Source: Escherichia coli
GTDB lineage: Bacteria; Pseudomonadota; Gammaproteobacteria; Enterobacterales; Enterobacteriaceae
Assembly: GCF_045037415.1 (NCBI RefSeq)
Contig: NZ_CP173440.1
Reading direction: 5' to 3' (one strand)
DNA: 64,000 nucleotides
Shown here: positions 1 through 64,000 of the stretch, one piece after another
How the letters are laid out: each line of letters opens with the position of its first letter
Numbering within the stretch: the first letter of the stretch is position 1
The notes under the pieces: generated by a model
What the model was told of the DNA's origin: nothing
What the model saw: only the letters and a program-made list of their open reading frames with translations
The model's database searches: none
Made by a program: the position numbers and the translations under genes

Positions 1-1
1 A

Positions 2-1873
2 GGCGATGAAGCACCTCCGGAGAAGTTTTCACCCGAACGTGGAGAGGGGCTGAAATACCATCTGAATTTACTGCGACCGCCACGGAAAGTCAGAGAGCCT
101 GCACTGACCTGGACTGAGGCTGTCACACGTTTTGAACAGGCACAGGCGGTGGAGGAAGCCGAGCGTCAGCAACTGGTCGCCAGTTCAGGGCTAACGCATA
201 AAATTGAGTGGCTCGAAGAACAACGAAGAGTGTGGGAAGAAAGGAAGCAAACCGCAACGCTTCAGATTGAGGAATGCCGGAACGCGCTACAGGCGCTCTC
301 TGACAGACTCGCCGCGATGGAAATGACCCTGACCCTGTCCAGTGGAGATCGGGACGAACTCGATCAGCGCATCCACCAGCATGAAAAAAATAAACCCGGC
401 CTTCTGGCTAATCTCTTTTCGCTGGGGAGGATATCGAAGGCATGGTGGGATCGTTATCAACGGCTGACAGACGAATCAGATTCTTTGCGGGCGACGTTGA
501 CTCAGCAACGGCAGGAACTGCAGCTGGCGCAATCAGAAAAACATAATGCAGACAATGAACTCAGGAGCCTTGAGCGTGAGCTCACTCAGGTGATCAGCAA
601 CGGTCAGGCGGTCTGTAAAGAGCAGGAACAGAATAATACCTTGCTGAAGCAGGCTATATCCGATCTGGGAGCCTCCTGGCCGGAGCGGACTGCAACAGAT
701 GAACGAAGGGAGTTGTCAGCACCATGGCTTCATGAGCGCTGGAGAAAGGCGAGGGAAGATGTGTTTATCGCAGCATTAGACGTTCACCGGGCGTTTATTG
801 AAAATAATCCTGTAAAAATGGCCGCTAATATAGGGCTTGCAATGGACTGGTTAAAAGGGCGAAAACTGACCGAAAAACAGGCGGGTCTGGCTCTCGACTC
901 CTTATCTCTGGTCGTCCCGGTTATATCAAGCACCTTTGCGTCCATGCCCCGGATGTTCAGGGATACAGGTCAGGAAGCGATAGGCTGGTTGCTGATTGAT
1001 GAAGCCGGACAGGCACAACCTCAGCATGCGATTGGGGCTATCTGGAGAGCAAAACGCACGGTTCTGGTAGGTGACCCAAAACAACTGGAGCCGGTCAGCG
1101 GTATTCCGTCCACTGTAGAGGGGGCGCTGGGAAAACATTATAAGATCCCGTCCTGCTGGTGGCCCGGAAAAGTCTCAGCACAGATACTGGCAGACCAGAC
1201 GATGAACGTTGGCCCCTATCTGCCCGACCCGGAGTCAGAACAGATTTGGGTGGGCTGTCCGTTACGGGTTCACCGGCGCTGTGATGACCCAATGTTCAGT
1301 ATCAGTAACCATATTGCCTATGACGGGCTCATGGTCCACGGGAAAAAGCCGGGCCTGGTGGATTTCCCTGAAAGCGGATGGCTGGATGTGAAAGGGAGGA
1401 CATGCGAGGGAAACTGGGTAGTGGAGGAAGGGGCGGCAGTGGAAAAGTTACTTTTGGCGTTGCGTCACCAGTATTCACTCACACCTGACGACGTGTTTCT
1501 GATCTCGCCATTCAAGGACTGCGCTAAGCAGCTTAACCGGATCGCAAAGAGGCTGGGATTCAGGATGGACAGAACGGGGACCGTACATAAAACACAGGGC
1601 AAGGAAGCTACTGTGGTTATCCTCGTGCTGGGAGGCAACATAAAAAGTCAGGGGGCGAAAGCCTGGGCGGCGGAAAAACCCAATCTTCTGAACGTCGCGG
1701 TAAGCAGGGCGAAACAACGCATTTATGTCATCGGCGAGCGTGCATTATGGGAGAAGCAACCTTACTTTTCCACGCTGTCCCGGGCACTGGGAAGGCTGGA
1801 TGTGCCGGTGAGCAACAGCAACCCGCGTGCGATGTCATATATGGAAGAGTACTTAACCACTGAATGGCGCTGA
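2..1873 (+). CDS. SF1 (UvrD/Upf1-like) helicase-family protein, C-terminal part; 5' end lies outside the window
   Basis: Reading frame is open from nt 2 to the stop at 1873 (listed ORF 149..1873 is only the first in-window ATG). Motifs LIDEAGQ, VLVGDPKQL, TVHKTQGKE, NVAVSRAKQ match the SF1 helicase C-terminal core; coiled-coil-like region precedes it. Confidence 0.6.
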   Translation, partial: GDEAPPEKFSPERGEGLKYHLNLLRPPRKVREPALTWTEAVTRFEQAQAVEEAERQQLVASSGLTHKIEWLEEQRRVWEERKQTATLQIEECRNALQALSDRLAAMEMTLTLSSGDRDELDQRIHQHEKNKPGLLANLFSLGRISKAWWDRYQRLTDESDSLRATLTQQRQELQLAQSEKHNADNELRSLERELTQVISNGQAVCKEQEQNNTLLKQAISDLGASWPERTATDERRELSAPWLHERWRKAREDVFIAALDVHRAFIENNPVKMAANIGLAMDWLKGRKLTEKQAGLALDSLSLVVPVISSTFASMPRMFRDTGQEAIGWLLIDEAGQAQPQHAIGAIWRAKRTVLVGDPKQLEPVSGIPSTVEGALGKHYKIPSCWWPGKVSAQILADQTMNVGPYLPDPESEQIWVGCPLRVHRRCDDPMFSISNHIAYDGLMVHGKKPGLVDFPESGWLDVKGRTCEGNWVVEEGAAVEKLLLALRHQYSLTPDDVFLISPFKDCAKQLNRIAKRLGFRMDRTGTVHKTQGKEATVVILVLGGNIKSQGAKAWAAEKPNLLNVAVSRAKQRIYVIGERALWEKQPYFSTLSRALGRLDVPVSNSNPRAMSYMEEYLTTEWR

Positions 1874-2140
1874 TAAGCGCCAGGTCTGCCAGCTGTCTAA
1901 TGCGGTATCGACCGCAATACCGGGTGACTATGACATGCCTGAGGGATGATAATCAGTCGGATATCTGCCTCTAATCTTTTCCTGATATTCCCTGCCGGAC
2001 CATCAGCGTATGCAGGTGAGGCAGGGAGGTCTTCCCTCTGGTTTAGCAAGTTACTCATAAACGCTCGCCGACTTGTGAACTGGACACCAAAAGTTGGACC
2101 CTCACCAGGGCAACCAGCGAAGGTGCAGTAAAAGTTACTT

Positions 2141-2755
2141 TTATCTATAGGATTGCCAGGATTGCTGATGAGAGTTGTTAGCGAGCTTACCTGTTACCTC
2201 GGGAGGATTCTGCTTTACACGATCAAGACCGGTCCATGCATTGAGCTGCATCATTTTGCCGTTACGCTGCAGACGCCGGTTATAACGTTCCATAAATTTG
2301 AAAATATAGTTGGCTCTTACGCGAGGCGTTTTACTGTTGTAGTCAGCAATACCTTCAAACACGTTCCCTTTACGGTCAATAATTTTCCGGTGCAGCCACC
2401 ATGTCCCAACCCAAAAAGAAGCACAGGCGTCATAAGCGAGCTCACGCCAGGTAATTGCGGGGAAGTGGGATTTCACCTCAGCCAGATTTGATGAGTTAAT
2501 CTGCATTGGGCCAATATCCCATGTGCCATTGGTGTTAAGGACGAAAGAGCCAATCTTTCCACCTTCGTTATCAAAAAGAGTAAAGACAAGGTCACGGTCA
2601 ATCCCGAAGAAACGCGCGGCGTCAGTTAAACATTCGTTTTTAACCGTTTCGGGTACATTTTGGGGCTTCGGTCGATCCGGTGGGGGATTGAATGCTGCAT
2701 TTGCATTGACGGTTAAAGTGGCGAACAGCACCGCTCCAAAAAATAATCTAGTCAT
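2141..2755 (-). CDS. secreted lytic transglycosylase-like protein (SLT domain)
   Basis: Signal peptide MTRLFFGAVLFATLTVNANA and GPMQIN motif. Start is probably the ATG at 2753-2755, not the upstream TTG used by the ORF track. Confidence 0.55.
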   Translation of the reverse strand: MTRLFFGAVLFATLTVNANAAFNPPPDRPKPQNVPETVKNECLTDAARFFGIDRDLVFTLFDNEGGKIGSFVLNTNGTWDIGPMQINSSNLAEVKSHFPAITWRELAYDACASFWVGTWWLHRKIIDRKGNVFEGIADYNSKTPRVRANYIFKFMERYNRRLQRNGKMMQLNAWTGLDRVKQNPPEVTGKLANNSHQQSWQSYR

Positions 2756-2888
2756 TAACCAGCTCCTCAAAAGTAACTTTTACAGGTTACACGACAACAA
2801 AAAATTTTTTTTCCTATACCGGGGGGAAATGCCTCCTGGTCGGAAAAATATTTTTTTTTGTTTGATACAGTATTTAAGGAGGTAGGAC

Positions 2889-3617
2889 ATGATTAAACCC
2901 ATTGCAGTTGCTCTGATATTGTTAACTCCATCGGCCTATGCTGATGTTGATTTACCTGCAGAATTAAAGGACAAAATTGAAGCCGTTGGTATCAACCCCG
3001 TCTCTGCAGAGAAATCTCCGGTAAGTGGTATTTACTCAGTCTTTTCAAAAGAAGGGACGAGTTACGTCACGTCTGACGGTGAATACATCTTCACCGGAAA
3101 TTTATTCAAAGTGAAAGGGACAGAAGTGGAAAACACCACGGACGAGTTTATCAGTAAAGGGATGCGATCCTATATTGAGAAGCTCGATACTATCACCTAC
3201 AAAGCACCAGATGAGAAATATGTCATCGGTGTTTTTACTGATATCACCTGTGGCTTTTGCCAGAAACTACATAGCGACCTGCAATCCTATCTGGATAAAG
3301 GCATCACTATTAAATTCATCGCATACCCACGTGCCGGGATGAACTCCATGATAGCCCGAAACATGGCATCTGTCTGGTGTGCAGATGACAAACCTGCAGC
3401 TTTAACCAGAGCAATGAAAGGGGATGGTTTGCCTGAAAAGCAACCGACAAAGACCTGCATGGACTCCATTCAGAGCCAATTTAATGCAGGGAACATGTTC
3501 AAACTCTCAGGCACGCCTAGCGGTTTAAGCCTGAAAGGTGAGCCGATGGTATTTGCGGGGTTACGTGACCCTGACCAGATGCTGAACAGCCTGAAAACGG
3601 CCAATCAGAAAAAATAA
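2889..3617 (+). CDS. DsbC-like periplasmic thiol:disulfide isomerase
   Basis: Signal peptide, CGFC thioredoxin-type active site, AAGGAGG ribosome-binding site 7 nt upstream of the ATG. Confidence 0.6.
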   Translation: MIKPIAVALILLTPSAYADVDLPAELKDKIEAVGINPVSAEKSPVSGIYSVFSKEGTSYVTSDGEYIFTGNLFKVKGTEVENTTDEFISKGMRSYIEKLDTITYKAPDEKYVIGVFTDITCGFCQKLHSDLQSYLDKGITIKFIAYPRAGMNSMIARNMASVWCADDKPAALTRAMKGDGLPEKQPTKTCMDSIQSQFNAGNMFKLSGTPSGLSLKGEPMVFAGLRDPDQMLNSLKTANQKK

Positions 3618-3633
3618 CTCTCCGGGAGCAACA

Positions 3634-3945
3634 ATGAAGAAATTAATTGCAGTGGCAGCGGTAGTGGTTGTTTCATTTGCCGCCCAATCCAGCGTTTGCG
3701 GGCCAGTTGCGTGCAAAGTTACTTTCGTCGATGTCGACGGCTCGCAAAAGCCGATCATGCTTCTCGATGACAAAGTTTCAACGCGGAAGAGCTCAATGAA
3801 CCGTGTATTTGATGATGTGTACTCGCACGGCCGTAAGGTCCAGACTGACCTGAAATCAACCACTCCAGCTGCCGGGCATCCTGATAAATCATCACCCGTG
3901 CAAATGAGCAGGGAATTAAGTCCTGTGGTCATCTACAGCGCATAA
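3634..3945 (+). CDS. small secreted protein, unknown function
   Basis: N-terminal signal peptide MKKLIAVAAVVVVSFAAQS; 17-bp gap after the upstream gene. Confidence 0.4.
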   Translation: MKKLIAVAAVVVVSFAAQSSVCGPVACKVTFVDVDGSQKPIMLLDDKVSTRKSSMNRVFDDVYSHGRKVQTDLKSTTPAAGHPDKSSPVQMSRELSPVVIYSA

Positions 3946-3958
3946 AACGGAGTCTCTC

Positions 3959-4300
3959 ATGGGATTAATCAGAACAGTGGTATACGTGGGTATCATTGGA
4001 GGCATCTTTGCCTATACACAAACAAAAGATAGCCTTGAAAATATTTCGGTTCCGGATGCGGAGTTTCCATCGTCAATCTCCAGGAATAACTTTATACAAT
4101 CGACATGGGTGAACGAGCATTACACTTCACTGAAGAATGGCCCGATTGCTGACGGTATATCCAGTATTCTGGATGATGCTCAGGATATCAGGGGGTCTGT
4201 CAATAATGTTGTCATGACGGCCGGTAATGTCGATATCCAGAAGGCTATTCAGGATGCAGTGGATGAACTAGACAGCAATAGCCGTAAATCCAGTAAGTAA
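3959..4300 (+). CDS. hypothetical protein with N-terminal transmembrane helix
   Basis: ORF in an operon-like array with the Dsb genes; hydrophobic N-terminus. Confidence 0.35.
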   Translation: MGLIRTVVYVGIIGGIFAYTQTKDSLENISVPDAEFPSSISRNNFIQSTWVNEHYTSLKNGPIADGISSILDDAQDIRGSVNNVVMTAGNVDIQKAIQDAVDELDSNSRKSSK

Positions 4301-4359
4301 AATGGCTCTCAGAACCATCAGATACGCCTGTTTAAAATAAAATAACTCAGAGATAAATC

Positions 4360-5316
4360 ATGGAAAATAAACAAAGCACTAAAAAACAAACTCTGATTCA
4401 CATCGCCTTGGTAGTAGGTGGTTTTGTTGCTGGTTCGGTAATTTGGGGGAATGGCAGTAATATTATGAACTCAAATGACTCGGCTAATGAGTCTGTCAAA
4501 AAACAGCAAATCGAACTGGCAAATAGATTCAATGCATTAGCTCAAACAGCGAACCAGGTAAATAAGCCAGCCGGTTTAGTCCTGACTGAGCAGGACAAGG
4601 AACTTATTGGAAAAACTGCGGCACAGTATTTGATCGAACATCCAGAGAACCTGGTGGAAGCTGGTAAGCGCCTTGAAGCCAACCGAGATGGTGAAAAAAC
4701 CTCAGACGTTGTGAATACAAAAGACGTATTGCTTGAAACAAAATTCACGCCAAACTACGGCCCAGATAACGCAGATGTAGCTGTTATTGAATTTTTCGAT
4801 TACATGTGTCATTTCTGTCAGCAGTCCAGTCCCGTGCTTGAAAAGGCGATTGCAGAAAATAAAAATGTTCGGACTTTCTTTAAAGACTTCACCATTTTTG
4901 CTGACCGCACACCTATCTCCGGGATGGGGGCAAAAATTGGTCTCTACATCTTTAATAAGTACGGGCAGGAAAAATACTACGAGTTCCATAATAAGCTCAT
5001 GAGTGAAGCGGGTAGGGCAATGAAGGACAGGAAGGACTATACACCTTCTAATCTGGCGGCCCTGGTCAATGGTTTAGGATATAAAGAAATACTGGATCAG
5101 CAAGGTAACTTCTTGCTTACTGTCGAAATGCGCGATCAGCTTCAGAATGTTCTTGATGCAAATATGATGCTGGCGGATAAACTCAATTATAGCGGCACGC
5201 CAGTGTTTATTGTTATGAACATGAAGAACCCGCAAAACAAAACCACAACCATTATGCCCGGTGCGCCTGATTTTTATCGCTTGCAACAGGCAATTGATAA
5301 GGCAAAAGGGAACTAA
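4360..5316 (+). CDS. membrane-anchored thioredoxin-fold thiol-disulfide oxidoreductase (DsbA/DsbG-like)
   Basis: N-terminal TM helix; CHFC (CxxC) motif in the sequence FFDYMCHFCQ. Confidence 0.5.
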   Translation: MENKQSTKKQTLIHIALVVGGFVAGSVIWGNGSNIMNSNDSANESVKKQQIELANRFNALAQTANQVNKPAGLVLTEQDKELIGKTAAQYLIEHPENLVEAGKRLEANRDGEKTSDVVNTKDVLLETKFTPNYGPDNADVAVIEFFDYMCHFCQQSSPVLEKAIAENKNVRTFFKDFTIFADRTPISGMGAKIGLYIFNKYGQEKYYEFHNKLMSEAGRAMKDRKDYTPSNLAALVNGLGYKEILDQQGNFLLTVEMRDQLQNVLDANMMLADKLNYSGTPVFIVMNMKNPQNKTTTIMPGAPDFYRLQQAIDKAKGN

Positions 5317-5413
5317 ACATAGCCCTCCCTTACATAGAAATATAAGCGGAGTGTTTAATTCATTGGCAAAATTCTAGGAGTATGTATGTCGGAGGCTTTC
5401 TTGACAGTTTTCG

Positions 5414-6502
5414 TTGGTGGCGTCGTTTTTGCTGACGTTGTTAGTGTTTAGCGTCATACGAGTACGTAAATGGAAATGCGTCAAAGAAACACTAGCTATA
5501 GTATCTTTTGTATACTTACTTAACTTTATAAAAGGTTACCTGAAAATGAACACCAATGTACATCATGTCCAAGAAAATTTTTATATATCATTGCAGGATT
5601 GTATAAATAAAGAAGAGAAAACAAAAAAAACATGCATTGAGTACTGGCGACGTGAAGCTGAGAGGGCGAAGGAAGAAAGCGCAAGACGTAGAGCACTGTC
5701 TATAAAGATAATTACCGAAAAAAGCATGATTCTTGAAACGTTATTTCTAAATATACAAAAAACAAATGCGCTCAAAGAACAGTATGAAAGAAACCTGATA
5801 GCTAAATGGGGTGGCGTTATTGATGACGATAAGACAAAGGATTATGGTATATTCCTCCCTAGTTTGGAACATTTATCTGCTTATGTATCATGTGCAAAGA
5901 ACGATGAATATAGCAGGGAAGTGCTTTATAACAGACCCGAATTATCAAGGGGTATCAAGTATGACAATAGTTATTACTGCCCGCAGGAAAAAAAATTCAT
6001 CTATATGAGGAATGACAAATTTCGTCCAGATCTTGAACTTCTGACAAATCCTCCTTATCCTGATTTTTGTAAGAATTTACTTTACTTTTATGTCAGGTCA
6101 TTTTCGCTGCATCTCAAAAAAGGAGAGCCTGGGAAACCATTGGAGATAGGTATTCGCAATTCAGTGAGCAAAAACACTTATGAAGACTTGTGTATAGGTC
6201 TGGAAATACTTATGCCATACATGTGCAAAACTGAAAGCGGCAAAGTGATTATTAATGATGAAGGATACTTATCATGTGATAGCTATTATAGAAGCATACT
6301 GGTTAACCCGAAAACAGGGGGGGCTGAGTTAGTTATATACAGAAAGGGGCGCTTTGACCATCGACAGAAACCGAATACACGAGAACCTCGTAAGTGGTTG
6401 AATGAAGATATAATAATTAAAGAATTTCCTAACATACGAATTGTTTTTCTATATATCATATCGTGTCGGTATCAGCAGCACTTCAAAAACAGGGATATAT
6501 AG
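5414..6502 (+). CDS. hypothetical protein
   Basis: Long ORF in low-GC DNA; start uncertain (in-frame ATGs at 5414 and 5546). No recognisable motif. Confidence 0.3.
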   Translation: MVASFLLTLLVFSVIRVRKWKCVKETLAIVSFVYLLNFIKGYLKMNTNVHHVQENFYISLQDCINKEEKTKKTCIEYWRREAERAKEESARRRALSIKIITEKSMILETLFLNIQKTNALKEQYERNLIAKWGGVIDDDKTKDYGIFLPSLEHLSAYVSCAKNDEYSREVLYNRPELSRGIKYDNSYYCPQEKKFIYMRNDKFRPDLELLTNPPYPDFCKNLLYFYVRSFSLHLKKGEPGKPLEIGIRNSVSKNTYEDLCIGLEILMPYMCKTESGKVIINDEGYLSCDSYYRSILVNPKTGGAELVIYRKGRFDHRQKPNTREPRKWLNEDIIIKEFPNIRIVFLYIISCRYQQHFKNRDI

Positions 6503-6607
6503 TAAATGCCTCGTAAAACGTGACCCAGTGGGCATGGAGATAATGAGGTTAATAATAAATGAATTTTACATTTGAACGATGTAAATTTCACTAAACATTA
6601 AATATTT

Positions 6608-7135
6608 ATGGCGGTTTCTATGTTCGAACATAACATTGCTTTTAACGGCATGATGATTGTGATTGTTATCTTATCTTATCTGCTATTTAAAAGTCTTAAG
6701 TCAAAGAAAAGGCTTCAGCATAAGTATGATGAGGTGTTTAAGGCTTTTCATATTGCGAATTCAGAGTACACCGGCGGCCTAAAAGAAGTTTACAAAAACT
6801 TATCTTTAAGCAATGCTCAGTTGCAGTTCCTTGCTGTTTACTTAAATCAAGACACTGTCCAGTTTGATGGCAGAAATATTGTGTGCGAAAAAGAGGATGA
6901 TGTTCAGTATATTCTTTCACTTATATCAGACAGCCATTTTTGGTTGGACAAATCCATGAAAGGAATAAATGAAGTGGTAAATAATACGGACGTAATAAAA
7001 GATATTAAATTATCTCTATCACCGTTCGCTTCGTTGGGTGAGCTGAATGTTATAGATGATGAGTTTAAACTGAAAAATAAAGAGTTTGATGGGTTTGCTA
7101 AACTTAAAGTTAAGTATGATGTAAAAAGGGGGTGA
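6608..7135 (+). CDS. hypothetical membrane-anchored protein
   Basis: ORF with N-terminal hydrophobic segment; stop overlaps the start of the next ORF. Confidence 0.35.
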   Translation: MAVSMFEHNIAFNGMMIVIVILSYLLFKSLKSKKRLQHKYDEVFKAFHIANSEYTGGLKEVYKNLSLSNAQLQFLAVYLNQDTVQFDGRNIVCEKEDDVQYILSLISDSHFWLDKSMKGINEVVNNTDVIKDIKLSLSPFASLGELNVIDDEFKLKNKEFDGFAKLKVKYDVKRG

Positions 7136-7740
7136 AAATGGCAGGGGCATTGTTTTCACTTTCTGCTGGTGGGGTGATGTTTGCAACAGCTGTTGTTATT
7201 ATCATCTTTAGTGCTATGCTATATGACAGTATAGTTAAAAGACGTTCTAAAAATATTAACCCACCAGAGTTTACAGGATCACCTCAACTAGCATCTTGCA
7301 ATTGTTCAGGTGGTACTGTCCTGCTTTATCTTGATTTTGATGGAGTCCTCCATCGAAGGATGAATGAGACATTTGAAAGAATGCCTCTACTGGAAAAAAT
7401 TTTAAAACAATGTCCAGAATTACATATAGTCGTGTCCAGCAGTTGGAGGGAAACAATGACTTTAGAAGGGCTTAAATACCTTTTTCCAGTAGCATTCAGA
7501 CACAGAATAATAGGTGTTACACCTTCACTTCAGGAAGTAAAGGATACCGAATATGTTCGGTACAGAGAGTGCCTTTTACATGCCAGACATATGGGGGTCA
7601 ACAAGTTTATTATCATTGATGATGAATCACACCGTTTTCCACCTGGGTGCGAAAATCTGGTGTCAACGAATTACAGTGAGGGGATGACTGACCAAACAGT
7701 AGCATCTGTCATTATGAAATATTGTCAGTACTTAACATGA
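7132..7740 (+). CDS. membrane-anchored HAD-like hydrolase-family protein
   Basis: ATGA start/stop overlap with the upstream ORF; LYLDFDGVLH resembles HAD motif I (DxDG). Confidence 0.4.
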   Translation: MKMAGALFSLSAGGVMFATAVVIIIFSAMLYDSIVKRRSKNINPPEFTGSPQLASCNCSGGTVLLYLDFDGVLHRRMNETFERMPLLEKILKQCPELHIVVSSSWRETMTLEGLKYLFPVAFRHRIIGVTPSLQEVKDTEYVRYRECLLHARHMGVNKFIIIDDESHRFPPGCENLVSTNYSEGMTDQTVASVIMKYCQYLT

Positions 7741-8013
7741 AGGGATGAATTAAAATGTTAAATATAAGTTTTTTTTGTGGGCGATGAACAGAGAATTAAA
7801 GCCGGTTATTCAGGCAGGGCAGGAACAACCACCATGGATAATCGGCTCCCGGACATGTCCGGGCAAAGAAATCGTAGAACTAGCGCATGACAGTAAGGCG
7901 GGGTAATCGAGGCAATATCTCAACAGTACAAATGAAATAATGCGTTGCTGGGTGGGCACCGGCAGTCAGAGCCAGCGTTCTGCAGCTGCATCAAAGGCTA
8001 AGTGTACCTGCCA

Positions 8014-8670
8014 TTACTCCAGCTCATGAATCAGCATGCCAGCATGTTTAATGTTTAGAGTCGTCATGTTTGCATTAAGGTCTTTCATCATTCTGGTTCC
8101 GCCGCATCGCACATATTCTCTTAATCTTCCATTGTAGGCAGCGCTGGAAGCGATTTTAAGCTGCTTTATCGGACAGGGAAGATAAGCCACTCCTTTAACG
8201 AGATCGTCCTCAACAGCGTTCAGGTAAACGGGAGAGGCCGCAATGATAAAGATATCATGCCGGTACATACTAAACAGTTCCGCAAGGGAAGGGACTTTTC
8301 CAGGCAGTATGGGGTCAGAAGTCAGCATACCCCATATGCTGGCGCTCTTTCTTCCTATCTTTGTAAACGTAGCATCATAAGGGATCGCGGGGTCAGAACT
8401 GTGTCGTAGGCCCAGACCTGCAGAAATAACCCATAAACAGATATGAGAATTAGAGTTTGCAATAGACTTAGCTGTACTCCAGTGAGCACTACAGTATATG
8501 TTTTCCGTTTCCTTAATATCATCATTACATGTAGTGAATCGGGACTGCACAAGACTTTTCCATTGCTGATAGGCAATCTCAGTATCTGTCGTATGGTAGG
8601 GAAACACAGTGTCATGTACAGGTCCTGCTTTCTTTTTCGCGCATGTTGTAATGAGATGAATAGTCGACAT
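8014..8670 (-). CDS. hypothetical protein (gene 4 of a 4-gene minus-strand operon)
   Basis: Co-directional, tightly spaced ORF; no recognisable motif. Confidence 0.35.
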   Translation of the reverse strand: MSTIHLITTCAKKKAGPVHDTVFPYHTTDTEIAYQQWKSLVQSRFTTCNDDIKETENIYCSAHWSTAKSIANSNSHICLWVISAGLGLRHSSDPAIPYDATFTKIGRKSASIWGMLTSDPILPGKVPSLAELFSMYRHDIFIIAASPVYLNAVEDDLVKGVAYLPCPIKQLKIASSAAYNGRLREYVRCGGTRMMKDLNANMTTLNIKHAGMLIHELE

Positions 8671-8699
8671 TATTCAGAGCCTATAAAGAGTATTTATTA

Positions 8700-9140
8700 T
8701 CAATAAGGTAGTGTATTTAAAGATGGGTATACTGGATCATCTTCAGGCACCCAATAACCAGACCCGCACTCCCATTCTTCTCCAATGAATACGAACATTT
8801 GCCTGGCAAGATATCTCCTGAGTTCCTGAGAGATTACGCTCTCAATTTTTAACAGGTAACTCTTGTTCTTACAATGGGCTTTTAAGTGAGAAAGAAGTGT
8901 ACTGAAGCAGCCTTGATTAGTGATAAATACAGAAACTGATGAAACAACCAGAACAGGTTTACCCAGCAAAGATGCATGTTTGCTACGTGCACGTATATAC
9001 ATGTTTTCGAACAAGGCCAAGCCATCAACATGTCTGGATTTTACTGGTATAATACTTTTATTACTTTCATCCATTAGCCTTTCAAATGTATTGATTATAT
9101 TTGTAATATCAGCCTCTAATATTTTTTGATTAATTATCAT
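8700..9140 (-). CDS. hypothetical protein (gene 3 of operon)
   Basis: ORF 8700..9182; start moved to the internal ATG (MIINQK...) to limit overlap with the upstream gene. Confidence 0.3.
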   Translation of the reverse strand: MIINQKILEADITNIINTFERLMDESNKSIIPVKSRHVDGLALFENMYIRARSKHASLLGKPVLVVSSVSVFITNQGCFSTLLSHLKAHCKNKSYLLKIESVISQELRRYLARQMFVFIGEEWECGSGYWVPEDDPVYPSLNTLPY

Positions 9141-9639
9141 TGTACTCTGCAACCCCGGTGTTTGTAACATTCTTAACATCACTGATTAAACTAATATCTA
9201 CAGAATGTGCCAGTGTTGTTAGCTCGGTAAAGTTAATTTTTTCGTAATAACCATCACTGATTAAGTTTAATAAATTAAAGTCCAGGGCAGGTGGTGGGCA
9301 AATGCTTCCAGAAGTGTAAAGATACTCAAGCCCACGCGCATCAAATATGCCGTGAGGGGCACCCTCTGATAGTTTTCCACCTGAATATAACTCAACCCAT
9401 ATCCTGAGTCGGTAATCCAGAGTGAATTCACCTATCTCAATCCAGAAATGTGGATATAACTCAAAATACGTTTTGGGGTTTTTAACTACCCCGCACATTC
9501 GTTGATGAGAAATGCCTGCATGATTTAGAGCACTGCTTATCATTAATGTATGACCATCGCACTCAACGGGTGCATTCTCAATAGCCTGTAAGAGATTGTT
9601 TAACTTCACAAGACAATCGGGCATAAGGATATTGGCCAT
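9130..9639 (-). CDS. hypothetical protein (gene 2 of operon)
   Basis: ORF, 8-bp gap to the upstream gene. Confidence 0.35.
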   Translation of the reverse strand: MANILMPDCLVKLNNLLQAIENAPVECDGHTLMISSALNHAGISHQRMCGVVKNPKTYFELYPHFWIEIGEFTLDYRLRIWVELYSGGKLSEGAPHGIFDARGLEYLYTSGSICPPPALDFNLLNLISDGYYEKINFTELTTLAHSVDISLISDVKNVTNTGVAEYNDN

Positions 9640-9647
9640 ATAAATAC

Positions 9648-10061
9648 CTATTCCGGAATTTCTGAGAGGAATTCATTAAAGAGATTATCATCGTACAGTG
9701 GGTATAATTGCTTCATCATACCAAAACCGGACATAGCTGCACTTCGCAAGTCGGGATAAAAAGTAGGCTTAGTGATAAGATCGCATTCATTCTTCAGCAC
9801 ACCTTCGAAGCAGCCGTAATCTTCCCCAAACTCCTGAACTATCATCCAACGGCCATCCTTGCATTCAACTACCATAATAGCAGACTTGGGGTAGTCGCCA
9901 GCTGGGGTCAACCAATCAAAATGGTAGTGGGTGATAGTTTGATAACTCTTATGGACATTCATAGCATTAACCCTAATGCAAGACTTACAACGTGAGAGGT
10001 TAGTGTCTGATAAAGCACTGTATATATATGGGTCTTCCCTTGTTGTGGTGGCTGAAGGCAT
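9648..10061 (-). CDS. hypothetical protein (gene 1 of operon); 5' end runs into the ISL3 inverted repeat
   Basis: The first ~14 codons (…EDPYIYSAL…) are encoded by the 23-bp terminal inverted repeat of the adjacent ISL3 element, so the native 5' end is probably disrupted or replaced. Confidence 0.3.
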   Translation of the reverse strand: MPSATTTREDPYIYSALSDTNLSRCKSCIRVNAMNVHKSYQTITHYHFDWLTPAGDYPKSAIMVVECKDGRWMIVQEFGEDYGCFEGVLKNECDLITKPTFYPDLRSAAMSGFGMMKQLYPLYDDNLFNEFLSEIPE

Positions 10062-21333: not shown

Positions 21334-22263
21334 TCAGGCAATAGCGCCTTTACCCACTCCCTCAAAGGCATGGACTTCTATTTTCGCTGCGGGTAAACCG
21401 TGCTCAATTGATTGCCTGATAAATAAAGCCAGTGACTCAACCGTGGTATCACACGGCAGAATATCTACTACCTCAGAACAAAGCATGATTTCAAAGTATC
21501 CCTGAGAACTTCGCCAGGAAGAACATGTCAGCCCCTTATGCCAGTATGTAACGGCACGCGGTGAAAGTGTTGTCACTGTAACGACATCTTCCCGGCTTAA
21601 CAGATAAGCGTTATTCCATCGCGTTGCCCACTCCTGTTCCCACATATGGCTTCGCTCACCATCCACAAAAATTCTGATCGCAGAGCGATGCCCATGCGCT
21701 ATTCTCTGGCAATTTCCGCGGTGTTTTTTCAGTCCATGCGAGTAATGATAACTGTCACCACTAATACTTTCCGGCCGTAACGTTATCGTTATGTCTTTTA
21801 CTCCCTGCGGCAAACACGCCAGTAAATGTTTTTCTATTTGGGATTCAAGGCAACGGGAAGTAATATTATCTGCCTGGACCAGCCAGAAACTCTCCTGCGG
21901 CCCGGAAATAAAACACTGGGTCTCCCCATTCTTACGCAGCATGGCGACTTCCGTCGTAGTCCCCGCATGACTAACAATAATATGACTATTTTGTTCCGGC
22001 ACAATCAGGACATGATCGGCCAGTTTATCAATTTCATGTTTGATACTTTTTTTTGCATGTGAGAAATCCATTACCATTGATTCAGCATTCAGATCCCCTT
22101 CAAGAATAATATCAACGATAAGGCTATCGCCAATCAGTCCGGCCTCCGCATCAAGGAAACTAAAATCCATGACCGTCAGATCATTAATAAAAAGTTTCAC
22201 CGCTACCTCTTTAGTAAAACAGAAAAGCCTCCTCCGCAAAAGGATTGATGAGGCAAGTATCAT
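21334..22263 (-). CDS. T-fold protein with PTPS/QueD-like C-x4-HGH motif
   Basis: NCQRIAHGH resembles the 6-pyruvoyl-tetrahydropterin synthase / QueD metal motif. Start uncertain. Confidence 0.35.
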   Translation of the reverse strand: MILASSILLRRRLFCFTKEVAVKLFINDLTVMDFSFLDAEAGLIGDSLIVDIILEGDLNAESMVMDFSHAKKSIKHEIDKLADHVLIVPEQNSHIIVSHAGTTTEVAMLRKNGETQCFISGPQESFWLVQADNITSRCLESQIEKHLLACLPQGVKDITITLRPESISGDSYHYSHGLKKHRGNCQRIAHGHRSAIRIFVDGERSHMWEQEWATRWNNAYLLSREDVVTVTTLSPRAVTYWHKGLTCSSWRSSQGYFEIMLCSEVVDILPCDTTVESLALFIRQSIEHGLPAAKIEVHAFEGVGKGAIA

Positions 22264-22329
22264 TTTGCTACATTAATAACAAATCGTTAATAATACGGTG
22301 TTATGTTAACGACACCAGCCGAGCCATAC

Positions 22330-22890
22330 TCAGAATTCATTTCGCAACAGCTGATAACCTTCCACCAGTTTGACATTAGTGCTGGCGACTTCTTCTGAAA
22401 ATTGTAAAGAAGCGGGATCCACTTTCGAATAACTTTTAAGATCGGAATCTGGCCCCACGCGTTCCGTTGATGGAATATAGGTGTTCTCAGGCAAGGTAAC
22501 GCCATCCACAACTGCATTATAGCGAATAACACAACCCGTCTGAATATGACAGTTAAACAACACACTGTTGAATCCAATAAATACCCGCTCGTCAACCTGA
22601 CAGGGGCCATGCACTATTGCACGGTGGGCAATAGATGTTCCGCTTCCTATCGTCACTGGCGCGCCGCTTTTTGAGTGAATAACCACTCCGTCCTGAATAT
22701 TAGAGTGGGAATGGATAATGATAGGATCCATATCCCCGTCTGCATTTAGCTCGTCAGCACGGATAACCGCATAGGGTCCGACGTAAACATAATCATGAAT
22801 AATGACACGTCCACAAATTACCGCGGTGGGATCGATATAGGCCTTTGTTGACACCACTGGGGTATGACCTGATGGGTTTTTACGTAACAT
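22330..22890 (-). CDS. gamma-carbonic-anhydrase-like hexapeptide-repeat protein
   Basis: Left-handed beta-helix repeat pattern (…AVICGRVIIHDYVYVGPYAVIRAD…). Start set at the internal ATG (MLRKNPSG) to avoid a large overlap with the upstream gene. Confidence 0.6.
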   Translation of the reverse strand: MLRKNPSGHTPVVSTKAYIDPTAVICGRVIIHDYVYVGPYAVIRADELNADGDMDPIIIHSHSNIQDGVVIHSKSGAPVTIGSGTSIAHRAIVHGPCQVDERVFIGFNSVLFNCHIQTGCVIRYNAVVDGVTLPENTYIPSTERVGPDSDLKSYSKVDPASLQFSEEVASTNVKLVEGYQLLRNEF

Positions 22891-23815
22891 TTTTACTTCC
22901 TTTCCAGTGAATACGGGCAACGGCATTATGGGGATGCAGGCTTTCCTGATGTTCAACCCTGATATCAAATGCTTCACAAAAGGGTGCACAACGAAAAACG
23001 TTATTGAGCCGACGGGCAGCATCTTCGCAAAACATCAGATTCTGACCGTTAGCCACCGCAAAAGCCTGTTCGTCGCTCCGCTTGACAACCGTTTGCACGG
23101 CTGTCCCGAGAGCAACTTCAGCATAATCAATCAGTTCAATCACAGGCAGTGATTTTGCTTCAGGATTAAGACGGATACTCACCCATGCCCAGCTTCGCTG
23201 GCTGTGCGGGGTTGCCGGCATTCCTTTCTCAACAAGCCAGTCGGCTATTTCTGCTGCCGGGAGCCTGTCGATCCTGTTACCAAAGTCTTTGCTAAACTGC
23301 AAACCCGCGACGTGGCGGCTAAGTGCAGCGGAAGCCGGGCAGGTGGACGAATAAGGGATACCCACTTTGAGGGTAACCGTAAAAGATTGCCTGAGTTCGG
23401 CGCTCAGAGTCAGAGGATAAGCTTTCCAGCCGGAGTGATTAGAATTTAACGACTTACGCGACAGTAACAAATCCCCTGAAATCTCAATACTGGCTTCATC
23501 ACTACGTCCCTGATGAGATACCAGAAATGCTTTCAACACATGTTGCAATAATGCCGGTGTGATTTCCCCTTGTGTCAGTTCGTCCAGAAGAAGATAAAGA
23601 CGAGACATATGGATCCCCTTTTCAGCTTCAGGTGAACTGAGAAGGTTTATGCCAGCATTGACCTTTGCTGATACCGGCCTGCCTGCGATGTCTATCGGCA
23701 GGTCAATTTGTTCCATGCCAACCCAGGATAATGACTCGCCCTCACCGTCACCCTTAGTGGACTGAATATCCGGTAGCATTCCGGGGCATAAGGTTTGTTT
23801 GGCTGCAATACTCAT
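22880..23815 (-). CDS. folE2: GTP cyclohydrolase FolE2-like (type IB)
   Basis: LPDIQ… and GIHMSRLY motifs resemble the FolE2/MptA family. Confidence 0.5.
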   Translation of the reverse strand: MSIAAKQTLCPGMLPDIQSTKGDGEGESLSWVGMEQIDLPIDIAGRPVSAKVNAGINLLSSPEAEKGIHMSRLYLLLDELTQGEITPALLQHVLKAFLVSHQGRSDEASIEISGDLLLSRKSLNSNHSGWKAYPLTLSAELRQSFTVTLKVGIPYSSTCPASAALSRHVAGLQFSKDFGNRIDRLPAAEIADWLVEKGMPATPHSQRSWAWVSIRLNPEAKSLPVIELIDYAEVALGTAVQTVVKRSDEQAFAVANGQNLMFCEDAARRLNNVFRCAPFCEAFDIRVEHQESLHPHNAVARIHWKGSKNVT

Positions 23816-23878
23816 ATATACCTGCCTGATCTGATATTTACTCTCATCCCTACCCTGCCCCCTGCCTGAGCCACCGCT

Positions 23879-24301
23879 TTATTTCTTTCGGTACTGAATC
23901 TCAACTTTTTCCTCCTTTGTTTTGGCTTCAATACTTAATTCTGCGGTGGGCCTGAGTAGCAGGCGTTGCAGACCGATAGGTTCGCCTGTATCCCGGCAGA
24001 AGCCATATTCTCCTTTTTCAAGCCGCATAAGCGCTGCATCATATTTCGGCAACAGGCGGCTTTCTCTGTCTATCTGTCTGAACAGCAGACGTAACTGCTC
24101 TTCACGAATGGCGATGTCACCTTCGTCACCCGTTTCTGGATTATCCTGCAGTTGTTGCTTCATCTGGTCTATATGATCAAGCACCTCCTGCCTTTCGTGG
24201 CGGATAAGCCGCCGGAAGTAGTCCTGTTGCACAGGATTCATGTAATCTTCTGGCAGCATCGCCAGGATTTTTTCTCGTTCAGCGCGGGTAGGTTTAGTCA
24301 T
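23879..24301 (-). CDS. dksA2: DksA-like protein lacking the Cys4 zinc finger (DksA2-like)
   Basis: DksA/TraR C-terminal region is present, but only one of the four zinc-finger cysteines remains (GFCRDTG…ELSIEAK). Confidence 0.7.
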   Translation of the reverse strand: MTKPTRAEREKILAMLPEDYMNPVQQDYFRRLIRHERQEVLDHIDQMKQQLQDNPETGDEGDIAIREEQLRLLFRQIDRESRLLPKYDAALMRLEKGEYGFCRDTGEPIGLQRLLLRPTAELSIEAKTKEEKVEIQYRKK

Positions 24302-24329
24302 GTCCTGTACCGATAAAATTGCGTAATGA

Positions 24330-24348
24330 AACGTTATAACATAACATT
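24330..24348. promoter_or_regulatory. Zur-box-like operator upstream of the dksA2-like operon
   Basis: AACGTTATAACATAACATT (reverse complement AATGTTATGTTATAACGTT), about 29 bp upstream of the start codon. Confidence 0.55.
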
Positions 24349-24371
24349 AACTGCCGCTGCAAAATAACCTG

Positions 24372-25571
24372 TTAAGCCAGCCGGGCCACTTTCGTGGGCC
24401 AGGGATCGTGGAAAATCCCCCCCTGCTGCCACCAGAGAATTTCCTCTTCAGTGAGTAAACACTGGCGCAATGCGAGGGCAAAATCGTCAATTTCGCCGCT
24501 CTCGCCAATAACAGTCAGGCGGCAGCGCCGGTCACCAAATCTGCCAGGCATTTTTGCCAGTTGCTGACGGATAGCTGCGCGTTCTTCCTTTGTCAATGAA
24601 TTATCAGTGTGAGTCAGGACCCCGGCTTTCCAGTAGCTTATGAATTCGAGATTGATGCTCCCTGCTGCCTGGTTCCACAATAATGCCAGGTCATCCCTTC
24701 CCGGTAGCCAGAAAAACCCCTTGCTGCGGTAAACGCCTGCGCCCATGAAGCGATGGCAGGTATCCCACAGCCGCTGCGGATGAAATGGACGGTCATCCTC
24801 AATGACCCTCCACGAAATATCGTATTTTTTATCGGTTTCATCCGGCAAAACTGCGTCAATGGCATCCTGAAGCTCATCGATAAGTAACGCCACCCGATGA
24901 AAATCGTAATCCGGCATGGAAAGCAATTCATCCAGCTGTAAATTTCCCCAGGGCACGGCCATAATTGCAACCTGGGGATTAAGGGGATGTATGGCTCTGG
25001 CTACCTCAGTAACCACATAGAAGGGTAACCGGTCGTTTTTGGTTAATAAGAGCTTATTACAGAACATAATCTGTTCTGCCAGCAGGCTTTCCACTCCCCG
25101 GGTTCCTTTATTGAGGTGCTCCTGGAAAACCGGAATAAGCTTCTTTCCACCGTCGTAGTCATCATTAAGCATGACCGTATCAACAAGAGACAAAAATGCT
25201 TTGAGACTTACCTGGGTATGTTCTCGCAGATAGCGGACCAGGGGAAGAGGATGGCTGCTACCTGAGGTTTCCAGTAAAATAAAATCCGCAGACCGTTTTT
25301 CGAGCAGGTTTTTCAGCGCGGAATCCAGCTTCTGGATCCCGCTTCTGCTGCTGATACTGTCTGCTGAAATACTCACAAAATTGTTACTGGCTGCATCAAC
25401 GATTTCTGTGTTGGCTATCAGGACGCCATCCACATCAAGTTCACTCATGTCATTAACGATGACGGATACAGTCATTCGCCGTTTGTGTGCCTGTGTAAGA
25501 AGGTTTTTTAGCAGAGTAGTTTTCCCTGCCCCCAGAAAACCATTAAGGATAATGAGCGGTGTTCTTTTCAT
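24372..25571 (-). CDS. COG0523 (CobW/ZigA/YeiR-like) GTPase paralog with SxSA in place of the CxCC motif
   Basis: P-loop [11 protein letters not shown]. Where family members have GCICC this protein has VSISADS. Start set at MKRTPL. Confidence 0.8.
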   Translation of the reverse strand: MKRTPLIILNGFLGAGKTTLLKNLLTQAHKRRMTVSVIVNDMSELDVDGVLIANTEIVDAASNNFVSISADSISSRSGIQKLDSALKNLLEKRSADFILLETSGSSHPLPLVRYLREHTQVSLKAFLSLVDTVMLNDDYDGGKKLIPVFQEHLNKGTRGVESLLAEQIMFCNKLLLTKNDRLPFYVVTEVARAIHPLNPQVAIMAVPWGNLQLDELLSMPDYDFHRVALLIDELQDAIDAVLPDETDKKYDISWRVIEDDRPFHPQRLWDTCHRFMGAGVYRSKGFFWLPGRDDLALLWNQAAGSINLEFISYWKAGVLTHTDNSLTKEERAAIRQQLAKMPGRFGDRRCRLTVIGESGEIDDFALALRQCLLTEEEILWWQQGGIFHDPWPTKVARLA

Positions 25572-25668
25572 AGCATCCAGCCTTATGCCGCTAAACGTTA
25601 ATGCAATCAAGTTGCAATAATACCGGCTTCCTGCCAAAATTCAAATGACATGACTCGGAGGGGGAAAT

Positions 25669-26121
25669 ATGACAACACCAGTAGCCAAAACGTATGACTG
25701 GAAGCAAACGTTGCGCACACATGGTTTGCGGGCAACGCCATCCACCCTTGCTACACTGCAGTGCCTTGAACATGCCAGCCAGGCCATGAGCCATGACGAT
25801 TTAACTCAGCAACTGGGCGAGCAGGCTCCCGATCGTGTGACCCTTTACCGAATACTGGAACGGCTAATGCAGGTCAGTATTGTCCAGCGTTATACCGACT
25901 CGGCAAGAACTCAGCGTTTCGCTCTGACCCAACGGGCTGCCGTAGGACTTTTTGAATGCGATAACTGCCATCATGTTATTCCTATTGAGCAGGATCCAGC
26001 CCTGGAAGCGGCCATTGAATTGGTAAAATCACATCTCACTGGACATGGTATGACCGAACGGGAAATTACCCTTTCCAGTCATGGTATCTGTCCGGACTGT
26101 AATCGTACTATCACCAAATAA
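25669..26121 (+). CDS. zur: Fur-family metalloregulator, probable Zur
   Basis: CDNCHH…CPDC motifs of the Fur family; divergent from a COG0523 gene and co-directional with the CysRS paralog. Confidence 0.7.
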   Translation: MTTPVAKTYDWKQTLRTHGLRATPSTLATLQCLEHASQAMSHDDLTQQLGEQAPDRVTLYRILERLMQVSIVQRYTDSARTQRFALTQRAAVGLFECDNCHHVIPIEQDPALEAAIELVKSHLTGHGMTEREITLSSHGICPDCNRTITK

Positions 26122-26202
26122 TTTTTTTCTTATTCCGGACGACTGTTAATTAGCGCCAGGCGTGTTCGTGTGCTGCTATCTAAAAATAATGAGGTAAACG
26201 TA

Positions 26203-27585
26203 ATGATTAAACTAACAAACACGCTTGGTATGCAAAAGGAGCTATTAGTTCCGGTTAAAGAGAGCAAAATCGGCATGTATGTATGCGGCGTGACGGTTTA
26301 TGACCTTTGCCATCTTGGGCACGCCAGAACCTTTGTAGCTTTTGATATGATTGTCCGCTATCTGCGTTTTCGCGGATACGATGTGACTTTCGTGCGTAAC
26401 ATTACTGATATAGATGATAAAATTATTCAGCGCGCCCGTGATACGGGAGAGGACTGGCGCAGCCTGACAGAGCGGATGGTGCATGAAATGCACATTGATT
26501 TTGCAAAGTTAGGCATCCTGCCGCCAAACATCGAACCTCGTCCCACAGAGCACATCCCACAAATCATCAGTATGATCGAACGACTTCTGCATCGACAATT
26601 TGCTTACATTGCAGAGAATGGTGACGTCATGTTCTCCACTGCATCGGCAAAAGGCTATGGAAAGCTTTCGGGACAGGATATTACCATGCTTCGTGCCGGG
26701 ACCCGCATCGAAGTGAATGAGTATAAACGCGATCCGCTGGATTTTGTTCTCTGGAAGCGGGCAAAACCCGGCGAGCCCGTCTGGCCATCACCCTGGGGTG
26801 AAGGGAGACCTGGCTGGCATATTGAATGTTCCGCAATGAACTGCCATTACCTTGGTACCCATTTCGACATTCATGGCGGTGGTTCTGACCTGATATTTCC
26901 CCATCATGAAAATGAGATTGCCCAATCCACCTCCGCCAATGATGGCCCTTACGTAAATTACTGGCTTCACACCGGCATGGTGACGGTGAATAAAGAGAAG
27001 ATGTCGAAATCGCTGAATAACTTTTTTACCCTGCGCGATATTCTGAATCGGTTCGATGCCCAGAGTGTGCGCTTCTTCCTGCTAAGCGCACATTATCGTA
27101 AGCCGCTGAATTATAGCGAGGAGAATATTCACCTCGCGCGCGCCTCGCTGACACGGCTCTACACCGCATGCCAGTTCGCTGACGGGTCTCGATCTGAACA
27201 GCACGATGCATGGCGGGCCAGATTCTGTGAGGCAATGGATGATGATTTCAATACACCCCAGGCGCTTGCCATTTTATTTGAACTGACAAGAGAGATTAAC
27301 AGGCTTTGCGGAACGAATGATGATGAAGCCGCAGCACTTGCCACCACGCTGAAAGACCTGGGGAATGTGCTGGGTTTGCTTGAACAATCAGCGGATGCCT
27401 TTTTGAAAAACCGCAGTGATCTTCATCCTGCAGAACTGCAACTTATTGAAAAGTTAATTCACCAACGCAGTGAGGCACGACGTATGGGCAAGTGGGACAA
27501 GGCCGATCGTTTAAGAAATGAATTAGCGGAGCAAGGCATTGATCTTGAAGATGTCGGCGAAAATACCTCATGGCGTATCCGATAA
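26203..27585 (+). CDS. cysS: cysteinyl-tRNA synthetase paralog
   Basis: Full-length class I CysRS similarity (GMYVCG…HLGH, KMSKS). Zinc-ligand positions are conserved ([25 protein letters not shown]). Confidence 0.85.
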
Positions 27586-27620
27586 GTTGTCCCTCTGGAT
27601 GTAAAAAATTTCAATATCAA

Positions 27621-27639
27621 TTGTTATGTTATAACGTAA
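27621..27639. promoter_or_regulatory. Zur-box-like operator
   Basis: TTGTTATGTTATAACGTAA, 17 bp upstream of the flavoprotein start codon. Confidence 0.55.
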
Positions 27640-27655
27640 TGCAAAGGGTAATTTT

Positions 27656-28786
27656 ATGAACCAACCACGCGAAGTCGTTATTGTCGGTGCGGGTCCGGCC
27701 GGGGTGGGTATGGCGGCGCTTCTTCGTCGTAGTGCCATACAGGATATCCTGGTCGTTGACAGTCACGAAGTAGGTGCCTCCTTTATGCGCTGGCCGGAAG
27801 AAACCCGTTTTATTACTCCTTCTTTTTTTTCCAATCCGTTTGGACAACCAGACCTGAACTCTGTGACCCCTGACAGTTCATTGGCGCTTTTCTGCGGTGA
27901 AGAACATCCTGGGGGGAAAACTTATGCCAGTTACCTTAAGGCCGTACTGGATGAGTATCAGATACCCGTCATGGCTCCCGCCAGGATTGCAAAGGTTGCG
28001 TTGCTCAGTTCCGGTAATTTTATACTGATAACAGAAGCAGGAGAGAAGCTGGAAACACGCTCTTTAATATGGGCTACAGGCGAATTCCAGTTCCCAGACC
28101 GGCAGATTTTTCCTGGAGCAGATATTTGTTGCCATTACGGTGATGTGACCAGCTGGAAGGATTTCAGGAAAGGTGAATACATTGTTATAGGCGGCTATGA
28201 AAGCGCGGTGGATGCCGCTGTAAACCTGCTGGAAAATGGCTCATCGGTAAAAATGTTAACCCGCTCAGCCCCTTGGTCAACTAACCACATCAGCGATCCC
28301 AGTCTATCGCTTTCCCCTTATACCCGTGAGCGTTTGAACAGAGTGATGAATCACCGTCTTTTCGAAATTTATGAAGATGCGGATGTCTGTGAAGTAATCA
28401 GAATGCCCGGCCCGGGAAGTTCGTACAAAGTCCATACCACAAACGGACGCGCCTGGGCTACTGACGAGGTGCCTGTGCTTGCTACCGGCTTCCAGTGTGG
28501 CGGAGGAGCAAGGCAACTGGCTGCTTTTTTTGAATGGAATGATGATGGCTATCCGGTCTTAACGGACGAAGACTGCTCAACCCTTTTTCCTGGTTTGTAC
28601 CTTGTCGGCCCTCATGTGCGGCATGCCGGTAATATTTATTGCTTTATCTATAAGTTCCGTCAGCGCTTTCCCGTCGTGGCAGAAAGTATCACGCGTCATC
28701 TGGGCCTGTCCTCTGAAGGAGTACGGGACTGGTGGGTTCTGCCTTCAGAGCCTGACTGCTGTGCCGATGAGGACTGTGCGTGCTGA
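27656..28786 (+). CDS. FAD/NAD(P)-binding flavoprotein (flavin-monooxygenase or thioredoxin-reductase-like) with Cys-rich C-terminus
   Basis: VVIVGAGPAGVG FAD-binding fold, second GG…AVDAA dinucleotide motif, LATGFQ motif, C-terminal CCADEDCAC. Confidence 0.6.
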   Translation: MNQPREVVIVGAGPAGVGMAALLRRSAIQDILVVDSHEVGASFMRWPEETRFITPSFFSNPFGQPDLNSVTPDSSLALFCGEEHPGGKTYASYLKAVLDEYQIPVMAPARIAKVALLSSGNFILITEAGEKLETRSLIWATGEFQFPDRQIFPGADICCHYGDVTSWKDFRKGEYIVIGGYESAVDAAVNLLENGSSVKMLTRSAPWSTNHISDPSLSLSPYTRERLNRVMNHRLFEIYEDADVCEVIRMPGPGSSYKVHTTNGRAWATDEVPVLATGFQCGGGARQLAAFFEWNDDGYPVLTDEDCSTLFPGLYLVGPHVRHAGNIYCFIYKFRQRFPVVAESITRHLGLSSEGVRDWWVLPSEPDCCADEDCAC

Positions 28787-30447
28787 GGTCCGTGTTTATG
28801 CAATCATTCGTTTTAATGGGATTAGAAAGTGCAGGAAAATCTACCCTGTTTAATATCCTGACGGAAAGTGCTGCCAGTGATGAGCGTAATTTCAGGGGAT
28901 CGACCGTTGTATGTCGGGAAGGTCTCATTAATGATGCAGGGATCTGCCTGGTTGATACGCCAGGCATACGTTTTCAGAGCGACAGTGAAACCACAAAACT
29001 CGCCCTTGATGCGCTAAATCAGCATGATGGCATTCTGGTGGTTCTGCGGGCCACGCACGCTCAGCAGGAGTGGCAAACGCTCTGTCACCTCATACCGCCA
29101 CAGGCAAAACACGTTGTTATACTCCTGACCTTTGCTGATAAGATCAGAAAGGGCCTTCTGGAAGTGACTGAATACCTGAGTGAAACATCAGGTGCGCCGG
29201 TACTGGCAGTCAATGCCCGGGAAGCTGGCAGCAATGTTCGCCAGGGAATAGTGCAGTTGCTGTTGCAGGATAAACCTGCACCCTCCGCTGTCTCTTTACC
29301 CCGTCAAAAGATACCGGTAATTAATCTGCTGGCTGAATTTCCTCAACAAACGATATTTGAACATCGTTGGTGTGGAAAAGTTGCTGCAATAGTATGCCTT
29401 TTCCTGCTGTTTGCCGTTCCGGTATGGGGGGCATGGCTGCTGTCAGATTTTATTCAGCCTGTCATTGACAGTGCGGTTATTCAGCCGCTTAAGAATATAA
29501 CGACGAGCTGGCCCGACGTTCTGAAGACACTATTTGTCGGCAATTACGGTCTTTTTAGTCTGGGACTTTATTCGTTTGTATGGGCATTTCCTGTGGTGGT
29601 ACTGATAGGGTTGTCTCTTTCGCTGACTGACGACAGTGGACTTAAGGAAAGAATTACAGCGACGCTGGATCCCTGGTTGAGAAAACTCGGCCTCAGCGGT
29701 CAGGACCTTATTCCTGTATTAAGCGGTTTCGGCTGTAATGTCGTGGCGGTTTTTCAGAGCCGTTCGTGTTCGCGATGCACCCGGCATGCTTGTATAAGTA
29801 TGATTAGCTTTGGGTCCGCTTGCAGCTATCAGACGGGGGCGACGCTTTCTCTTTTTAATGCCGCCCATCAACCATGGCTCTTTATCCCCTATCTCAGTCT
29901 GCTGTTTTTCACAGGCGCAATACATACGCGCCTCTGGAACGGGTCGTTGAAGCCTGGCCAAAACCAGCGTCTGACAGAGATCACCTGGCTACAATGGCCA
30001 CGCTGGCGAAATGTGACATGGATGCTGAAAAATATCCTCCGTCAGTTCATTACGCAAGCCATGCCGTTATTCCTGATTATCTGCATTGTTGCGGGGATGC
30101 TTGATTACGCAGGGATCACTCGCTGGCTGAGTGAAACGACGGCACCTTTACTTCATCTTTTTAAACTGCCAGCAGAACTGATGCCCGGGATCATTTTTTC
30201 ACTGCTAAGGAAAGATGGTTTGATGGTGCTCAATCAGGATGGCGGCAGCTTAATACAGTCTCTCAGCACATCTCAGTTACTGCTACTTGTCTGGCTCGCC
30301 TCTACGTTGATGGCCTGCCTTGTCACGGTATTTACCATCGCCCGGGAAATAAACTGGCGGTTTGCAGCAGCAGTGGCGGGAAAACAGGTATTAAGTTCTC
30401 TGGTGGTGGCTCTGGTGATATCCCAGTTATTTATTCATGAGGCATAA
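28780..30447 (+). CDS. FeoB-family transporter with a divergent G-domain
   Basis: G1 GLESAGKSTLFN and G3 DTPG; membrane domain with LSGFGCNVVAV gate-like motif; shorter than canonical FeoB. Confidence 0.6.
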   Translation: MLRSVFMQSFVLMGLESAGKSTLFNILTESAASDERNFRGSTVVCREGLINDAGICLVDTPGIRFQSDSETTKLALDALNQHDGILVVLRATHAQQEWQTLCHLIPPQAKHVVILLTFADKIRKGLLEVTEYLSETSGAPVLAVNAREAGSNVRQGIVQLLLQDKPAPSAVSLPRQKIPVINLLAEFPQQTIFEHRWCGKVAAIVCLFLLFAVPVWGAWLLSDFIQPVIDSAVIQPLKNITTSWPDVLKTLFVGNYGLFSLGLYSFVWAFPVVVLIGLSLSLTDDSGLKERITATLDPWLRKLGLSGQDLIPVLSGFGCNVVAVFQSRSCSRCTRHACISMISFGSACSYQTGATLSLFNAAHQPWLFIPYLSLLFFTGAIHTRLWNGSLKPGQNQRLTEITWLQWPRWRNVTWMLKNILRQFITQAMPLFLIICIVAGMLDYAGITRWLSETTAPLLHLFKLPAELMPGIIFSLLRKDGLMVLNQDGGSLIQSLSTSQLLLLVWLASTLMACLVTVFTIAREINWRFAAAVAGKQVLSSLVVALVISQLFIHEA

Positions 30448-30449
30448 GT

Positions 30450-30656
30450 ATGATCCCCAAGACTTACCAGCAATGGTACCGGTGCATCACAGAAGAATGT
30501 GGAATTCCCTTGACGCAGGCATTTATTGCATCCCGTCTGGCAGTCCTTGAGTCCCAAGATCATCAGGAAACCAGACGTTTTGTCTCGCTATATGGGCAAC
30601 AACATCTGAATAGTGTTGTACAGTGGTTCAAAAAAGCTGGGGAAGAATTGTTGTAA
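30450..30656 (+). CDS. small hypothetical protein, translationally coupled to the FeoB-like gene
   Basis: 68-aa ORF starting 3 nt after the FeoB-like stop. Confidence 0.35.
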   Translation: MIPKTYQQWYRCITEECGIPLTQAFIASRLAVLESQDHQETRRFVSLYGQQHLNSVVQWFKKAGEELL

Positions 30657-30681
30657 ATCTGCCCCCTTTTCGCTTTCATAC

Positions 30682-30710
30682 GAAGGCACCCGACAAATGC
30701 GGGTGCCTTC
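30682..30710. terminator. perfect 11-bp stem hairpin between convergent genes
   Basis: GAAGGCACCCG-acaaatg-CGGGTGCCTTC. A near-identical hairpin recurs at 61555-61585. Confidence 0.4.
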
Positions 30711-30713
30711 GAT

Positions 30714-31937
30714 TCATTCTTCGAACCAGGGCTCAACAGGATCGGAATAATGCCGCCACTTTTGAGGCCCTTCTGCCATTTCTGCATCCGTTAACAGGGC
30801 GGAATCCAGTCTGTTGCGCAGTTCTGATTCATTCATATCCATTCCAATAAAAACGAGTTCCTGACGGGCATCACCAATGCCATCTATCCAGTTAGACATG
30901 ATGAACTTCAGTGACTCAGCATCCTCTGGCCAACGTCCTTTCGGCACACTAGCCCACCACATGCCCCCCAGCCCCTGGCGCGCAATGCCACCTGCCTGCG
31001 ACCATGAACCTGCGAATTCCGGACGGCTGGCCAGCCAGAAGTAACCTTTTGATCTGACGACTCCATCCAGCTCATTTTCCATCACCTGCCAGAAACGGGT
31101 CGGATGAAAAGGCCGGCGGGCGCGAAAGACAAAGCTGGTGATCCCATATTCTTCTGTCTCCGGCGTATGTTCGCCCCGGAGTTCTTTAAGCCAGCCGGGT
31201 GCCTGAGCGGCCTGCTCGAAATCAAACAGCCCGGTATTAAGTATGTTGCCCAGCGGAACCTGTCCAAACTGTGAAACAACGATTCTGGCCCGTGGATTAA
31301 GCGAACGTAAAATCGCCATCAGTTTTTCTTTTTGCGCTTCACTGATAAGGTCAACTTTATTAAGGACCAGCACATCACAGAATTCAATCTGATCGATCAG
31401 CAAGTCAACAACGCTCCTTTCATCACCTTCACCTAACGATTCTCCGCGTGACTGAATGCTGTCTTCCGAACCGTAGTCTTTCAGAAAATTGTACGCATCC
31501 ACCACAGTGACCATGGTGTCAAGGCGGGCCACCGTCGAAAGGCTTTCACCGTCATCGCCCGCAAAGGTAAATGTTTCAGCAACAGGCAGAGGCTCAGATA
31601 TACCGGTGGACTCAATGACAAGCTGATCAAAACGCCCTTCTTTTGCCAGACGATTAACTTCGAGAAGAAGATCTTCGCGCAATGTGCAGCAAATGCAACC
31701 GTTGCTCATTTCTACCAGTTTTTCATCAGTCCGGGAGAGTTCTGCACCACCTTCCCTCACAAGGGCAGCATCAATATTCACCTCAGACATATCATTAACA
31801 ATGACAGCAACACGACGGCCTTCCCGGTTGTTCAGAATATGGTTAAGCAGTGTCGTTTTCCCTGCTCCCAAAAATCCCGAAAGTACGGTAACCGGCAGGC
31901 GTTTATCGCCATGAAAATTTGCACTGACTTCGGACAT
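30714..31937 (-). CDS. COG0523 GTPase with canonical CxCC motif
   Basis: P-loop [11 protein letters not shown] and GCICCTL metal motif, followed by a CobW_C-like C-terminal domain. Confidence 0.8.
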
Positions 31938-31973
31938 TACCTTACATCTCCTCAGATATTCGTTGTGTTCGGA

Positions 31974-32381
31974 TTAACCAGGATCGTTGAGCACGGTTAG
32001 CTCATCGCCTTTAATGGCGTTGTAAAAACAACTCCGCCGACCTGTGTGGCAGGCTCCACCTTTTTGATCCACTAGCAGTAGCACCGCATCTCCGTCACAA
32101 TCCAGACGGATATCATGTACTTGCTGAACGCAGCCGGAGGTCTCACCTTTTCGCCAAAGGCATGATCGGGATCGCGACCAGTAACAGGCTCTGCCAGTCA
32201 ATAAGGTTTCATCAAGAGCCTGTTGATTCATCCAGGCAAGCATCAACACCTCTCCAGTGTCATATTGCTGTGCAATCGCAGCGATCAAACCATGAGAATC
32301 CCAGGGTATTGACGGCAGGATATCCTCAAGCTGAAACACTGCTCCTGCATGGGCTTTTTCCAGTAACAGAAACATTGGCAC
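31974..32381 (-). CDS. hisI: phosphoribosyl-AMP cyclohydrolase paralog (HisI-like)
   Basis: 135 aa with HisI-like core (…WSRSRS…[28 protein letters not shown]); Cys/His ligand positions appear retained. Confidence 0.65.
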
Positions 32382-32393
32382 CCCACCTTTTTG

Positions 32394-32411
32394 ATGTTAC
32401 GTTATAACATA
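32394..32411. promoter_or_regulatory. Zur-box-like operator
   Basis: ATGTTACGTTATAACATA, 13 bp upstream of the hisI-like start, in the divergent region with a Fur-family regulator gene. Confidence 0.55.
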
Positions 32412-32519
32412 TCAAACATAATTGCCAGTTATCACGATTTCACAGGCACTGTACTTCTTGGGTAACATCTGACCGGAAAAAGAAACAAAGCAAATGTGAT
32501 AGAGGCAGCAGGAGGCAAG

Positions 32520-33020
32520 ATGAATAACAAACTACATTCTGAATTGATTAAGAAAGCTATGTTCCCGGATCTAGGCTGTTCAGAATTTAGGGAACTGACT
32601 GCCCGTAAGGCGATGCGAATTACTCCGATGCGGATGATGGTGTATCACTTCATCAGGTGTGCTGAAGACAAAGGTATCAGTGCATACCAAATCCTTGACC
32701 AGTTAAAATCATATAACCCAAATGCAAAACCAACTACTGTTTATCGTACTCTGGATTATCTACAACAGGCTGGAGTCATTGTAAAAATAGAAAGCTGTAG
32801 CAAGTTTGTAAAAAAGAATAGCTTTCCCCATGAAGGATTAACACTTTTTATGATTTGTTCAAACTGCGGTACAATCATTCAGCATACAGACAGCAAAATA
32901 CAATATTACGTTGAGGATAAATCACATGAATATGGGTATATTATGCAAAGAAAGGACATAGAAATCAGTATAATTTGTCCCGGTTGTCAGGCTAATGAAA
33001 AAATGGCGCAATCTGGGTGA
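32520..33020 (+). CDS. second Fur-family regulator (low-GC, divergent from the hisI-COG0523 operon)
   Basis: Winged-helix region and CSNCG…CPGC structural-zinc-type motifs. Start set at MNNKLH. Confidence 0.6.
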   Translation: MNNKLHSELIKKAMFPDLGCSEFRELTARKAMRITPMRMMVYHFIRCAEDKGISAYQILDQLKSYNPNAKPTTVYRTLDYLQQAGVIVKIESCSKFVKKNSFPHEGLTLFMICSNCGTIIQHTDSKIQYYVEDKSHEYGYIMQRKDIEISIICPGCQANEKMAQSG

Positions 33021-33395
33021 ATTGTGCTCAATAAGCATACGATTAGTAACTTCCCATATTATATGTGAAACAGAAAAAATATTATTACGGTCGATAAAAT
33101 TAAGAATAATATAAATTAGCACTCCCACAAATATTGATTGAAATAATGCTGAATTATTTTCAATAAATAATACAAATAATGCAATTTGAAAAATACCTAC
33201 CTATCATGTTTAGCAAAGCATGACTATTTAGGATCATAAAAACAAAAAAGGAAATTTATAATTTATTTATTTTAACCGTTTTATTTGCACTCCATGTAAA
33301 TGCATGCTTAAATTCCCATGCATTTCCTAAACAATATTACTAATGACCTTTATATACAATAATACAGAAATCCTAAATAACTGATCCTAATACCG

Positions 33396-34390
33396 CTACA
33401 GTTTAGCCAACCCATGTTTTCCACCGGGGAATGGGCTGACGGTATTCATAAAGTGACGAACCTTTTTCAACAGTTTCCACATTGAGTGGCACTGATGATT
33501 TCGGGTTATTGTCTCGTGAAGCGCCTGCCACAACCGTTCGACATGATTGACCCGCGGCGAGTAAACCGGCTGATAAATTACCCTGAACTTCGGGTTTGCT
33601 TTCAGCCAACGCAACGTTTCACGGCTTTTGTGGATGATGTGGTTATCGACAATGAGCGTAATCGTTTTTGCCCGCCGGTATGTCGCCTTCAGATGTTTTA
33701 AGTCTGATAAATAAGGAAGAACCTTTACTGTTTCCACTAACGTAGCTGGCTTTTCCTGTATCGCTGTGCAGCGCACCGGCAAGATAGTACTTTTCATTCT
33801 GGCCCAGCGTGACTACGCGCTTTTGCTGCCCGCGCAGATGCCAGTCAGCACCAATTTTGGGATTGAGGTGAATATCCACTTCATCTTCGTAAAATACGGG
33901 GTTTTCCGCACTGCATTCGCCAGTGCTTCATGGATAGCGACCATTTTTTCTTCTTTGTGTGGGGCACGGATACGCAGTGTCGGCGCTGCTCTCCGCCATA
34001 CCAGTCCGGCAGCAGGTAACCATCGCCGGATGGTTGAAGCATGTAGCGGACAACCGATAACATCACGGACTTTTATCGCCAGCAGTTCGGTGCTCCAGCG
34101 GGAACGCTGATAACTGAAATCGCCGGGAGAATGCTTAACAAGCTCAAGCAGCAATGCGCAAATATGTTCGAACGGCCAGCGCCTCCCACGTCCTGACGGC
34201 AATGATTTCAGGCCTTCAGTACCAGACAGCGTGAACCAGTTAATCTAGCGACCAATCGATGAGCGGGCACAGCAGAGCGTTCTGGCAACATGACTGACGG
34301 TGTCACCATGATGCAGCATCAGCATGGCGGTGAGCCGCCGGGCGAGGTTTTTGTCCTTTGTTTTATTGATATTTTTATCCATCAGGCGTC
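33396..34390 (-). pseudogene. IS630-family transposase, broken into three or more frames
   Basis: ORFs 33396..33797 (DDE C-terminus, …YQPVYSPRVNHVERLW…) and 33813..34202 (N-terminal part), plus an HTH piece near 34250-34390. Confidence 0.55.
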
Positions 34391-34478
34391 ACTGGCTCTT
34401 GCCCGCATATCAGCTGCATTATAGTACGGCATCAGGTAATTCCTTGATGGTTGTTATCCGCGATATCAGACCTGACGT

Positions 34479-35460
34479 CTATTTATTGGGCTGAATTTCC
34501 CGGATGCTGCTTAAATCACGGTGACGTGAACTCCAGACGCCGCTTCCGACCGCGGCACCGGTGGATTTTCTGAAGCGCAGGCCGCACTCACTGACCCACT
34601 GGGAACTGGTTTCCCGCAGCCTGACTAAACGGGGTTGGTAGCATTCAGTAACGGTCCCGGTGTGAGTCATCTTCTTCTGCTTTTTCGTTTCATGGACATG
34701 GGTGACCTTATCTGACGAACCATTCACCGCCCGGTCACGGTATTCAGTAGGGATCTCCATAGACAGGCGCAGAGGCAGGGCCCTGCCCTGCCCCGGGACG
34801 GGTAACAGACTGTCCGCCGTGGCTTTCAGCCAGCCATACAGCTTATGACCATTACCCGGAATGCCATCAAGCGTCAGTTTACGCGCGGTGAAGCTCCCGT
34901 CCTGCCTTCGGACCTTCCGCAGGAAGGTACCCAGAGGCTTACCAGACTCAACCGGCTCCGCCACAATCTAGTCATACCCTGGAAACTGATCGAGCATCAG
35001 GTCGATATACTCCCAGTCGAGGACGACAATGACGTGGCCATGAATGTCAGGGCCGTCATTCCACTGTATGGCAATGACATAAGGGAACAGCATGTCGTCG
35101 TGAACTCAGAGATACTGAACTAGGCTCTAGCTGGCCAGTTCACAACTGCCGGCCGGAAATGGCTTCAGCCAGTCACGCCAGAGGGAAGGTACCGGCTCAC
35201 CGGACCGTTCTCCGGCGGCCAGCTCCAGCGCCCGACGGAAGGCCTTCACACGGGCCCAGGTTTCCGCATTCATTTCTTTGCCTTCCCATCAGCACGCGCT
35301 AGGATCAGCAGGCTGAACGCGTCACGAATAACAACTCACTAGATACCATAGCCACCTGACTGCACAGGTAAATCAATGAATTCTGGCGGCCCGGCCAGTA
35401 CCTTTGTCAGATCCAGCGGTAGATGTATGACATTGGTCATTCACCGGCTAGGTTCACAAA
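34479..35460 (-). pseudogene. degraded gene of unknown family with several in-frame TAG stops
   Basis: Consecutive minus-strand coding-like segments are interrupted by stops, several in CTAG context. Confidence 0.3.
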
Positions 35461-35611
35461 GGTGATCTGGTGTGGGAAAGCGGAGCGTTTTACCAGAAAA
35501 TCAAATATAGTTGACAGGCAGGATATTACATATGGTCAACTCATGTGATCTGTATCTTATTATACGAAAAATGGAACTCATCTTAATATGTTGATATAAA
35601 ATCACTTTATA

Positions 35612-36175
35612 TTGAAAACCTCATATTATGGCACACTGCCTGCGGTAGATAGTGCTAACGAAAAGCAGCCACTGATGATTGGCTCCCATATTGACACCGT
35701 TGTAAACGCCGGCGCTTTCGATGGTTGTTACGGTGTCCTGTCCGGCCTGGCTGTCGTCAGGGCTTTCAGAAAAGCCGGGATCAAACCTTCCCGCCCGATT
35801 ACTGTCGGCGCATTCACAAACGAAGAGGGTATCCGTTATCAACCCGATATGATGGGATCGCTCGTCTATGCAGGGGGGATCTCGCTGAAGAAAATCCTGG
35901 ACACTGTCGGCACTGATGGCACACGTCTGGGTGATGAGCTGCAGCGTATTGGCTATGCGGGAAACCTGGAGCCCGGCTCGATCGTCCCTCATGAATACAT
36001 TGAACTGCACATCGAACAGGGACCTGTTCTTGAAGCCGAAGGGATCCAGATCGGTGCTGTCGAAAATCTTCAGGGAATTTCCTGGCAGGAAATCACCATC
36101 AAAGGCACGGCAAACCATGCAGGCACCACGCCGACACGGCTACCCGTTCTTACGATCCGGCAGTCTAGGAAATGC
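35612..36175 (+). pseudogene. fragment of an M20-family amidohydrolase (allantoate/N-carbamoyl-amino-acid amidohydrolase-like)
   Basis: Internal region only (…GSHIDTVVNAGAFDGCYGV…GTANHAGTTP…); N- and C-termini are missing. Confidence 0.5.
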
Positions 36176-36533
36176 TTGAAAAACGGATGCGTGTTATCTG
36201 TAATTCTGTTTGCGCAATGCACGAAGCAGAATGTGAATTCATTTACACACATGAGTTTTCACCTACAGTCGATCATCCGCGGGAAACTGCATATGCAATT
36301 GACGCAGCGGTTCGCGTATTCGGCGAAAAAAATGTGGATTCCACGGTGACGTGTTCATACTCAAATCTCCTGCAATATGGGAGATTTGAGTATGGTTGTA
36401 CCTTGTGAGCGAACAGCGGGAATTCGCAAATGTTTCACATCTGATCAAGGCATTACTTAAAGGATGCTGTGGTAGCCAACGGGGAGCAGGTCAAAGCAAT
36501 TACAAATTGGTTTGAATTGCAACATCATGCAAA

Positions 36534-36553
36534 TAAATGTTATGTTATCACAT
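36534..36553. promoter_or_regulatory. Zur-box-like operator (one mismatch to the window consensus)
   Basis: AAATGTTATGTTATCACATT, about 25 bp upstream of the probable ATPase start. Confidence 0.45.
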
Positions 36554-36577
36554 TACTTAAGTGGCATATACAGTGAC

Positions 36578-37387
36578 ATGAACAACAATCTTCCTTATCC
36601 AATACCTGTGCTTGATGTTAAAAGCGTCAGCATTTCTACGGGCCATTCTGCTCTGGTTAGCGATGTCAGCTTTCGGCTCCAACAAGGCGAGCGGGTCTGT
36701 ATTATCGGCTCATCAGGGTCAGGTAAGTCTCTGACGGCAAAAGCCATTATAGGTACATTGTCTGCCGGGCTGTTATTACAAGGAAGCATTCGTATAAACG
36801 GTGCGGATGTCGTTGGCCTTCATCCCACCCGGCGCCCTCAGCATGCGCTGGTATCCGCCATCTTTCAGGACTCTTCCACCGCGCTGAACCCGCTGATGCC
36901 GGTGGGGCGACAGCTTGCTCTGGCGTTGAAAACAGGTGATAACGCGATGCTGGGCTCTTTGCTGGATGCGCTACAGCTCAGCGATATCCCTCAATTGCTC
37001 TCCCGCTACCCGGCAGAGCTTTCCGGTGGGCAGCGTCAGCGGATTTGCATCGCGCTGGCGTTGCTGGGGAATAATCGCCTGCTGGTTGCTGATGAACCGA
37101 CGACGGCACTGGATGTGATTAGCCAGCAGCAGGTTTTGCAGATATTAGTTCAGGGTTCCACGATGAGAGCTCCGCCTGCGTTGCTCTTCATCACACATGA
37201 TATTGCCGTTGCCACACAGTTGTGCCAGCGAGGTATCGTGGTGGAAAAAGGCAGGATTGTGGAGTCAGGCACAATGGACCAGCTCCTGAACGAGCCGGAG
37301 CATCCTTACACCCGCAAATTGGTACGGGCCGCGCGAGCCGCTGAACAGACGTTGTTAACACACACCCGTGAGGTGCTCGCCGGATGA
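36578..37387 (+). CDS. ABC transporter ATP-binding protein (Nik/Dpp/Opp-type, D-like)
   Basis: Walker A GSSGSGKS, signature LSGGQRQR, Walker B LLVADEPT. Confidence 0.8.
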   Translation: MNNNLPYPIPVLDVKSVSISTGHSALVSDVSFRLQQGERVCIIGSSGSGKSLTAKAIIGTLSAGLLLQGSIRINGADVVGLHPTRRPQHALVSAIFQDSSTALNPLMPVGRQLALALKTGDNAMLGSLLDALQLSDIPQLLSRYPAELSGGQRQRICIALALLGNNRLLVADEPTTALDVISQQQVLQILVQGSTMRAPPALLFITHDIAVATQLCQRGIVVEKGRIVESGTMDQLLNEPEHPYTRKLVRAARAAEQTLLTHTREVLAG

Positions 37388-38217
37388 GTATTCCCCTGCA
37401 GATGGCATCCGACTCCTTCATTCAGGTCGACAGGATTTCCCGCTACCGGAGTCACCCCGGACTCCCTTGGCAGAAGACCCTGCCAGTGAATGCCATTCTT
37501 AAAGATTTTTCGCTCACACTGCGTCAGCATGAGCGTGTTGGCCTGTTAGGATGTTCGGGCTGTGGAAAATCGACGTTACTGAAAGCTATCTTGGCCCTCG
37601 ACCCGGTAGATGACGGTGAGGTGTATTGTGATGGAAAGGTGGTCAGGCCCGGCTCTGCCCGAATATTGCGCTGGTATCGCCGCAGGGTTCAGTACCTTCC
37701 TCAGGAACCCGCCAGTACGTTGCCGCCGTCAATGCGTGTCAGAGAGATTCTCAACGAGCCGCTAAGACATTTAGGCTGCAACCGTGATGCGTCACCTAAT
37801 CTTGCCGCCGCGCTTGAACAGGTCGAACTCAGCGCAAAAGTTCTCGATCAGCGTGCAGGCTCGCTTTCAGGGGGGCAGGCTCAGCGCGTTGCGCTGGCAA
37901 GAGCGCTGATCATACAGCCCGATTTTTTGCTGGCCGATGAGCCGGTCAGCGGGCTGGATCTTCCCCTGCGTGAGCAAATCAAATTGCTACTTTTGCGTAT
38001 AGCAGAAGAAAACCGCATGGGGCTGCTGATTGTCTCTCATGACATTTCTATGCTGGCAGGGTTGTGCGACAGAACGCTGGTCATGGTGGCTGGAAAAATC
38101 ATTGAAGATCGCCCGACGTTTGAAATGTTGCATTTACCTCATCATCCGCATACGCGTCAGCTTCTGGACGCGGTACCGGCTCTTGTAACTCATGCCCCGT
38201 CGCTGGCACGTGGCTGA
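37384..38217 (+). CDS. ABC transporter ATP-binding protein (F-like)
   Basis: GCSGCGKST, LSGGQAQR, LLADEP; ATGA overlap with the upstream gene. Confidence 0.8.
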   Translation: MSIPLQMASDSFIQVDRISRYRSHPGLPWQKTLPVNAILKDFSLTLRQHERVGLLGCSGCGKSTLLKAILALDPVDDGEVYCDGKVVRPGSARILRWYRRRVQYLPQEPASTLPPSMRVREILNEPLRHLGCNRDASPNLAAALEQVELSAKVLDQRAGSLSGGQAQRVALARALIIQPDFLLADEPVSGLDLPLREQIKLLLLRIAEENRMGLLIVSHDISMLAGLCDRTLVMVAGKIIEDRPTFEMLHLPHHPHTRQLLDAVPALVTHAPSLARG

Positions 38218-38243
38218 ATACACTTTTAACGAATAATCTCATT

Positions 38244-39488
38244 ATGACTGAATTGATTTCAGGGAAGAAAGCGAACACCTCCCCTTCATTGCTGCTTGTC
38301 AGCCAGTTTATTTTTAATACCGGTTTTTATGCGGTAGTGCCTTTTCTCGCTATTTTTCTGCGCGATGACATGCTGTTGTCCGGTGCCGCGATTGGCCTGG
38401 TGCTCGGTCTCAGGACCTTCTCGCAGCAGGGTATGTTTCTGGTTGGAGGGGCACTGACTGACAGGTTTGGCGGACGTGCCATCATTCTGTGCGGCTGCGT
38501 GGTCCGAATCAGTGGCTACCTGCTGCTCGCCATCAGCGCCTCGTTATGGGGCGTTATTCTGGGAGCCTGCCTGACAGGGATTGGCGGTGCGCTCTTCTCG
38601 CCTGCAATCGAGTCGCTGATGGCTCAGGCGGGGACGCAAAGTGAAAGGGAAGGCAAGCGCAGCCGTTCAGAATGGTTCGCGTTGTTCTCTGTTTGTGGTG
38701 AGCTGGGTTCAGTCATCGGTCCTTTGCTGGGAGCATTGCTGACAGGGTACAGCTTTCAGAGTGTGGCCCTTGGCGGGGCAGGCGTCTTCTTGTTTGCGCT
38801 GATTATGCTCTATTTCATGCTACCGACAGGCACCAGCCATCATGGCACGCTTAAAATTTCCCCTTGGTGGACGGCATTTCACCAGCGCCGCTTTGTTGCC
38901 TTTATCGTTGCTTACAGCGCGTATTTATTCAGCTATAACCAGCTCTATCTGGCGTTACCCGTTGAACTACGCCGCTCCGGGGGAAGTGAGGCCGAGCTCG
39001 GCCCGCTGTTTATGCTGGCCTCAGTCATGATCATTTTCCTGCAATTGCCTCTGGCACGGTTTGCCCGAAAACGCGGCGCATCACAGATTTTGCCTGTGGG
39101 ATTTTTGCTGCTGGCACTGTCATTCTTTAGCGTCGCTCTGTTCGCCGGTACCACAGCGCCAGACACTCTGTGGCGGCTGCTTCCCGCGGTTTCACTAGTC
39201 ACGCTGCTGACGCTTGGCCAGATGCTTATTGTGCCTGTGGGCATGGACATGATCCCTGTTTTTGCCCGGGATAAAAATCTTGGGGCGCACTACGGAGCAC
39301 TCTCCTCCATGGGCGGCGCCACCGTGCTGGCCGGCAATTTTGCCCTCGGCGGGCTGCTGGATCGCGCACTCATCCCTTCTTCGCAGGCTTTTGTGCCATG
39401 GCTACTTATGGGCTGCATTCCGTTATGCAGCGCGGTTGCCATGCTGTTTATTTTACGATCGTTTAAAACGACCTCTGGAAATCAATAA
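38244..39488 (+). CDS. MFS transporter embedded in the ABC operon
   Basis: About 12 predicted TM helices; MFS-like signature GGALTDRFGGR. Confidence 0.65.
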   Translation: MTELISGKKANTSPSLLLVSQFIFNTGFYAVVPFLAIFLRDDMLLSGAAIGLVLGLRTFSQQGMFLVGGALTDRFGGRAIILCGCVVRISGYLLLAISASLWGVILGACLTGIGGALFSPAIESLMAQAGTQSEREGKRSRSEWFALFSVCGELGSVIGPLLGALLTGYSFQSVALGGAGVFLFALIMLYFMLPTGTSHHGTLKISPWWTAFHQRRFVAFIVAYSAYLFSYNQLYLALPVELRRSGGSEAELGPLFMLASVMIIFLQLPLARFARKRGASQILPVGFLLLALSFFSVALFAGTTAPDTLWRLLPAVSLVTLLTLGQMLIVPVGMDMIPVFARDKNLGAHYGALSSMGGATVLAGNFALGGLLDRALIPSSQAFVPWLLMGCIPLCSAVAMLFILRSFKTTSGNQ

Positions 39489-39498
39489 GGACAGATAA

Positions 39499-41025
39499 AT
39501 GAATACGGGTAAATCATTATGGCCTGTTTATGGGCTCTTGTCAGCCACCTTATTACTGACTGGCTGCTTTAATGAACCGCAGGACGAATCGGTCAGCGCC
39601 AGCGAGGGCAGAATTAAAGTGGCGCACCTTCTTCCACCGCGTTCCGGCCTGACGCCGCTCAGTGATGATGCATTTAAATTATCGCGCTGGAGCACGGCTG
39701 AAACCCTGGTCGTACTCAACAGCGCCAGTGATGCACAGCCTGCGCTGGCAACCAGCTGGGAGCAAATCAATGACACAACCTGGCGTTTTGAATTGCGCCC
39801 GAACGTCAAGTTTCATGACAATACCGATCTAACCGCGCAGTCGGTGGTTAACGCGCTGAGCGTTGCCGCTAGCGCCAAACCAAAGCCCCGTATTCTGGAT
39901 GGCATAACGCTCACAGCCAAAGTAGACGGCGATAATGCCGTACTGATCACGACTGAAAAACGCGATCCTCTTCTGCCTCAGCGTCTTTCCAGCCCTCAGC
40001 TGGCCATTTTGTCGCTGAATGCTTACAAAGAAAATGGCGTGGTGAACCCAGTTAATGCAGGAACCGGGCCATTCATTCTGCGCAGCGTGAATGGCACCAG
40101 CAGTGCCGCGCTCGATCGCTTTGATGGCTACTGGGGCGAGAAGGCGAAAGCTAGCGGTATTGACGCAAGCTTTGTTCCGGACGGGGCCGCGCGCGCAGCC
40201 GCATTACGTACTGGCACGGCGGATATCATTGAGGCAATTCCTGTGTCTCAGGCCCCGCTTCTGGATCAATCACTGGTTCATGAAGTCCCGATGCCGAGAA
40301 CCAATACGCTTTATCTCAATACGGCGCAGGGCGTGATGAAAGATCCAGCTATGCGAGCCGCAGTCCGTGACGTGATTAATCGTCAGCAGATTGTTGATAA
40401 TGTCTATGAGAAACGTGCCGACGTCGCGCAGGGGCTTCTGGGGCCAGCCTTGCCATGGGCCGCACCACTGCGCAAACCGGTGACCAACCCCGTTGCAGCG
40501 GGAAAACCAGACGGGGCCACAATCACTCTGGCAACGTTCAGCGATCGTGCGGAATTGCCTGAAGTCGCGGTCTATCTTGCACAGCAGCTCATTGCCGCCG
40601 GGTTTACCGTGAAACAAGTGGTCCGCGAGTATTCGCAGATTGAAGCTGATGCGCTGGCCGGAAAGTTTGATGCCTTTATTCTGTCGCGTGCAACCGTGCT
40701 GGATTCCGGTGACCCGGTTGCCTACATGTACAGCGATTTCGCCTGCGAAGGGTCGTTCAATATATCCCAGCTGTGCCGCCCGGAAATTGATGCAGCGCTG
40801 AAAAAAGCCCGTGAAACGCCAGCGGGTGAAACCCGACGTCAGGCCATTATGGACGCTGAAAACATGATCCTTGCCAGTGATGCTGCGATCCCAATACTAC
40901 ATGAGCGCGTCATTCAGGGAGAAAGTGCGGTAGTGAAAAATGCGCTCCGTGACCCTCGCGAGCGCACGCTCATCGACAGCCAGACCCAATTAGTCGCTGG
41001 CGAACATACTACTGCTGCGCAGTAA
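39499..41025 (+). CDS. family-5 (NikA/OppA/CntA-like) substrate-binding lipoprotein
   Basis: Lipoprotein signal (LLLTGC); size and composition of family-5 solute-binding proteins. Confidence 0.7.
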   Translation: MNTGKSLWPVYGLLSATLLLTGCFNEPQDESVSASEGRIKVAHLLPPRSGLTPLSDDAFKLSRWSTAETLVVLNSASDAQPALATSWEQINDTTWRFELRPNVKFHDNTDLTAQSVVNALSVAASAKPKPRILDGITLTAKVDGDNAVLITTEKRDPLLPQRLSSPQLAILSLNAYKENGVVNPVNAGTGPFILRSVNGTSSAALDRFDGYWGEKAKASGIDASFVPDGAARAAALRTGTADIIEAIPVSQAPLLDQSLVHEVPMPRTNTLYLNTAQGVMKDPAMRAAVRDVINRQQIVDNVYEKRADVAQGLLGPALPWAAPLRKPVTNPVAAGKPDGATITLATFSDRAELPEVAVYLAQQLIAAGFTVKQVVREYSQIEADALAGKFDAFILSRATVLDSGDPVAYMYSDFACEGSFNISQLCRPEIDAALKKARETPAGETRRQAIMDAENMILASDAAIPILHERVIQGESAVVKNALRDPRERTLIDSQTQLVAGEHTTAAQ

Positions 41026-41043
41026 AACAGGGGTTATTGATCA

Positions 41044-42819
41044 ATGAGCGAATCGCTGTACTGCCGGACCTGCGCCAGGATCCATCGGGCAGGTAACCTG
41101 CCAAAAGGCTTAGTGGCAACGTTGCTGTCGCGGATAATTACGCTGACCGGTATTGTCGTGCTGATCGGGATGCTGCCTTGGGTATCGGGCCAGGATCCCG
41201 CCATGGCGCTGCTGAGAGCGCGTTCTGCCGAACAGGAAGCAACCCCGGAAGCATTAGCAGCGATTCGCCAGTCGCTGGGGTTCGATCAGGGCCCTGTGCA
41301 ACTCCTGCTGCACTGGCTCAGCGGCCTCTTGCAGGGGGATGCAGGTAACTCTTGGATATCAGGGCGCCCGGTGCTGCCTGACATGATCCAGGCAGCCCAG
41401 GTGTCACTGACGCTGATGCTGATGTCCGCCGTGGTGGCACTGCTGCTGGCGGCGATGATTTGCCTGCCGACATTCCGACGAGGCCTGCAGGGGCGGTCGT
41501 TTCGTTCGACGGGCTTTTTCGCGTCAGTATTCACCGCATTACCTGAATTTCTTCTGGCGTCATTCTTACTGGTCGTTGGGGCCGTCTGGCTGGAGTGGTT
41601 TCCTCCTTACGGCTGGAACGGCCTGCACTATGCGGTGCTGCCCGCGCTGGCAATGGGGATCCCGGCAGGTGGCTATCTGGGGCGGATATTCTCGGATGCT
41701 TTAGCGGCAACCTTTAGTGAAAACTGGATAATCACCTGGACCGTCTCCGGGATATCGCGTTGGCACATTACCTGCGCGGTACTTAAGCGAACGCTCTCCA
41801 CCGTTATGCCGTTAATTGGCCTGGTTTTGGTGTCATTGACGGGCAGTGCAGTGGCCGTGGAAAAGGTCTTCGCCATTCCGGGGCTCGGCAGGGCAACGCT
41901 CGGTGCCGTAGTTGCACAGGATCTTCCGGCGCTGCAAATGGGCGTGCTCTTCCTGCTCATCATTGCATTTATGTTCGGAATGCTGTGTGCGGGGATCAGA
42001 TACCTCATTCTGGGGCGGGCGTTACGCACGTCCTCTCTGCCGGTCACCAATGAACCTGACGGAAAAAGCGGGAAATTGTCGCTGTTGCTTCCGTTCGCCT
42101 GTGGCGTTGCGTTGGTCGTGCTTCTGCTTATTGGTCTGCCCCGTGATCCTTACTCGTCTGAGTTTATGCGACTGGCTCATCCTTCCTTTTCGCTGCCCTT
42201 TGGGGCCGATGCCATGGGGCGTGATTTGCTGGCCAGAGTGGCCTACGGCACAGTGCATACCTGCATGCTGGCGCTGATGGTGTCGCTTATTTGTCTGCTA
42301 CTGGGGCTGGTTATTGGTCTTTTCCCCAGGGTATTTGTGGGACCGACAGAGATGGCAAATGCGCTGCCTCCGGTGATTGCGGGCTTACTGGTGGTTTCCA
42401 TCAGTGGCCCCGGCAGTTTAGGTGCGGCCATTGCGATTGCAGCAGTAGGCTGGGCGCCTCTTGCCACACATACCGCGGCGCTGGCGACAGAAATTCGCGC
42501 CAGACCTTATATCAACATGCTTCCTGTTCTGGGGGTTGGCTGGCTACGTCAGAATCTGTTTTACATTTTTCCGGCACTAATTGGCCCTCTCTTTCGTCAT
42601 GCTATGCTGCGCTTACCGGGGATCGCCCTAGCTTTGGCTTCACTGGGTTTTCTCGGGCTGGGCGCATCACCGCCGGAGCCGGAATGGGGAAGGGTACTTG
42701 CGGAAGGAATGCCTTATCTGGAGCGCGCCTATTGGGTCGTTCTGGCACCTGCAGTCGCCCTTGCCGTTTTGTCGGTGATGGGCGTGAGTCTGGCCGGTCT
42801 GACGGGTCAAAAAAAGTAA
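41044..42819 (+). CDS. fused ABC permease (NikB/NikC-like double transmembrane domain)
   Basis: 591 aa with two permease-like halves. Confidence 0.65.
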   Translation: MSESLYCRTCARIHRAGNLPKGLVATLLSRIITLTGIVVLIGMLPWVSGQDPAMALLRARSAEQEATPEALAAIRQSLGFDQGPVQLLLHWLSGLLQGDAGNSWISGRPVLPDMIQAAQVSLTLMLMSAVVALLLAAMICLPTFRRGLQGRSFRSTGFFASVFTALPEFLLASFLLVVGAVWLEWFPPYGWNGLHYAVLPALAMGIPAGGYLGRIFSDALAATFSENWIITWTVSGISRWHITCAVLKRTLSTVMPLIGLVLVSLTGSAVAVEKVFAIPGLGRATLGAVVAQDLPALQMGVLFLLIIAFMFGMLCAGIRYLILGRALRTSSLPVTNEPDGKSGKLSLLLPFACGVALVVLLLIGLPRDPYSSEFMRLAHPSFSLPFGADAMGRDLLARVAYGTVHTCMLALMVSLICLLLGLVIGLFPRVFVGPTEMANALPPVIAGLLVVSISGPGSLGAAIAIAAVGWAPLATHTAALATEIRARPYINMLPVLGVGWLRQNLFYIFPALIGPLFRHAMLRLPGIALALASLGFLGLGASPPEPEWGRVLAEGMPYLERAYWVVLAPAVALAVLSVMGVSLAGLTGQKK

Positions 42820-43004
42820 AAGCGTTCCATACGTTGCTATCACTATGACTGCAATGTCGAACACCTTTAAACACGTGATTCTGTTACCAGGATTAAGTCG
42901 AGATTATTTTGAAATAACTCTGCACACTTTTTCACCGAAATTATGCTGGTGCCCATCGTCGGGCGAAGTTAGACTGAAATGTTGAGTTAAACAAGGGGGC
43001 AAAA

Positions 43005-43235
43005 ATGAAAGTGTTAAGTATTGTCGGGGCAACGCTGTTGGTCACGTCATTCCATGCTGCCGCATTTGTTTCTGTATCGCCGGTGCCTGCGGGGCAAAAT
43101 GCGAACGTCAGTCCTGCTGCAAACAACGGACACGCTATTCCTTCTGAAGCGGTCAATGCTGACATAACAAAGATCATTCCGATCGCTGGCTGTCACTGCG
43201 CTTTCTGCAACTCGTTGCGCGCCGCTAACCTTTGA
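43005..43235 (+). CDS. small secreted protein with C-terminal CHCAFC motif
   Basis: AAGGGGG ribosome-binding site; signal peptide MKVLSIVGATLLVTSFHAAAF; His/Cys cluster near the C-terminus. Confidence 0.4.
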   Translation: MKVLSIVGATLLVTSFHAAAFVSVSPVPAGQNANVSPAANNGHAIPSEAVNADITKIIPIAGCHCAFCNSLRAANL

Positions 43236-43819
43236 CCCCTTCTTCAGGCCTGGGTTTATCAACATTCAGGCCCTGAGTCCGCTCCTGACGTGCCGTAGGC
43301 CATGAGTATGATGGCCTGCTCCTGCCTTTCACCTGTACCCCACCTTACCGCCCAGTCGTTTATTTCACCCTTTACGGGCTGACTTGCCGCGAAAAAGCTT
43401 CCCGTACATTCCATTAACACATCCCACGCAGCGTAGATTCAAAGAGAACTCTGTAGGAGATGTTAACAATGCCATATAAGAAAGCCTCTGTATTTGAAGA
43501 TCCCCGTTTACCTGTCCCCGCTCTCTGATTTCACCCAGTCGGCGGATAAAGACTGCACGCGCAAGGGCATTGCGGGCCTCACCTTTATTCAACCCTGCCT
43601 GTACGCGTCGACGCAGGGAAGGCTCCCGGAACCAGTAATGGCCGTGAAGCGACTGTGCAATGCGCTGTTTGGCAGAACGGGCAGCCAGTGGCTGATTGTG
43701 GAAGTTTTTGGGGAGAAAGGGCGACAGCACCGCAGTACGGACAGTAACCCGGAGGCCGTTGAAAAGATGGTCAGGCATGTGATAAACCCAGTAACACCTG
43801 ATAATCTGGAGGATACAGG

Positions 43820-44299
43820 ATGAAAAAATATAAAGTTGTCACTGCAGGACTTCTCCTGGCAGGCCTTATTGCTACCGGTATCACCTGGGCAGCAGGCCAG
43901 TCCAACGGAGAGAAGAATGCGCAATGGCGAAAACCCCTGAACGAGAGCATCACGCTTCGGTTCGGTGAAAAAGCCTATAGCGTGGATTTGTATGATAATC
44001 CCACGACTCACGACCTGCTAAAAAAGCTGCCCCTTAACGTTCAGGCCACGGATTACCCGGGGTATGACGAGAAAGTGTTGCGCTTAGCAACACCATTATC
44101 GATGGAAAATGCGCCGCGGGGTGATGAACCAGAAATTCCTGAAGTGGGCTACTATGCTCCCGGGCAGTGGATTGCTGTTTACTTCGGTCCTATTGGTTAC
44201 TGGTCTGGTAAGGTGCCGCTTGGCCGTATTCATGCTTCAGTCGATGAAATCAGTGCCATTCCGGAGAATACGCCAGTCACCATTGAGAAAGCGAAATGA
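43820..44299 (+). CDS. secreted hypothetical protein (possibly cyclophilin-like fold)
   Basis: Signal peptide; stop overlaps the start of the downstream reductase gene. Fold assignment is tentative. Confidence 0.35.
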
Positions 44300-45135
44300 C
44301 CACTGACAGCATACTGCTTAACGACGGCTATTATATGCCCCGGCCAGGTTGTGGCCTCTGGCTGATTGACAACAGGGACGTTGACTCTCTGATCCGACAG
44401 GCATTGAAAGCAGGCTTCCGGCACTTTGACACGGCCCAGGCATATTTTAATGAAGATGGGGTAGGCCGTGCGTTACGGTATACCGAAGTACCGCGTGAGC
44501 AGTTGTTTATTACTTCTAAAATTCGCGGCAGGGATATGGGCTATGCACGTACGCTTGTCTCCTTTAACGAAACACTGGAGCGTCTGGGCGTCGAATACCT
44601 TGAGCTTTTTCTCATTCACTGGCCGATACCCGCAAAAAATTTGTATGTGGAAACCTGGGAAGCATCAATCGAGCTGGAGGCCAGCGGTCTGATTCGTTCC
44701 ATTGGTGTGTCCAATTTCACCTGCCAGCATATAGAGCGGCTTATAGAGGATACTGGTGTGGTGCCGGCTGTGAATCAGCTTGAACTGCATCCGCATTTTC
44801 AACAGTGTGATGTCCGTGATTATCATCATGAAGCCGGAATAGCCATTCAGAGTTACAGCCCTTTTGGTAGTAATGGTGCAGCAGTTTTACGCAATGCGGT
44901 GGTAATGGTTTTGGCAAGACGACATGACCATTCACCGGCTCAGATTGTACTTCGCTGGCATCTTCAACAAGGACTCACGCCTCTGCCCAGAACAACCAAT
45001 GGTGCACGATTTAGTGAAAACGTTGATGTCTGGGATTTTGAACTTTCAGAGGAAGAAATGAAACTTCTGGCGAGCCTCAACACACGAACCGGTAATACTC
45101 AACCCCTGCCCGATGCTATGAATATGTCGTTCTGA
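44296..45135 (+). CDS. aldo/keto reductase
   Basis: AKR hallmarks (…FDTAQAY…, LIHWP). Confidence 0.8.
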   Translation: MTTDSILLNDGYYMPRPGCGLWLIDNRDVDSLIRQALKAGFRHFDTAQAYFNEDGVGRALRYTEVPREQLFITSKIRGRDMGYARTLVSFNETLERLGVEYLELFLIHWPIPAKNLYVETWEASIELEASGLIRSIGVSNFTCQHIERLIEDTGVVPAVNQLELHPHFQQCDVRDYHHEAGIAIQSYSPFGSNGAAVLRNAVVMVLARRHDHSPAQIVLRWHLQQGLTPLPRTTNGARFSENVDVWDFELSEEEMKLLASLNTRTGNTQPLPDAMNMSF

Positions 45136-45328
45136 TGCTGAATGTATTACCACCGCTGAAGTAGTTTGTAGAGGGGCGCTAATGTCATTGGCATTACGTC
45201 CGCTCTTCGTTCACAGCGGACCGTCATGCCAGCTCAAAAAACAGGCTTAACGTAGGATATTTAATGAGATGGTCACTCCCTCCTTCCCGGTACTATGCTG
45301 AGGACAGGCTTTCATTCGGAGAACTATC

Positions 45329-46333
45329 ATGGAAAACATTGCGCTCATTGGTATCGATCTGGGTAAAAACTCTTTCCATATTCATTGCCAGGATCGTCGC
45401 GGGAAGGCTGTTTACCGTAAAAAATTTACCCGGCCAAAGTTGATCGAATTTTTGGCGACATGCCCCGCTACAACCATCGCAATGGAAGCCTGTGGCGGTT
45501 CTCACTTTATGGCACGCAAGTTGGAAGAGTTGGGGCATTCCCCAAAGCTGATATCACCACAATTTGTCCGCCCGTTCGTTAAAAGCAATAAAAACGACTT
45601 TGTCGACGCCGAAGCTATTTGTGAAGCTGCATCGCGTCCGTCTATGCGTTTTGTGCAGCCCAGAACGGAATCTCAGCAGGCAATGCGGGCTCTGCATCGT
45701 GTCCGTGAATCCCTGGTTCAGGATAAGGTAAAAACAACCAATCAAATGCATGCTTTTCTGCTGGAATTTGGCATTAGCGTTCCCCGAGGAGCTGCCGTTA
45801 TTAGCCGACTGAGTACCATTCTTGAGGATAATAGTTTGCCTCTTTACCTCAGCCAGTTATTGCTGAAATTACAACAGCATTATCACTATCTTGTTGAGCA
45901 GATTAAAGATTTGGAATCCCAGTTGAAACGAAAGTTGGACGAAGATGAGGTTGGACAGCGCTTGCTGAGCATTCCCTGCGTCGGAACACTGACAGCGAGT
46001 ACTATTTCAACTGAGATTGGCGACGGGAAGCAGTACGCCAGCAGCCGTGACTTTGCGGCGGCAACAGGGCTTGTACCTCGGCAGTACAGCACGGGAGGTA
46101 GGACGACATTGCTGGGAATTAGTAAGCGAGGTAATAAAAAGATCCGAACTTTGTTGGTTCAATGTGCCAGGGTATTCATACAAAAACTGGAACACCAGTC
46201 TGGCAAATTGGCCGATTGGGTCAGGGATTTACTGTGCCGGAAAAGCAACTTTGTCGTCACTTGTGCTCTGGCAAACAAGCTGGCCAGAATAGCCTGGGCC
46301 CTAACGGCACGACAGCAAACTTATGTAGCATAA
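45329..46333 (+). CDS. IS110-family transposase
   Basis: N-terminal IGIDLGKNSFH (DEDD-type) and C-terminal region typical of IS110 family. Confidence 0.75.
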   Translation: MENIALIGIDLGKNSFHIHCQDRRGKAVYRKKFTRPKLIEFLATCPATTIAMEACGGSHFMARKLEELGHSPKLISPQFVRPFVKSNKNDFVDAEAICEAASRPSMRFVQPRTESQQAMRALHRVRESLVQDKVKTTNQMHAFLLEFGISVPRGAAVISRLSTILEDNSLPLYLSQLLLKLQQHYHYLVEQIKDLESQLKRKLDEDEVGQRLLSIPCVGTLTASTISTEIGDGKQYASSRDFAAATGLVPRQYSTGGRTTLLGISKRGNKKIRTLLVQCARVFIQKLEHQSGKLADWVRDLLCRKSNFVVTCALANKLARIAWALTARQQTYVA

Positions 46334-46728
46334 CGGCAGAAATACACCGGTTTAAAGAATTACTGATCTGGTTTTGCGAATACTGATATTGATGATACTA
46401 ACGGCCCACCGGCCTGTTGAGGAACCTGTAAAACGGAAAGGCTCATTGAAGCCGTATATTTTCTGGAGGTTCATCAGGCGCGGAACTCATCAAGGCGCGG
46501 GAATAAAATCCCATTCAGACGCCGGATAGATTCAAGCAAGCCAACTTGTCGTCAAAATCGGTGTTGCAAAAACGGGAGTGACCATAGATTCCGTTTTCCA
46601 AGCGGACCCCTTACTATAAATTTTAAGCGATCACCTGACCTTCCCTGCTGCGGACTAAGTTCTAAGTGAAGAAATCCTTGTGATCTTTTTATCTACTGTC
46701 AGACGAACCACGATAATGCGTGTCGATG

Positions 46729-46755
46729 AGAAAAAAAAACACCTTATAAAGGTGG
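46729..46755 (-). terminator. rho-independent terminator of the H-NS-like gene
   Basis: Hairpin CACCTT-TATA-AAGGTG followed by T9 on the minus strand. Confidence 0.5.
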
Positions 46756-46779
46756 TTTTATATAGCTACGGAAAATTGT

Positions 46780-47178
46780 TTAGATCAGGAAATCTTCGAG
46801 AGTTTTTCCTGAATCCAACTGAGCTTTAATTGGTGCCGGGGTACGACCCTGACCTGTCCAAGTTTTTTGCTCACCAGCTTCGTCTATATAAGCATATTTC
46901 GCCGGACGAGGTTCACGCTTTTTTCGTACTTTAATGTTAACGGCCGCGTCCATCAGTTCATTCGGATCTATACCATCAGCGATTATCATTTCCCGGTACT
47001 GAGAGAGTTTTTCTAAACGCTCTCGATTAGCTGCTTCGGCCGCCTTTTCTTCTTCACTGCGTTCAGTGACTACAACAGTGAACTTTTCTAATACTTCTTC
47101 GAGCACTTCTAATGGCAGCTCTCGTGCCTGAGCGCGAAGTGTACGGATGTTATTGAGAACCTGTAATGTCTCGCTCAT
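46780..47178 (-). CDS. H-NS-family nucleoid-associated protein
   Basis: [20 protein letters not shown]…[16 protein letters not shown]…TWTGQGRTP matches H-NS/StpA along its length. Confidence 0.85.
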
Positions 47179-47514
47179 AGTTACCTCTTTAAGCACATTG
47201 TTATGCAGTTACATAACAACATTAAATTAATTAAAAATTTTCAGCAAGTGGCTTCGCAAGTTAAATTATTTCAATCGAAAAACATCTTAAAAAGGAATAG
47301 CTCTCATGCTGATTCTATCTTCCTTAGACAGGATACTTCCCAGTTTGTAAATTCACAATCTTGAAAAAAACACCTCAAAAAATCTGTCTCTTTGGTTATG
47401 AATTAATCGTTGAATTCAATGTAAAGAGGTGTTGTAATTGTAAAAGTCACCAGGCAAATAATCAATACAATTTAGTTCGATATAGTGAAGATCTAAATGT
47501 CATTCCTTATGTAT

Positions 47515-47994
47515 TTATTTATTCGCTTTGCGCCATTGACGTGGTTCAATCGAGTTCGGGTCCGACCACAGACCTTTACCTGCATTGCGAGCGTTCTGCT
47601 CAAGAGTCCCATATTCAGGTACAGTTAATCGACCCTGATAGCGATATGCCCAGGCCATGCCTTCTGCAACCATGATGGAATTAATATCCTGGCTTTTAAG
47701 ATAGATTGTACCAAGCATACGTCCATAGGCGTCCTGCCCATGGTCCTGAATATTTACAATCTGGTTTGCGACCAACTGGATCATTGTCTGCTTAGCCTTC
47801 TGCCCGAAGGCTTGCTTACTTTCAGGGGCATCAATTCCATAGAGCCGTATTCTTGTATTTATTGCACCGTCATAAGCCTGTACAGTATCACCATCAATTA
47901 CTCTGACAACTTTTGCCGAGAAAGTTTTGGCAATTGAAGTCAGCGGTGTTGTTAAAAGAAAAACAGCCAGCGGGAAAATGGCTAACTTGGTCAT
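47515..47994 (-). CDS. secreted thermonuclease (staphylococcal-nuclease-like) family protein
   Basis: Signal peptide and SNase-like motifs (VIDGDT…RLYGIDAPE…). Confidence 0.7.
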   Translation of the reverse strand: MTKLAIFPLAVFLLTTPLTSIAKTFSAKVVRVIDGDTVQAYDGAINTRIRLYGIDAPESKQAFGQKAKQTMIQLVANQIVNIQDHGQDAYGRMLGTIYLKSQDINSIMVAEGMAWAYRYQGRLTVPEYGTLEQNARNAGKGLWSDPNSIEPRQWRKANK

Positions 47995-48177
47995 CCGGAT
48001 GTTTATCATTGGTTGTCTCTGGGTGATAATCATAAAATGTGAGTTGAGGGTGAAATCACAACGATTTTGAAAATTTACTTTCAAAGTATTTGTTACTTTA
48101 TTAACTACATGCTATTGTGTCAATGTATATGAAAATTATTGCCAGAGGTGAATGACAACGCATCTCAGCTCAGTAAA

Positions 48178-48186
48178 GGGGGGGGG
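48178..48186. repeat. G9 homopolymer immediately 5' of an ATG
   Basis: GGGGGGGGG directly precedes the ATG at 48187. Confidence 0.9.
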
Positions 48187-49136
48187 ATGTCGACTGTTAA
48201 TGATGTGATTATATCTTTTGGGGATGACAGTAAAAGGTACTCAAGAGACTTCCAGACAAAAGACGAATTTAAAAAGAGCTGGTACGCAGTTTTGTCCCGG
48301 GCGCATGCTTCTGTAGAAGCTAAGGTTAGCTGCTCGTGTAAAGGCAAAGGACAGAAATCACTTTCCGTAAAATATAACTCTGGCGGTGATACTTATTTCT
48401 TGGCACGGTACCCAAATACGGGTAGTCAACATTCTCCCGACTCATGTATTTAATTGTAGGTGCATACCCTTCAACACCTCAGGTGATGAAAAATATAAAA
48501 ATGACATCAGATGCTCTGAAGAAAAAGGAGAGTTTGATTTGTCTCAATGTTCTATCGAAATACAACCCTGAAAAACATTCGAATACATCAAAACGACTTC
48601 CTGTCAAGTTCTTTTCTGGTGTTCTGATCGTGCTGATGAATACTGATAACTGGGCATCACTGGAGAAGAGATTCAGCTCTGAAATAGCAAATTGGCGTTC
48701 AGGAGGCAACGTCATCTGTATTGCTATAGGCGAGCTAGGTAAATTTAAGGGGAATGATATATACTATCTTAAAACACTTCAGATTGCTTTGATGAATGTT
48801 GATGATAACTAGATCCCGGCAGACTCGAGCTATGAACTGACCATGCTAAATTATCTTCATAAGCATGAGCGATCATTTATAAAACCTCTGAGATATGATG
48901 CTTCTAATAATGATGTATTCCCGGATTTCTGCCTGACGGATATAGGGAGTACTGAACTTTTTCCTATTGAGGTATTTGGTATGGATACTGCTTCATATTT
49001 GGCACGTAAGGTGATCAAAGAAAGTTACTATAATGAACGATATGGAAAGGATGGTTGGGCTTCATGGGAAGCACCGGCTGGCCCCCTCCCCATCTGCCCG
49101 ATAAGGCCAGCAGTTAACTACCAAATGCTTCTGTAA
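48187..49136 (+). pseudogene. possible single gene broken by one frameshift and one in-frame stop
   Basis: ORF 48139..48453 is in frame 1; ORFs 48444..48812 and 48843..49136 are both in frame 3, separated by a TAG at 48813. Confidence 0.25.
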
Positions 49137-49673
49137 GGGCTTCGGCCCTATTAAAAATATCAGCCATTTTTTAACACATAGTAATAGAATCCGATTCAAA
49201 GTGATTCTCACATGGTCTCAGAAAGTAACTTTTTTAGGTTAATCTTTGTTATAGAGCTATTAAACCATAACTTCTGAAAATATCTTTTATTCTTATCTTT
49301 CAGTTATCATAATGACTTTTTAGATTAAGCCCCTAGTTTGAATGTGTTTGTTTGAAAAAATATTTTATAAAACATATTATGGTTAATTATTTGGTTGATG
49401 TTTTATTTCAAACATATCTACTTTACTCCTGCATGGATAGGTCTGCACATCTTGCCGCAAGATCATAAAATAAAAGTACAATTATGCGTTCTATTGAAAA
49501 CAGGACCTGATATCATGGACGATTCCACTCCCCTGCTCGTTCCCCCAACCAAAAGATAAAAGTAACTTTTGAGGCTTAAAGGGTTTCATCCCTGATGTTC
49601 TTCATCCAGCGATTTTAATACTGCCCCATTAACCGGACAGAAATCATCCGAATATTTTCTTTTACATTGCCGC

Positions 49674-49732
49674 GCGCTACGTGAAATCTGACGTACTCAC
49701 CCCTCCGATTTTCTTCAGATTTCGCGTAGCGC
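49674..49732. repeat. 18-bp inverted repeat (one mismatch) with 23-nt spacer in an AT-rich non-coding region
   Basis: GCGCTACGTGAAATCTGA … TCAGATTTCGCGTAGCGC. Confidence 0.8.
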
Positions 49733-50521
49733 AACCTGGGCGGAAACCACTCGAAAAGTAACTTTTGGACAGATTTAGAAGCCGGTTACCCCCACTATTG
49801 TTATTAACATAATATTAACACAAGGAATAATCGTTATTATTCGAACTGTAACTAGGATGTTGCATACCTCTTGAAGCGATGAAAATATGAGCATATTTCT
49901 CATTATTCCTGAATCCATACATTTTTATTGTTTTTATAGCGACATATTGAAACTCTGTTTTATTTAATAAGTATCAATTTTATAATCAATTTCTGTTATT
50001 TTATCGCTATTGACATTTACTATTGTGACTATATCCAATGATATTAGATCACTTACATCTGAAAGTGACAGTGTCACGGATTGTGCACCCAGAGAGACCC
50101 TTTTCGTGAAAAAAGTAGTTCACTCCCATAACGAAACGTGGGCTTCTTTTTTGCAGATCGTATGTGGATGTCTTCAGGTAGCAGGAAGGAAAGTGATGCA
50201 GGCATGAAAGGATGACAAACCGGCAAAGGGGCTGCTACTGCTCCATATTCAACAAACCACCCCTGGTTAGTTGAATCCTTTGCCGGTTTTCCTGACAATA
50301 CCAGACAGGTAAACTTTTTCCATCAGATTTTCTCGTCAACATGTTGCATTCATAGTTTTTCCATAATTGGATGCTTTTGCAGGACAACTACGGTTTTTAT
50401 CCTTTCGTGCCCGGTAAAAAAAATAGTTAAATAGCGATTTCACCCTTTTAAAGGAAAAATTGTCCTCAGGCTCACAGTACTATAAAAGTATCAATAATCA
50501 GGAGCCGGTAATGACTCCAAC

Positions 50522-51025
50522 TTATTGATAGTGTTTTATGTTCAGATAATGCCCGATGACTTTGTCATGCAGCTCCACCGATTTTGAGAACGACAGCGAC
50601 TTCCGTCCCAGCCGTGCCAGGTGCTGCCTCAGATTCAGGTTAAGCCGCTCAATTCGCTGCGTATATCGCTTGCTGATTACGTGCAGCTTTCCCTTCAGGC
50701 GGGATTCATACAGCGGCCAGCCATCCGTCATCCATATCACCACGTCAAAGGGTGACAGCAGGCTCATAAGACGCCCCAGCGTCGCCATAGTGCGTTCACC
50801 GAATACGTGCGCAACAACCGTCTTCCGGAGCCTGTCATACGCGTAAAACAGCCAGCGCTGGCGCGATTTAGCCCCGACATAGCCCCACTGTTCGTCCATT
50901 TCCGCGCAGACGATGACGTCACTGCCCGGCTGTATGCGCGAGGTTACCGACTGCGGCCTGAGTTTTTTAAGTGACGTAAAATCGTGTTGAGGCCAACGCC
51001 CATAATGCGGGCGGTTGCCCGACAT
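50522..51025 (-). CDS. insB: IS1 InsB
   Basis: 167-aa product matches IS1 InsB. Confidence 0.9.
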
Positions 51026-51219
51026 CCAACGCCATTCATGGCCATATCAATGATTTTCTGGTGCGTACCGGGCTGAGAAGCGGTGTAAGTGAACTGCAGT
51101 TGCCATGTTTTACGGCAGTGAGAGCAGAGATAGCGCTGATGTCCGGCAGTGCTTTTGCCGTTACGCACCACCCCGTCAGTAGCTGAACAGGAGGGACAGC
51201 TGATAGAAACAGAAGCCAC
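50944..51219 (-). CDS. insA: IS1 InsA
   Basis: 91-aa product matches IS1 InsA (…[32 protein letters not shown]…). Confidence 0.9.
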
Positions 51220-51252
51220 TGGAGCACCTCAAAAACACCATCATACACTAAA

Positions 51253-51843
51253 TCAGTAAGTTGGCAGCATCACCAACCTTATGTACCTTTTGCAGCCAAA
51301 TTTTCTTGTTATTTTGCTTTGGTAGCATGATAGCATTTTTTCTTCAATTTTTAGTTGACTTTTTATTTCATTAATGCCCCCATTTTTCAGTAGGCATTGC
51401 AGCACTGCTTGTTCCTTTTTTGTTAGCCGTGGATAATGGTTTACAATTCGGCTAACATTTTTCTTTAAGAATGCAAAATATAGTTTTTCAATATTATTTT
51501 TTACATTTCCTTGCATGTTAACATAGATGTCATAATCACACCCTTTAGGATAAAACCGCCCCCCCCCCGAAACGTCAAGCCACATCCATTGGCTTATCAT
51601 ATTTAATGATCCCCTTAACATTTTGTACCCTCCCCATTTCCCTGAATAAAAAATCCTGCTGTCAACCAATACTCTTATGTTTCTTTTGTGCTTAATTGCT
51701 ATTGATTTATTAACTACTCCTTCATATGTAATATGAAACAGAGGTAGTCCAGTTAACTGCTTTAGGCCATAATAAAAAAAATAATCATCAGTCAACACTA
51801 TGTTTACATCCTTGTTACATATAAAGTAAATATATTTTTCCAT
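51253..51843 (-). CDS. LuxR-type HTH regulator, 3' end fused to the IS1 terminus, with internal G10 tract
   Basis: C-terminal LuxR-like HTH (LTKKEQAVLQCLLKNG…KITRKFG). The last ~7 codons come from IS1. The C10 run at 51559-51568 encodes GGG within the ORF. Confidence 0.45.
   Translation of the reverse strand: MEKYIYFICNKDVNIVLTDDYFFYYGLKQLTGLPLFHITYEGVVNKSIAIKHKRNIRVLVDSRIFYSGKWGGYKMLRGSLNMISQWMWLDVSGGGRFYPKGCDYDIYVNMQGNVKNNIEKLYFAFLKKNVSRIVNHYPRLTKKEQAVLQCLLKNGGINEIKSQLKIEEKMLSCYQSKITRKFGCKRYIRLVMLPTY
51559..51568. repeat. C10 homopolymer (G10 on the coding strand) inside the LuxR-type ORF
   Basis: Ten consecutive C at 51559-51568. Confidence 0.9.
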
Positions 51844-52376
51844 AGAAACAGTAACTTTGATCCATCAATATTCATCCAAAAATATTTTATAAGCATTAAA
51901 AAAAAAAACAACAGAGAATCATTTCTCTTGAAAGTCGTTGGTTACAATTTTTAATGAATAAAAATTCAATCAATCACGGTAAATAGTCATTTTTTTTGTC
52001 TTTGCGTGTTTGCAATTAATTGATCTTTTTTTTTAACCCGCCCCCCTTTATTTTGTCAGTTTGCTTAATAATTCACGATTAAAGATGTGTGGGGAGGGGC
52101 GAGTTTAGGACTTATTTTAAAATCCTTATCAAATAAATACTTTCGCAAAAAACAATTCGCTTAGTAATACTGTCTGTTTCTATAATAACCATGGTAATTA
52201 GATTTCTGAAAAATATGTTCAGATTACCACTAGTGTAACAGTTGGTGCTTGGGAGTTATTTGGCGATTGATCCGACCACATGATCCAGGCTAAATACCCT
52301 CAAAGTAAATTAATATATTGTTCTCCTTGATATCCGGCCCATTTTTTGATTTAATTTCAAATGATAACTGTATAAG

Positions 52377-53039
52377 GTGCAATCAATGAGTAATACTGAT
52401 AACGGGACGAAGATCTACACTCCATTAACTCTGAAACTATATGACTGGTGGGTGCTTTGCATTTCGAATAGTTACGCATGGAATTGTTCAACAAAGGATA
52501 TTTTAATTCCTTATTTTTTACAAAACTTAAGTCCTAACCACCTAGATATTGGCGTTGGTACTGGTTATTATCTCACTAAAATCCCTGCTCACTATAATAT
52601 ATCCCTCATGGATCTTAACCCTGCCAGCTTGAAAGCTGCATCGGCAAGAGTAGGGGAAGATAGAATACACTATAAAGTTAGGCATGATGTATTTGAATCT
52701 TACCCAGAGGAACTTCATGGAAAATTTGATTCCATATCAATGTATTACCTCATCCATTGTCTACCAGGAACAATGGAAGATAAAAGAATTGTCATAAAAA
52801 ACGCGAAGGCCGCCTTAACTAAAGGTGGAATACTTTACGGAGCAACCATACTTGGTGATAAGGTAAGGCATAATAGTTTTGCGTTAAAACTGTTGCAAAT
52901 TTATAACAAAAAAGGTATTTTTTCTAATTTTAGTGATTCAGAAGAAGAACTAAAAAAAATGCTTTCTCATTATTTTAAAAATATTGATGTCATTGTGAAA
53001 GGTGCTGTCGCAATGTTCTCTGCGCATGGAAAAAAATAG
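52377..53039 (+). CDS. class I SAM-dependent methyltransferase
   Basis: DIGVGTGYY (motif I). Paralog of the ORF at 61472..62179. Confidence 0.55.
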   Translation: MQSMSNTDNGTKIYTPLTLKLYDWWVLCISNSYAWNCSTKDILIPYFLQNLSPNHLDIGVGTGYYLTKIPAHYNISLMDLNPASLKAASARVGEDRIHYKVRHDVFESYPEELHGKFDSISMYYLIHCLPGTMEDKRIVIKNAKAALTKGGILYGATILGDKVRHNSFALKLLQIYNKKGIFSNFSDSEEELKKMLSHYFKNIDVIVKGAVAMFSAHGKK

Positions 53040-53399
53040 CTATTTATCATTTTTTCCTGGATTTATCTTTTTTAAAAACACCTTGTGAACTGATCCCATA
53101 GTTTATATTAAGCGACTAACAGGGCTTGGGTTCGGTCCTCTACCGGACTCAGGCCTTTTTGTTTTATTCTTTCATGGTTGTAATAGTGGATGTACTCATC
53201 TATAGCCATGCGCAACTAGCTGATATTCTTATGTTCCTTCAGGTAAAAACATTCAATCTTTAGCGTACCGAAGAAGCTTTCCATTACTGCATTGTCGTGA
53301 CATTTTCTCTTTCTTGACATGCTCTGTTTCAGGCCGCTGCCCTTAAGTCGCTTCTGATAATACGCCATCTGGTAGTGCATCTAATTAGTAGAACATGTA

Positions 53400-54110
53400 T
53401 TTTTCAATGAAGGCCCCGATGACTTTTTCATGCAGCTCAACAGAGCGTGAGAAACAGACGGTCGGCGAGCCAGGCGTTTGATTCGGGTTCTCAGCGTCAG
53501 ATTGTTTCGCTCAATGCGCTGAGTAGAGATTTTGCCGGTCAGATGCTTATCCTTCGGCACCTCTCTGGCGTAACTTCCCAGTCATCGCTGGTTATTATGC
53601 TGATATTAAACGGTGTGAGCAGAGCCAGCAGCGCACTGCAGGTTGCATCGGTCCGTGGCCCAAAAGTATAGGCCAGCACACCACCTGTTTTCGTGTTGTA
53701 CGCGTACCAGAGCCAGTGCTACCGGGCTTTGCTGCCGACCTCCATTGCTCGTGGAGTTCGCAGATGAGCGCCACATCGGCATGAGCAACCGGAGATGTGG
53801 TTACTCGTCGTGGCGCGAGTTTTTTAAAGTGCGAATAACGGTGTTAATGCCGATTTTGAGTGTCCTTGCGGTATCACAGACGCCGGCTCCGTTGAATGCC
53901 ATTTCGGTAATTTTCTCTTTGACGCCGTGCTTGCGTGCTTCATAAGTATAAGTGAGCAGAAACACGCGGTAGCAATCGCGGCAGCGAAACCGGTCACGGC
54001 CTTTAGGGCTCTGCCTGTGGCGGAAAACTTGGTCAGACTGACAACGGGGGCAATGAACGGTAACGCTGGTCATGAACAAACCTCAAAAGCACGCATCATA
54101 CATCAATTCA
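53400..54110 (-). mobile_element. degraded IS1-family element (divergent isoform) next to an IS3-family fragment
   Basis: InsA-like ORF 53801..54079 (…CPRCQSDQVFRHRQSPKGRDRFRCRDC…); InsB-like region 53430-53800 is frameshifted; IS3-type OrfB piece at 53200-53400. Confidence 0.55.
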
Positions 54111-54221
54111 ATTAATTAGAGGCATTGATCTCCTCCCTGAAAACAGTGCCGTCTCCTCGCCTCGTGAGCTCACACCAACAGAAGCACCGGCAGAAATAAG
54201 AATCCCTGGTTTCTCCTGATA

Positions 54222-55651
54222 CTATTTAATAATTTCTGACAGGGCCTGACCTGCTTTCTGAATATAAACTGGTTGCGAGACCTCACCCAGCTGATTGGCA
54301 ACCATCCGGGTTTCATAATGACTGGCAGTTAATACCAGAGCTGGCCCGTGAATACAGGACAGTTGTTCAACTACTGCCTTTAACCATTGACCTGAAAATA
54401 TCTGTTCTTTCGGGTCATCGAACACCTTTGGAAAATCAGCACCGGCGATGGTCAGCTTCATTGAGCCATAGACGTCTGGGGAGAATATTTTCCTGATTGA
54501 AATCGTATCGCTGGTTAACCCCAGAGCTTTACATAACCACTCCATTCCGGTCTCTGGGGTACTGGTAATAGAGAGGGTAGCCGACGTCAGTAACGCACTA
54601 CGCCACTGAGTGCAGTATCTGCCCACATTCATCCCGATAAACGGGTTTACAGCGATCAGGGCTGGTTCACGACGTTTATTGGAAACGCCTACGCCCTTTT
54701 GCCCCCGGACAATCCGAGCATATCCCTGCTGTAGATACAGTCAAAGAAAGCTTTCCGGGCCGCTTCATTTTTTATTTTCCGCCCTACCTTTGATAAGGCG
54801 TTAAAGCTATTGTCAAACAAGGCAACCGCTGCAGGCGTACTACAAAAATGCAGATCGCCCGCTATCGAAGTCACGTCGTTCATTAACTGGTCGATGACAT
54901 GCACGCCATTACGTGGAATATGTTCATTGAACGCACTAGTCAACTCTCTGAGGTTGAAGCGCCGCTGTTTCCAGACCTCAAGCATATCTACAAAAATGTC
55001 TGCCTCATCAATAATGAGGTACATATTTTCTTTGTCACCGAGGATGCGGTGATTACACATACAGTCGACCATTACCATCGCATGGGTCGTAACAATAAAG
55101 TTAGCACTGAGAGCATTCAGGCGAATATCATCAATGTCCTGTATATCATCCCAGATGGAGTAGGTGACCATCTCTGGCGTGATCTGCGCTGGCAGTTCAC
55201 CATACTCTTCTTCAAACTCAACCAGAGGTTTTGACCAGTTAGCGAGTTTTTCAAGGACCTTAACCGTATCCAGATCGGTAAATTCGTCCATGAGTAACAG
55301 TCCACGTACTTTCTCCAGGGATACGTAATTTACTTTCCCCATAAGCCGGGAAAAAGTAACTTTTATGCCGCATTGTTCAGCTATCTGTTCAAGGAGAGGA
55401 CGATCGCTTCTGAATATCTGGTGCATCAGTGCATGAGAATTCGTGGCAATCACAAATTTTGCCTCAGGGTTTTTCAGCAGAATCAGAAGCGCCGGTACCA
55501 GATAGCCCAGCGTTTTTCCTACACCTGTTTCAGCACTAATCAGTGCAACTTTATGATCCTGAGTCAGTGCACCAGCTGCAGCCTCGATATAATCCTGTTG
55601 GACCTTACGTAACGACAATCCGGCAGACTCAAATACCGCTGATGTATTCAT
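54222..55651 (-). pseudogene. DinG/Rad3-like SF2 helicase, frameshifted and C-terminally truncated
   Basis: Walker A ETGVGKT and LIIDEAD in ORF 54689..55684; LLTSATLS in ORF 54222..54632 in a different frame. The gene ends against IS-derived DNA. Confidence 0.5.
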
Positions 55652-55653
55652 GA

Positions 55654-56220
55654 CTACTGCCCCGCCAGATGCATGAAACCGCAACCAAATACGCGTTTAG
55701 GGCCTACGCCATAAACGATTCCCACTTCAGCTTCCTGTTGATTGCTGATTATGGCGGTACCCTGTACCGTGAATACGGGTAGCGTAAAACCACGTCCAGC
55801 ATTTCCTTTGTCGATATGGACGAATTTCGGGCCACTGACGACGATTTGACCGGGTTTAAACCCAGCCTTCGCTAATTTGGTGAGGGCCAACTGATAACTA
55901 GCCTCTTCAGATGGAGCAAACTGGCGTCGGCCACGGCCTTCTGACTTTGTTCCTTTATGAAAGATGGCCATTAACGTAATGAACTTGATTTCATGGCCCT
56001 CAGAGAGAATAAGCTCTCTTTTTTTCTCCCCAGGCAACTCCAGAGCTGTAGCTGTGCGGACCAGGAGTAACGAATCATCCCCGGTACCGGGAAAAATTTT
56101 AAAAGAGTACGGCAGCTTCTCTCCCTTACGTTCCTGCATGAAAAAATCCAGGTGCTGGTGGATCTGGTAAACACTTGTGTGACGGATACGCAACCGAAAC
56201 GCATTATCGTAGTAAATCAT
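55654..56220 (-). CDS. hypothetical protein, translationally coupled upstream of the helicase gene
   Basis: 188-aa ORF; stop overlaps the probable helicase start (ATGA). Confidence 0.35.
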   Translation of the reverse strand: MIYYDNAFRLRIRHTSVYQIHQHLDFFMQERKGEKLPYSFKIFPGTGDDSLLLVRTATALELPGEKKRELILSEGHEIKFITLMAIFHKGTKSEGRGRRQFAPSEEASYQLALTKLAKAGFKPGQIVVSGPKFVHIDKGNAGRGFTLPVFTVQGTAIISNQQEAEVGIVYGVGPKRVFGCGFMHLAGQ

Positions 56221-56276
56221 GGTTATACCTTTTTCAAGAGGTGCAAAATGCTCAGGCGTTGATGGGGATCAGTCGG

Positions 56277-57332
56277 GGCTTTGTTGAATAAATAAGATTT
56301 CGTGCGAACGACCCTGTAGCTGGCTGGATTTTCAGGCAATACGCACGCTTTCTGGCATCCCAGCCTTTGTCATCCTGTTCAACGCACGCACCATGGCCAT
56401 AGCTTCCGCTACCTGACCATCGTAGTCACGCAGCGTCAGTGAATCTCCCAACAACTGCTTCATTCTGTACATTGCCGTTTCCGCTATCGAGCGACGGTTA
56501 TATTCCGTTGTCCATTTCCACCGTGCATTGCTTCCGCTCAGCCGCTGATTAGCAACGGCACGGTTGCGGTCTGCGTACTCACCGGGCCAGTAACCTGCTC
56601 CTTTTCGGGGAGGAATAAGCGCGCTGATTTTTTTGCGGCGCATTTCATCGTGACAAAGCCGTGTATCGTAAGCCCCGTCTGCCGCGGCTGCCCTGATTTT
56701 TCTGTGAGTCTGCCGGATAAGGCCCGGGAAGGCTTCTGAGTCCGTGACGTTATTCAGCGACAGGTCTGCACAGACAACTTCATGTGTGTTGCTGTCAACA
56801 GCAAGATGCAACTTTCGCCAGATACGACGGCGCTCTTTGCCGTGCTTTCTGACTTTCCATTCGCCTTCACCAAAGACCTTCAGCCCGGTGGAATCAATCA
56901 CCAGGTGTGCGATTTCACCCCGGGTGGACGTTTTGAAACTGACATTAACCGACTTTGCCCGCTTACTGACACTGGTGTAATCCGGGCAGCGCAACGGAAC
57001 GTTCATCAGGGCAAAAATGGAATCAATAAAACCCTGCGCAGCCCGCAGGGTCAGCCGGAATACGCGTTTAATCACCAGAACGGTGGTGATGGCGAGATCA
57101 GAATAGCGCTGGGGCCTTCCTCGTGATGAAGGCGTTGCCGACTCATACCAGGCCTGAATCGCCTCATCATCCAGCCAGAAAGTGAGGGAGCCACGGTTGA
57201 TGAGAGCTTTGTTGTAAGTGGACCAGTTGGTGATTCTGAACTTTTGCTTTGCCACGGAATGGTCTGAGTTGTCGGGAGGATGCGTGATCTGATCCTTCAA
57301 CTCAGCAAAAGTTCGATTTATTCAACAAAGCC
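56277..57332 (-). mobile_element. IS903 (IS5 family), 1056 bp, no target-site duplication
   Basis: Terminal inverted repeats GGCTTTGTTGAATAAAT at both ends; flanking 9-mers differ. Confidence 0.95.
56332..57300 (-). CDS. IS903 transposase
   Basis: Near-identical to IS903/IS102 transposase (…KFRITNWSTYNKALINRGSLTFWLDDEAIQAWY…). Confidence 0.95.
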   Translation of the reverse strand: MKDQITHPPDNSDHSVAKQKFRITNWSTYNKALINRGSLTFWLDDEAIQAWYESATPSSRGRPQRYSDLAITTVLVIKRVFRLTLRAAQGFIDSIFALMNVPLRCPDYTSVSKRAKSVNVSFKTSTRGEIAHLVIDSTGLKVFGEGEWKVRKHGKERRRIWRKLHLAVDSNTHEVVCADLSLNNVTDSEAFPGLIRQTHRKIRAAAADGAYDTRLCHDEMRRKKISALIPPRKGAGYWPGEYADRNRAVANQRLSGSNARWKWTTEYNRRSIAETAMYRMKQLLGDSLTLRDYDGQVAEAMAMVRALNRMTKAGMPESVRIA

Positions 57333-57543
57333 CTTTGACATGCACAATTATTGTCTGCCCAATAGTCCGATAGTTAGCCTGTTTACAAAAACTGTTGCTG
57401 GTCATACTGGTGCTTTATTCCCGGTTAAGCGGGCTAGTTAACCCAGAGTGATGAACCATCCTGGAGTGGCAGATAAAGCAGAAAGAATGGATTTGTTGCC
57501 CTGATTTTTTCCGAATCTAAATAAAGATTAGCTTAATCACTCG

Positions 57544-57561
57544 TTGTTATGTTATAACATT
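57544..57561. promoter_or_regulatory. Zur-box-like operator
   Basis: TTGTTATGTTATAACATT, the best match to the window consensus. Confidence 0.55.
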
Positions 57562-57565
57562 AAAT

Positions 57566-57817
57566 TAGCAATATTCTCAGCCAGCAGCACGGCCTGTGGG
57601 GGGCGGTTATTGAGAACGAATTCGGTGAAATCTGTATAGATGATGCATTGGTTATCAATGCAGATGAAGAAGTCTTCGAGATGAATAATGGCTGCATCTG
57701 CTGCACGGTGCGAGGAGATTTGATTCATATCCTGAGTCGTCTGATGTACCGCCGCGATAAATTTGACCGTATTCTGATCGAATTCCACCGGGATGGCCAA
57801 TCTACTGAGTGAAGCAA
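57566..57817 (+). pseudogene. COG0523 GTPase fragment (CxCC region only)
   Basis: Unannotated plus-strand frame reads …VIENEFGEICIDDALV…EEVFEMNNGCICCTVRGDL… The P-loop N-terminus and the C-terminal domain are absent. Confidence 0.5.
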
Positions 57818-57999
57818 ATGAAGAGAGAGCCGCTAACGATCCTGAATGGTTTTCTTAGTCCTAGTAAAAACATGCGGTTAAAAATTTGTTAATGCAGACA
57901 CCTCAACCACAATTTCGATGTGCGTCATCGTGAACGATTTGAGCGGACAGGATGTCGGCGGCGTCCTGATTGCCAGTATAGAAATCAAGAAGGAACACC

Positions 58000-58827
58000 A
58001 TGAAGCGCAATACCGTAAGTAATCTGACAGAAAAAGATGATTTTGATACGCTGGAAAGTATTCTCAGCGTTAATATTCATTCTCTGTTGCGGCCAGACGG
58101 CGGGACGTTGCTTTCTGACGTCCATTTTGCGGTCAAAGCAGGAGAATGTCTGGCCATTATCGGGCCTAACGGCAGCGGTAAAACTTCCCTCGTGAGAGCG
58201 ATTAGTCAGGAACTGACCCATCTAAAGGGGGACATTCTTCTGCGGGGCCGTTCTATGTCTGCTTTATCCCGTCAACAGCGAGCCCGGCTGGTTGCTGTTT
58301 TGGCCCAGAATGATACACCTGATACGAGATTATCCCTTGAGGATTATGTAGCGCTGGGGCGTATCCCTCATGCCGGGGATGTACCGCGTAATGTACATGA
58401 CGCGATTGTAGCAAATGCCATTAAAGAAACCGGATTACAACGGCTACGCAGGCGGTCACTTTTATCGCTTTCCGGCGGCGAAAGACAACGAGCGGCGCTG
58501 GCACGGGTACTGGCACAGACGCCCGACCTGGTATTGCTTGATGAACCCACCAATCATCTCGATCCTCCCGGGCGCGAGGAACTGCTTTCCCTTGTAAAAA
58601 ACAAGGGGATTGCCGTCGTGGCGGTGTTGCACGATCTGACACTGACAGAATCATTTGCTGACCGTGTTCTCCTCTTGTCGCAGGGGCAATCAGTGATCTG
58701 TGACACACCGGAGAAGGTATTGGTATCAGAATACCTTTATCCCGTTTTTGGCTTGACCAGTTTTACCGTACCGCATCCCCATACAGGAAAGGCGTTGCGT
58801 ATTTTTGAAGTTCCGCATTATGTATAA
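58000..58827 (+). CDS. ABC transporter ATP-binding protein (FecE/FhuC/BtuD-like)
   Basis: GPNGSGKTS, LSGGERQR, LLDEPT. Confidence 0.8.
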   Translation: MKRNTVSNLTEKDDFDTLESILSVNIHSLLRPDGGTLLSDVHFAVKAGECLAIIGPNGSGKTSLVRAISQELTHLKGDILLRGRSMSALSRQQRARLVAVLAQNDTPDTRLSLEDYVALGRIPHAGDVPRNVHDAIVANAIKETGLQRLRRRSLLSLSGGERQRAALARVLAQTPDLVLLDEPTNHLDPPGREELLSLVKNKGIAVVAVLHDLTLTESFADRVLLLSQGQSVICDTPEKVLVSEYLYPVFGLTSFTVPHPHTGKALRIFEVPHYV

Positions 58828-58845
58828 ATTACTTTCCGAGAGTCA

Positions 58846-59805
58846 GTGATGAAAAAATTGTTTATATCCCTGCTGTCGGTACTGTCTGCTTCAGTAGCCA
58901 GTGCTGCCGATTTTCCTGTTACTATTGAAAGTTGTGGGACTCCTGTAACATTCTCCGGCCCGCCGAAAAGGGCTGTGATCAACGACCTTAATATGGCAGA
59001 GATGGCGTTTGCACTGGATTTGCAGGATCGTATTGTTGGGCTGACCGGTATTAGTGGCTGGTACAAAATGACGCCGGAATTTAAAAAGGCGATGGGCTCG
59101 ATCCCTGAACTGGCACCCAAATATCCCACCCTGGAAACATTGCTGGCAGCCGAGCCTGATTTCTTTTTCGCTGGCTGGAACTATGGAATGAAAGTAGGCG
59201 GCGAAGTGACGCCGGATACGTTAAGCAAATATGGCATCAAGACTTTCGTTCTGAGTGAAAGCTGTGTGTTCACCACTGCGCACAAAAATAAAGCCACGAT
59301 GGATCTGCTGTATAACGATATCCTCACGCTGGGTAAGATTTTTGGCAAGCGCAATGACGCACTGTCCCTAGTCAGCGGCTGGCAAAAGAGGCTGAGTGAA
59401 CTGCCGAAGCCAGCGGCAGGTACCCGTCCTTTAAAGGTGTTCGTCTACGACTCAGGTGAGGATAAACCGTTTACCAGTGGTAAATATGCGATGCCTACGG
59501 CCATGATTGAGGCGGCTGGTGGTAAAAATGCAATGGAGGCGCTGGATACCAGTTGGGGAACGACGTCTTGGGAAAGCGTGGCCGCTACTGAGCCGGACTT
59601 CATTATTTTGTTAGATTACCAGACGGGCAGCGGTGCGGATACACTGCGTCATTTTCTTGAGAATCATCCGTTAATGAAACTGACTCCGGCTGTTCAGCAT
59701 CATCGATACCTGAAATTACAATATGCTGAACTGACGCCGGGACCAGCTAATGTTGGTGCGGTGGAAAAACTCGCGTGGGCAATGTACCCGACAGAAGCGA
59801 AGTGA
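58846..59805 (+). CDS. class III periplasmic binding protein (FecB/FhuD/BtuF-like)
   Basis: Signal peptide; size and pattern of chelate/cobalamin-type binding proteins. Confidence 0.65.
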   Translation: MMKKLFISLLSVLSASVASAADFPVTIESCGTPVTFSGPPKRAVINDLNMAEMAFALDLQDRIVGLTGISGWYKMTPEFKKAMGSIPELAPKYPTLETLLAAEPDFFFAGWNYGMKVGGEVTPDTLSKYGIKTFVLSESCVFTTAHKNKATMDLLYNDILTLGKIFGKRNDALSLVSGWQKRLSELPKPAAGTRPLKVFVYDSGEDKPFTSGKYAMPTAMIEAAGGKNAMEALDTSWGTTSWESVAATEPDFIILLDYQTGSGADTLRHFLENHPLMKLTPAVQHHRYLKLQYAELTPGPANVGAVEKLAWAMYPTEAK

Positions 59806-60809
59806 TGCTCATGTCGTACCGTTATCACTGGGTGATGTGGGGATCGATGGTCGTGCTGATTGGGTTAATGTTATTCAGCATAACCAGAGGGACAGTCTCA
59901 CTGTCGCTAATGCAGGTGCTGGGTGCACTGAAGATTGTGGATGAGCCGGTATCTGCCATGGTCAGCAGAATTGTGACGGATTTACGCGTACCGAGGATGT
60001 TGCTCTCTGTGCTGACAGGGGCGGGACTGGCAATGGTAGGGGCATTGTTACAAACTACCACCCGTAACGATCTGGCTGATCCTTTTTTATTCGGGTTATC
60101 CTCCGGTGCGTCAGCAGGAGCGGTGCTGGTGATCACCCGTTTTGGTGATCGACTAGGAGTATTAACGCTCCCCGTATCGGCGTTTGTTGGTGGTGTGTGT
60201 TCCGCCATAGCAGTAATGCTGTTATTTCATTTTAAAAAGCAACGCGGAGCTGAGCATCTAATTCTCTGCGGTCTTGCCATCTCTTTTTTGTTCGGGGCGC
60301 TGACTAGTTATTTTATTTTTTCGGGCGATCAGCGAGCCGCCAGCTCAGTGCTTTTCTGGTCACTGGGTGGCCTGGGATTAGCCACCTGGAATAATTTGCC
60401 TTTTGCAGTGTTCAGCCTGGTATTGCTGTTTGCCTTTGTCCTGTTGCGGTGGCGCTCTCTGGATGGTGTGCTGGCAGGAGAACAAACAGCGTTGTCGCTG
60501 GGGATTAACGTGAGTCGTCTGCGCATCGAGATTTTTCTTTGTTGTGCACTGGCAACATCGTTGATGGTGGCATTAACCGGCGTGATTGGATTTGTTGGCT
60601 TAATGGTGCCTCATCTGTGTCGGCATTTTGCAGGAGTTAAGCATCTGTTGTTGTTACCTCTGTGTGGCGTCTGGGGTGCAATATTACTGTGTGTCGGCGA
60701 TATAGTCAGCCGGACGATACTGGCACCACAGGAACTACCAATTGGCATTATTACGGCGGGCATTGGAGGGTTGTTTATTATCATGTTACTCGCGCGAAAC
60801 TCGCCCTAG
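59805..60809 (+). CDS. FecCD-family ABC permease
   Basis: Multi-TM protein with FecCD-like motifs; TGATG stop/start overlap with the binding-protein gene. Confidence 0.7.
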   Translation: MLMSYRYHWVMWGSMVVLIGLMLFSITRGTVSLSLMQVLGALKIVDEPVSAMVSRIVTDLRVPRMLLSVLTGAGLAMVGALLQTTTRNDLADPFLFGLSSGASAGAVLVITRFGDRLGVLTLPVSAFVGGVCSAIAVMLLFHFKKQRGAEHLILCGLAISFLFGALTSYFIFSGDQRAASSVLFWSLGGLGLATWNNLPFAVFSLVLLFAFVLLRWRSLDGVLAGEQTALSLGINVSRLRIEIFLCCALATSLMVALTGVIGFVGLMVPHLCRHFAGVKHLLLLPLCGVWGAILLCVGDIVSRTILAPQELPIGIITAGIGGLFIIMLLARNSP

Positions 60810-61129
60810 AGAATATGGGCGATTACTCGCCGGGCCTCCTGTAATTTTCAAGCGATGTTATGAAACGATGGTAATCTAACTGATGGTTTGAGCGTGCCAT
60901 GTAAGTAAAGAAGAACTGGCAAACCTTAATGTTGCATTATATCATAACAAATGATAAGTGAGGCCCAATGTTTCTCTTACTGGTCGTGCTCCCAAGCATG
61001 CCTTTGGCGAAAAGGTTAGACCTCAGGCTGCGTTCAGCAACTACATGATATCTGTCTGGATTGTGACGGAGATGCGGTACTACTGCTTGTGGTTCAAAAA
61101 GGTGAAGCCTGCCACACAAGTCGGCGGAG

Positions 61130-61552
61130 TTGTTTTTACAACGCTACCGCCGGCCTTTTCATCCGACCCGTTTCTGGCAGGTGATGGAAAATGAGCTGGA
61201 TGAAGTCGTCAGATCAAAAGGTTACTTCTGGCTGGCCAGCCGTCCGGAATTCGCAGGTTCATGGTCACAGGCTGGTGGCATTGCGCGCCAGGCGCTGGGG
61301 GGCATGTGGTGGGCGAGTGTGCCGAAAGAACGTTGGCTAGAGGATGCTGAGTCACTGAAGTTCATCATGTCTAACTGGATAGATGGCATTGGTGATGCCC
61401 GTCAGGAACTCGTTTTTATTGGAATGGATATGAATGAATCAAAACTGCGCAACAGACTGGATTCCGCCCTGTTAACGGATGCAGAAATGGCTGAAGGGCC
61501 TCAAAATTGGCGGCATTATCCCGATCCTGTTGAGCCTTGGTTCGAAGAATGA
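61130..61552 (+). pseudogene. C-terminal fragment of a COG0523 gene (about 95% identical to the C-terminus of the 30714..31937 product)
   Basis: …[18 protein letters not shown]…PVEPWFEE aligns to the C-terminus of the 30714..31937 protein; no N-terminal GTPase domain. Confidence 0.6.
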
Positions 61553-62179
61553 ATCGAAGGCACCCGTATTTGTCGGGTGCCTTCGTATGAGGGCGAAAAA
61601 GGGGCCATTTTTTAGCCCTTCTTCAGAATCACTCATATTAGAAAAAATACCTTTGTGATTATAAATCCTCATTAGTTTTGATGTGAAACTATTATGCATT
61701 ACCCCATCGCCAAGTATGGTTGCCCCGTAAAGTATTCCGTCCTTAGTTAAAGCAGCTTTCACGTTTTTTATGACAACACCTTTATCCACCATCGCCCCAG
61801 GAAGACAATGTAAGAGATAATACATTGATATAGAATCGAATTTACCATGTAGTTCCTCTGGATAAGATTCAAATACATTATGCTGAACTTCATACCGTAT
61901 TCTGGCTTTCCCTATCCTTGCTGATGCCGTTTTCAAACTAGCCTTATTGAGATCCATAAGTGAGATATTGTAATTTGCAGGAGCTTTGGCAAGATAATAC
62001 CCAGTTCCAACGCCAATATCTAAATGGTTAGGTCTTAAATTTTGTAAAAAATAAGGGAGCAAAATCTCTTTTGTCGGACAATGCCAAGCGTAACTGTTGG
62101 AAATGCTCAGCACCCACCAGTCATAAAGCTTCAAAGTGAATGGTGTGTAGATCTTCGTTCCTTCATCAACATTACTCAT
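61472..62179 (-). CDS. class I SAM-dependent methyltransferase paralog; 3' end altered by a junction with the COG0523 fragment
   Basis: Matches the 52377..53039 product for about 190 aa (…DIGVGTGYY…) and then diverges into sequence antisense to the COG0523 fragment. Confidence 0.45.
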   Translation of the reverse strand: MSNVDEGTKIYTPFTLKLYDWWVLSISNSYAWHCPTKEILLPYFLQNLRPNHLDIGVGTGYYLAKAPANYNISLMDLNKASLKTASARIGKARIRYEVQHNVFESYPEELHGKFDSISMYYLLHCLPGAMVDKGVVIKNVKAALTKDGILYGATILGDGVMHNSFTSKLMRIYNHKGIFSNMSDSEEGLKNGPFFALIRRHPTNTGAFDSFFEPRLNRIGIMPPILRPFSHFCIR

Positions 62180-62404
62180 TAGTTATACCTTGCAACAGTC
62201 AATGTGGATAAGCAGAGCATATAGCAATATGCTCAATATCTCCTTTCTATTTTATCACGATTTTTTCCACTACTTACCAAGATTTACAACAAACAACATA
62301 TTATTGCAATGCATTGCCATTTTGTTCACATACTTGGCAATTTATAAGTATATTGCATAAATATAAAGTTGACTTTTAGAGTTCTTTTTTGTAGATAAAC
62401 TCTC

Positions 62405-62540
62405 ATGGAAATATGGAAATATGGAAATATGGAAATATGGAAATATGGAAATATGGAAATATGGAAATATGGAAATATGGAAATATGGAAATATGGAAAT
62501 ATGGAAATATGGAAATATGGAAATATGGAAATATGGAAAT
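62405..62540. repeat. 17 perfect tandem copies of the 8-bp unit ATGGAAAT
   Basis: 136 bp of uninterrupted ATGGAAAT repeats in the intergenic region. Confidence 0.95.
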
Positions 62541-62665
62541 GAGGTAAGAAACAGAAGACTATAAAATTTGAAGTCAAAAATGGTAACTGAGCTCCTCCTC
62601 GTTTGGGTGCTTAGGAGATATAACTAGTGGAGAATGAAATATAACTATTACTGCAAAATAACCTG

Positions 62666-63865
62666 TTAAGCCAGCCGGGCCACTTTCGTGGGCCAGGGAT
62701 CGTGGAAAATCCCCCCCTGCTGCCACCAGAGAATTTCCTCTTCAGTGAGTAAACACTGGCGCAATGCGAGGGCAAAATCGTCAATTTCGCCGCTCTCGCC
62801 AATAACAGTCAGGCGGCAGCGCCGGTCACCAAATCTGCCCGGCATTTTTGCCAGTTGCTGACGGATAGCTGCGCGTTCTTCCTTTGTCAATGAATTATCA
62901 GTGTGAGTCAGGACCCCGGCTTTCCAGTAGCTTATGAATTCGAGATTGATGCTCCCTGCTGCCTGGTTCCACAATAATGCCAGGTCATCCCTTCCCGGTA
63001 GCCAGAAAAAACCCTTGCTGCGGTAAACGCCTGCGCCCATGAAGCGATGGCAGGTATCCCACAGCCGCTGCGGATGAAATGGGCGGTCATCCTCAATGAC
63101 CCGCCACGAAATATCATATTTTTTGTCGGGTTCATCCGACAAAACTGCATCAATTGCATCCTGAAGCTCATCGATAAGTAACGCCACCCGATGAAAATCG
63201 TAATCCGGCATGGAAAGCAATTCATCCAGCTGTAAATTTCCCCAGGGCACGGCCATAATTGCAACCTGCGGATTAAGGGGATGTATGGCTCTGGCTACCT
63301 CAGTAACAACATAGAAGGGTAATCTGTCGTTTTTGGTTAACAAGAGCTTATTACAGAACATAATCTGTTCTGCCAGCAGGCTTTCCACTCCCCGGGTCCC
63401 TCTGTTGAGGTGCTCCTGGAAAACCGGAATAAGTTTCTTTCCACCGTCGTAGTCATCATTAAGCATGACCGTATCTACAAGCGACAAAAATGCTTTAAGA
63501 CTTACCTGGGGGTGTTCTCGCAGATAGCGGACCAGGGGAAGAGGATGGCTGCTGCCTGACGTTTCCAGTAAAATAAAATCCGGAGACCGTTTTTCGAGCA
63601 GGTTTTTCAGCGCGGAATCCAGCTTCTGGATCCCACTTCTGCTGCTGATACTGTCTGCTGAAATACTCACAAAATTGTTACTGGCTGCATCAACGATTTC
63701 TGTGTTGGCTATCAGGACGCCATCCACATCAAGTTCACTCATGTCATTAACGATGACGGATACAGCCATTCGCCGTTTGTGTGCCTGTGTAAGAAGGTTT
63801 TTTAGCAGAGTAGTTTTTCCTGCTCCCAGAAAACCATTAAGGATAATGAGCGGTGTTCTTTTCAT
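62666..63865 (-). CDS. second copy of the SxSA-type COG0523 GTPase paralog
   Basis: Protein differs from the 24372..25571 product at only a handful of positions; DNA identity begins right after the stop codon (24357 / 62652). Confidence 0.8.
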   Translation of the reverse strand: MKRTPLIILNGFLGAGKTTLLKNLLTQAHKRRMAVSVIVNDMSELDVDGVLIANTEIVDAASNNFVSISADSISSRSGIQKLDSALKNLLEKRSPDFILLETSGSSHPLPLVRYLREHPQVSLKAFLSLVDTVMLNDDYDGGKKLIPVFQEHLNRGTRGVESLLAEQIMFCNKLLLTKNDRLPFYVVTEVARAIHPLNPQVAIMAVPWGNLQLDELLSMPDYDFHRVALLIDELQDAIDAVLSDEPDKKYDISWRVIEDDRPFHPQRLWDTCHRFMGAGVYRSKGFFWLPGRDDLALLWNQAAGSINLEFISYWKAGVLTHTDNSLTKEERAAIRQQLAKMPGRFGDRRCRLTVIGESGEIDDFALALRQCLLTEEEILWWQQGGIFHDPWPTKVARLA

Positions 63866-63961
63866 AGCATCCAGCCTTATGCCGCTAAACGTTAATGCAA
63901 TCAAGTTGCAATAATACCGGCTTCCTGCCAGAATTCAAATGACATGACTCGGAGGGGGAAA

Positions 63962-64000
63962 TATGGCAACACCAGTAGCCAAAACGTATGACTGGAAGCA
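63962..64000 (+). CDS. zur: second copy of the Zur-like regulator gene, 5' end only (runs off the window)
   Basis: ATGGCAACACCAGTAGCCAAAACGTATGACTGGAAGCA matches the start of the 25669 gene with one substitution. Confidence 0.55.

Follow-up and report, generated by a model that had tools for sequence, protein, structure and literature searches.

Nested junctions beside IS1 and IS903-like elements that lack target-site duplications point to IS-anchored deletions on a Klebsiella pneumoniae-type virulence plasmid

The window, that is, the whole stretch of 64,000 nucleotides analysed here (from contig NZ_CP173440.1), is a pK2044/pLVPK-like IncHI1B/FIB virulence plasmid of Klebsiella pneumoniae; for the comparisons, RefSeq versions stood in for AP006726 and AY378100. 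Two groups of features are considered, one near the start of the window and one around the remnant of the rmp region:

10030–11345 (10022–11353 with its duplication), plus strand: ISL3-family element, ISCfr12-like, 1316 bp
11396–13673 (11363–13678 with the pdif-like site), plus strand: ISKpn21 (ISNCY/IS1202 family), 2278 bp
13905–15234 (13900–15239 with its duplication), minus strand: IS2-like element, 1330 bp
50507–51274, minus strand: IS1, IS1A-type, intact, 768 bp, no target-site duplication
51275–51843, minus strand: rmpA', truncated, native codons 1–189 of 210 kept
52377–53039, plus strand: class I SAM-dependent methyltransferase gene, intact
53371–54130, minus strand: divergent IS1-family element, about 41% amino acid identity to IS1 InsA/InsB
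54131–55684, minus strand: dinG' (csf4), type IV-A3 CRISPR-Cas remnant of the IncHI1B backbone
55654–56220, minus strand: cas6-like gene, annotated Cas6/Cse3/CasE, intact
56277–57332, minus strand: IS903-group element (IS102/IS903-like), 1056 bp, transposase intact, no target-site duplication
about 57567–57800, plus strand: COG0523/CobW GTPase gene fragment, Pfam profile positions 19–90 of 180

A sequence-only reading of this DNA had proposed that only the IS2 element retains an intact target-site duplication and that the IS1, IS903, ISL3 and ISNCY copies lack one. The IS2-like element is indeed flanked by the 5-bp duplication GATAG, but it is not alone in this, since the duplications of the ISL3 element and of ISKpn21 are also intact. 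The ISL3-family element has the inverted repeats GGGTCTTCCC.../...GGGAAGACCC, a 406-aa ISCfr12-like transposase and the 8-bp duplication typical of its family, ATATATAT, at 10022–10029 and 11346–11353. With its palindromic target, ACTGTATATATATACAGT, this duplication looks like an extension of the inverted repeat and is readily missed. Matches to ISKox3/ISEc53 copies had suggested that ATATATAT belongs to the inverted repeat of a 1342-bp element without duplication; this was rejected, because the empty site in CP052539.1, AAAGCACTGTATATATATACAGTCTGG, has exactly one copy of ATATATAT fewer, and a site 8 bp shorter identifies the octamer as target DNA. ISKox3/ISEc53-like ISL3 elements simply have a palindromic AT-rich target in common.

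The ISNCY copy, ISKpn21, carries AATGC on both sides (11391–11395 and 13674–13678), pK2044 preserves the empty site GCGCACTAATGCTGTCAGCAC, and matches in other sequence contexts are exactly 2278 bp long. It lies 5 bp from the XerC side of a pdif-like site at 11363–11390 (AGTGCGCTTAA-TGTGCG-TTATGTTAAAT). Its length, 25-bp terminal inverted repeats, 5-bp duplication and position are those of the IS1202/ISKpn21 group, and ISKpn21 has been described as a 2278-bp element with a 5-bp duplication and a target 5 bp from the XerC side of dif-like sites (PMC10132070). The published example CP079726 shares its XerC and XerD arms and its duplication, GCATT, with the window (PMC10132070); with no material difference from it, this is a textbook copy. 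The ISL3, ISKpn21 and IS2-like elements of the window are thus intact simple insertions. Palindromic or very short duplications are easily overlooked by eye, and it is the empty-site comparison that decides.

For the other two elements the absence of a duplication was borne out. The IS1 copy shows the features of its family (about 768 bp, terminal inverted repeats of about 23 bp beginning GGT(A/G)ATG, and insA/insB frames): its inverted repeats are GGTAATGACTCCAACTTATTGAT and GGTGATGCTGCCAACTTACTGAT, both InsA and InsB ORFs were found, and it is annotated IS1A in relatives. Its right inverted repeat (IRR) lies on the left, at 50507, begins GGTAATGAC and adjoins the flank TCAGGAGCC; its left inverted repeat (IRL) lies on the right, at 51274, ends in GCATCACC and adjoins AACCTTATG. 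These two 9-bp flanks match at 0/9 positions, and at no more than 4/9 when the boundaries are shifted by up to 2 bp either way. A duplication of 8–9 bp is a property of the insertion event and not of membership of the IS1 family, and this copy is no longer the simple insertion it once was. Both IS1 copies of pK2044 match it at 100% identity, and the pK2044 IS1 likewise lacks a target-site duplication.

The IS903-like element, annotated only as an ‘IS5 family’ transposase, corresponds to the IS903 group of the IS5 family (about 1057 bp, 18-bp perfect inverted repeats GGCTTTGTTGAATAAAT(C), a single DDE transposase of about 307 aa), and itself has 1056 bp, perfect inverted repeats of 17–18 bp and an intact 322-codon ORF. 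The flank at its IRR end (56277) is ATCAGTCGG and that at its IRL end (57332), on the ABC-transporter side, is CTTTGACAT; they agree at 3/9 positions, and at 4/9 at most under the same ±2 bp shifts. Some right-flank matches seemed to run on for 8 bp into the left flank, but this was a coincidental 6/8 resemblance between TCAGACAG and TCAGTCGG. In pKp_T69_1, where this 1056-bp element occupies a different site, TCTTCAACG stands on both sides of it as a perfect 9-bp duplication, which shows that the ends assigned to the element and the duplication length expected for it are correct.

Truncated genes beside these elements had been read as the products of the same rearrangements, and this holds for one of three. 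The LuxR-type regulator is rmpA, cut by an IS1-anchored deletion. Compared with pK2044 RmpA, the ORF at 51253–51843 runs into IS1, which adds seven IS1-encoded residues (LVMLPTY) before a stop; its domain match is GerE/LuxR HTH, profile positions 3–54 of 57. The helicase fragment is dinG', which adjoins, at its truncated end, not the IS1 or the IS903-like element but the third, divergent IS1-family element (53371–54130). That element has an intact InsA ORF (53801–54079), a broken InsB region and ends that resemble IS1 inverted repeats, and its flanks (ACGCCATCT vs TCCTCCCTG) show no duplication. The dinG' gene lacks about the last 380 nt, and an internal frame disruption divides it into two ORFs (54222–54632 and 54689–55684). 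The stretch 54156–56276 corresponds at 96.7% to pKPN-bbef (record L008, 3678–5799), and the annotation of this locus reads Csf2/helicase/Cas6; the IS903-like element lies 56 bp upstream of the cas6-like gene, inside the preceding backbone gene of the relatives. The COG0523 fragment, finally, lies 230 bp from the IS903-like element and is equally fragmentary in plasmids without that IS at this place, so that the IS903-like element did not create it; the fragment is older than that element.

Comparison with relatives, the check that the sequence-only reading had itself suggested, separates the two junctions of each element. On the left (DUF1173) side of IS1, AATCAGGAGCC is followed directly by GGTAATGAC in the window, pK2044, NZ_CP061949.1, phvKpST395_NDM1_1657 and p1878-217k, and this site is where the IncHI1B backbone gives way to the virulence region. 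Against this one IRR-side junction stand four nested positions on the IRL side: IRL is joined to pK2044 coordinate 31620, beside RES/Xre toxin-antitoxin genes, as in pK2044 (282 PLSDB records), to 13755 in iroN (for example in phvKpST395_NDM1_1657), to 12107 in rmpC (2 records), and to 11269 in rmpA (the window and 2 records). The window therefore lacks 20.35 kb relative to pK2044, and according to the pK2044 gene map and alignment rmpD, rmpC, peg-344, iroBCDN, fecIA and RES/Xre are missing downstream of rmpA'; 5.0 kb of the virulence segment remain between IS1 and the IS903-like element. Compared with an iroN-type plasmid, the window shows 100.000% identity on the right of the junction, over 11,226 bp, and 99.986% on the left, and the sole difference is a further loss of about 2.48 kb that begins exactly at the IS1 end and appears to be the most recent step at IS1. 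An alignment of pK2044 that ran 6 bp past IS1 had raised the possibility of microhomology at the deletion joint, but inspection (GACACTT in pK2044, AACCTT in the window) exposed the overrun as a gapped-extension artefact of BLAST.

IS1 is known to prefer AT-rich targets. The three derived IS1 endpoints are AT-rich, at the 84th–98th percentile of the deleted interval, and so fit this preference.

The IS903-like element mirrors this arrangement. Its right junction, onto CTTTGACAT, is constant among relatives, while the left one falls at window position 56276 (329 records), at 54596 (NZ_CP026587.1) or at 54391 (NZ_CP132650.1), and in pKp_T69_1 it meets unrelated DNA, so that a single junction on the IRL side is paired with no fewer than three nested endpoints on the IRR side. 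Each of the two elements thus has one invariant junction across hundreds of related plasmids and a nested one opposite it, with collinear relatives and with the intervening DNA lost. The flank on the ABC-transporter side continues natively in relatives (L005/L006), and the cas6-side flank in pKPN-bbef and T69. The native continuations (T69 5871–7893 and 33248–36737, CP052539.1 (L014) 5722–8927 and the upstream region of L006) are absent from the complete pK2044, so that this DNA was lost and not moved.

An ancestor in which IS1 or the IS903-like element is a duplication-flanked simple insertion was found in none of the relatives. The IS1 empty site, TCAGGAGCC followed by TTACTATGAC, is uninterrupted in 388 IncHI1B backbone plasmids. 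Synthetic junction queries, built from IS end, duplication and native continuation, recovered IS1 as a simple insertion at the TCAGGAGCC site in 0/389 records and the IS903-like element as one in 0/80, and the flanks of the latter are contiguous in 0/999; the state of contiguous flanks with diverged duplications is therefore absent.

What the comparison shows directly is a nested series of junctions, each series with a fixed partner junction, DNA that is truly lost, and IS copies that are intact and potentially active. Taken together, these findings make it very probable that IS1 and the IS903-like element are the surviving anchors of one or more IS-anchored adjacent deletions each, and that both lack duplications because each has been the fixed anchor of successive deletions. 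The earlier proposal that missing duplications reflect adjacent deletions or IS-mediated recombination accordingly stands for these two elements and falls for ISL3 and ISNCY, whose duplications are intact. The deletions were presumably made by the transposases, and not by homologous recombination between IS copies, as far as this and the order of events can be read from sequence. The most likely route would be intramolecular transposition, in which one IS end attacks a target in neighbouring DNA; the DNA between IS and target would leave as a circle, and the IS would then abut the new target, with no duplication at its flanks and with the opposite junction unchanged. The two variable ends, the IRL of IS1 and the IRR of the IS903-like element, point towards one another and have worn away the virulence segment from both sides. 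The two elements cannot be regarded as the ends of a composite transposon, being of different families and having conserved outer and variable inner junctions.

These IS-anchored deletions are ordinary, already known mobile-element mechanisms. Like the classical IS1 adjacent deletions (gal/Tn9; intramolecular replicative transposition), the IS1 series has a fixed junction and a nested, moving one, keeps IS1 intact, lacks the 9-bp duplication and ends at AT-rich sites. Unlike those laboratory-selected mutants, it is read from natural plasmid lineages, its transposase dependence is deduced, and the initial simple insertion is absent from the sampled plasmids. The IS903-like element similarly resembles known IS903 adjacent deletions and IS903-IS102 rearrangements (intact element, 18-bp inverted repeats, 9-bp duplication in T69, one constant and one variable junction); it differs in its length of 1056 bp and in that its history may partly be one of recombination between several copies, as suggested by IS903 copies in larger rearrangements of T69-type plasmids.

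The strongest competitor of one-step transposition is a two-step route, in which the endpoint first receives another copy of IS1 or of the IS903-like element, in direct orientation, and RecA-dependent recombination then deletes the interval, leaving one hybrid copy with mismatched flanks. Its product is indistinguishable from the observed one, so that the end product alone does not separate the two routes, and multi-copy states do occur: pK2044 has two identical IS1 and two near-identical IS903-like copies, and T69 has at least four IS903-like copies with rearranged flanks. The intermediate (IS1 inserted, far side present) was nevertheless found in 0 of about 447 plasmid records for the rmpA site and 0 of 449 for the rmpC site, where only deletion products carry the IRL junction, and two events per endpoint would have to be invoked, for three nested endpoints at IS1 and at least three at IS903, all of which makes this route unlikely. 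Still less probable is that the mismatched flanks arose, without deletion, from inversion between inverted copies, from cointegrate formation and resolution, or from assembly errors in repeats. Hybrid and rearranged virulence plasmids are common, T69 has inverted duplications beside its IS903-like copies, and the position of IS1 at the backbone/virulence-region boundary means that the history may have begun with a fusion; but the four flank 9-mers lie beside no other IS1 or IS903-like end in the complete pK2044, in either orientation, and the native continuations are missing from that replicon altogether and have not moved within it. Hundreds of independent assemblies, most of them complete but short-read contigs as well, show identical junctions, which argues against an assembly artefact. 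Simple insertions with duplications that point mutations have obscured, or with wrongly placed boundaries (conceivable in that the 1056-bp element is one base shorter than the canonical 1057 and its palindrome gains one more base from a G/C), can practically be dismissed, given the poor flank matches under every shift, the perfect duplication in pKp_T69_1, the different, unrelated sequences into which the two flanks of each IS run in relatives, and the empty-site comparisons, with flanks contiguous in no record.

Within the plasmid family the adjacent-deletion reading connects with known losses. Iro-deleted or ‘truncated’ pLVPK-like plasmids (ST11-KL64) and hybrids with IncHI1B(pNDM-MAR) belong to the same family as the window and, like it, have lost iroBCD(N), with rmpA variably present; the window represents a rarer, deeper deletion that reaches into rmpA. 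A 25-kb deletion including iroBCDN has been reported in ST11-KL64 plasmids, with IS110 hypothesised as its cause (PMC11465609), whereas among the plasmids compared in this analysis the iro/rmp losses start precisely at the IS1 IRL.

Two plasmid haplotypes carry exactly the same IS1–rmpA junction. The window and ST395-type plasmids have 6 lineage SNPs in common, one of them 60 bp from the junction, and p1878-217k has the pK2044 alleles at these sites. A single chance event would not be expected to give such a distribution, which calls for a target hot spot or recombinational transfer. It is tentatively suggested, as a possibility somewhat short of an even chance, that the junction (IRL to pK2044 11269) arose independently at least twice, once in each of two lineages. 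The first is pK2044-like and non-conjugative (p1878-217k, CP139220.1), and the second is the conjugative ST395-type hybrid represented by the window. If this is true, the AT-rich 3' region of rmpA would be a nucleotide-precise IS1 target hot spot, and IS1 would be a recurrent, convergent off-switch for the rmpADC hypermucoviscosity locus on virulence plasmids.

The 196-aa RmpA-IS1 fusion, WP_404999125.1, is stored in public databases as ‘mucoid phenotype regulator RmpA’, and a plasmid like the window is rmpA-positive by PCR or simple gene search. With rmpA truncated and rmpD, rmpC, peg-344 and the salmochelin locus gone, genotype-based calls of hypervirulence could therefore be wrong. The rmp region is flanked by two IS ends that point inwards and have been active, and more loss is to be expected.

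The window comes from a Klebsiella pneumoniae virulence plasmid (IncHI1B/IncFIB) in the pK2044/pLVPK family: positions 44000-64000 show ~100% identity to >120 K. pneumoniae plasmids, the conjugative IncHI1B backbone occupies 1 to ~13,600 (compare NZ_CP061949.1), and the reference plasmid pK2044 (NC_006625.1, L010) is collinear with the region, IS-associated differences excepted. The notion that target-site duplications are missing from the IS1, IS903, ISL3 and ISNCY copies and survive only at IS2 was put forward in the sequence-only reading, and comparison with empty sites upholds it for two elements and overturns it for two others.

Insertion sequences of the window, with left and right flanks
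50507-51274, IS1, 768 bp; TCAGGAGCC / AACCTTATG; no duplication (0/9)
56277-57332, IS903-like, 1056 bp; ATCAGTCGG / CTTTGACAT; no duplication (3/9)
13905-15234, IS2-like, 1330 bp; GATAG / GATAG; duplication of 5 bp
10030-11345, ISL3, 1316 bp; ATATATAT / ATATATAT; duplication of 8 bp
11396-13673, ISKpn21 (the ISNCY copy), 2278 bp; AATGC / AATGC; duplication of 5 bp

The ISL3 duplication is hidden because its palindromic target mimics a longer inverted repeat; CP052539.1, which carries ISKpn21 and not ISL3, has the empty site AAAGCACTGTATATATATACAGTCTGG, 8 bp shorter than both window flanks together. The ISKpn21 empty site in pK2044 is GCGCACTAATGCTGTCAGCAC. ISKpn21 is known as a 2278-bp element that makes a 5-bp duplication 5 bp from the XerC side of its target (PMC10132070), and here it lies 5 bp off the XerC side of a 28-bp dif-like (pdif) site at 11363-11390 to its left (arms AGTGCGCTTAA and TTATGTTAAAT; reverse strand TTATGTTAAAT-CGCACA-TTAAGCGCACT), in agreement with this behaviour. 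The same pdif site is 9 bp from the palindromic ISL3 target; two site-selective elements sit side by side. For IS1 and the IS903-like element, moving the boundaries by up to 2 bp gave a best flank match of 4/9 and no duplication. Another copy of this 1056-bp element in pKp_T69_1 (NZ_CP084824.1, L009) has perfect TCTTCAACG on both flanks, which confirms the IS903-like boundaries and the 9-bp length expected of its duplication.

The left (IRR) junction of IS1 is the same in all relatives examined, while the right (IRL) junction differs, and the losses form a nested series.

IRL junctions of IS1, with losses measured relative to pK2044
pK2044: flank GACACTTCC, pK2044 position 31620, beside RES/Xre toxin-antitoxin genes; no loss; 282 PLSDB records
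phvKpST395_NDM1_1657: GATAAGCAG, 13755, last 87 bp of iroN; 17,865 bp lost
NZ_CP061949.1: TATATAATC, 12107, in rmpC; 19,513 bp lost; 2 records
window: AACCTTATG, 11269, in rmpA; 20,351 bp lost; 2 PLSDB records

To the right of the junction the window and the ST395-type plasmid are 100.000% identical over 11,226 bp, and to its left they are 99.986% identical over 7,275 bp; their sole difference is a further ~2.48 kb gone, beginning exactly at the IS1 end. On the IRR side, an unbroken site, ...AATCAGGAGCC/TTACTATGAC..., leading into a hypothetical gene and psiA, is present in 388 IncHI1B backbone plasmids, and no record was found with IS1 and a duplicated TCAGGAGCC there. The native DNA beyond the pK2044 IRL junction occurs without IS1 in pKp_T69_1 and ~160 other plasmids. 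Because complete pK2044 contains neither this continuation nor that of the backbone, the DNA was lost, not moved. IS1 is known to prefer AT-rich targets, and the three derived endpoints fit this preference: they lie in AT-rich DNA, ranking at percentiles 84, 98 and 97 within the interval. A thioredoxin-fold backbone gene, intact at 2889-3617 of the window, is cut short in pK2044 by a second IS1 (74216-74983), which also has no duplication (flanks GTATCGAGC / GACACCACT) and at whose boundary homology stops precisely.

The IS903-like element mirrors this pattern: its right (IRL) junction, /CTTTGACAT, is constant and its left junction varies.

Left junctions of the IS903-like element
window 56276: window and pK2044; 329 records
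window 54596: NZ_CP026587.1
window 54391: NZ_CP132650.1
unrelated Rpn-side DNA: pKp_T69_1

In IncFIB/FII plasmids free of the IS, the right flank runs natively into an ABC-ATPase gene fragment (...GAGCTCAGACAG/CTTTGACATGCAC), unbroken in ~79 records, none of which has a simple insertion; on the left, the native continuation is IncHI1B backbone (pKPN-bbef, pKp_T69_1). The two IS903-like flanks were contiguous in none of 999 records. In pKp_T69_1, inverted duplicates of a RES-domain gene segment (3980-4806 and 37794-38620) lie outside two IS903-like copies and bracket the entire fec-iro-rmp-cas6 segment, and the fec-RES/Xre region is present twice (L009 6470-13879 versus 197968-205377 of the record); the arrangement may reflect a composite-like structure or faulty assembly.

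Taken together, one fixed junction, a variable one on a single side, an intact IS, an interval that is truly lost and the absence of a duplication are the classical hallmarks of adjacent deletion anchored on an IS, which bears out the proposal of adjacent deletions or IS-mediated recombination for these two elements. One-step intramolecular transposition is the most likely route. Homologous recombination with a second, previously inserted copy would leave the same product and is a less likely alternative; ~450 records spanning the rmpA and rmpC sites include no two-copy intermediate. Inversion or cointegrate signatures, sought at the IS1 and IS903-like flanks and in complete pK2044, were not found, nor was the ancestral simple-insertion state recovered for either element among the records searched. 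Assembly error is ruled out because the junctions recur in hundreds of assemblies.

Truncated genes at the IS borders had also been proposed, and this holds for the LuxR-type regulator, which is rmpA cut by IS1. The ORF at 51253-51843 retains the first 189 of the 210 RmpA residues, after which IS1 supplies LVMLPTY; its LuxR-type HTH match reaches only profile position 54 of 57, and the window is without rmpD, rmpC, peg-344, iroBCDN, fecIA and RES/Xre. The exact fusion is WP_404999125.1 ("mucoid phenotype regulator RmpA"; 3 contigs, the longest 353 kb), and the IS1-rmpA structure is found in two further assemblies. The helicase, dinG (csf4) of a type IV-A3 CRISPR-Cas remnant, instead abuts a third, previously unlisted element: a divergent IS1-family copy at 53371-54130 (~41% amino acid identity to IS1, IS1-like ends, InsA ORF 53801-54079 intact, InsB region broken) located exactly at the truncation, without duplication (flanks ACGCCATCT / TCCTCCCTG). 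Since it is conserved in pK2044 and pKp_T69_1, the boundary that it marks between the backbone CRISPR-Cas remnant and the rmpA-methyltransferase segment is an old one. Positions 54156-56276 match pKPN-bbef at 96.7%, where Csf2, helicase and Cas6 are annotated; the remnant (dinG/csf4 fragments and cas6, 54131-56220) comes from the IncHI1B backbone, and pKPN-bbef has the full locus with Csf2. The CobW/COG0523 fragment (~57567-57800) is equally fragmentary in NZ_CP072201.1, where the IS903-like element is absent. The COG0523 GTPase gene is followed downstream by a perfect tandem array, (ATGGAAAT)x17 (62405-62540), whose copy number differs among plasmids: NZ_CP061949.1 and phvKpST395_NDM1_1657 have 12, and p1878-217k has 14.

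The same IS1-rmpA junction (window 51275) occurs on two haplotypes, window/ST395-type and p1878-217k/pK2044 type. Six lineage SNPs are common to the window and ST395-type plasmids (46739, 46984, 48760, 51335, 57784, 61684), 48760 lying 1.7 kb left of IS1 and 51335 60 bp right of the junction; p1878-217k has the pK2044 allele at 6/6 sites and bears IS5075 where the window bears IS4321. The pattern points to a nucleotide-precise hot spot that IS1 hit twice, or else to transfer of the junction between co-resident plasmids by a crossover within 60 bp. Through the SNP at 51335, RmpA codon ~171 reads Met (EEKML) in the window and the ST395-type hybrid plasmids, where pK2044 and pKp_T69_1 have Thr (EEKTL). 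IS4321 (IS110 family, 1327 bp, 45263-46589) has inserted, without duplication, into its canonical target, here a relic 38-bp terminal repeat of the Tn3 family (GGGGTCCGCTTGGAAAACGGAAAATATCCTACG...); the site is empty in pK2044.

Loss of iroBCDN and variable rmpA are well documented in truncated and hybrid virulence plasmids, and IS110 was hypothesised as the cause of a 25-kb deletion containing iroBCDN (PMC11465609); in the plasmids compared here the iro/rmp losses begin at the IS1 IRL. The missing duplications at IS1 and the IS903-like element are a real feature, and one that long-known IS biology accounts for in a heavily studied plasmid family.

Follow-up and report, generated by a model that had tools for sequence, protein, structure and literature searches.

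An ON-length poly-G tract in an IS1-truncated and probably disconnected copy of rmpA

We analyzed a 64,000-nucleotide stretch of DNA (hereafter the window) that carries ten consecutive G residues inside the gene of a LuxR-type regulator (positions 51559-51568; read directly as C10 on the + strand and thus G10 on the coding (-) strand). The run is very probably the known poly-G repeat of rmpA in a decaying and disconnected copy, in which tract length no longer controls phenotype from the locus. The tract itself has ON length, and the switch appears to have been disconnected by an IS1 truncation of rmpA together with a 20.35-kb deletion.

By its sequence, the gene is rmpA (regulator of mucoid phenotype A) of a KpVP-1-type Klebsiella pneumoniae virulence plasmid, rmp1 lineage. 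A megablast search with the ORF and its upstream region returned 640 plasmid records (606 from Klebsiella) with the annotation "rmpA: mucoid phenotype regulator RmpA", and the ORF carries the rmpA annotation in more than 400 plasmids. Between 58000 and 51275, a stretch of 6.7 kb that includes the upstream SAM-methyltransferase gene, the window was 99.94% identical to pK2044 (NC_006625). All retained rmpA bases (569/569) aligned to pK2044 rmpA at 99.8% identity with one SNP. Relative to pK2044 RmpA, codon 170 is changed from ACG to ATG at base 51335 (T170M), which alters the Thr of the 'EKT' motif at the start of the helix-turn-helix (HTH) recognition helix. A Pfam GerE domain (PF00196, LuxR-type HTH) was detected at residues 140-191 (E = 8e-6). 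The NCBIfam match to EvgA was discarded as sub-threshold (23 bits; cutoff, 251) and shows no more than a LuxR-type C-terminus.

The tract (51559..51568, - strand) corresponds to nucleotides 276-285 of rmpA, a position that agrees with PMC11984045 and 10.1101/2025.09.12.675794. The codons across it, TCG GGG GGG GGG CGG, encode S92-G93-G94-G95-R96, so that the homopolymer supplies part of S92 and all of G93-G95. Because pK2044 rmpA has G10 at the identical position and its product is the complete 210-aa protein, the in-frame (ON) length must be G10. The run is real and beyond chance: it is the sole G10/C10 run in the window, where 0.03 such runs are expected (100 dinucleotide-preserving shuffles), and the expectation from the 33% G+C of rmpA itself is ~1e-4. 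A terminator-like hairpin called at 51574..51557 by the consensus promoter scan was rejected as an artefact that arises where the G run pairs with some bases beside it. The gene also holds a T8 tract (51774..51781, - strand; rmpA nucleotides 63-70), listed as a secondary homopolymer in 10.1101/2025.09.12.675794.

Slipped-strand switching at the rmpA poly-G tract is already known and established, and its reversibility comes from the literature. Reversible ON/OFF switching of intact rmpA, with G10 as the ON length, was described for strains SGH10 and SB4538 by colony fragment analysis, Percoll separation, complementation, and reversion experiments (10.1101/2025.09.12.675794). In the same study, a single overnight culture yielded poly-G indels that abolished mucoidy and reduced capsule, the phenotype returned when the indels reverted to G10, and G10 was the commonest length in every rmp lineage. 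The tract is likewise well documented in PMC11984045. In silico, shortening the tract to G9 or lengthening it to G11 gave products of 113 and 99 aa, both lacking the HTH domain, and the rmpA frame was restored at G7 and G13.

Tract length varied correspondingly among public records. Probes of 89-91 nt with exact lengths of G9, G10, or G11, for which only perfect matches reach ≥99% identity, identified G10 in 357 PLSDB records, G9 in 20, and G11 in 16. A further ~42 rmpA-type records (the difference between 435 at ≥95% identity and the 393 exact matches) have either SNPs in the flanks or tracts of another length. In an exact lookup among ~15 billion proteins, the 210-aa ON protein was present on at least 999 contigs as the T170 allele and on 974 as the M170 allele, full-length M170 RmpA being itself very common. 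The same lookup found the G11 product on 31 contigs, the G13 product on 17, the G9 product on 12, the G7 product on three, the G8 product on two, and the G12 product on one. Part of this public variation could be homopolymer sequencing error.

Taken to its limit, that concern would make the run a fixed string of three GGG codons for a Gly3 linker that is not hypermutable at all, with the variation arising entirely from sequencing or assembly. The tract does encode a Gly3 linker joining two domains, homopolymer length errors are common in long-read assemblies, and G10 strongly dominates the exact-flank PLSDB records (~91%, with ~9% out of frame). We nevertheless regard this reading as highly improbable. 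Colony fragment-size analysis, complementation, and reversion to G10 have been published (10.1101/2025.09.12.675794), and indels at the tract recur across lineages (10.1101/2025.09.12.675794, PMC11984045). Codon choice argues in the same direction: of the four glycine codons, only GGG appears here, three times in succession and G-flanked, in a gene of 33% G+C.

An initial annotation, made from the letters of the window and a list of its ORFs, had placed the G10 run inside a LuxR-type regulator ORF and proposed it as a slipped-strand frameshift switch, to be checked by comparing tract length among isolates. The placement is confirmed, as the ORF at 51843..51253 (- strand) is rmpA and its GerE domain is present. 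For rmpA the switch is also borne out, both by the length polymorphism, which the comparison among isolates revealed (G10, G9, and G11 in PLSDB), and by published reversible switching. In the window, the tract should still be prone to slippage in a mechanical sense, judging from its sequence.

The product of this copy is, however, not RmpA at full length. A complete, IS1A-like IS1 of 768 bp lies at 50507..51274 (- strand, in the same orientation as rmpA; insA 51219..50944, insB' 51025..50522), and its inverted repeat ends at 51274, abutting rmpA directly after codon 189. IS1 thereby replaces the last 21 codons of the gene. The truncated ORF (51253..51843, - strand) is native in codons 1-189, down to base 51275, and then continues into IS1 for LVMLPTY and a stop, so that the product has 196 aa (189 native plus seven IS1-encoded residues) rather than 210. 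Across the junction (...GGTACATAAGGTT|GGTGATGCT), the chimera ends ...KRYIR|LVMLPTY*, where native RmpA would read ...KRYIR|FMYLYSLNKEMVDERWLMPSI. The exact 196-aa chimera occurs on three public contigs and is named 'mucoid phenotype regulator RmpA' there (P0004). The IS1 junction was found both on the T170 allele (P0006) and on the M170 allele (P0004).

The truncation falls inside the DNA-binding domain. Native sequence ends at residue 189, equivalent to position 52 of the 57-position Pfam GerE model, which leaves the domain incomplete. RmpA residues 137-186 align to residues 9-58 of GerE (1FSE), which puts the cut at about GerE residue 61, early in the fourth and last helix of the domain in the 1FSE structure. 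An AF2 model of native RmpA contains a helix at 185-196, which is a weak hint only, as the model is single-sequence and of low confidence (mean pLDDT 37). Still present in the chimera are the N-terminal domain, the glycine linker, and HTH helices one to three, with the recognition helix among them. From the loss of the remainder, we infer that the 196-aa chimera has lost function.

The sequence beyond IS1 is also rearranged. No target-site duplication was found flanking the element at 50507-51274, and its far (right) flank, GGCTCCTGATTA, is identical to that beside the IS1 resident in pK2044 (31621-32388). Bases 11270-31620 of pK2044 (20,351 bp) are absent from the window, with the breakpoint at this resident IS1. 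The missing stretch holds the rmpA 3' end, rmpD, rmpC, peg-344, iroBCDN, fecIRA-region genes, and a RES/Xre toxin-antitoxin pair. Accordingly, rmpD and rmpC are absent from their place immediately downstream of rmpA, leaving it outside an rmpADC operon. By blastn, rmpD, rmpC, peg-344, iroN, and rmpA2 had no match anywhere in the 64-kb window, the absence of the first four being due to the 20,351-bp deletion relative to pK2044. The arrangement possibly arose through an IS1A adjacent deletion, or in two steps, with an IS1A insertion and then recombination between IS1A copies; both routes yield the same, indistinguishable product.

Only three PLSDB records carried IS1 at the rmpA 3' end. NZ_CP072997 (p1878-217k, Zhejiang; L010), the closest relative, shares the junction and the deletion of the window, but has the T170 allele and a T10 promoter tract. 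In CP139220 (pARLG-7683-1, USA; L008), a different IS1 isoform is inserted at exactly the same nucleotide with a 9-bp duplication (CATAAGGTT), and rmpD and rmpC are kept; its IS1 region spans 1846-2623, for which the window counterpart is 50507-51283. A simple insertion of the pARLG-7683-1 kind, followed by recombination, was considered as the ancestor of the window's arrangement and rejected, as the isoforms differ by 97 mismatches and at base 10 of the inverted repeat. The third record, CP032834 (pINF237_01-VP, Australia; L009), belongs to a divergent rmp lineage and carries IS1 12 bp further 3', a G11 tract, and a T9 promoter tract. Dismissing its G11 as assembly noise was rejected, since SNPs occur throughout this divergent lineage, and the G11 is probably real. 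The rmpA 3' end has thus been struck by IS1 in at least three configurations. It may be an insertion hot spot for IS1 that offers an irreversible route to OFF.

The consequences of tract slippage can be set out for both contexts. In intact loci, slipped-strand mispairing during replication turns G10 (ON, 210 aa) into G9 or G11 (OFF, 113 or 99 aa) and back, the OFF products being predicted to lack the DNA-binding domain. Tract length then toggles RmpA-dependent transcription of rmpADC and, through it, the hypermucoviscosity conferred by RmpD and the capsule overexpression conferred by RmpC. RmpA phenotypes have been attributed to activation of its own operon, with expression of rmpD and rmpC credited for them and direct cps regulation by RmpA judged unlikely (Walker et al., 10.1101/2020.01.08.899096). 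Since RmpA activates its own rmpADC operon and both rmpD and rmpC are deleted, slippage in the window would have no local output. Products below 95% of full length are coded OFF in 10.1101/2025.09.12.675794, and by this >95%-of-length criterion the window allele would count as OFF whatever its tract length. We infer that tract switching here has no phenotype; the tract in this orphaned copy is most likely functionally inert.

Two further points of the initial annotation can be judged on this basis. Its statement that IS1 has altered the 3' end of the regulator proved correct. Its suggestion that the regulator may be phase-variable stands as far as the mutability of the tract is concerned; phenotypic switching is unlikely here, with RmpA truncated and rmpD and rmpC deleted. 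The annotation had also named a dead pseudogene as the finding that would speak against the switch, and this copy largely is one, having lost its last 21 residues, most of its last HTH helix, and its rmpD and rmpC neighbors.

A rival explanation starts from the regulator remaining active despite the truncation. Its promoter, at least, retains the active form. The T11 tract of the rmp promoter (51898..51908, - strand; -64 to -54 relative to the rmpA ATG), whose surroundings were missed by the consensus promoter scan, matches the form reported as active (P11T, with P10T weak; PMC13274134). Judging from this T11 form, the truncated rmpA may still be transcribed. Promoter tracts differed among the copies compared, with T11 in the window, pK2044, and L007, T10 in p1878-217k, T12 in L006, and T9 in pINF237_01-VP. 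If the truncated RmpA were active, G10 would be a working phase switch acting in trans on rmpA2-rmpD2 or on cps promoters. Besides the T11 tract, this scenario could draw on the retained recognition helix and N-terminal domain, and on the hydrophobic IS1-encoded LVML, which stands in for native FMYL, so that some DNA binding may persist; even so, the last GerE-type helix is cut after about four residues and the 21-residue C-terminus is lost. A target in trans is conceivable, as p1878-217k carries rmpA2 (22941-23576; G11 in frame, 212 aa) followed by a small rmpD2-like ORF, ~18 kb beyond the window edge. This rmpA2 is itself intact, however, and would not need RmpA. An A9 run also lies inside it, at 23285-23293. 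Among the five IS1-disrupted copies examined, four (window, L002, L006/L007, and L008) have kept G10, which would fit a switch still in use, but these are few, recent, and closely related copies, and retention in them is explicable without selection. Given that the literature treats a product shorter than 95% of full length as OFF, and given the crediting of RmpA phenotypes to rmpD and rmpC rather than to direct cps regulation, we consider an active truncated RmpA unlikely. Retained activity through which G10 slippage phase-varies rmpA2-rmpD2 in trans is a shade less likely still, though it would imply a two-tract, combinatorial control of mucoidy in convergent ST11-type plasmids even after the loss of rmpDC. 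We therefore retain the reading of a disconnected rmpA copy, and the functional mucoidy switch in the p1878-217k lineage is probably the rmpA2 locus rather than rmpA.

The surroundings of the gene show further signs of decay and repeat content. A DUF1173 gene that is broken into fragments (ORFs 48139-48453, 48444-48812, and 48843-49136) has a G9 run on the + strand (48178-48186) at its 5' end; in pK2044 and p1878-217k, the first DUF1173 fragment is annotated as starting directly after this run. The pseudogenised gene could hold a further tract prone to slippage. Upstream of rmpA, type I-E CRISPR-Cas remnants at ~54689-56220 (- strand) adjoin an IS5 and comprise Cas6e/CasE and a DEAD/DEAH helicase fragment according to the pK2044 annotation. 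Between rmpA and these remnants, a cluster of decayed transposase ORFs (53108-54079, - strand) includes a divergent IS1-family InsA-like ORF (53801-54079), InsB-like pieces (53381-53679), and IS3-like fragments (53108-53380). One base that pK2044 and p1878-217k both have is missing from the window at 53078, 39 nt downstream of where the SAM-dependent methyltransferase gene (52386-53039) stops.

The state of this copy bears on how rmpA is read in genotyping. The rmpA poly-G tract is clinically relevant as the switch for the hypermucoid capsule in hypervirulent K. pneumoniae, and frameshifts in it are already among the features that genotyping tools flag. With rmpA truncated and rmpD, rmpC, and iro lost, a G10 "ON" state combined with an "rmpA-positive" call would overstate the virulence potential here. 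Mucoidy conferred by the plasmid lineage of the window would rest on a separate rmpA2-rmpD2 locus outside it.

Among known systems, the closest is the tract of K. pneumoniae rmpADC (KpVP-1/rmp1; pK2044, pLVPK), which is the same gene and matches in tract position (nt 276-285), in the modal ON length of G10, and in the flanks. Unlike in intact rmpADC, the rmpA of the window is cut after codon 189, and rmpD, rmpC, peg-344, and iro are deleted. The paralogue rmpA2, located next to iuc and absent from the window, likewise encodes a regulator of the LuxR type and has a poly-G run of its own at the corresponding site, but its in-frame length is G11 rather than the G10 of rmpA; rmpA2 was truncated in 745 of 849 public genomes (PMC11984045). 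The contingency loci of Neisseria, Haemophilus, and Campylobacter differ in their targets, which are surface-structure enzymes or adhesins rather than a plasmid transcriptional activator, here one without downstream output. The rmpA tract nonetheless resembles them in being an in-frame mononucleotide run of at least nine bases, in which a +/-1 frameshift truncates the product and length is naturally polymorphic.

Follow-up and report, generated by a model that had tools for sequence, protein, structure and literature searches.

The poly-T tract of the rmpADC promoter on a virulence plasmid: length polymorphism and a probable role as -35/-10 spacer

Promoter-spacer repeats are known from Neisseria meningitidis porA (poly-G) and opc (poly-C), from Haemophilus influenzae hifA/hifB (TA) and from Mycoplasma hyorhinis vlp (poly-A). 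In these switches slippage in a simple repeat that separates the -35 from the -10 element alters the length of the spacer and with it, in a graded manner, the strength of the promoter. The locus considered here would be alike in this arrangement, but it is a plasmid regulator of capsule mucoidy and not a surface antigen, and it is known from length polymorphism among plasmids.

The closest described system is the rmpADC promoter itself. Its poly-T polymorphism upstream of rmpA is already known, with alleles P9T to P13T (PMC11237801, PMC13274134, PMC11612158), and the locus, the tract and the allele are the same as ours, P11T being that of pK2044 and pLVPK. When compared with the published P11T plasmids, our tract is no different, whereas rmpA is truncated by IS1 and both rmpD and rmpC are absent here. 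A second slippage-prone homopolymer in the same operon is the coding poly-G tract, whose phase variation was described for rmpA and rmpA2 together with simple repeats in rmpD and rmpC (bioRxiv 10.1101/2025.09.12.675794). The poly-G switch works by frameshift and is ON/OFF, whereas that of the promoter poly-T is transcriptional and graded. The third related system is xenogeneic silencing by H-NS with SlyA, for example at the E. coli K5 capsule promoter, which also concerns AT-rich, horizontally acquired DNA; Prmp depends on KvrA, a homologue of SlyA. The likeness at Prmp consists of base composition and KvrA dependence, and the silencing model leaves the dependence on tract length unexplained. 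What we add is a spacer rule of n + 5 bp for a tract of n T, with the optimum T12 equal to 17 bp, and a comparison with the rmpA2 promoter, neither of which was found in the accessible text of the published poly-T accounts.

Identity and base composition of the promoter region

The window, that is, the whole stretch of 64,000 nucleotides that was analysed, contains a region of 533 bp (51844-52376) that is identical at 533 of 533 nucleotides to pK2044 (NC_006625.1, strain NTUH-K2044). The search matched hundreds of Klebsiella plasmids in which the downstream gene is annotated as rmpA, "mucoid phenotype regulator", and the intergenic region has matches in 462 plasmids. The original prediction had placed the region upstream of a LuxR-type regulator, and this is correct, since ORF 51253-51843 (-) carries the LuxR/GerE helix-turn-helix (Pfam GerE, E = 1.5e-6). 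On the other side, divergent from rmpA, lies a class I SAM-dependent methyltransferase gene (52386-53039, +; Pfam Methyltransf_12/25/23/11; annotated so in pK2044). In pK2044 the ATG of this gene is annotated at 52386, which moves the end of the intergenic region to 52385. The identity with pK2044 and the flanking rmpA and methyltransferase genes show that we are dealing with Prmp, the rmpADC promoter of a K. pneumoniae virulence plasmid of the pK2044/pLVPK type (KpVP-1). Its A11 run corresponds to the published length-variable poly-T "P11T" of this promoter.

The intergenic region 51844-52385 is also a recurrent target of insertion sequences. A part of the matching plasmids (83 of 462) match it only partially, with breaks near 52065, 52201, 52233, 52293 and 52313 (query positions 222, 358, 390, 450 and 470), and many plasmids from China have ISKpn26 at query position 358. 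An increase in promoter activity of about 30% has been reported for ISKpn26 located upstream of rmpA (PMC11363291). Farther along, IS1-like and IS3-like fragments occupy about 53100-54100, and CRISPR-associated genes, annotated alike in pK2044 and p1878-217k, lie beside the rmp locus at 54222-56220 (-). They comprise a DEAD/DEAH (DinG-like) helicase that is seemingly split into ORFs 54222-54632 and 54689-55684 and, after it, a Cas6/Cse3-type protein (55654-56220).

The homopolymer runs reported for the region, A11 at 51898-51908 (T11 on the rmpA strand, -), T9 at 52026-52034 (+), some 185 bp ahead of the rmpA start codon, and C6 at 52041-52046 (+), were read from the sequence at exactly these positions, and a T8 run at 51990-51997 (+) has to be added to them. 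With 6 runs of at least 6 nt in its 533 bp, where an equal length of the window has 1.0 on average, the region ranks in the top 1.5% of sliding windows for run density. Three runs of at least 8 nt did not occur together in any of 2000 composition-preserving shuffles, and the longest run of 11 has P = 0.006. The clustering of runs exceeds chance. The GC content is 30.6% compared with the window mean of 47% and belongs to the lowest 1% of the window; the region is AT-rich relative to its surroundings, as is characteristic of H-NS-silenced promoters.

Length polymorphism of the poly-T tract and of the other tracts

Queries of 85-88 nt, identical except for the tract length, were compared with 72,556 PLSDB plasmids. 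The promoter was found in 451 plasmids, 450 of which aligned over at least 80% of the query. T11 dominates with 272 exact matches (60% of the 451), followed by T10 with 106 (24%) and T12 with 58 (13%), while the other tract lengths account for 15 (3%). This distribution is close to the published NCBI census, in which P9T was counted 15 times, P10T 111, P11T 286, P12T 51 and P13T 2 (Teng et al. 2024, mSystems, PMC11237801). The alleles T9, T10, T11 and T12 were confirmed by direct reading of 18 loci, in otherwise clean sequences.

The tract also differs among close relatives, as is expected of a contingency locus. The window has T11 and NZ_CP072997.1 has T10, despite the rare IS1-rmpA junction that they have in common. 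The phvKpST147_NDM-1 plasmid series includes T11 (MW911668 and MW911669) as well as T12 (MW911671), and in the ISKpn26-bearing lineage NZ_CP087652.1 has T11 while NZ_CP041374.1 has T10. These differences within lineages argue for recurrent slippage and against one inherited change.

It has to be considered whether such counts mainly reflect sequencing or assembly. Four of the 18 loci (L009, L013, L016 and L017) are affected by indels in many of their homopolymers and are probably long-read artefacts, and some of the non-modal tract lengths are therefore erroneous; errors of long reads are also biased to contraction, by which the T10 class would be inflated. That the variation is mainly of this origin is nevertheless highly improbable, since most of the T10, T12 and T9 loci that were read (L002, L010, L011, L012, L014 and L018) are clean at all other homopolymers, and the shorter A/T control runs are essentially invariant, namely T8 at 51990-51997 and T9 at 2851-2859, the latter in 65 plasmids. 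We give as little weight to a neutral hypermutability without phenotype. It would be consistent with the variation seen where the rmp operon is already broken, as in the window and NZ_CP072997.1, but mucoviscosity, rmpA mRNA and mouse lethality all vary among isogenic P9T to P13T constructs (PMC11237801).

The other tracts of the region behave differently. The segment with the T8 run (51990-51997) was exact in 247 of 453 records and had one mismatch in 205, and among the sampled records all but two of the non-exact ones keep the length. Both carriers that were read, L010 and L017 (loci on the ISKpn26 side), have an A>C SNP at 51981, so the difference is a substitution and no indel; judged from these two loci, this SNP probably accounts for the split of about 55/45 of the plasmids over the segment. 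The segment with T9 and C6 was exact in 353 of 453 records, and a further 97, mostly 1 nt shorter, fell in the 95-99% band. Five clean loci from the shorter class all had T8 in place of T9, with C6 unchanged and A at 51981, and four of the five carried the methyltransferase allele WP_023302796.1. About 20% of the plasmids carry this T8 allele of the T9 run (52026-52034), which probably marks a lineage and not a hot spot. In the literature consulted on the rmp promoter, no description of the T9/T8 polymorphism was found. The C6 run reads C7 in the rmp2 lineage (Kp52.145 plasmid II) and is constant elsewhere, apart from shorter values in assemblies with many other homopolymer indels.

The tracts are thus not the equivalent variable elements for which they had been taken, as T8 and C6 are essentially fixed in length and the T8 allele of T9 looks linked to a lineage. 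The length polymorphism analysis suggested with the original prediction gave a divided answer: variation in tract length was found for A11, with T10, T11 and T12 among 451 plasmids, and was missing for most other tracts, so that invariance fails for the former and largely holds for the latter. A second series that had been called similar is indeed present, with A6 at 2799-2804, T8 at 2805-2812, G6 at 2821-2826 and T9 at 2851-2859, in a divergent intergenic region of 118 bp between ORF 2141-2770 (-) and ORF 2889-3617 (+). The suggestion that this series (2799-2859) varies in length was not borne out, since the stretch 2788-2875 is identical in 61 of 65 plasmids, and both of the exceptions that were sampled are substitutions of the same length.

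Promoter architecture and the -35/-10 spacer

On the rmpA strand the elements follow in the order GAGAAATGATTCTC TG TTG T(11) AATGCTTA TAAAAT ATTTTTGG, then 34 nt and the ATG. A relaxed sigma-70 scan gave TTGTTT-16-TAAAAT as one of the two top pairs of this strand; of the two, it alone contains the tract in the spacer. The TTG of the putative -35 hexamer TTGTTT (51906-51911, -) lies directly 5' of the tract, whose first three T complete the hexamer, and the putative -10 hexamer TAAAAT (51884-51889, -) aligns with TATAAT of rmpA2. The poly-T tract (51898-51908, -), which is the tract of the published P9T to P13T alleles (PMC11237801, PMC13274134), would then make up most of the spacer, and with T11 the promoter would have the run of at least 8-9 nt that contingency switches typically carry in their spacer. 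The same two papers place the tract between -35 and -10 relative to a known TSS, and in PMC13274134 the rmpADC mRNA of a P10T strain was 4- to 90-fold lower.

The rmpA2 upstream region of pKpvST15 (L020, 1827-2110) offers a comparison. It was examined in a three-way alignment with a mean column identity of 84% and diverged flanks. The rmpA2 promoter keeps TGTTG and has the consensus TATAAT at the aligned -10, and the non-repetitive 11-mer CTTTAAAAAGA replaces T11, so that the spacer is equal at 16 bp. The hexamer assignment is supported by this, because rmpA2 keeps the hexamers at equal spacing without the repeat. Since its spacer segment is non-repetitive, the rmpA2 paralogue would be without a promoter length switch. 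The comparison shows that only the rmpA copy has the homopolymer.

For sigma-70 promoters the optimal spacer is 17 bp; 16 and 18 bp are tolerated and spacers of 15 bp or less give poor activity. We propose that the poly-T tract is the spacer of a sigma-70 promoter consisting of -35 TTGTTT, n + 5 bp and -10 TAAAAT, with the rmpA ATG about 34 nt further downstream of the -10. The gain or loss of one T by slipped-strand mispairing would change the -35/-10 spacing, which would be 14 bp for T9, 15 bp for T10, 16 bp for T11, 17 bp for T12 and 18 bp for T13. The change in spacing would move rmpADC transcription up or down, and with it hypermucoviscosity and virulence; the perfect ARG box upstream would allow activation by ArgR. 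For isogenic constructs, PMC11237801 gives string lengths of about 19 cm (12T), 12 cm (11T), 5 cm (13T) and 1.5 cm (9T and 10T), with rmpA mRNA and mouse lethality following the same order, and an activity order of 12T > 11T > 13T >> 10T ~ 9T by string test and qRT-PCR. The 17-bp optimum and a spacer of n + 5 bp reproduce this order. That promoter activity depends on the length of the A11 tract, as the original prediction implied, is shown by promoter-swap experiments that were already published (PMC11237801). We consider it very likely that the poly-T length switches rmpADC through the -35/-10 spacing; the exact hexamers and the spacer rule are what we infer. High-frequency reversible switching is a separate matter, for which no measurement was found in the literature searched, and reversibility is termed speculative in PMC13274134.

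Some features of the region are less favourable to these hexamers. The -35 TTGTTT matches the consensus at 3 of 6 positions only, and the pair TTGTTT/TAAAAT was not called in a default sigma-70 and terminator scan of 51700-52500, which returned one promoter-like site at 52210-52182 (-), fewer than in shuffles, and no terminator. In the relaxed scan the same score was obtained for TTGTAA-18-AATGAT, a pair situated upstream of the tract. If this were the true promoter, the tract would be in the 5' leader, and its length could act through helical phasing, by setting how upstream activator sites (the ARG box and putative RcsB, KvrA or RmpA sites) face the -10 or RNA polymerase, and not through the -35/-10 spacing. 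The need of the promoter for the activators ArgR, RcsB, KvrA/B and RmpA, together with the equal score and the weak -35, is consistent with such phasing. Its effect, however, would have a period of about 10.5 bp, so a step of one base from T11 to T10 would not abolish activity; AATGAT is a poor -10, and two papers show the tract within the -35/-10 interval, relative to a known TSS. We therefore regard phasing as very unlikely.

Upstream of the spacer-type promoter that we prefer there is an ARG box, the activator site of ArgR, at 51953-51970 (-), which agrees with the consensus at all 16 specified positions. The KPPR1 ARG-box reference of PMC12219000, where the ArgR site was shown to activate Prmp, includes this sequence, which is also conserved in the rmpA2 promoter. 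A 14-bp palindrome, GAGAAATGATTCTC (51912-51925, -), abuts the putative -35 on its upstream side and is a candidate operator; no Fur, RcsAB or CRP consensus fits it. Over the whole region, consensus scans for Fur, CRP, RcsAB and SlyA gave nothing convincing, the best Fur match (12/19) being no better than shuffles (P = 0.87), and the published Fur regulation of rmpA could for this reason not be placed on the sequence. A search for inverted repeats returned weak AT-rich pairs and the arms CCCGCCCC/GGGGCG, 51 nt apart. An Rfam search of 51200-53100 gave a sub-threshold snoRNA chance match only and no structured RNA.

One plasmid from a CSF isolate, NZ_CP132714.1 (L014), combines T10 with a SNP at the equivalent of 51887 that turns TAAAAT into the consensus TATAAT. 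This SNP in the -10 may be compensatory for the weak T10. A recurrence of T10 with the -10 up-mutation was considered and rejected, as the combination is a singleton among 450 plasmids.

The original prediction attributed a different role to the tracts, namely that they bend DNA and that an H-NS-family protein encoded in the window would silence such regions. A protein of this family is encoded as stated, at 46783-47178 (-), 4.7 kb from the promoter; its tblastn alignment with E. coli H-NS covers 135 aa at 67% identity (E = 2e-50). A run of A9 (46731-46739) lies 44 bp past the stop codon of this hns paralogue. On such an account A/T tracts would bend DNA and nucleate H-NS, possibly this paralogue, and their length would tune silencing and not the hexamer spacing. 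The low GC content of the region and the nearby paralogue are in its favour, as is the 9-fold lower activity of PrmpA without KvrA, which is homologous to SlyA and a classical antagonist of H-NS (PMC6437046), and so is the over-production of capsule by H-NS mutants of NTUH-K2044 (PMC6247091). However, binding or regulation by H-NS at Prmp was not found in the literature searched: Ares 2016 makes no mention of rmpA, and the other H-NS papers searched, including PMC6437046 and PMC6247091, invoke H-NS solely for the cps locus. Nor is there any enrichment of the high-affinity H-NS motif, for which the region has 1 match at 2 mismatches and the window 1.1 per kb. The other tracts have no comparable length variation, and the rmpA2 promoter works with a non-homopolymer spacer of equal length. 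The optimum is non-monotonic: activity peaks sharply at T12 and collapses at T10, which misfits a graded effect of AT content or bending and points to spacer geometry. Bending is not supported as the mechanism of the length effect.

We consider it unlikely that tract length acts by tuning H-NS silencing in place of the spacing; the length dependence is unexplained by such silencing. H-NS silencing may be an additional layer, which would be compatible with control through the -35/-10 spacing. A more specific form of this is that Prmp is under xenogeneic silencing, by chromosomal H-NS or by the paralogue 46783-47178, with KvrA as counter-silencer, and that the tracts, the T9/T8 polymorphism included, tune the silencing besides the spacing; to this we attach a rather low probability. 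If silencing of Prmp by the paralogue were true, the virulence plasmid would carry its own modulator of the hypermucoidy switch.

State of the rmp operon and meaning for virulence calls

In this plasmid rmpA (51253-51843, -) is truncated at its 3' end and consists of the native codons 1-189 and 7 residues encoded by IS1. The native RmpA of pK2044 has 209 aa, of which residues 1-189 are kept here with one substitution, T169M (99.5% identity), and the truncation clips the end of the HTH domain. The IS1 element (50507-51274, -) abuts codon 189 with its end, the inverted repeat being at 51252-51274 and the junction at 51274/51275. The window equals NZ_CP061949.1, a conjugative IncFIB/IncHI1B plasmid with the order IS1-rmpD-rmpA, minus 838 bp (L019:2541-3378) directly adjoining IS1, and both flanks are at least 99.96% identical. 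This deletion of 838 bp next to IS1 took the rmpA 3' end and rmpD. The IS1-rmpA junction is common to only three PLSDB plasmids (NZ_CP072997.1, CP139220.1 and CP032834.1). RmpD, RmpC and rmpA2 were not found by tblastn of the window, and an intact rmpA-rmpD-rmpC operon is not present; the promoter is a member of the published family, while the operon is a remnant.

The poly-G tract of rmpA, described as phase-variable, is in frame as G10 (51559-51568, C10 on the + strand). A segment of 86 nt around it is identical in 361 of the 434 rmpA-class PLSDB records (83%), and the poly-G is less variable than the promoter poly-T, as its modal form makes up 83% of records in PLSDB against 60%. A run of G9 lies at 48178-48186, within an AT-rich stretch. 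It was considered as the poly-G of rmpA2 and rejected, because tblastn with RmpA finds a single locus in the window. Despite T11, which is an active length, and the in-frame G10, the rmp output would be lost, because RmpA is cut at 189 of 209 residues, rmpD is deleted and rmpC is absent. From the sequence, the rmp locus of this plasmid is expected to be non-functional.

Hypermucoviscosity, which is set by rmpADC expression, is one of the main determinants of hypervirulent K. pneumoniae. Since the poly-T length accounts for some rmpA-positive isolates being non-mucoid and attenuated, virulence calls from genotypes should include this tract, along with the poly-G and any IS damage, as has already been published. 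The locus described here would be scored as "rmpA-positive, P11T, poly-G in frame" and is yet expected to be non-functional.

Follow-up and report, generated by a model that had tools for sequence, protein, structure and literature searches.

The window, which is the whole 64,000-nucleotide stretch of DNA analysed here, is a Klebsiella pneumoniae virulence plasmid of the pLVPK/pK2044 type. It carries two homologous methyltransferase genes, copy 1 and copy 2, among the following features:

52374..52379 (+): AAGGTG ribosome-binding site of copy 1, taken from the sequence and from the start of the BLASTN alignment of the two copies (52374 / 62191)
52386..53039 (+): methyltransferase copy 1, an ORF annotated as CDS by PGAP
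52952..52959 (+): slippage-prone A8 homopolymer tract at codons 189-192 of copy 1 (CTA AAA AAA ATG)
53121..53157 (+): terminator-like hairpin with 16 pairs and a T-run, 82 bp past the stop of copy 1
61147..61552 (+): zigA' pseudogene, which retains ~134 C-terminal codons from a ZigA-type COG0523 GTPase gene (CobW_C, E=2.7e-21; ZigA model positions 257-389; PGAP pseudogene)
61472..62179 (-): methyltransferase copy 2, an ORF annotated as CDS by PGAP, 235 aa in RefSeq
61472..61607 (-): new tail of copy 2, 45 codons without family homology that run through the zigA 3' flank, terminator and antisense sequence
61555..61585: GC-rich hairpin, the zigA terminator, readable on both strands and lying inside the extended frame of copy 2
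61607..61608: junction of a 239-bp deletion, from base-level comparison with the intact locus L015, of which positions 4170-4408 are removed
61608..62179 (-): native part of copy 2, codons 1-190, with 187/190 residues identical to the intact orthologue WP_032448298.1
62405..62540: VNTR of 17 copies of ATGGAAAT with 100% matches (TRF), starting 226 bp upstream of the copy 2 ATG
62666..63865 (-): WP_004902162.1, a COG0523 GTPase that is intact and lies upstream of the VNTR; island context outside the methyltransferase unit

The original prediction held that the two ORFs are homologous over about 190 aa, and BLASTP aligns their products without gaps, with 153/190 identical residues (81%, E=7e-117). 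Both ORFs are present as predicted, but the start of copy 1 is likelier the ATG at 52386 than the GTG at 52377 given there, since PGAP picks this ATG and copy 2 begins at the equivalent one. At the DNA level 470/584 positions (80.5%) are identical, also ungapped, between 52374-52957 and the minus strand of 62191-61608. This homology begins at the AAGGT ribosome-binding site, ~12 nt 5' of the ATG, and ends abruptly at 61608, and BLASTN detects no common sequence in the upstream or downstream flanks of the two copies. They are mutual closest relatives, with 80-81% identity against at most 72% for other family members, and a dS of 0.91 with a dN/dS of 0.12 places them in old lineages that evolve separately. 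A recent duplication inside the plasmid is ruled out by this dS, by the unshared flanks and by the different modules in which the copies lie. The data indicate that the two genes reached the plasmid on different modules, copy 1 on the rmp module and copy 2 on a zinc island, and their divergence would have taken place long ago under purifying selection.

Both copies belong to phrog_2132, a YbcY-like, uncharacterised family whose members are stand-alone class I SAM-dependent methyltransferases of small molecules. That both products are SAM-dependent methyltransferases, as was proposed from the sequence, agrees with the profile search for the subfamily, in which Pfam Methyltransf_12 exceeds its cutoff of 30 in copy 1 (49.4 bits) and in copy 2 (40.0 bits); Methyltransf_25, _23 and _11 also exceed their Pfam cutoffs. 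Residues 2-217 of copy 1 match positions 3-218 of the 218 in the phrog_2132 profile (E=2.7e-97), which makes this a full-length match, and the Escherichia coli homologue P0027 matches the same profile with E=3.2e-156. SAM motif I, LDIGVGTGYY, is found in both copies, and none of D54, G56, G58 and G60 varies among 39 family sequences. Genes of 15 temperate E. coli phages share 65% identity with copy 1, as does P0027, which lies at a lambdoid prophage end beside a tail-fibre assembly gene. The size of ~218 aa and the single-gene organisation are shared with phrog_2132/YbcY as well, and RAST names copy 1 'YbcY'. Unlike these relatives, the genes described here belong to a plasmid, where they occupy the rmp module and the zinc island, and not to a prophage, and copy 2 is truncated. 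The family's members travel as single genes on the prophage ends, ICEs and plasmids of Enterobacterales. Gene neighbourhood was rejected as a guide to function, as the genes around family members vary between Enterobacter, E. coli, Morganella, Salmonella and Yersinia. A role in anti-phage defence was also rejected, copy 1 giving only a weak partial PADLOC match (mad2, E=3e-7) and the E. coli homologue none. A literature search for ybcY found nothing, and searches on expression or by protein accession returned marker lists only. The 'function unknown' of the original prediction holds at the level of the substrate.

Copy 1 is an intact gene of 217 aa (WP_011251259.1; pK2044 BAH65943.1) that is divergent from rmpA, and a consensus promoter was not found upstream of it above chance. 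Its AF2 model (pLDDT 90.6) has a complete seven-strand fold, including the C-terminal b6-b7 hairpin, and 81 of 120 family members match the protein over its last 27 residues. Copy 1 most likely encodes an active enzyme that methylates a small metabolite, and it would bind SAM via the DIGVGTG loop, D76 and D101. The folds nearest to the predicted structure are those of carboxyl O- and amine N-methyltransferases, namely CysG/BelI, JHAMT, PmtA and PfPMT, and all fold neighbours are small-molecule methyltransferases. PmtA (PDB 8ys9) is the top Foldseek match (E=5e-12, TM 0.62) and has a similar size; hydrophobic N-terminal lid helices occur in both, and both copies give weak matches to NCBIfam NF045882, although membership in PmtA was rejected, as the scores of 20.9 and 20.7 bits fall short of the curated cutoff, 390. 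CysG/BelI (PDB 9g0k / 9fce) are SAM- and metal-dependent 3-isopropylmalate carboxyl O-methyltransferases, from which the family differs by its 17-19% identity and by the absence of a beta-lactone biosynthetic cluster nearby. By sequence, without superposition, H124-C125 and D184 of the family stand at positions similar to those of His122-His123 and Asp191 in CysG/BelI, with Cys for the second His and no Arg equivalent identified, and many unrelated methyltransferases score nearly equally. Juvenile hormone acid O-methyltransferase (PDB 7ebs / 7ec0) is the best PDB sequence match (profile E=4.8e-6, phmmer E=7e-4), with the SAM-binding core and strand b4 in common, but only core residues 42-152 align, the substrate-binding regions are unrelated and the enzyme is from insects.

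The intact orthologue of copy 2, found by DNA similarity of the upstream spacer, is located on other Klebsiella plasmids, where it has 217 aa and is convergent with a full-length zigA (L015); in protein space it is concealed in a 90%-identity cluster whose representative is the 235-aa form. The island context of L015 recurs in six more loci. The 239-bp deletion took a 157 bp spacer together with the last 27 codons and the stop of copy 2, and one of its ends is the tract of the intact orthologue that is equivalent to the A8 of copy 1. In PLSDB, 77 records have the intact form and ~530 have the identical deletion (662- against 901-bp span), the latter including pLVPK NC_005249.1. As the original prediction described, the 3' end of copy 2 is replaced where it joins the COG0523 fragment, and the tail overlaps the 61130..61552 ORF on the opposite strand. 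This fragment, zigA', was left by a 901-bp 5' deletion (L015 2808-3708) with its junction at 61146/61147. The 45-residue tail matches only its own cluster in the family sequence comparison, and in the AF2 model of copy 2 strands b6-b7 are absent and residues 202-226 have pLDDT below 50, a confidence value that does not measure stability. Copy 2 retains an open frame and all invariant family residues up to D184, and it differs from the intact orthologue by three nonsynonymous and one synonymous changes, which are too few to prove relaxed selection. The orthologue in L015 ends in a family-type C-terminus, and the lesion, mapped to the base, removes the segment that includes strands b6-b7. Given the survival of the intact locus on other Klebsiella plasmids and the mapped deletion, copy 2 is best read as a pseudogene with a truncated end for which PGAP continues to predict a CDS; the deletion is observed directly, and from it we infer that copy 2 is most likely an inactive relic.

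Upstream of copy 2, the perfect 8-bp array reported in the original prediction differs in length between isolates, which is one property of phase-variable contingency loci. Four loci have 17, 12, 12 and 17 copies (12 in L001 and L002, 17 in L003), spans in multiples of 8 bp imply ~3-25 copies in 60 sampled records, and the intact locus L015 has a single 8-mer unit. The array overlaps no credible ORF and is ~77 bp upstream of the sole site that resembles a promoter for copy 2, and the gene downstream of it is truncated. The array is probably neutral, and slippage has probably expanded it from a single unit since the deletion of the neighbouring gene. No literature on this VNTR was found.

It is very doubtful that copy 2 is instead a functional variant, in which the 190-residue core and the new 45-residue C-terminus fold and act together, with altered specificity or SAM binding, and are kept for that reason. 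Hundreds of plasmids carry the open ORF in identical form, yet this identity reflects recent clonal spread and not selection. The invariant residues are kept through D184, the core is still predicted by AF2 with high confidence, with a short strand at residues 229-234, and PGAP annotates a CDS; against this, copy 2 lacks edge strands b6-b7 together with the conserved segment G206/V208/A209/F211, and its tail, which has pLDDT below 50, consists of antisense and terminator sequence. The terminator hairpin within the ORF would favour non-stop transcripts, the surrounding island has two further deletions and several pseudogenes, and an intact orthologue with a family-type C-terminus survives elsewhere. 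The same island suggests another role, in which the methyltransferase would take an active part in the zinc-starvation (Zur) response, co-regulated with ZigA/COG0523 and methylating, for example, a metallophore or a metal-related metabolite. The intact orthologue of copy 2 is always in the island between zigA and FMN_dh/DoxX, Zur-box-like palindromes number 14 in the window against 1.8 expected, some structural neighbours (CysG/BelI, SgvM) are metal-dependent, and C34, H124, C125 and H162 are invariant in the family. However, the Zur boxes stand upstream of the hisI'-zigA and cobW'-ABC operons, the upstream spacer of the intact orthologue has no Zur-like box even at 4 mismatches, and the gene is convergent with zigA and not in an operon with it. 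Its GC content of 37%, against 49-51% for the island genes, suggests a separate insertion, and neither COG0523 nor zinc-related genes neighbour the homologues elsewhere; we consider this role highly improbable. Zur or Fur control of either copy was ruled out, as the boxes are absent: no Zur box is found near copy 1 or copy 2 at 2 mismatches or fewer, and for the 19-bp Fur consensus the best site upstream of copy 1 has 7 mismatches and copy 2 has no upstream site.

Copy 1 corresponds to the 'putative SAM-dependent methyltransferase' published as a marker of hvKp (PMC5126061, PMC9372168, PMC9846069). Its possible identity with the hvKp marker peg-589 was set aside, as the literature search found no link between peg-589 and a methyltransferase and one paper gives peg-589 as metabolite transport. 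Copy 1 is present in 463 records, in 442 of them with at least 99% identity, and is invariably beside rmp/peg-344 genes, chromosomal modules included. The gene could accordingly be read as having an accessory function in the rmp/peg-344 hypermucoviscosity-virulence module, co-regulated via the shared 542-bp divergent promoter region and modifying a metabolite linked to capsule, mucoviscosity or the PEG344 transporter, which we consider unlikely. Its constant position next to rmpA and peg-344, the divergent transcription of copy 1 and rmpA, and the statistical association of copy 1 with liver-abscess, hypermucoviscous and liver-invasive isolates in the three marker studies are consistent with such a role, as is the lower divergence of the coding sequence between rmp lineages (6 substitutions/654 bp, against 14/286 bp upstream). 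Physical linkage, though, accounts for the marker association, family members elsewhere have no rmp-like neighbours, and the literature search found no functional study. In addition, the window pairs an intact copy 1 with a truncated rmpA and a deleted rmpD. In L003 rmpA is frameshifted according to PGAP, its translation being out of frame after a GGG run. The reverse situation is found in L020 (pPM27_Vir), which has A9 instead of A8, so that copy 1 is frameshifted to 197 aa, and which nevertheless retains rmpA, rmpC and peg-344; copy 1 is thus frameshifted in at least one rmp-positive plasmid and is dispensable for carriage of the rmp locus. A more elaborate version would give copy 1 an active supporting role in the peg-344-rmpADC module. 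The product made by this small-molecule methyltransferase, which might be a metal-dependent carboxyl/amine methylase, would aid hypermucoviscosity, PEG344-dependent metabolite traffic or host survival, and slippage in the A8 tract would turn the gene on and off, in the manner of the rmpA/rmpA2 poly-G tracts. The A8 tract does resemble these in showing an A9 frameshift (L020) and a deletion endpoint (copy 2), but unlike them it gives no sign of reversible switching or of selection as a contingency locus, and this version is very unlikely.

The best explanation as a whole, with a probability of about 0.8, is that copy 1 is intact and copy 2 is a truncated relic, and that both belong to one mobile family and arrived separately. 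Copy 1, which has its own terminator, would have arrived with the AT-rich peg-344-rmpCDA module. Copy 2 would have arrived with a zinc-starvation island that comprises a Fur-family repressor, COG0523, FolE2, HisI', ZigA and an ABC transporter, and this island decayed in the virulence-plasmid lineage by three simple deletions, of which the 239-bp one fused the frame of copy 2 to antisense zigA.

The main value of the finding, which is real but ordinary, is a cleaner annotation, in which the 235-aa copy 2, intact according to RefSeq, becomes a relic with a fixed 3' truncation, surrounded by a decayed zinc-starvation island that other Klebsiella plasmids still carry in intact form. Where pan-genome and GWAS studies list a 'SAM-dependent methyltransferase' as an hvKp marker, the two genes should be split, and the marker association of copy 1 reflects its physical linkage to rmp and peg-344. 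The 8-bp VNTR, with its ~3-25 copies, could be a cheap marker for subtyping of virulence plasmids, and copy 1 is a reasonable, low-priority candidate for functional work in hvKp.

The two methyltransferase ORFs of the original prediction are both found in the window, and their claimed homology over about 190 aa is reproduced by BLASTP, with 153/190 identities (81%), E=7e-117 and gaps = 0. The features are as follows:

52386..53039 (+): copy 1, methyltransferase gene beside rmpA, 217 aa
61472..62179 (-): copy 2, methyltransferase gene with a truncated 3' end, 235 aa

Both proteins score above the Pfam gathering scores of several class I methyltransferase models, which supports the SAM-dependent methyltransferase assignment. 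The ATG at 52386 is the preferred start of copy 1, being the PGAP choice and equivalent to the ATG of copy 2. The DNA of the two copies aligns in one ungapped segment of 584 bp with 80.5% identity (52374-52957 vs 62191-61608, minus strand), which starts at the AAGGT ribosome-binding site and finishes at ...CTAAAAAA, and the DNA alignment reveals no common flank upstream or downstream. The Nei-Gojobori estimates for the 190 shared codons (dS=0.91, dN=0.11, dN/dS=0.12) point to an ancient split of the two lineages, both of them kept under purifying selection. A recent duplication within the plasmid is ruled out by this divergence (dS=0.91). The copies are mutual closest relatives, with 80-81% identity between them vs at most 72% to any of about 135 family representatives. 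Both are AT-rich, with a GC content of 35% for copy 1 and 37% for copy 2; in this they resemble rmpA (33%) and differ from the neighbouring ABC and COG0523 genes (49-50%).

The family comprises about 900 homologues (E<=1e-5), mostly of about 218 aa, found throughout Enterobacterales and also in some members of Pasteurellaceae, Aeromonas and Acinetobacter. In every case the gene stands alone, flanked by its own spacers, and no neighbour genes are conserved between the Enterobacter, Morganella, Salmonella, E. coli and Yersinia contexts. It is chromosomal in Enterobacter, Morganella and Salmonella, lies at a lambdoid prophage end next to a tail-fibre assembly gene in E. coli, and is within an ICE-like island in Yersinia. 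An end-to-end match identifies the family as phrog_2132, annotated as of unknown function, and copies with 65% identity are present in 15 temperate E. coli phages. Among the invariant residues are the SAM motifs (D54, G56, G58, G60; D76; H100-D101), those of an N-terminal aromatic lid (Y11, Y19, D20, W21-W22, W32, C34), H124-C125, which follows strand b4, and a family-specific segment (H162-N163...Y173-N174-K176-G177...D184). In the metal-dependent carboxyl O-methyltransferases CysG and BelI, Asp77, Asp102, His122-His123 and Asp191 (PMC11408123) stand at nearly the same sequence positions as D76, D101, H124-C125 and D184 of the family, a match that may serve as a lead.

The AlphaFold2 model of copy 1, built from a 39-sequence alignment, has a complete class I fold (pLDDT 90.6, pTM 0.88), with the final two strands at 197-205 and 208-216, while the copy 2 model is confident in its core to about residue 190, has residues 202-226 at pLDDT <50 and is missing strands b6-b7. 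The C-terminus of copy 1 is conserved in the family, as 81 of 120 members match its last 27 residues. We read copy 1 as a stand-alone small-molecule methyltransferase that is predicted to be active, with a probability of about 0.75, and its substrate is likely a small metabolite and not a macromolecule.

Many pLVPK/pK2044-type IncHI1B/IncFIB virulence plasmids of Klebsiella pneumoniae match the 13 kb around the methyltransferase genes at 100% identity, as do E. coli transconjugants with these plasmids. Annotation gives the gene order iroN, peg-344, rmpC, rmpD, rmpA, methyltransferase, IS3'/IS1' fragments, helicase and CasE fragments, and IS5, followed by a GTP-binding pseudogene, an ABC transporter (ATPase, binding protein, permease), the hisI' pseudogene, a GTP-binding pseudogene, methyltransferase, GTP-binding protein, a hypothetical protein, lysozyme inhibitor and def. 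The segment between the IS remnants and IS5 (54222..56220) holds DEAD/DinG-like helicase fragments and type I-E CasE (Cas6e) fragments, with no CRISPR array noted nearby.

Copy 1 invariably adjoins rmpA/rmpD/rmpC/peg-344, also where the small module is chromosomal, and it is present in 463 PLSDB records, with an identity of >=99% in 442. In the divergent rmp lineage of pPM27_Vir (locus L020), the coding sequence of copy 1 is much more conserved than the DNA upstream of it, with 6 substitutions in 654 bp vs 14 in 286 bp, and one additional A in its A8 tract (A9) causes a frameshift that leaves 197 aa. As this locus bears rmp, copy 1 is dispensable for rmp carriage. Copy 1 of pK2044 (BAH65943.1) is a marker that associates with liver-abscess, hypermucoviscous or liver-invasive isolates, and marker listings are the only mentions found, with no functional test of it (PMC5126061, PMC9846069, PMC9372168).

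The A8 tract is located at 52952..52959 of the window (codons 189-192), around 5853 in L020 and at 4407..4414 in L015, a locus of NZ_CP047635.1. The tract is fragile: A9 frameshifts copy 1 in pPM27_Vir, and a 239-bp deletion ends in the equivalent tract of copy 2. A further 1-bp length difference occurs in a T6/A5 tract 3' of copy 1 (53073), where pKp2449-vir-tra (L003) has one more A; the site is outside copy 1 and upstream of a terminator hairpin at 53121-53157, and most sampled records span 1002 bp around copy 1 and not 1001, presumably by the same indel.

Within 50522..51843 of the window, IS1 truncates rmpA at the 3' end. Plasmids whose rmpA is intact share homology only as far as the junction 51274/51275, and the protein terminates in the IS1-derived ...LVMLPTY*. 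An 839-bp segment of locus L001 with rmpD and the 3' end of rmpA is absent here, and neither rmpC nor peg-344 is found at this position. These losses suggest that a functional rmpADC locus should be absent at this position in the window variant. The rmpA of the otherwise near-identical L003 (2937..3568) is marked as frameshifted by PGAP, its translation being out of frame past a GGG run; this is a route of inactivation separate from the IS1 truncation.

The replaced 3' end of copy 2 at a COG0523 fragment, as originally predicted, is borne out by its 45-residue tail, which matches its own cluster only, and by a deletion junction at 61607/61608. A search with the copy 2 upstream spacer detected the intact locus in a second set of Klebsiella plasmids, over a shorter span. 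L015 carries the ABC transporter, full-length zigA (a COG0523 GTPase gene) and a convergent full-length methyltransferase of 217 aa, WP_032448298.1, which is identical to copy 2 at 187/190 residues and has a family-type C-terminus. The view that copy 2 has no intact orthologue is thus wrong; WP_032448298.1 was concealed behind a 235-aa representative in 90% clustering. Three deletions separate the window from L015, and are listed here with a zigA hairpin:

Deletion A, 239 bp (L015 4170-4408; window junction 61607/61608): loss of the last 27 codons and stop of the methyltransferase, and of 157 bp of spacer
Deletion B, 901 bp (L015 2808-3708; window junction 61146/61147): loss of about 273 codons of zigA together with its promoter
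Deletion C, about 3 kb (L015 ~5314-8300; window junction near 62640): loss of an FMN-dependent alpha-hydroxy-acid oxidase, DoxX and adjoining sequence
61555-61585: GC-rich terminator hairpin of zigA, within the extended reading frame of copy 2

One end of deletion A is within the A8 tract of the methyltransferase. Past this deletion the frame of copy 2 runs for 45 more codons through the zigA 3' flank, the terminator hairpin and the antisense of the last zigA codons, so transcripts halting at this internal hairpin would be without a stop codon. The intact arrangement is found in 77 PLSDB records, and about 530, including pLVPK (NC_005249.1), have an identical 662-bp span instead of 901 bp; the truncation is therefore fixed in this lineage of virulence plasmids, to which it is ancestral. 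Copy 2 departs from the intact orthologue by 1 synonymous and 3 nonsynonymous changes, a ratio compatible with relaxed constraint, in numbers too small for proof. Copy 2 is most likely an inactive relic.

In 6/6 further loci the intact orthologue lies in the same island, composed of a Fur-family repressor, COG0523, FolE2 (GCHY-1), DoxX, FMN_dh, methyltransferase, ZigA, a HisI fragment, a FecCD/binding-protein/ATPase transporter and a cobW fragment, a content that we take to be the typical zinc-starvation set of Zur regulons. Other Klebsiella plasmids and one chromosome carry this island in intact form. Compared with L015 and L021, a second comparison locus, the stretch 57300..64000 is a decayed copy, from which FolE2, the oxidase, DoxX and the 5' part of zigA were lost by simple deletions. 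Zur-box-like palindromes of the TGTTATGTTATAACA type number 14 in the window at <=2 mismatches, vs 1.8 expected:

24332, 27622, 32395, 36538, 57545, 60935: Zur-box-like palindromes in the window

Within the island, only the hisI'-zigA and cobW'-ABC operons are preceded by Zur-like boxes, and the two boxes near the methyltransferase genes in the window lie 5' of the cobW'-ABC operon and of the hisI'-zigA' remnants. The methyltransferase's own upstream spacer has no such box, even allowing 4 mismatches, and the DoxX-FMN_dh-methyltransferase segment has a GC content of 37-44% vs 49-51% for the island. Both observations make the zinc link a positional one and place the gene itself outside the Zur regulon.

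The 8-bp repeat array described upstream of copy 2 is present as 17 units of ATGGAAAT with 100% matches (62405..62540), about 77 bp upstream of the sole promoter-like match for copy 2. The intact locus has one unit (L015 5206-5213), in the divergent methyltransferase/FMN_dh spacer. The virulence-plasmid loci read have 12 or 17 copies (17 in the window, 12 in L001 and in L002, a further plasmid locus), and in an even sample of 60 PLSDB records the distance between the flanks varies by exact multiples of 8 bp, equivalent to about 3-25 copies, most often near 12-13. The array reads as a slippage-driven VNTR and is probably neutral. The 24-bp super-period gives rise to a spurious 83-aa 'ORF' through it; the 25-copy allele (H31) carries a 'hypothetical protein' in the PGAP annotation. 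No publications mentioning the array were found, and this VNTR could serve plasmid subtyping.

The original prediction is accurate, and the situation is an ordinary mosaic-plasmid history, in which an intact cargo methyltransferase is tied to the rmp module, and a truncated relative lies in a decayed zinc island. New here are the exact deletion, the existence of an intact ancestor of the locus, the part that the A8 tract plays and the polymorphism of the VNTR. A demonstrated role of copy 1 in hypervirulence, if true, would be the only way for the finding to gain importance.

Follow-up and report, generated by a model that had tools for sequence, protein, structure and literature searches.

[quoted passage not shown] Their main role is plasmid-plasmid competition by crRNA-guided transcriptional repression, and spacers are taken up via the type I-E Cas1/Cas2 of the host (PMC11519345; Benz et al., bioRxiv 10.1101/2023.06.23.546257). 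Pre-crRNA is cleaved by Cas6 at the hairpins of the 29-bp repeats, Cas6 staying on the 3' handle, and the crRNA is assembled with Cas8, Cas5, about six copies of Cas7 and Cas6 into an effector complex, which locates a target flanked by a PAM on a rival plasmid, where an R-loop is then opened (PMC11519345; Benz et al.). DinG is recruited to this complex, with its HD2 helices and C-terminal tail anchoring it to Cas8, Cas5 and Cas7 (PMC11519345), and its 5'-3' translocation results in nuclease-independent transcriptional repression with no cutting of DNA (PMC11519345; Benz et al.). Structures of the type IV-A3 effector with DinG are available (PDB 8S35-8S37; Cepaite et al. 2024, PMC11519345); Cas6 is not modelled in the 8S35 structures (PMC11519345). 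Partial type IV-A3 loci (cas8-like, cas6 and dinG) with IS elements have also been described on IncHI1B/IncFIB plasmids, cas6 tending to be spared by the IS elements (Newire et al. 2020, PMC7434947).

Intact loci of this kind are arranged in the order 137-aa P-loop gene, cas8/csf1, cas6, dinG/csf4, cas5/csf3, cas7/csf2 and CRISPR array. The full cas operon is present in all four of the intact loci compared here, and in both of the records with repeats in their feature tables an array is annotated beside it; the repeat of the array is 29 bp in length (GTATTCCCCCCGTGTGCGGGGGTTATCGG). Their gene products are Cas8 (263 aa), Cas6 (188 aa), DinG (624 aa), Cas5 (235 aa) and Cas7 (343 aa). The genes are tightly packed, with 2 nt between cas8 and cas6, 2 nt between cas6 and dinG, an overlap of dinG with cas5, and 4 nt between cas5 and cas7. 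PADLOC analysis of the intact proteins gave matches for Cas8 (Csf1_2_IVA3, E=3.9e-122), Cas5 (E=7.2e-125) and Cas7 (Csf2_1_IVA3, E=6e-151), while the intact DinG matches chain M of PDB 8s35 (also 8S36 and 8S37) with 1400.6 bits over residues 1-624.

[quoted passage not shown] An earlier, sequence-only reading of this DNA had described a two-gene module, consisting of an unknown 188-aa protein and a DinG-like helicase, in an arrangement held to be typical of several anti-phage systems. The ORFs of both genes are real and were confirmed on the minus strand, and the small ORF and the helicase adjoin in every related locus examined, a check which that reading had itself proposed. The pair, however, forms the central part of a cas operon of five genes with an array, the tight spacing being typical of the whole operon, and the literature places type IV-A3 mainly in plasmid-plasmid competition rather than among anti-phage systems. 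Intact versions, which had been expected to exist elsewhere, were found as the cas8-cas6-dinG-cas5-cas7-CRISPR loci of IncHI1B/IncFIB conjugative plasmids, and the cas6-dinG DNA of four intact alleles is 96.7-99.2% identical to that of the window. The identity of the genes is settled by HMM matches, near-identical intact loci and a solved structure. The defence-system HMM scan suggested by the sequence-only reading, carried out with PADLOC, yielded matches to IV-A3-specific Cas6 and Csf4 models.

The first gene of the pair, cas6 (55654-56220, minus strand), is an intact ORF of 188 codons predicted to encode a type IV-A3 Cas6e-like endoribonuclease. In profile searches the protein matched PADLOC Cas6_0_IVA3 at E=4.6e-82 (residues 1-187) and Pfam PF08798 (Cse3/CasE family) with 33.3 bits, above the cut-off of 25, and it is 98.9% identical to the Cas6 of the intact locus. 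It carries a single private change, S83L (55973), which is absent from all four intact alleles. MAFFT alignment with CasE of E. coli K-12 (~24% identity) places H21 of Cas6 opposite H20 of CasE, and the C-terminal G-rich loop of Cas6 (GVGPKRVFGCGF) aligns with GIGPAKSMGCGL of CasE. H20 of E. coli CasE is the catalytic histidine. [quoted passage not shown] It is already named in RefSeq, where the product in identical plasmids is type I-E Cas6/Cse3/CasE; this name is misleading as to subtype, because the gene belongs to a type IV operon beside dinG and not to a Cascade/cas3 operon. No Cas family was matched in an NCBIfam scan of the protein despite the RefSeq product name. A search against PDB sequences gave no match at E<=0.01, the sole match at E<=10 being a weak one to the G-loop of Cse3.

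The helicase gene follows closely, with the TAG stop codon of cas6 (55654-55656) 2 nt before the helicase ATG (55651), a gap that would be compatible with translational coupling. It is a dinG/csf4 pseudogene which, by homology to the intact alleles, comprises codons 1-499 of 624 (54156-55651, minus strand). The first ORF (55651-54692) encodes 315 native residues and five out-of-frame residues before a stop (320 aa in total), and the second piece is found in another frame (ORF 54632-54222). Alignment to the four intact alleles revealed a -1 frameshift at codon 316 (54702-54706, minus strand), where a run of six G in the intact alleles is reduced to five; the shifted frame terminates at 54689-54691, its product ending in LGLSGGKRA. 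The same alignment showed a nonsense codon at position 477 (TAG, 54222-54224, minus strand; CAG or GAG in the intact alleles). Homology to dinG runs for 66 nt past this nonsense codon, to position 54156 (codon 499/624). DinG has lost its 125 C-terminal amino acids, and with them the motif-VI-like QSIGRGIRS (aa 560-568) and its C-terminal tail; the Walker A motif (aa 40-47) and DEAD box (aa 215-218) are still present. Bypass of the frameshift cannot give a full-length DinG, as the gene ends 125 codons short. Relative to the four intact alleles, dinG has accumulated five synonymous and five non-synonymous private changes, together with the one-G deletion and the nonsense codon.

The two helicase pieces matched PADLOC Csf4_0_IVA at E=4.4e-123 (profile positions 7-339) and E=1.6e-49 (361-510), and tblastn with intact DinG showed residues 1-320 and 317-499 to match at ~97%. 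Pfam matches are to DEAD/ResIII, the ORF is annotated in RefSeq as a DEAD/DEAH box helicase, matches to the NCBIfam DinG/YoaA models are weak (E ~1e-20 to 1e-24), and PDB 6fwr and 3crv are distant matches. The helicase is, on the strength of these profile and sequence matches, CasDinG/Csf4, ~97% identical to the DinG of PDB 8S35; its homology to intact CasDinG (Csf4) is unambiguous, but the gene itself is a pseudogene. The description of it as DinG-like, frameshifted and truncated was correct. The 320-aa N-terminal fragment of DinG, in which Walker A and the DEAD box are retained, could be made as a protein. A stand-alone DinG-type module without other cas genes was also considered as a candidate and is refuted by the surroundings of the pair in intact loci, four of four having the full operon.

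The upstream side of the pair is cut as well, an IS903-like element having left only the last 17 codons of cas8. This 3' remnant of cas8/csf1 (56223-56276, minus strand) consists of codons 247-263 of 263 and the TAA stop codon, as established by tblastn and DNA alignment: residues 247-263 of intact Cas8 match window positions 56276-56226 at 100%, and DNA homology to the intact locus starts at 56276, within cas8 codon 247. A Cas8/Csf1 large subunit is consequently absent, 94% of cas8 being gone with the IS903-like element in its place. The element is of the IS5 family, ~1,057 bp in length (56277-57333, minus strand), as recognised by its inverted repeats and by the RefSeq annotation 'IS5 family transposase' in identical plasmids. 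Perfect 18-nt inverted repeats are located at 56276-56293 and 57316-57333, and the transposase ORF (57300-56332) is co-oriented with cas6 and ends 111 nt upstream of it. No target-site duplication is present at the IS903-like element (9-bp flanks atcagtcgg and ctttgacat), which suggests an IS-mediated deletion or rearrangement over a simple insertion.

On the downstream side, the helicase had been thought to be cut off by IS-derived DNA. This holds in so far as the 3' deletion is situated beside an IS1-family pseudogene; the end of the ORF at 54222, on the other hand, is the nonsense codon and not an IS junction. The pseudogene flanking the dinG truncation (IS1N-like, ~81% identity) has a homology range of ~53367-54126 (minus strand) and is annotated in identical plasmids by RefSeq as 'IS1 family transposase, frameshifted; internal stop'. 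Its IS1N-like homology begins at window position 54126/54125, and the recognisable end of the element is at ~54126-54134; going by the homology limits on both sides, ~21-29 bp (~54127-54155) lie between this end and the dinG breakpoint. Abutting the IS1-family pseudogene is an IS3-family transposase fragment (53108-53374, minus strand), a RefSeq pseudogene mapped to the window (ORF 53380-53216).

The remaining parts of a type IV-A3 locus were searched for throughout the 64-kb window. Using the intact proteins as tblastn queries, nothing was found for Cas5/Csf3 or Cas7/Csf2 at E<=1, and searches for the rest of Cas8 and for the 137-aa upstream protein were likewise negative. The 29-bp type IV-A3 repeat had 0 matches in the window at up to 3 mismatches, no CRISPR array was detected there by Tandem Repeats Finder, and no Rfam CRISPR-DR family is present in it. 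The Cas7/Csf2 backbone, Cas5/Csf3 and an adjacent CRISPR array are thus all lacking from the window; the missing parts could be located elsewhere on the plasmid, although none is annotated near the locus in pK2044-type records. None of the 19 spacers of an intact type IV-A3 array (E. coli BAA-196 plasmid) matched the window over more than 14 nt, a length at chance level. The locus is unable to interfere in cis: of the steps of interference, which were worked out with near-identical proteins, every one except a possible Cas6 activity is ruled out, because the array, cas5 and cas7 are absent, cas8 is reduced to 17 codons and dinG is broken. With these parts missing, crRNA-guided, DinG-dependent interference is predicted to be impossible here, and the earlier suspicion that this copy is inactive is borne out.

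Positions 11269-27 of pK2044 correspond to window positions 51275-62516 at 99.96% identity, and the window is therefore part of a hypervirulence plasmid of the pK2044/pLVPK type. Replicon typing of pK2044 (NTUH-K2044) gave IncFIB and IncHI1B. Carriage on a large IncHI1B/IncFIB-type plasmid is evident from sequence identical to that of the window in pK2044 and hundreds of Klebsiella plasmids. A 2.18-kb region is 100% identical in many plasmids of Klebsiella pneumoniae (~180-390 kb) carrying rmpA, peg-344 and iro genes, and it is the rmpA-peg-344-iro virulence region that the 3' deletion of dinG abuts. The junction of the truncated dinG with IS1 is shared by 416 plasmid records, including pLVPK (NC_005249), and that of the truncated cas8 with IS5 by 344 plasmid records, including pK2044; the relic is therefore taken to be fixed in the pK2044/pLVPK plasmid lineage.

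The decay of the locus appears to have been stepwise. The virulence-fusion plasmid pKPC2_Vir_090515B1 has the same dinG lesions and S83L change as the window, yet its cas8 is complete, and it still has the 137-aa gene and the backbone genes upstream, syntenic with the intact plasmids. From this we infer that the IS1-side deletion, the frameshift and the nonsense codon preceded the IS903-side deletion. The 3' end of dinG, cas5, cas7 and the array would have been lost first, at the IS1-family element beside the rmpA/iro cargo, with the point lesions of dinG arising; later, in the pK2044 sub-lineage, an IS903-like element would have removed the greater part of cas8 together with the genes upstream of it.

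The frameshift is located in a homopolymer (a run of G), which is a classic site of error, and both it and the stop codon could be read as sequencing or assembly errors in a dinG that is truly intact. Such a reading is hardly credible: dozens of complete plasmids sequenced independently, among them the Sanger-era pLVPK and pK2044, agree at 100% over the region, so the frameshift is not an assembly error, and dinG also has an independent nonsense codon and has physically lost its last 125 codons. There is next to no chance, likewise, that the pair is a self-contained two-gene anti-phage module, in which a small adaptor would work with a DinG-like helicase and of which intact two-gene versions would exist elsewhere. 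The two genes are always adjacent with a 2-nt gap, and the helicase has weak PADLOC matches to other defence helicases (SngC, DpdJ; E>1e-4), as this would have it, but in all intact relatives examined the pair lies within a cas8-cas6-dinG-cas5-cas7-CRISPR operon, the IV-A3-specific matches are >70 orders of magnitude stronger than those to any other defence family, and the end of cas8 is still found upstream of cas6 in the window.

The relic of a type IV-A3 system might still be partly alive, if orphan Cas6, produced by read-through from the IS903-like transposase, acted in trans on the pre-crRNA of a co-resident type IV-A3 system (by processing or sequestering it) or bound host type I-E repeats. 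The ORF is intact, with H21 and the G-rich loop aligning with catalytic CasE features, and functional cross-talk between type IV-A3 and host type I-E systems has been reported (Benz et al., bioRxiv 10.1101/2023.06.23.546257; PMC7434947). Read-through from the IS transposase into cas6 is conceivable, the two ORFs being co-oriented and separated by 111 nt in which there is no terminator-like site. Residual activity of this kind is nonetheless considered unlikely. There is no promoter-like site upstream of cas6; in a scan for promoters and terminators around the locus, counts were at shuffled expectation, and the stretch from the IS to cas6 had none. Private changes are fewer in cas6 (1 in 567 nt) than in dinG (12 in 1,496 nt), which might point to retention, but this difference is not significant (selective-retention test, binomial P=0.09), and the sole change in cas6, S83L, is non-synonymous and affects a residue that does not vary among the four intact alleles. 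Recent clonal spread, and not selection, accounts for the 100% identity among virulence plasmids. A further proposal, given only a very slim chance, is that the orphan cas6 has been retained for its usefulness. Cas6(S83L), made by read-through, would bind or cleave repeat hairpins, either those of type IV-A3 arrays on resistance plasmids that enter the cell or already reside in it, or those of the type I-E array of the host. If true, this would perturb the loading of crRNA and weaken CRISPR interference against the virulence plasmid, which is non-conjugative, and the orphan would amount to a cas gene domesticated as an anti-CRISPR decoy. On the simplest view, the intact cas6 ORF would be a not-yet-degraded passenger of the dead locus.

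In the literature searched, no paper was found that points out a type IV-A3 relic on pLVPK/pK2044 specifically; PMC7434947 treats partial loci in generic terms only, and neither pK2044 nor pLVPK is named in its text and one supplementary file. The missing description is a minor gap and does not make the relic a new kind of system, and its value is modest, being evolutionary book-keeping with little new biology. The classical hypervirulence plasmids of the pLVPK/pK2044 lineage go back to an IncHI1B/IncFIB backbone on which a CRISPR system for plasmid competition was once present. As this system was lost at the edge of the rmpA/iro cargo, the virulence plasmids may be regarded as 'disarmed' in comparison with the co-resident, fusing resistance megaplasmids. 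The junctions at 54156 and 56276/56277, together with the G5 frameshift, are handy lineage markers for the tracking of these plasmids.

Among known systems, the helicase resembles housekeeping DinG/YoaA/XPD proteins (Rad3-family SF2) in its SF2 core, Walker A motif and DEAD box. It is set apart from housekeeping DinG/YoaA by a score of 83 bits against an equivalog cut-off of 789, and it falls in the CasDinG clade. Cas6 is similar to type I-E Cas6e (CasE/Cse3) in its PF08798 match, the alignment of His21 with His20 and the C-terminal glycine-rich loop, and the hairpin of the type IV-A3 repeat resembles type I-E repeats; it differs in having only ~24% identity to E. coli CasE and in coming from a type IV operon beside dinG. 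The partial loci of Newire et al. (PMC7434947) are likewise IS-associated and retain the cas8-cas6-dinG side, whereas in the window cas8 is nearly gone too and dinG is also point-mutated. Unlike an intact type IV-A3 system, the window has no cas5, cas7 or array and lacks 94% of cas8, and its dinG is frameshifted, interrupted by a nonsense codon and shortened by 125 codons at the 3' end; given these losses, it cannot act as a system. Also among the closest known systems are the type IV-A3 loci of Klebsiella/Enterobacteriaceae IncHI1B/IncFIB conjugative plasmids, with which the window shares Cas6 and DinG proteins of 97-99% identity, gene order, the 2-nt junction and the backbone family. The relic is of an already known kind: the type of system, its mechanism, its structure and IS-riddled partial loci have all been published, and its gene products are named in RefSeq.

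A conserved gene encoding a P-loop protein of 137 aa was identified directly upstream of cas8 in four related type IV-A3 CRISPR-Cas loci that were examined, comprising three with an intact cas operon and the remnant carried by the virulence-fusion plasmid pKPC2_Vir_090515B1 (L003, 8210-8623; L005 and L006, 3787-4200 in each; L007, 740-1153; numbered by record). The protein possesses the sequence GPSRSGKT and is named 'NB-ARC domain protein' in some RefSeq records; PADLOC returned no match for it. The gene is absent from the window and could be an accessory component of IV-A3 loci that has not yet been described.

At the truncated end of dinG, about 21-29 bp (54127-54155) lie between the breakpoint and the recognisable IS1-family terminus, and these show no match to dinG or to IS1N-like elements. 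The sequence from 54149 downstream is also present in one plasmid that lacks dinG, NZ_LR792629.1, which suggests that the dinG/IS1 junction was formed through recombination or a deletion and not through direct insertion.

At the opposite end of the remnant, the IS903-like element (IS5 family) that truncates cas8 is bordered on its far side by a frameshifted, partial pseudogene of a GTP-binding (ZigA/CobW-like) protein (57552-57800) and by an iron ABC transporter operon that is intact and encodes an ATPase, a substrate-binding protein and a permease (58000-60809). In pKPC2_Vir_090515B1, the same element is instead adjoined by a truncated parB; it therefore marks a rearrangement point that varies between virulence-plasmid lineages. 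In the E. coli plasmid pE17EC0180-1, an IS5-family insertion splits cas5 (L008, 4447-6219) of an otherwise intact IV-A3 locus, indicating that such loci have been struck repeatedly by the same IS family.

A perfect tandem array of seventeen copies of the octamer ATGGAAAT was also observed in AT-rich intergenic DNA at 62405-62540 (TRF: 100% matches, score 272).

Comparison with the K. pneumoniae virulence plasmid pK2044 showed an extra ~1.3 kb (45262-46589), inserted relative to its position 36306. This contains a forward-strand ORF of 334 aa (45329-46333), the product of which begins MENIALIGIDLGK and presumably resembles IS110-family (IS4321/IS5075-like) transposases. Conversely, ~20.3 kb of pK2044 (11269-31614) are missing at 50522-51280, where an IS1 copy occupies the join. 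Lost with this stretch are the final ~60 nt of rmpA, followed by rmpD, rmpC, peg-344, iroBCDN, fecI/fecA and a RES-Xre toxin-antitoxin pair; rmpA is therefore truncated and the salmochelin locus absent in this virulence plasmid variant.

Follow-up and report, generated by a model that had tools for sequence, protein, structure and literature searches.

A predicted Zur-regulated FecCD-type importer, probably of cobalt or zinc, retained in a decayed locus of virulence-plasmid DNA

What does the FecCD-type ABC transporter of pLVPK-type Klebsiella pneumoniae virulence plasmids import, and is it still under zinc control at a locus where its neighbours have decayed? We examined a window of such plasmid DNA (the whole stretch analysed, 64,000 nucleotides) in which the order at the locus is IS903, a Zur box, two COG0523 fragments, an intact ABC operon (58000–60809), a decayed second box, and remnants of hisI and zigA. 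The left boundary is formed by two features:

56277–57332, minus strand: IS903 (IS5 family; IS5-family transposase in RefSeq), the left edge of the locus, with its transposase ORF at 56332–57300
57333–57544, plus strand: the tail (last 6 bases) of a lost Nik/Opp-type ABC ATPase gene, then the ancestral promoter-bearing intergenic region, 91% identical to 4327–4554 of the Phytobacter massiliensis locus (L005)

IS903 has 18-bp inverted repeats at 56277–56294 and 57315–57332 but no target-site duplication, its flanking 9-mers being unlike (atcagtcgg versus ctttgacat), and it therefore marks a rearrangement junction. The initial annotation had put it immediately beside the box; the element is present and near, but 212 bp lie between its end and the box. 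The stop codon of L005 ORF 3697–4332 aligns to window positions 57336–57338.

An ATPase, class III binding protein and FecCD permease operon had been described downstream of the box, and all three genes proved to be full-length:

58000–58827, plus strand: ABC ATPase, intact (WP_004213252.1), with RBS AAGGA 7 nt upstream
58846/58849–59805, plus strand: class III (Peripla_BP_2) periplasmic binding protein, intact, with a Sec signal peptide ending …ASA ahead of AD
59805–60809, plus strand: FecCD/BtuC-type permease, intact; its start overlaps the binding-protein stop and its final codons are a deletion junction

The ATPase motifs are complete (Walker A GPNGSGKT, Q-loop, signature LSGGE, Walker B LLDEPT and H-loop), and the protein has full-length NCBIfam matches to HmuV/FecE/BtuD-type (heme/FecE/BtuD) profiles, as do permease residues 15–332 to BtuC/FecD/FhuB profiles; the C-terminal tail of the permease is naturally variable across orthologues. 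All homologues of the binding protein carry the precomputed Pfam domain PF01497. Its AF2 model (pLDDT 88.8) has the two-lobe class III fold, with a TM of 0.80 to 4MLZ; among solved structures and predicted ones alike, its best matches are class III substrate-binding proteins (SBPs), and the nearest solved structures are uncharacterised proteins first and heme and B12 binders next. Judged by this architecture, the operon is a type II ABC importer (BtuCD/FecCD class plus class III binding protein).

Upstream of the ATPase gene lie the box and two pseudogenes:

57541–57564, plus strand: candidate Zur operator, with core TGTTATGTTATAACA at 57545–57559 and an overlapping second register at 57550–57564
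57564–57812, plus strand: internal piece (codons ~24–96) of a long COG0523 GTPase of the WD40-paired type (subfamily 5 of Haas 2009), 90% identical in amino acids to L005 4589–5938
57818–57986, plus strand: frameshifted N-terminus (~58 codons) of another COG0523 type, the paralogue found intact at 62666–63904

The first fragment keeps GCICC (the CXCC motif) without RBS, start codon, P-loop, switch regions or C-terminal domain, and its NCBIfam CobW/ZigA/YjiA-type matches span only profile positions ~20–99. A deletion of ~106 bp took the RBS, start and P-loop, a 2.06-kb deletion took the rest of the gene plus the entire WD40 gene, and a +1 frameshift lies near 57783. The second fragment is 69% identical to 63695–63865 and 67% to 25401–25571 by blastn, with tblastn pieces q1–22 and q30–57, and a remnant of its type is also found in L005 and in a second related locus (L006). 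It was absent from the initial annotation. Downstream of the permease, the decay continues before giving way to two intact neighbours:

60805–60860, minus strand: 5′ end remnant of a Zur-like Fur-family regulator gene, aligning to L005:10642–10697, with ~670 bp of the gene deleted
60930–60949, plus strand: degraded double Zur box of the hisI–zigA promoter, TGTTGCATTATATCATAACA versus TGTTACGTTATAACATAACA in L005 (three substitutions)
60968–61146, plus strand: hisI (phosphoribosyl-AMP cyclohydrolase) pseudogene, 182 bp of its interior deleted
61130/61147–61552, plus strand: C-terminal third of a ZigA-type COG0523 gene, a pseudogene ('missing N-terminus' in RefSeq)
61472–62179, minus strand: class I SAM-dependent methyltransferase, intact, a neighbour with no link to the transporter shown
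62666–63904, minus strand: CobW-family COG0523 GTPase, intact, 98.5% identical to the copy at 24375–25571

The source of the regulator remnant, L005 ORF 10185–10688 (minus strand), has Zur as its best family match, below cutoff. The fragment at 61147–61552 covers positions 257–389 of the NCBIfam ZigA profile and shares 97% nucleotide identity with L005 and with the intact zigA that the plasmid also carries. A COG0523 C-terminal fragment thus does follow the permease, as first annotated; it is ZigA, a paralogue other than the upstream fragment. By these matches, the upstream remnants are of two different types and the downstream one is of a third kind.

The ancestral layout is kept in P. massiliensis L005, where the box, the long COG0523 gene and a WD40 protein precede the same transporter; it is relative to this layout that the plasmid lost ~106 bp and 2.06 kb. 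All 576 of the 576 matching PLSDB plasmids share the same deletions. The COG0523–WD40 pair was lost independently in three lineages (the plasmid, L006 and L007), with the box and the ABC genes kept. Compared with L005, dN/dS is 0.19 for the ATPase, 0.16 for the binding protein and 0.05 for the permease, against ~0.32 for the remnants, and by this measure purifying selection acts on the transporter genes.

TGTTATGTTATAACA is the sole 0-mismatch match in the 64-kb window to the Zur core pattern TGTTATNNTATAACA, a pattern from which the validated operator of E. coli znuA/znuC departs by one mismatch. With up to two mismatches allowed, 14 matches occur in the window, against 1.78 ± 1.43 expected; the degraded box at 60930–60949 is a 2-mismatch match and overlaps a promoter-like site at 60916–60945. 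The box at 57545–57559 does stand directly before the COG0523 fragment, which begins at 57564, and it resembles the pLVPK sites in Haas 2009 and the E. coli znu operator, with the same form as published alpha/gamma candidate sites. It is identical to the L005 box: the 20-bp operator is the same as the ancestor's while the surrounding 228 bp are only 91% identical, and the box before the dead hisI–zigA genes has decayed where the transporter's has not changed. Of 39 orthologous operons from gammaproteobacteria, 27 have a Zur box (≤1 mismatch) no more than 300 nt before the ATPase gene, for a background of 0.0044 per 300 nt; in these 27 the box, the same 20-bp element as on the plasmid, is at the operon's own promoter, with no COG0523 gene between. 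Four further gammaproteobacterial loci have the box before a longer operon (COG0523–WD40–ABC or folE2–CA–ABC), and the consensus across orthologous operons is TGTTATgTTATAACATAnCA. Core consensus and phylogenetic footprint together identify 57541–57564 as a predicted Zur-regulon operator at the operon promoter.

Several results count against this reading. The box is absent in one Serratia paralogue group. The poor left flank of the plasmid box keeps it from matching the full 23-mer textbook Zur consensus, even with three mismatches allowed. Promoter prediction gave no consensus sigma-70 site near the box or ahead of the ATPase gene, the best hand-fitted promoter at the box being TTAATC-16-TAACAT (7/12). 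A literature search gave no report of Zur binding or zinc repression for the plasmid locus.

We infer that in zinc-replete cells Zn–Zur would bind the 57541–57564 operator at the ancestral promoter, the repressor being the chromosomal Zur and possibly also a plasmid-borne Zur-like paralogue. Under zinc starvation, transcription would start at the operator and cross ~440 nt of untranslated, terminator-free pseudogene remnants; no plus-strand terminator was found from the box to the ATPase gene. Read-through would then express the three translationally coupled transporter genes, whose cargo would be a divalent metal relieving the zinc shortage. A ~440-nt untranslated leader could also bring Rho-dependent polarity, which counts against this scheme.

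The genes could instead be intact but silent, with the promoter uncoupled by the deletions or IS903, or the leader polar, on a plasmid too young for its ORFs to have decayed. All surroundings of the operon are pseudogenised, there is the lack of a called consensus promoter, E. coli chromosomal island copies with a truncated ATPase gene indicate that loss of the system is tolerated, and 523 plasmids at ≥99% identity give little time depth. However, since the split from L005 (dS 0.09–0.17) the three genes have evolved at dN/dS 0.05–0.19 without a frameshift, while over the same span their neighbours took five deletions, frameshifts and box decay. The unchanged operator in diverged surroundings, and the independent deletions in two other lineages that also spare the box and the ABC genes, argue the same way, and we regard silence as improbable. 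The ancestral layout, the shared deletions, the low dN/dS and the preserved box thus support the initial annotation's picture of a Zur-controlled locus that has decayed around an importer that may still be intact.

For the cargo, the plasmid literature and RefSeq names ('fepBC … ABC iron transporter'; 'iron ABC transporter permease') suggest an importer of iron complexes (siderophore or heme), in which case the Zur box would be a relic of the COG0523 gene, now dead. The transporter does have family-level similarity to Fec/Fep/Fhu/Hmu components and lies ~8 kb from aerobactin genes, and Fur-like boxes (2–4 mismatches) upstream of four Klebsiella/Entomohabitans orthologues, including Klebsiella chromosomal ones, count against a zinc-responsive metal importer. 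Yet the window contains no significant Fur box: the best match in 57333–58000 has five mismatches to the 19-mer, equalled by ~1% of random 370-nt windows. All iron equivalog scores fall far below cutoff (FepC-type 134 versus 497, FecE 162 versus 375, enterobactin permease 155 versus 422, EitA 91 versus 640; NCBIfam) with another family as the best match, and the binding protein has no NCBIfam match to FepB, FecB or FhuD. We rejected the 'fepBC' ferric-siderophore identity on both equivalog similarity and Fur boxes. An own zinc-independent promoter and clustering with iron-siderophore systems had been named as grounds for abandoning Zur control; on both computable counts we found otherwise, with a Zur box at the own promoter of 27 orthologues that span many genera and have no intervening COG0523 gene, and no linked siderophore genes in 80 related loci. 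The signal in the alpha/beta orthologues is likewise one of B12, not iron, and an iron-complex importer is very unlikely.

No outer-membrane receptor is linked to the operon at the window locus or, for the most part, at the 80 related loci, which counts against the metal-importer reading; the ten ORFs of ≥600 aa inspected near the operon included MetE, an EfeU-like permease, CobN and an RND pump and none was receptor-like. PriA and MetL flank other related loci.

The B12 signal was unexpected: 36 of ~40 alpha/beta-proteobacterial orthologues (SBP 58–64% identical) have a cobalamin riboswitch upstream, with none in the window or the gammaproteobacterial loci. In 21 alpha/beta loci a DUF1636 gene sits between riboswitch and ATPase gene, and two (L046 and L073) have the ABC genes flanked by cobB on one side and a true CobW plus CobN on the other. 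ZigA-type GTPases adjoin the ABC genes in five loci (L048, L049, L058, L060 and L075). Some alpha/beta relatives have a Zur-like box besides the riboswitch; in Mesorhizobium the riboswitch is preceded by a TTGACA promoter whose −10 region a Zur-type box overlaps.

A corrinoid importer would be just as likely to have a cobalamin riboswitch, and this weakens the case for a metal cargo. Zur could switch on import of vitamin B12 or cobinamide, which would let zinc-starved cells use B12-dependent enzymes and save zinc, as when MetH replaces the abundant zinc enzyme MetE; at one Serratia locus metE stands directly before the operon. The binding-protein fold is nearest the heme/B12 class, with weak BtuF matches, and the permease scores 187–188 bits on BtuC profiles, but equivalog scores are far below cutoff (BtuF 27.7 versus 234, BtuC 187 versus 334, BtuD 122 versus 281), and we rejected a BtuFCD identity for all three components. 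Enterobacteria, moreover, already possess BtuB/BtuFCD. A place between cobB and cobW–cobN is usual for cobalt supply, not salvage, and the repeated pairing with metal-chaperone GTPases (ZigA, CobW, COG0523-5) suits a metal cargo. CbtJ, which is BtuF-like and encoded behind a riboswitch, proved to be a Co(II) carrier (PMC7689651). Corrinoid import is in our judgement unlikely, though less so than silence or iron transport.

The Zur box together with the zinc and B12 signals of the relatives indicates that the transporter most likely imports a zinc-sparing metal, not iron. The initial assignment to a type that imports siderophores, heme or cobalamin is thereby narrowed to cobalt/zinc economy by the riboswitches and the cobW/cobN neighbours. 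We favour, with some confidence, a joint reading in which the operon is a Zur-repressed importer of cobalt and/or zinc (as ion or small chelate), not of a ferric siderophore, and the single functional unit left of a decayed second copy of the zinc-starvation island on this plasmid.

More tentatively, and with somewhat less than even confidence, the operon may belong to a widespread, uncharacterised proteobacterial family of Co (or Co/Zn) importers, riboswitch-controlled in alpha/beta, Zur-controlled in gamma, and both in Mesorhizobium and Phyllobacterium. If so, deliberate import of cobalt to spare zinc would be a general response, not one peculiar to Pseudomonas, the hypervirulent Klebsiella plasmid would carry an importer against host zinc withholding, and its so-called third iron system would be no iron system.

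Among known systems, Pseudomonas aeruginosa PA2911–PA2914 presumably shares the gene order (ATPase, binding protein, permease) and a location beside cob genes. The plasmid locus differs in having no co-transcribed TonB-dependent receptor, and we know of no pyochelin-type metallophore in the plasmid's host. The two are alike in a Zur box before a siderophore/B12-like type II ABC importer, a zinc-starvation response and a link to cobalt: PA2911–PA2914 encodes a Zur-regulated TonB-dependent receptor and FecCD-type ABC importer that imports cobalt, for which pyochelin–cobalt uptake has been proposed, and cobalt eases zinc starvation (PMC11481552, PMC13083405). Pseudomonas members of the binding-protein fold family are 39–45% identical. 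A primer-based metagenome scan for the P. aeruginosa system returned only a 1.4-kb PA2911 fragment.

Sinorhizobium meliloti CbtJKL, a cobalamin-riboswitch-controlled ABC cobalt importer, is likewise a FecCD-type system with a BtuF-like binding protein, shares its riboswitch with the alpha/beta orthologues of the plasmid system, and was wrongly assumed to carry another cargo until tested (PMC7689651). Its gene order is binding protein, permease, ATPase, whereas the plasmid copy has ATPase, binding protein, permease and no riboswitch. Orthology was rejected on identities of 25% for the binding protein (pSymB), 39% for the permease and 41% for the ATPase. The opine zincophore cnt loci (yersinopine-type; Morey & Kehl-Fie 2020, PMC7438024) also include a FecCD/Peripla_BP_2 importer, assigned to zinc uptake on genomic grounds; unlike them, the window locus has no cntL, cntM or EamA seen beside it, and Yersinia is not among the 80 closest loci. 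FepBCDG, FecBCDE, FhuBCD and BtuCDF of E. coli/Salmonella share the transporter architecture and folds, but the plasmid proteins score far below every equivalog cutoff and their operon has a Zur box but lacks a significant Fur box.

Haas et al. 2009 (PMC2770081) described a Zur-regulated cluster of zinc paralogues on pLVPK, the same plasmid, with the same box type (LV196 hisI2–yciC; LV190 dksA2–folE2–cam), and in other bacteria a COG0523-5/WD40 pair under Zur, often accompanying znuCBA. The partner transporter on the plasmid is of FecCD type where that association has ZnuABC, and the published sites stand only before COG0523 genes. That list does not include the FecCD-type importer, its Zur box or the decayed second locus.

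The DNA around the transporter (57400–61600) is 100% identical to that of more than 500 pLVPK/pK2044-type K. pneumoniae virulence plasmids and their E. coli transconjugants; pLVPK-type plasmids define hypervirulent K. pneumoniae. In the RefSeq annotation, an IS5-family transposase comes first and then a frameshifted pseudogene labelled 'GTP-binding protein'. Genes for an ABC ATPase, a substrate-binding protein and a FecCD permease follow, and after them a hisI pseudogene, another GTP-binding pseudogene and genes for a methyltransferase and a CobW-family GTPase, with the aerobactin genes around 8 kb beyond this run. The main features of the locus are as follows.

56277–57332: IS903, without target duplication and so taken as a marker of rearrangement
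57541–57564: candidate Zur operator
57564–57812: first COG0523 remnant, of the long WD40-paired type
57818–57986: second COG0523 remnant, from another paralogue
58000–58827: transporter ATPase gene
58846/58849–59805: binding-protein gene
59805–60809: FecCD permease gene

IS903 lies on the other side of the candidate operator, as the initial annotation had it, but not immediately so, ending at 57332 when the core of the box begins at 57545. Between an IS1 copy and IS903, the stretch 53300–56220 carries minus-strand open reading frames (54222–54632, 54689–55684 and 55654–56220) unrelated to the zinc loci and resembles a mosaic of IS-bounded fragments. Further upstream, at 15.8–33 kb, is an island of zinc-independent paralogues (hemB, pyrC, thrS-like, carbonic anhydrase, folE2 and dksA2, with two COG0523 genes, cysS, hisI and two Fur-family genes), already described as a Zur-regulated pLVPK cluster (Haas et al. 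2009, PMC2770081).

A scan for relatives of the binding protein in one genome per species gave 80 loci, and in every one the ATPase gene comes first, the binding-protein gene second and the permease gene third; the gene content of GC-rich loci was read from open-reading-frame listings and family searches. The Phytobacter massiliensis locus (L005), with 94–98% protein identity, has the whole ancestral arrangement: a Nik/Opp-type ABC system; the intergenic region also present on the plasmid, its box identical; a COG0523 GTPase of around 450 amino acids; a 345-residue WD40-repeat protein; around 190 bp that already include the second COG0523 remnant; the transporter; a divergent Zur-like regulator gene; a double box; and hisI with zigA. 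This GTPase is of the COG0523 type (subfamily 5) described as paired with WD40 proteins, often with znuCBA under Zur (Haas et al. 2009, PMC2770081). Compared with L005, the plasmid has lost around 106 bp directly 3′ of the box (ribosome-binding site, start codon and P-loop), gained a frameshift, and lost a further 2.06 kb that held the remainder of the GTPase gene and all of the WD40 gene. The regulator gene is shorter by around 670 bp and hisI by 182 bp, and two thirds of zigA is gone. An intact COG0523–WD40 form was found on none of 576 matching plasmids.

What is left after the box is a 249-bp open frame from 57564 that retains the CXCC motif of COG0523 and lacks a start codon and P-loop. 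This remnant had been recognized initially; the second one, the frameshifted first 58 or so codons of another COG0523 paralogue, had gone unnoticed. The permease gene is followed by the first 56 bp of the Zur-like regulator gene, the degraded double box, what remains of hisI, and the final third of zigA, which is the COG0523 C-terminal fragment noted initially. The hisI box differs from that of L005 by three substitutions in 20 bp and now stands only in front of dead genes.

A SAM-dependent methyltransferase gene occurs three times, intact at 61472–62179, as a 190-codon copy at 52386–52955 (81% identity) and as a 51-codon remnant at 30639–30791. The intact gene and the 51-codon remnant are each convergent with, and overlap, a zigA 3′ end, which suggests that the zigA–methyltransferase pairing is ancestral. 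A perfect 8-bp tandem repeat, 17 copies of ATGGAAAT (62405–62540), separates two minus-strand genes, a COG0523 gene that stops at 62666 and the methyltransferase gene that starts at 62179; here slippage could alter methyltransferase expression.

Two further relatives retain traces of the GTPase–WD40 pair: 13 GTPase codons after the box in Superficieibacter sp. and 16 codons of the WD40 C terminus in S. electus. Although these remnants are short, they are suggestive of three independent losses of the pair, with box and transporter retained each time. Around 260 nt upstream of the Superficieibacter Zur box, at 6540–6733 (minus strand) of that locus (L006), is an Rfam match to the Yersinia small RNA Ysr251 (130 bits against a gathering score of 100). 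The zinc island also adjoins the yersiniabactin-island integrase in 32 E. coli chromosomes, for example O55:H7 DEC5E (L004, 6566–12816), where only the last third of the ATPase gene is left and hisI has an internal stop; with its ATPase gene cut, the importer is dead there, unlike on the plasmid.

All three transporter genes on the plasmid are full-length: the ATPase has its whole set of motifs, the binding protein carries a Sec signal peptide, and stop and start codons overlap; the altered last codons of the permease fall in a tail that is variable among orthologues. Against L005, dN/dS was 0.19, 0.16 and 0.05 for the transporter genes and around 0.32 for the remnants, and the operator was identical within a surrounding 228 bp of 91% identity. 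The comparison shows selection keeping transporter and operator while every gene around them decayed, and bears out the earlier view of a decayed Zur-controlled locus with a possibly intact importer.

The candidate operator contains TGTTATGTTATAACA (57545–57559); no other site in the 64 kb matches the Zur core TGTTATNNTATAACA exactly, and this box does directly precede the COG0523 fragment. With up to two mismatches, the core has 14 matches in the window against 1.8 expected, the rest preceding island genes. E. coli's validated znuA/znuC operator is one position off the pattern. The 23-mer textbook consensus had no match in the window at up to three mismatches, at this locus because the left flank of the box is poor, and the core pattern was therefore used instead. 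As for the alternative that the genes are silent, scanning for consensus promoters gave no call at the box and none ahead of the ATPase gene, so a promoter at the box is only inferred; between box and ATPase gene we found neither a terminator-like site on the plus strand nor a separate promoter.

The box is conserved well beyond the plasmid. Among gammaproteobacterial loci, 27 of 39 have it (at most one mismatch) within 300 nt upstream of the ATPase gene, against a background elsewhere in these loci of 0.0044 per 300 nt, in Klebsiella, Shimwellia, Dickeya, Pectobacterium, Brenneria, Samsonia, Budvicia, Ewingella, Pantoea, Serratia, Entomohabitans, Aeromonas, Vibrio, Grimontia and Enterovibrio. 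Four more carry it ahead of a longer operon (COG0523–WD40–ABC or folE2–carbonic anhydrase–ABC), and the element common to orthologous loci is TGTTATgTTATAACATAnCA. In Serratia sp. AKBS12 (L024, 4742–7030), the gene directly upstream of box and transporter, in the same orientation, is metE. The metE product is a zinc-dependent, B12-independent methionine synthase, and its position may be coincidence or a hint to B12 and zinc sparing.

Other Zur-type boxes on the plasmid lie ahead of dksA2–folE2–carbonic anhydrase (24332), ahead of oxidoreductase and nucleoside-recognition genes 3′ of cysS (27622), and between hisI–zigA and a Zur-like regulator gene (32395–32414); the first and third match published sites (Haas et al. 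2009, PMC2770081). A further box, TGTTATGTTATCACA (36538–36552), stands around 25 nt ahead of a run of genes (to 42816) encoding NikD/CntD-like and NikE/CntF-like ATPases, an MFS exporter, a NikA-like binding protein and a fused permease, with an ISEc33 copy just upstream in related plasmids. Its import-plus-export layout resembles opine-metallophore (Cnt) loci, although no biosynthesis genes were seen. Of the two plasmid Fur-family genes, 32520–33017 encodes a Zur-like but divergent protein (85 bits on the Zur profile, cutoff 167) and the product of 25669–26118 matched no NCBIfam model at 1e-8; either protein could compete with or supplement chromosomal Zur at the boxes.

Papers on these plasmids call the transporter genes 'fepBC … from Mesorhizobium loti … ABC iron transporter', and they are routinely counted with the plasmid's iron-acquisition systems. 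An iron importer is disfavoured by equivalog scores, Fur-box search and neighbouring genes. Scores for Fep, Fec, Fhu and Btu equivalogs were all far below cutoff, the top family match, itself sub-threshold, being to a 'putative F420-0 ABC transporter' set. Fur control of the window locus is unsupported, the best match near the operon having five mismatches. The clustering with iron-siderophore systems that the initial annotation had considered is not seen: across 80 loci, the transporter neighbours include no siderophore genes or receptor, clustering of neighbouring open reading frames yielded no conserved partner (receptor, exporter or biosynthesis gene), and the neighbours are housekeeping genes (PriA, MetL, MetB, PyrB, MetE and others). 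On the other side, four chromosomal orthologues (L008, L009, L011 and L032, from K. indica, K. spallanzanii, K. michiganensis and Entomohabitans) have a Fur-like box beside the Zur box, around 85–245 nt upstream of the ATPase gene and with 2–4 mismatches to the 19-mer. Dual zinc and iron control is implied there, and with it an iron input in some lineages.

In alpha- and betaproteobacterial loci, Rfam identified cobalamin riboswitches upstream of the operon. A profile built from these matches placed one on the operon strand in 36 of around 40 such loci and had no match in gammaproteobacterial loci or the window; a riboswitch in L034 belongs to nrdAB, and that locus was left out of the evidence for direct control. 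A DUF1636 gene lies between riboswitch and ATPase gene in 21 loci. In a Rhodoferax sp. and a Burkholderiales metagenome-assembled genome the order is riboswitch, cobB, transporter, CobW, cobN, the CobW being a true one by its score (501 bits; cutoff 332); this order places the transporter at the cobalt-insertion step. Zur-type boxes, with the same core as published alphaproteobacterial Zur sites (Haas et al., PMC2770081), occur with at most two mismatches within 200 nt upstream of the riboswitch in 12 of 36 loci, and in Phyllobacterium between riboswitch and ATPase gene. In M. erdmanii, 70 nt ahead of its riboswitch, an exact box overlaps the −10 element of a promoter with TTGACA. ZigA-type GTPases directly adjoin the transporter in several alpha- and betaproteobacterial loci, M. 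loti having the order box, ZigA, riboswitch, transporter.

The mechanism that we propose is inferred throughout, from binding by Zur and the site where transcription starts to expression across the leader and the identity of the substrate. Zur would repress a promoter at 57541–57564; zinc starvation would free it; the transcript would pass the pseudogene leader and enter the three coupled transporter genes; and the class III periplasmic protein would hand its ligand to a BtuCD-like permease–ATPase complex. The homology of the binding protein, proposed initially as a guide to substrate, yielded no assignment: its AF2 model (pLDDT 88.8) is nearest to uncharacterized structures, solved or in AFDB, followed by heme, B12, molybdate and catecholate binders with about equal scores. 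Regulation and neighbours instead favour cobalt and/or zinc, carried as an ion or a small chelate, because the family is wired to Zur, the B12 riboswitch or both, because zinc- and cobalt-chaperone GTPases recur beside it, and because it occupies the cobW–cobN position in two loci. A corrinoid in place of cobalt or zinc is a serious rival, and the structural comparisons favour neither.

With a cobalt and/or zinc importer as the preferred reading, the evidence would move the 'fepBC' genes from iron acquisition to the zinc-starvation response. Zinc starvation, imposed by calprotectin, is the other arm of host nutritional immunity. The switch between Zur box and cobalamin riboswitch, sometimes with both, offers a testable link of zinc limitation to cobalt and B12 supply, and the locus is clean material for experiments, being a three-gene operon whose operator is defined and whose natural variants either have or lack the COG0523–WD40 partners. 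Neither the plasmid sequence nor the first island is new, and the idea that FecCD-type importers can be under Zur is known too. We found no literature report placing this operon or its family in a Zur regulon, and none of a Zur/B12 regulatory swap in the family; a hitherto uncharacterized family of cobalt/zinc importers would be more novel, if borne out by experiment.

Two known systems invite comparison. S. meliloti CbtJKL, a riboswitch-controlled cobalt importer earlier mistaken for a B12 system (PMC7689651), shares riboswitch control with the alpha- and betaproteobacterial relatives, but the low identity (only 25/39/41% for binding protein, permease and ATPase) and the differing gene order make it analogous rather than orthologous. 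Only in P. aeruginosa have experiments so far tied zinc limitation to cobalt or B12 supply. That species provides a further argument for cobalt or zinc as cargo, since its Zur-regulated PA2911–14 system brings in cobalt, and cobalt eases zinc starvation (PMC11481552, PMC13083405); judged by the published description, the likeness to our transporter would lie in the predicted Zur control and the putative cobalt link.

Follow-up and report, generated by a model that had tools for sequence, protein, structure and literature searches.

The window, by which we mean the whole 64-kb stretch of DNA that was analysed, carries two genes on the minus strand, one for a class I SAM-dependent methyltransferase and one for a GTPase of the COG0523/CobW family, and between them lies an array of 17.0 perfect copies of the octanucleotide ATGGAAAT (62405..62540, period 8, 136 bp; Table 1). 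Direct reading and Tandem Repeats Finder agree on it, the program reporting 100% matches, 0 indels, a score of 272 and the consensus ATGGAAAT, and the 17 units run without interruption from CTCTC on the left to GAGG on the right. The array is separated by 225 bp from the ATG of the methyltransferase (62179) and by 125 bp from the stop of the COG0523 gene, and the original prediction was right both in the perfect 17-copy array and in this geometry. All other tandem repeats that Tandem Repeats Finder detected in the window have at most 3.2 copies; the copy count of the array is so far above any of them that chance is excluded. When genome contigs were searched with three tandem units, all of the 14 stretches that came up belonged to unrelated taxa and not one to an enterobacterium, which leaves no related loci from this search. 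The sole match of an Rfam scan of 62100-62750 was below threshold, outside the array and due to chance (mir-33, 24 bits vs 50).

The region is 99.9% identical to the plasmids named 'Vir' or 'pvir' in E. coli transconjugants and equally to hundreds of IncFIB/IncHI1B plasmids of K. pneumoniae, with iucABCD-iutA, rmpA/rmpA2, peg-344 and sil genes among the annotated neighbours. By these matches and neighbours the window belongs to a hypervirulent K. pneumoniae virulence plasmid of the pLVPK/pK2044 type (KpVP-1), and the locus is present on pLVPK itself (NC_005249.1). Plasmids of the pLVPK/pK2044 type define hypervirulent K. pneumoniae and are now spreading into carbapenem-resistant clones.

The methyltransferase gene is an altered one. 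Its last 27 codons have been swapped for 45 unrelated codons, which run into a zigA fragment on its opposite strand, and the resulting protein of 235 aa (WP_004213424.1) is chimeric. According to our comparison with homologues at 53-76% identity, nearly all of which are about 218 aa long, the lost segment is a block (LSxHFxxVxIxxxGxVALFSA) conserved across Enterobacterales and Pasteurellaceae, and because of this loss the 235-aa protein is probably crippled. Pfam recognises in it generic methyltransferase domains only, and an NCBIfam search found no specific family for it. A paralog is encoded at 52377..53039, with 80% identity at the DNA and 72% at the protein level.

A duplicate of the COG0523 gene exists in the window (62651-64000 vs 24357-25706, 97.6% identity), and the second copy still has its ancestral downstream neighbour. 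E. coli chromosomes, including O55:H7, carry the gene at 97.5% identity, without the array or the methyltransferase, so by these matches it is common to more than the plasmid. Segment 61147-61605 matches 31119-30661, which places an intact zigA elsewhere in the window and a 3' fragment of it at the array locus; segmental duplications and rearrangements are seen in the metal-homeostasis island of the window.

Table 1. Features at the array locus, in window coordinates
Feature	Position	Strand	Remarks
3' fragment of truncated zigA-type COG0523 gene	61147..61552	+	further sign of locus decay
Class I SAM-dependent methyltransferase ORF	61472..62179	-	residues 1-190 native, then 45 unrelated residues
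Predicted methyltransferase promoter, TGAACA-17-AATAAT with TG extension, 9/12	62300..62328	-	consensus scan
Near-palindrome ATTGCAATG/CATTGCCAT	62303..62320		between the divergent predicted promoters; candidate operator
Predicted sigma-70 promoter of the former oxidase operon, TTCACA-18-TATATT, 10/12	62325..62354	+	consensus scan; putative start
Left flank CTCTC	62400..62404	+	with GAG(G) on the right, stem of the ancestral hairpin CUCAU-GGAA-AUGAG
Octanucleotide VNTR, 17 perfect ATGGAAAT units	62405..62540		direct reading, Tandem Repeats Finder
Oxidase/DoxX operon leader remnant	62541..62640	+	corresponds to L002 4264-4363, 99% identical; ends at the former Shine-Dalgarno/ATG
Deletion junction	62632..62640		9-bp overlap of two homology blocks
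Intact COG0523/CobW-family (ZigA-like) GTPase gene	62666..63865	-	stop 125 bp from the array

Variation of the array between plasmids

A 651-bp query across the array matched 693 plasmid records, and in the evenly spaced sample of them that was inspected the flanks were 100% identical, with the span varying from 539 to 715 bp in 8-bp steps. Overall, several hundred plasmids with the same flanks have 3 to 25 copies, with a median of 12. In the sequences that were fetched and counted there are 3 units in L004, 12 in L022, 13 in L021, 14 in L023, 17 in the window, L001 and L019, 18 in L020 and 25 in L003, all of them in perfect arrays between identical flanks. Three further samples of copy number were derived from the span of matches tied in score: the first gave 3-19 copies (n=51, median 12, SD 3.4), the second 5-19, and the third, which came by ranking ties from a synthetic two-unit query aimed at deleted-type alleles of 1-2 copies, 6-20, with 11 in pLVPK and 9 in the KCTC 2242 plasmid. 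Simpson diversity, calculated from the unbiased sample of 51 plasmids, is about 0.85.

Each copy number from 3 to 20 is represented, with no favoured residue class modulo 3 and no favoured helical phase, and the distribution is smooth and unimodal around 12-14. Among about 180 sampled plasmids of the deleted type none has one or two copies. The repeat was originally predicted to be prone to slippage, and invariance of its number across isolates would have spoken against this; the number is clearly not invariant, and the 3 to 25 units, in multiples of 8 bp on fully identical flanks, bear the claim out. Head-to-tail copies of a short unit and whole-unit polymorphism between isolates on conserved flanks are the properties by which a variable-number tandem repeat (VNTR) is recognised, and the array has both.

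The third such property, mutation that outpaces the surrounding sequence, is also seen. According to PMC12198223, the clones TP6-1 to -3 and TP10-1 to -3 are siblings, taken at random among the transconjugants of single overnight matings. In each trio one of the three has 18 units and the other two have 17. TP6-1 (17) and TP6-3 (18) have no differences over 39,447 bp of flanks, and the lengths of the two complete plasmids are exactly 8 bp apart; some differences of one unit between hybrid assemblies could stem from errors in long-read assembly or polishing, which cannot be said of the overall range of copy numbers. Three ST11-type plasmids, with the array at a shared coordinate, have 12, 13 and 14 units and 0-2 mismatches in 40.3 kb of flanks. 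There are also stable sets, with 8 units in both J53-KPC_Vir-TC and -P15 and 14 units in J53-p130/131/133.

Ancestral state of the locus

The locus is intact in about 74 plasmids of other types, where the gene order is ABC transporter, zigA (+), methyltransferase (-), a divergent region of 331 bp, oxidase (+), DoxX (+), a further gene and COG0523 (-). The oxidase is an alpha-hydroxy-acid (lactate-type) oxidase, and its operon diverges from the methyltransferase. The ancestral state is a single unit: the intact locus reads ...AAACTCTC ATGGAAAT GAGGTAAG..., with the unit 105 bp upstream of the oxidase ATG. All 60 of the best-matching oxidase-intact plasmids, plasmid II of Kp52.145 included, show a one-unit span, and one unit is also found in a third arrangement, that of pKPN49_1 (L024). 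When the leader of the intact locus L002 is folded, the unit comes to lie at the apex of a small hairpin, CUCAU-GGAA-AUGAG (4250-4266). The same oxidase leader can form a second hairpin, between CUCCUCC and the GGAG proximal to the Shine-Dalgarno sequence, and this fold suggests a possible translational control of the oxidase.

When L002 is aligned with the window, its positions 4364-7364, which hold the oxidase, DoxX and the next gene, are found to be absent from the window, where the remnant of the operon leader stands directly against the right end of the array. Expansion of the array is fully associated with this deletion of the oxidase.

Possible functions of the array

A scan for promoter consensus sites found 8, against a shuffle expectation of 6.0, and all of them are to be taken as predictions. 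The two promoters listed in Table 1 are both kept in the intact locus L002 and fit a divergent pair; a weaker match on the minus strand (62586..62558) falls inside the dead leader. The array begins 76 bp upstream of the predicted -35 of the methyltransferase, the only plausible one for this gene, and about 45 nt downstream of the putative transcription start of the former oxidase operon. The predicted starts of the pair are near 62293 (-) and 62361 (+). The same scan predicts no promoter-like hexamer pair inside or spanning the array, and no further copy of the near-palindrome at 62303-62320 was found in the window.

The array was originally placed in a promoter, where its length would alter spacing or binding sites. 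The distance of 76 bp to the -35 and the lack of a hexamer pair inside the array do not support this placement, and it is weakened further by the position of the array in the relic leader of a deleted divergent operon and by the missing C-terminal block of the methyltransferase. There is a form of the idea which would still fit the predicted promoters, namely a contingency locus upstream of the promoter, similar to the TAAA tract of nadA in Neisseria meningitidis, in which the number of units would shift the distance or helical phase of the core promoter relative to DNA or bound proteins further upstream and so tune or switch the expression of the methyltransferase. The array is indeed hypermutable, it is upstream of the predicted promoter on the gene's own strand, and the lineage always keeps multi-copy arrays. 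We nevertheless regard such a locus as unlikely, for the array does not lie between the -35 and -10, beyond it there are only 100 bp of dead leader, followed by the 3' end of another gene, and no operator can be recognised there, the smooth distribution of copy numbers has no preferred phase classes, and the regulated enzyme may itself be inactive.

An action at the level of RNA would be conceivable in two ways. On the minus strand, (AUUUCCAU)n read through from COG0523 might serve as a rut or RNase E site, length-dependent in its effect, which would shield the methyltransferase from transcription coming from upstream; on the plus strand, an antisense RNA might extend into COG0523. Rho prefers unstructured, C-rich and G-poor RNA, and (AUUUCCAU)n is free of G, has 25% C and folds to 0 kcal/mol, and the interval from COG0523 to the methyltransferase has no predicted intrinsic terminator. 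As to the plus strand, the relic promoter with its 10/12 match is directed into the array and is predicted to read across it into the 3' end of COG0523 in the antisense sense; the plus-strand array RNA folds into a weak ladder only (-12.6 kcal/mol). We hold either variant to be rather improbable, since the argument is drawn wholly from the preference of Rho, the array is AU-rich and not C-rich, and the arrangement came from a deletion, so that a function is not required to account for it.

It would be harder still to see in the array a protein-binding site of the plasmid, similar to a centromere or an iteron and recognised by ribbon-helix-helix partition or regulator proteins. The regular 8-bp periodicity on a large low-copy plasmid would suit such a site, but related plasmids are stably maintained with one unit, the copy number is unconstrained (3-25), and the neighbours are metal-homeostasis genes and IS elements with no adjacent rep or par; we therefore reject this role as highly improbable.

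Just as little can be said for a repeat that codes for a peptide (FPYFHISI or MEIWKYGN) or for an artefact of sequencing or assembly. ORFs of 44-83 aa do cover the array, and at 18 copies or more PGAP annotates a 'hypothetical protein' over it (WP_226397293.1 and WP_159174225.1; L003 764-979 and L020 18088-18255). But the frame shifts with each 8-bp unit and all copy numbers occur, in every residue class modulo 3, so that no reading frame is preserved; moreover, each of the six frames meets a stop no more than about 80 nt from the array, there is no Shine-Dalgarno sequence, and none of the frames links the array to the methyltransferase or to COG0523. The ORF 62326..62577 (83 aa) is an artefact, just as it was originally taken to be, and so are the PGAP proteins over long alleles, which are translations of the repeat. 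The repeat lies neither inside a real ORF nor within a predicted core promoter between -35 and -10, and translational phase variation is excluded. An assembly artefact is contradicted by more than 500 independent complete plasmids which carry the array in clean multiples of 8 bp. Both the coding and the artefact reading are rejected.

Discussion

On the evidence presented we consider it probable that the array is a hypermutable octanucleotide VNTR, which expanded from one unit in relic non-coding DNA and is most likely neutral. We propose that a single ATGGAAAT unit, situated at the apex of the leader hairpin of the alpha-hydroxy-acid oxidase/DoxX operon, was amplified in tandem, and that this expansion took place in the KpVP-1 lineage, in which the oxidase operon has been deleted and the methyltransferase has lost its conserved C-terminus. 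The array would then gain and lose whole 8-bp units by slipped-strand mispairing in replication, much faster than substitutions arise in the local sequence. We infer slippage as the mechanism, and we take the changes in length to be most probably neutral to selection, since the DNA that holds the array is decaying and non-coding, and the array is outside any core promoter and any real ORF. As such, it may be considered as a clean example of a microsatellite born from a hairpin-apex unit after the DNA had been freed from function.

Simple neutrality does not explain why alleles of one or two units are absent; a bias towards expansion, limited time and selection are each a possible cause. Taken together with the unimodal distribution around 12-14 units, this absence among the roughly 180 plasmids could also point to selection for a multi-copy array rather than to pure drift, and the association of the expansion with the deletion could stem from a function as well as from shared ancestry. 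It might be suggested from this that the array is a contingency element or a rheostat, with its length tuning transcription across the interval between COG0523 and the methyltransferase, either by Rho loading or by upstream spacing, which we find quite doubtful. If it were so, selection would keep the array multi-copy, which would explain why alleles of one or two copies are not seen, and we would have an octanucleotide-repeat expression rheostat in Enterobacteriaceae, a family where, to our knowledge, repeat-based switching is uncommon.

The nearest relatives of the array, in our opinion, are the VNTR loci used for MLVA of Enterobacteriaceae, among which is the plasmid-borne STTR10pl on the virulence plasmid pSLT of Salmonella Typhimurium. 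The likeness extends to the short (6-9 bp) perfect head-to-tail repeat, the mostly non-coding position, the location on a virulence plasmid and the slippage between near-identical isolates; the unit and the locus are different, and the present array can be traced back to one unit within the leader of an operon that has since been lost. A literature search did not find the array in any MLVA scheme of K. pneumoniae. More generally, our searches (for the repeat itself, tandem repeats of pLVPK-type plasmids, zinc and COG0523, start-site maps, and phase variation by simple sequence repeats in Klebsiella) met with no description of the array, which is no proof of absence.

Repeats in promoters that cause variation of phase or level are represented by the TAAA repeat upstream of nadA, the poly-G/C tracts between -35 and -10 in Neisseria and the TA repeats of hifA-hifB in Haemophilus. 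Similar to these repeats, the array is hypermutable, upstream of a gene on the same strand and placed in an intergenic region common to divergent promoters. It differs in that it does not lie between -35 and -10 and belongs to the transcribed leader of a deleted divergent operon, and it is accompanied by a damaged downstream gene, with no recognised regulator site on its far side.

Plasmid arrays that bind proteins, for instance the parH boxes of TP228 with their 8-bp period and the heptad arrays bound by omega of pSM19035, share with our array the regular periodicity of 7-8 bp, the extent of roughly 100 bp and the plasmid location. Those arrays are degenerate, fixed in number and placed beside the genes of their binding proteins, whereas the ATGGAAAT array is perfect, hypervariable, reduced to one copy in related plasmids and without such a neighbour.

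The same virulence plasmid carries another repeat of this sort in the poly-G tract of rmpA/rmpA2, in which slippage occurs at high frequency and the resulting coding frameshift switches the mucoid phenotype (bioRxiv 10.1101/2025.09.12.675794); the ATGGAAAT array is not mentioned in that work. Both are simple repeats prone to slippage on the plasmid of hypervirulent K. pneumoniae, but the tract of rmpA is mononucleotide and coding, and the array is a non-coding octanucleotide.

The array makes a good strain marker and is probably not a gene switch. With about 20 alleles at one locus, its sizing by PCR could be a cheap means to distinguish otherwise identical virulence plasmids in studies of outbreaks and transfer. 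Some caution follows for the use of existing data. Arrays of 100-200 bp are at or beyond the length of short reads, so that assemblies built from such reads will be broken or collapsed at this place; long alleles attract spurious protein calls from annotation pipelines; and differences of 8 bp in length between 'identical' plasmids should not be taken as assembly errors or as a sign of independent origins.

Other features of the window

Next to an IS5 element (56332-57300), the segment 54689-56220 on the minus strand contains ORFs that are annotated in matching plasmids as Cas6/Cse3/CasE (type I-E) and as a DEAD/DEAH helicase, and by these annotations they look like CRISPR-Cas remnants; the tandem-repeat scan of the window detected no tandem array near them.

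Palindromes resembling the Zur box (TGTTATAWTATAACA, with at most 3 mismatches) were also sought in the window. None of them falls in the intergenic region of the array, so control of this region by Zur is not indicated. In the window as a whole there are 10 such sites against 1.8 expected, among them those at 24332, 27622, 32395-32414, 36538, 57545-57564 and 60930-60949, and the genes that lie downstream of them include those of the ABC transporter and the zigA copies. This enrichment suggests that the virulence plasmid may carry a zinc-starvation island.
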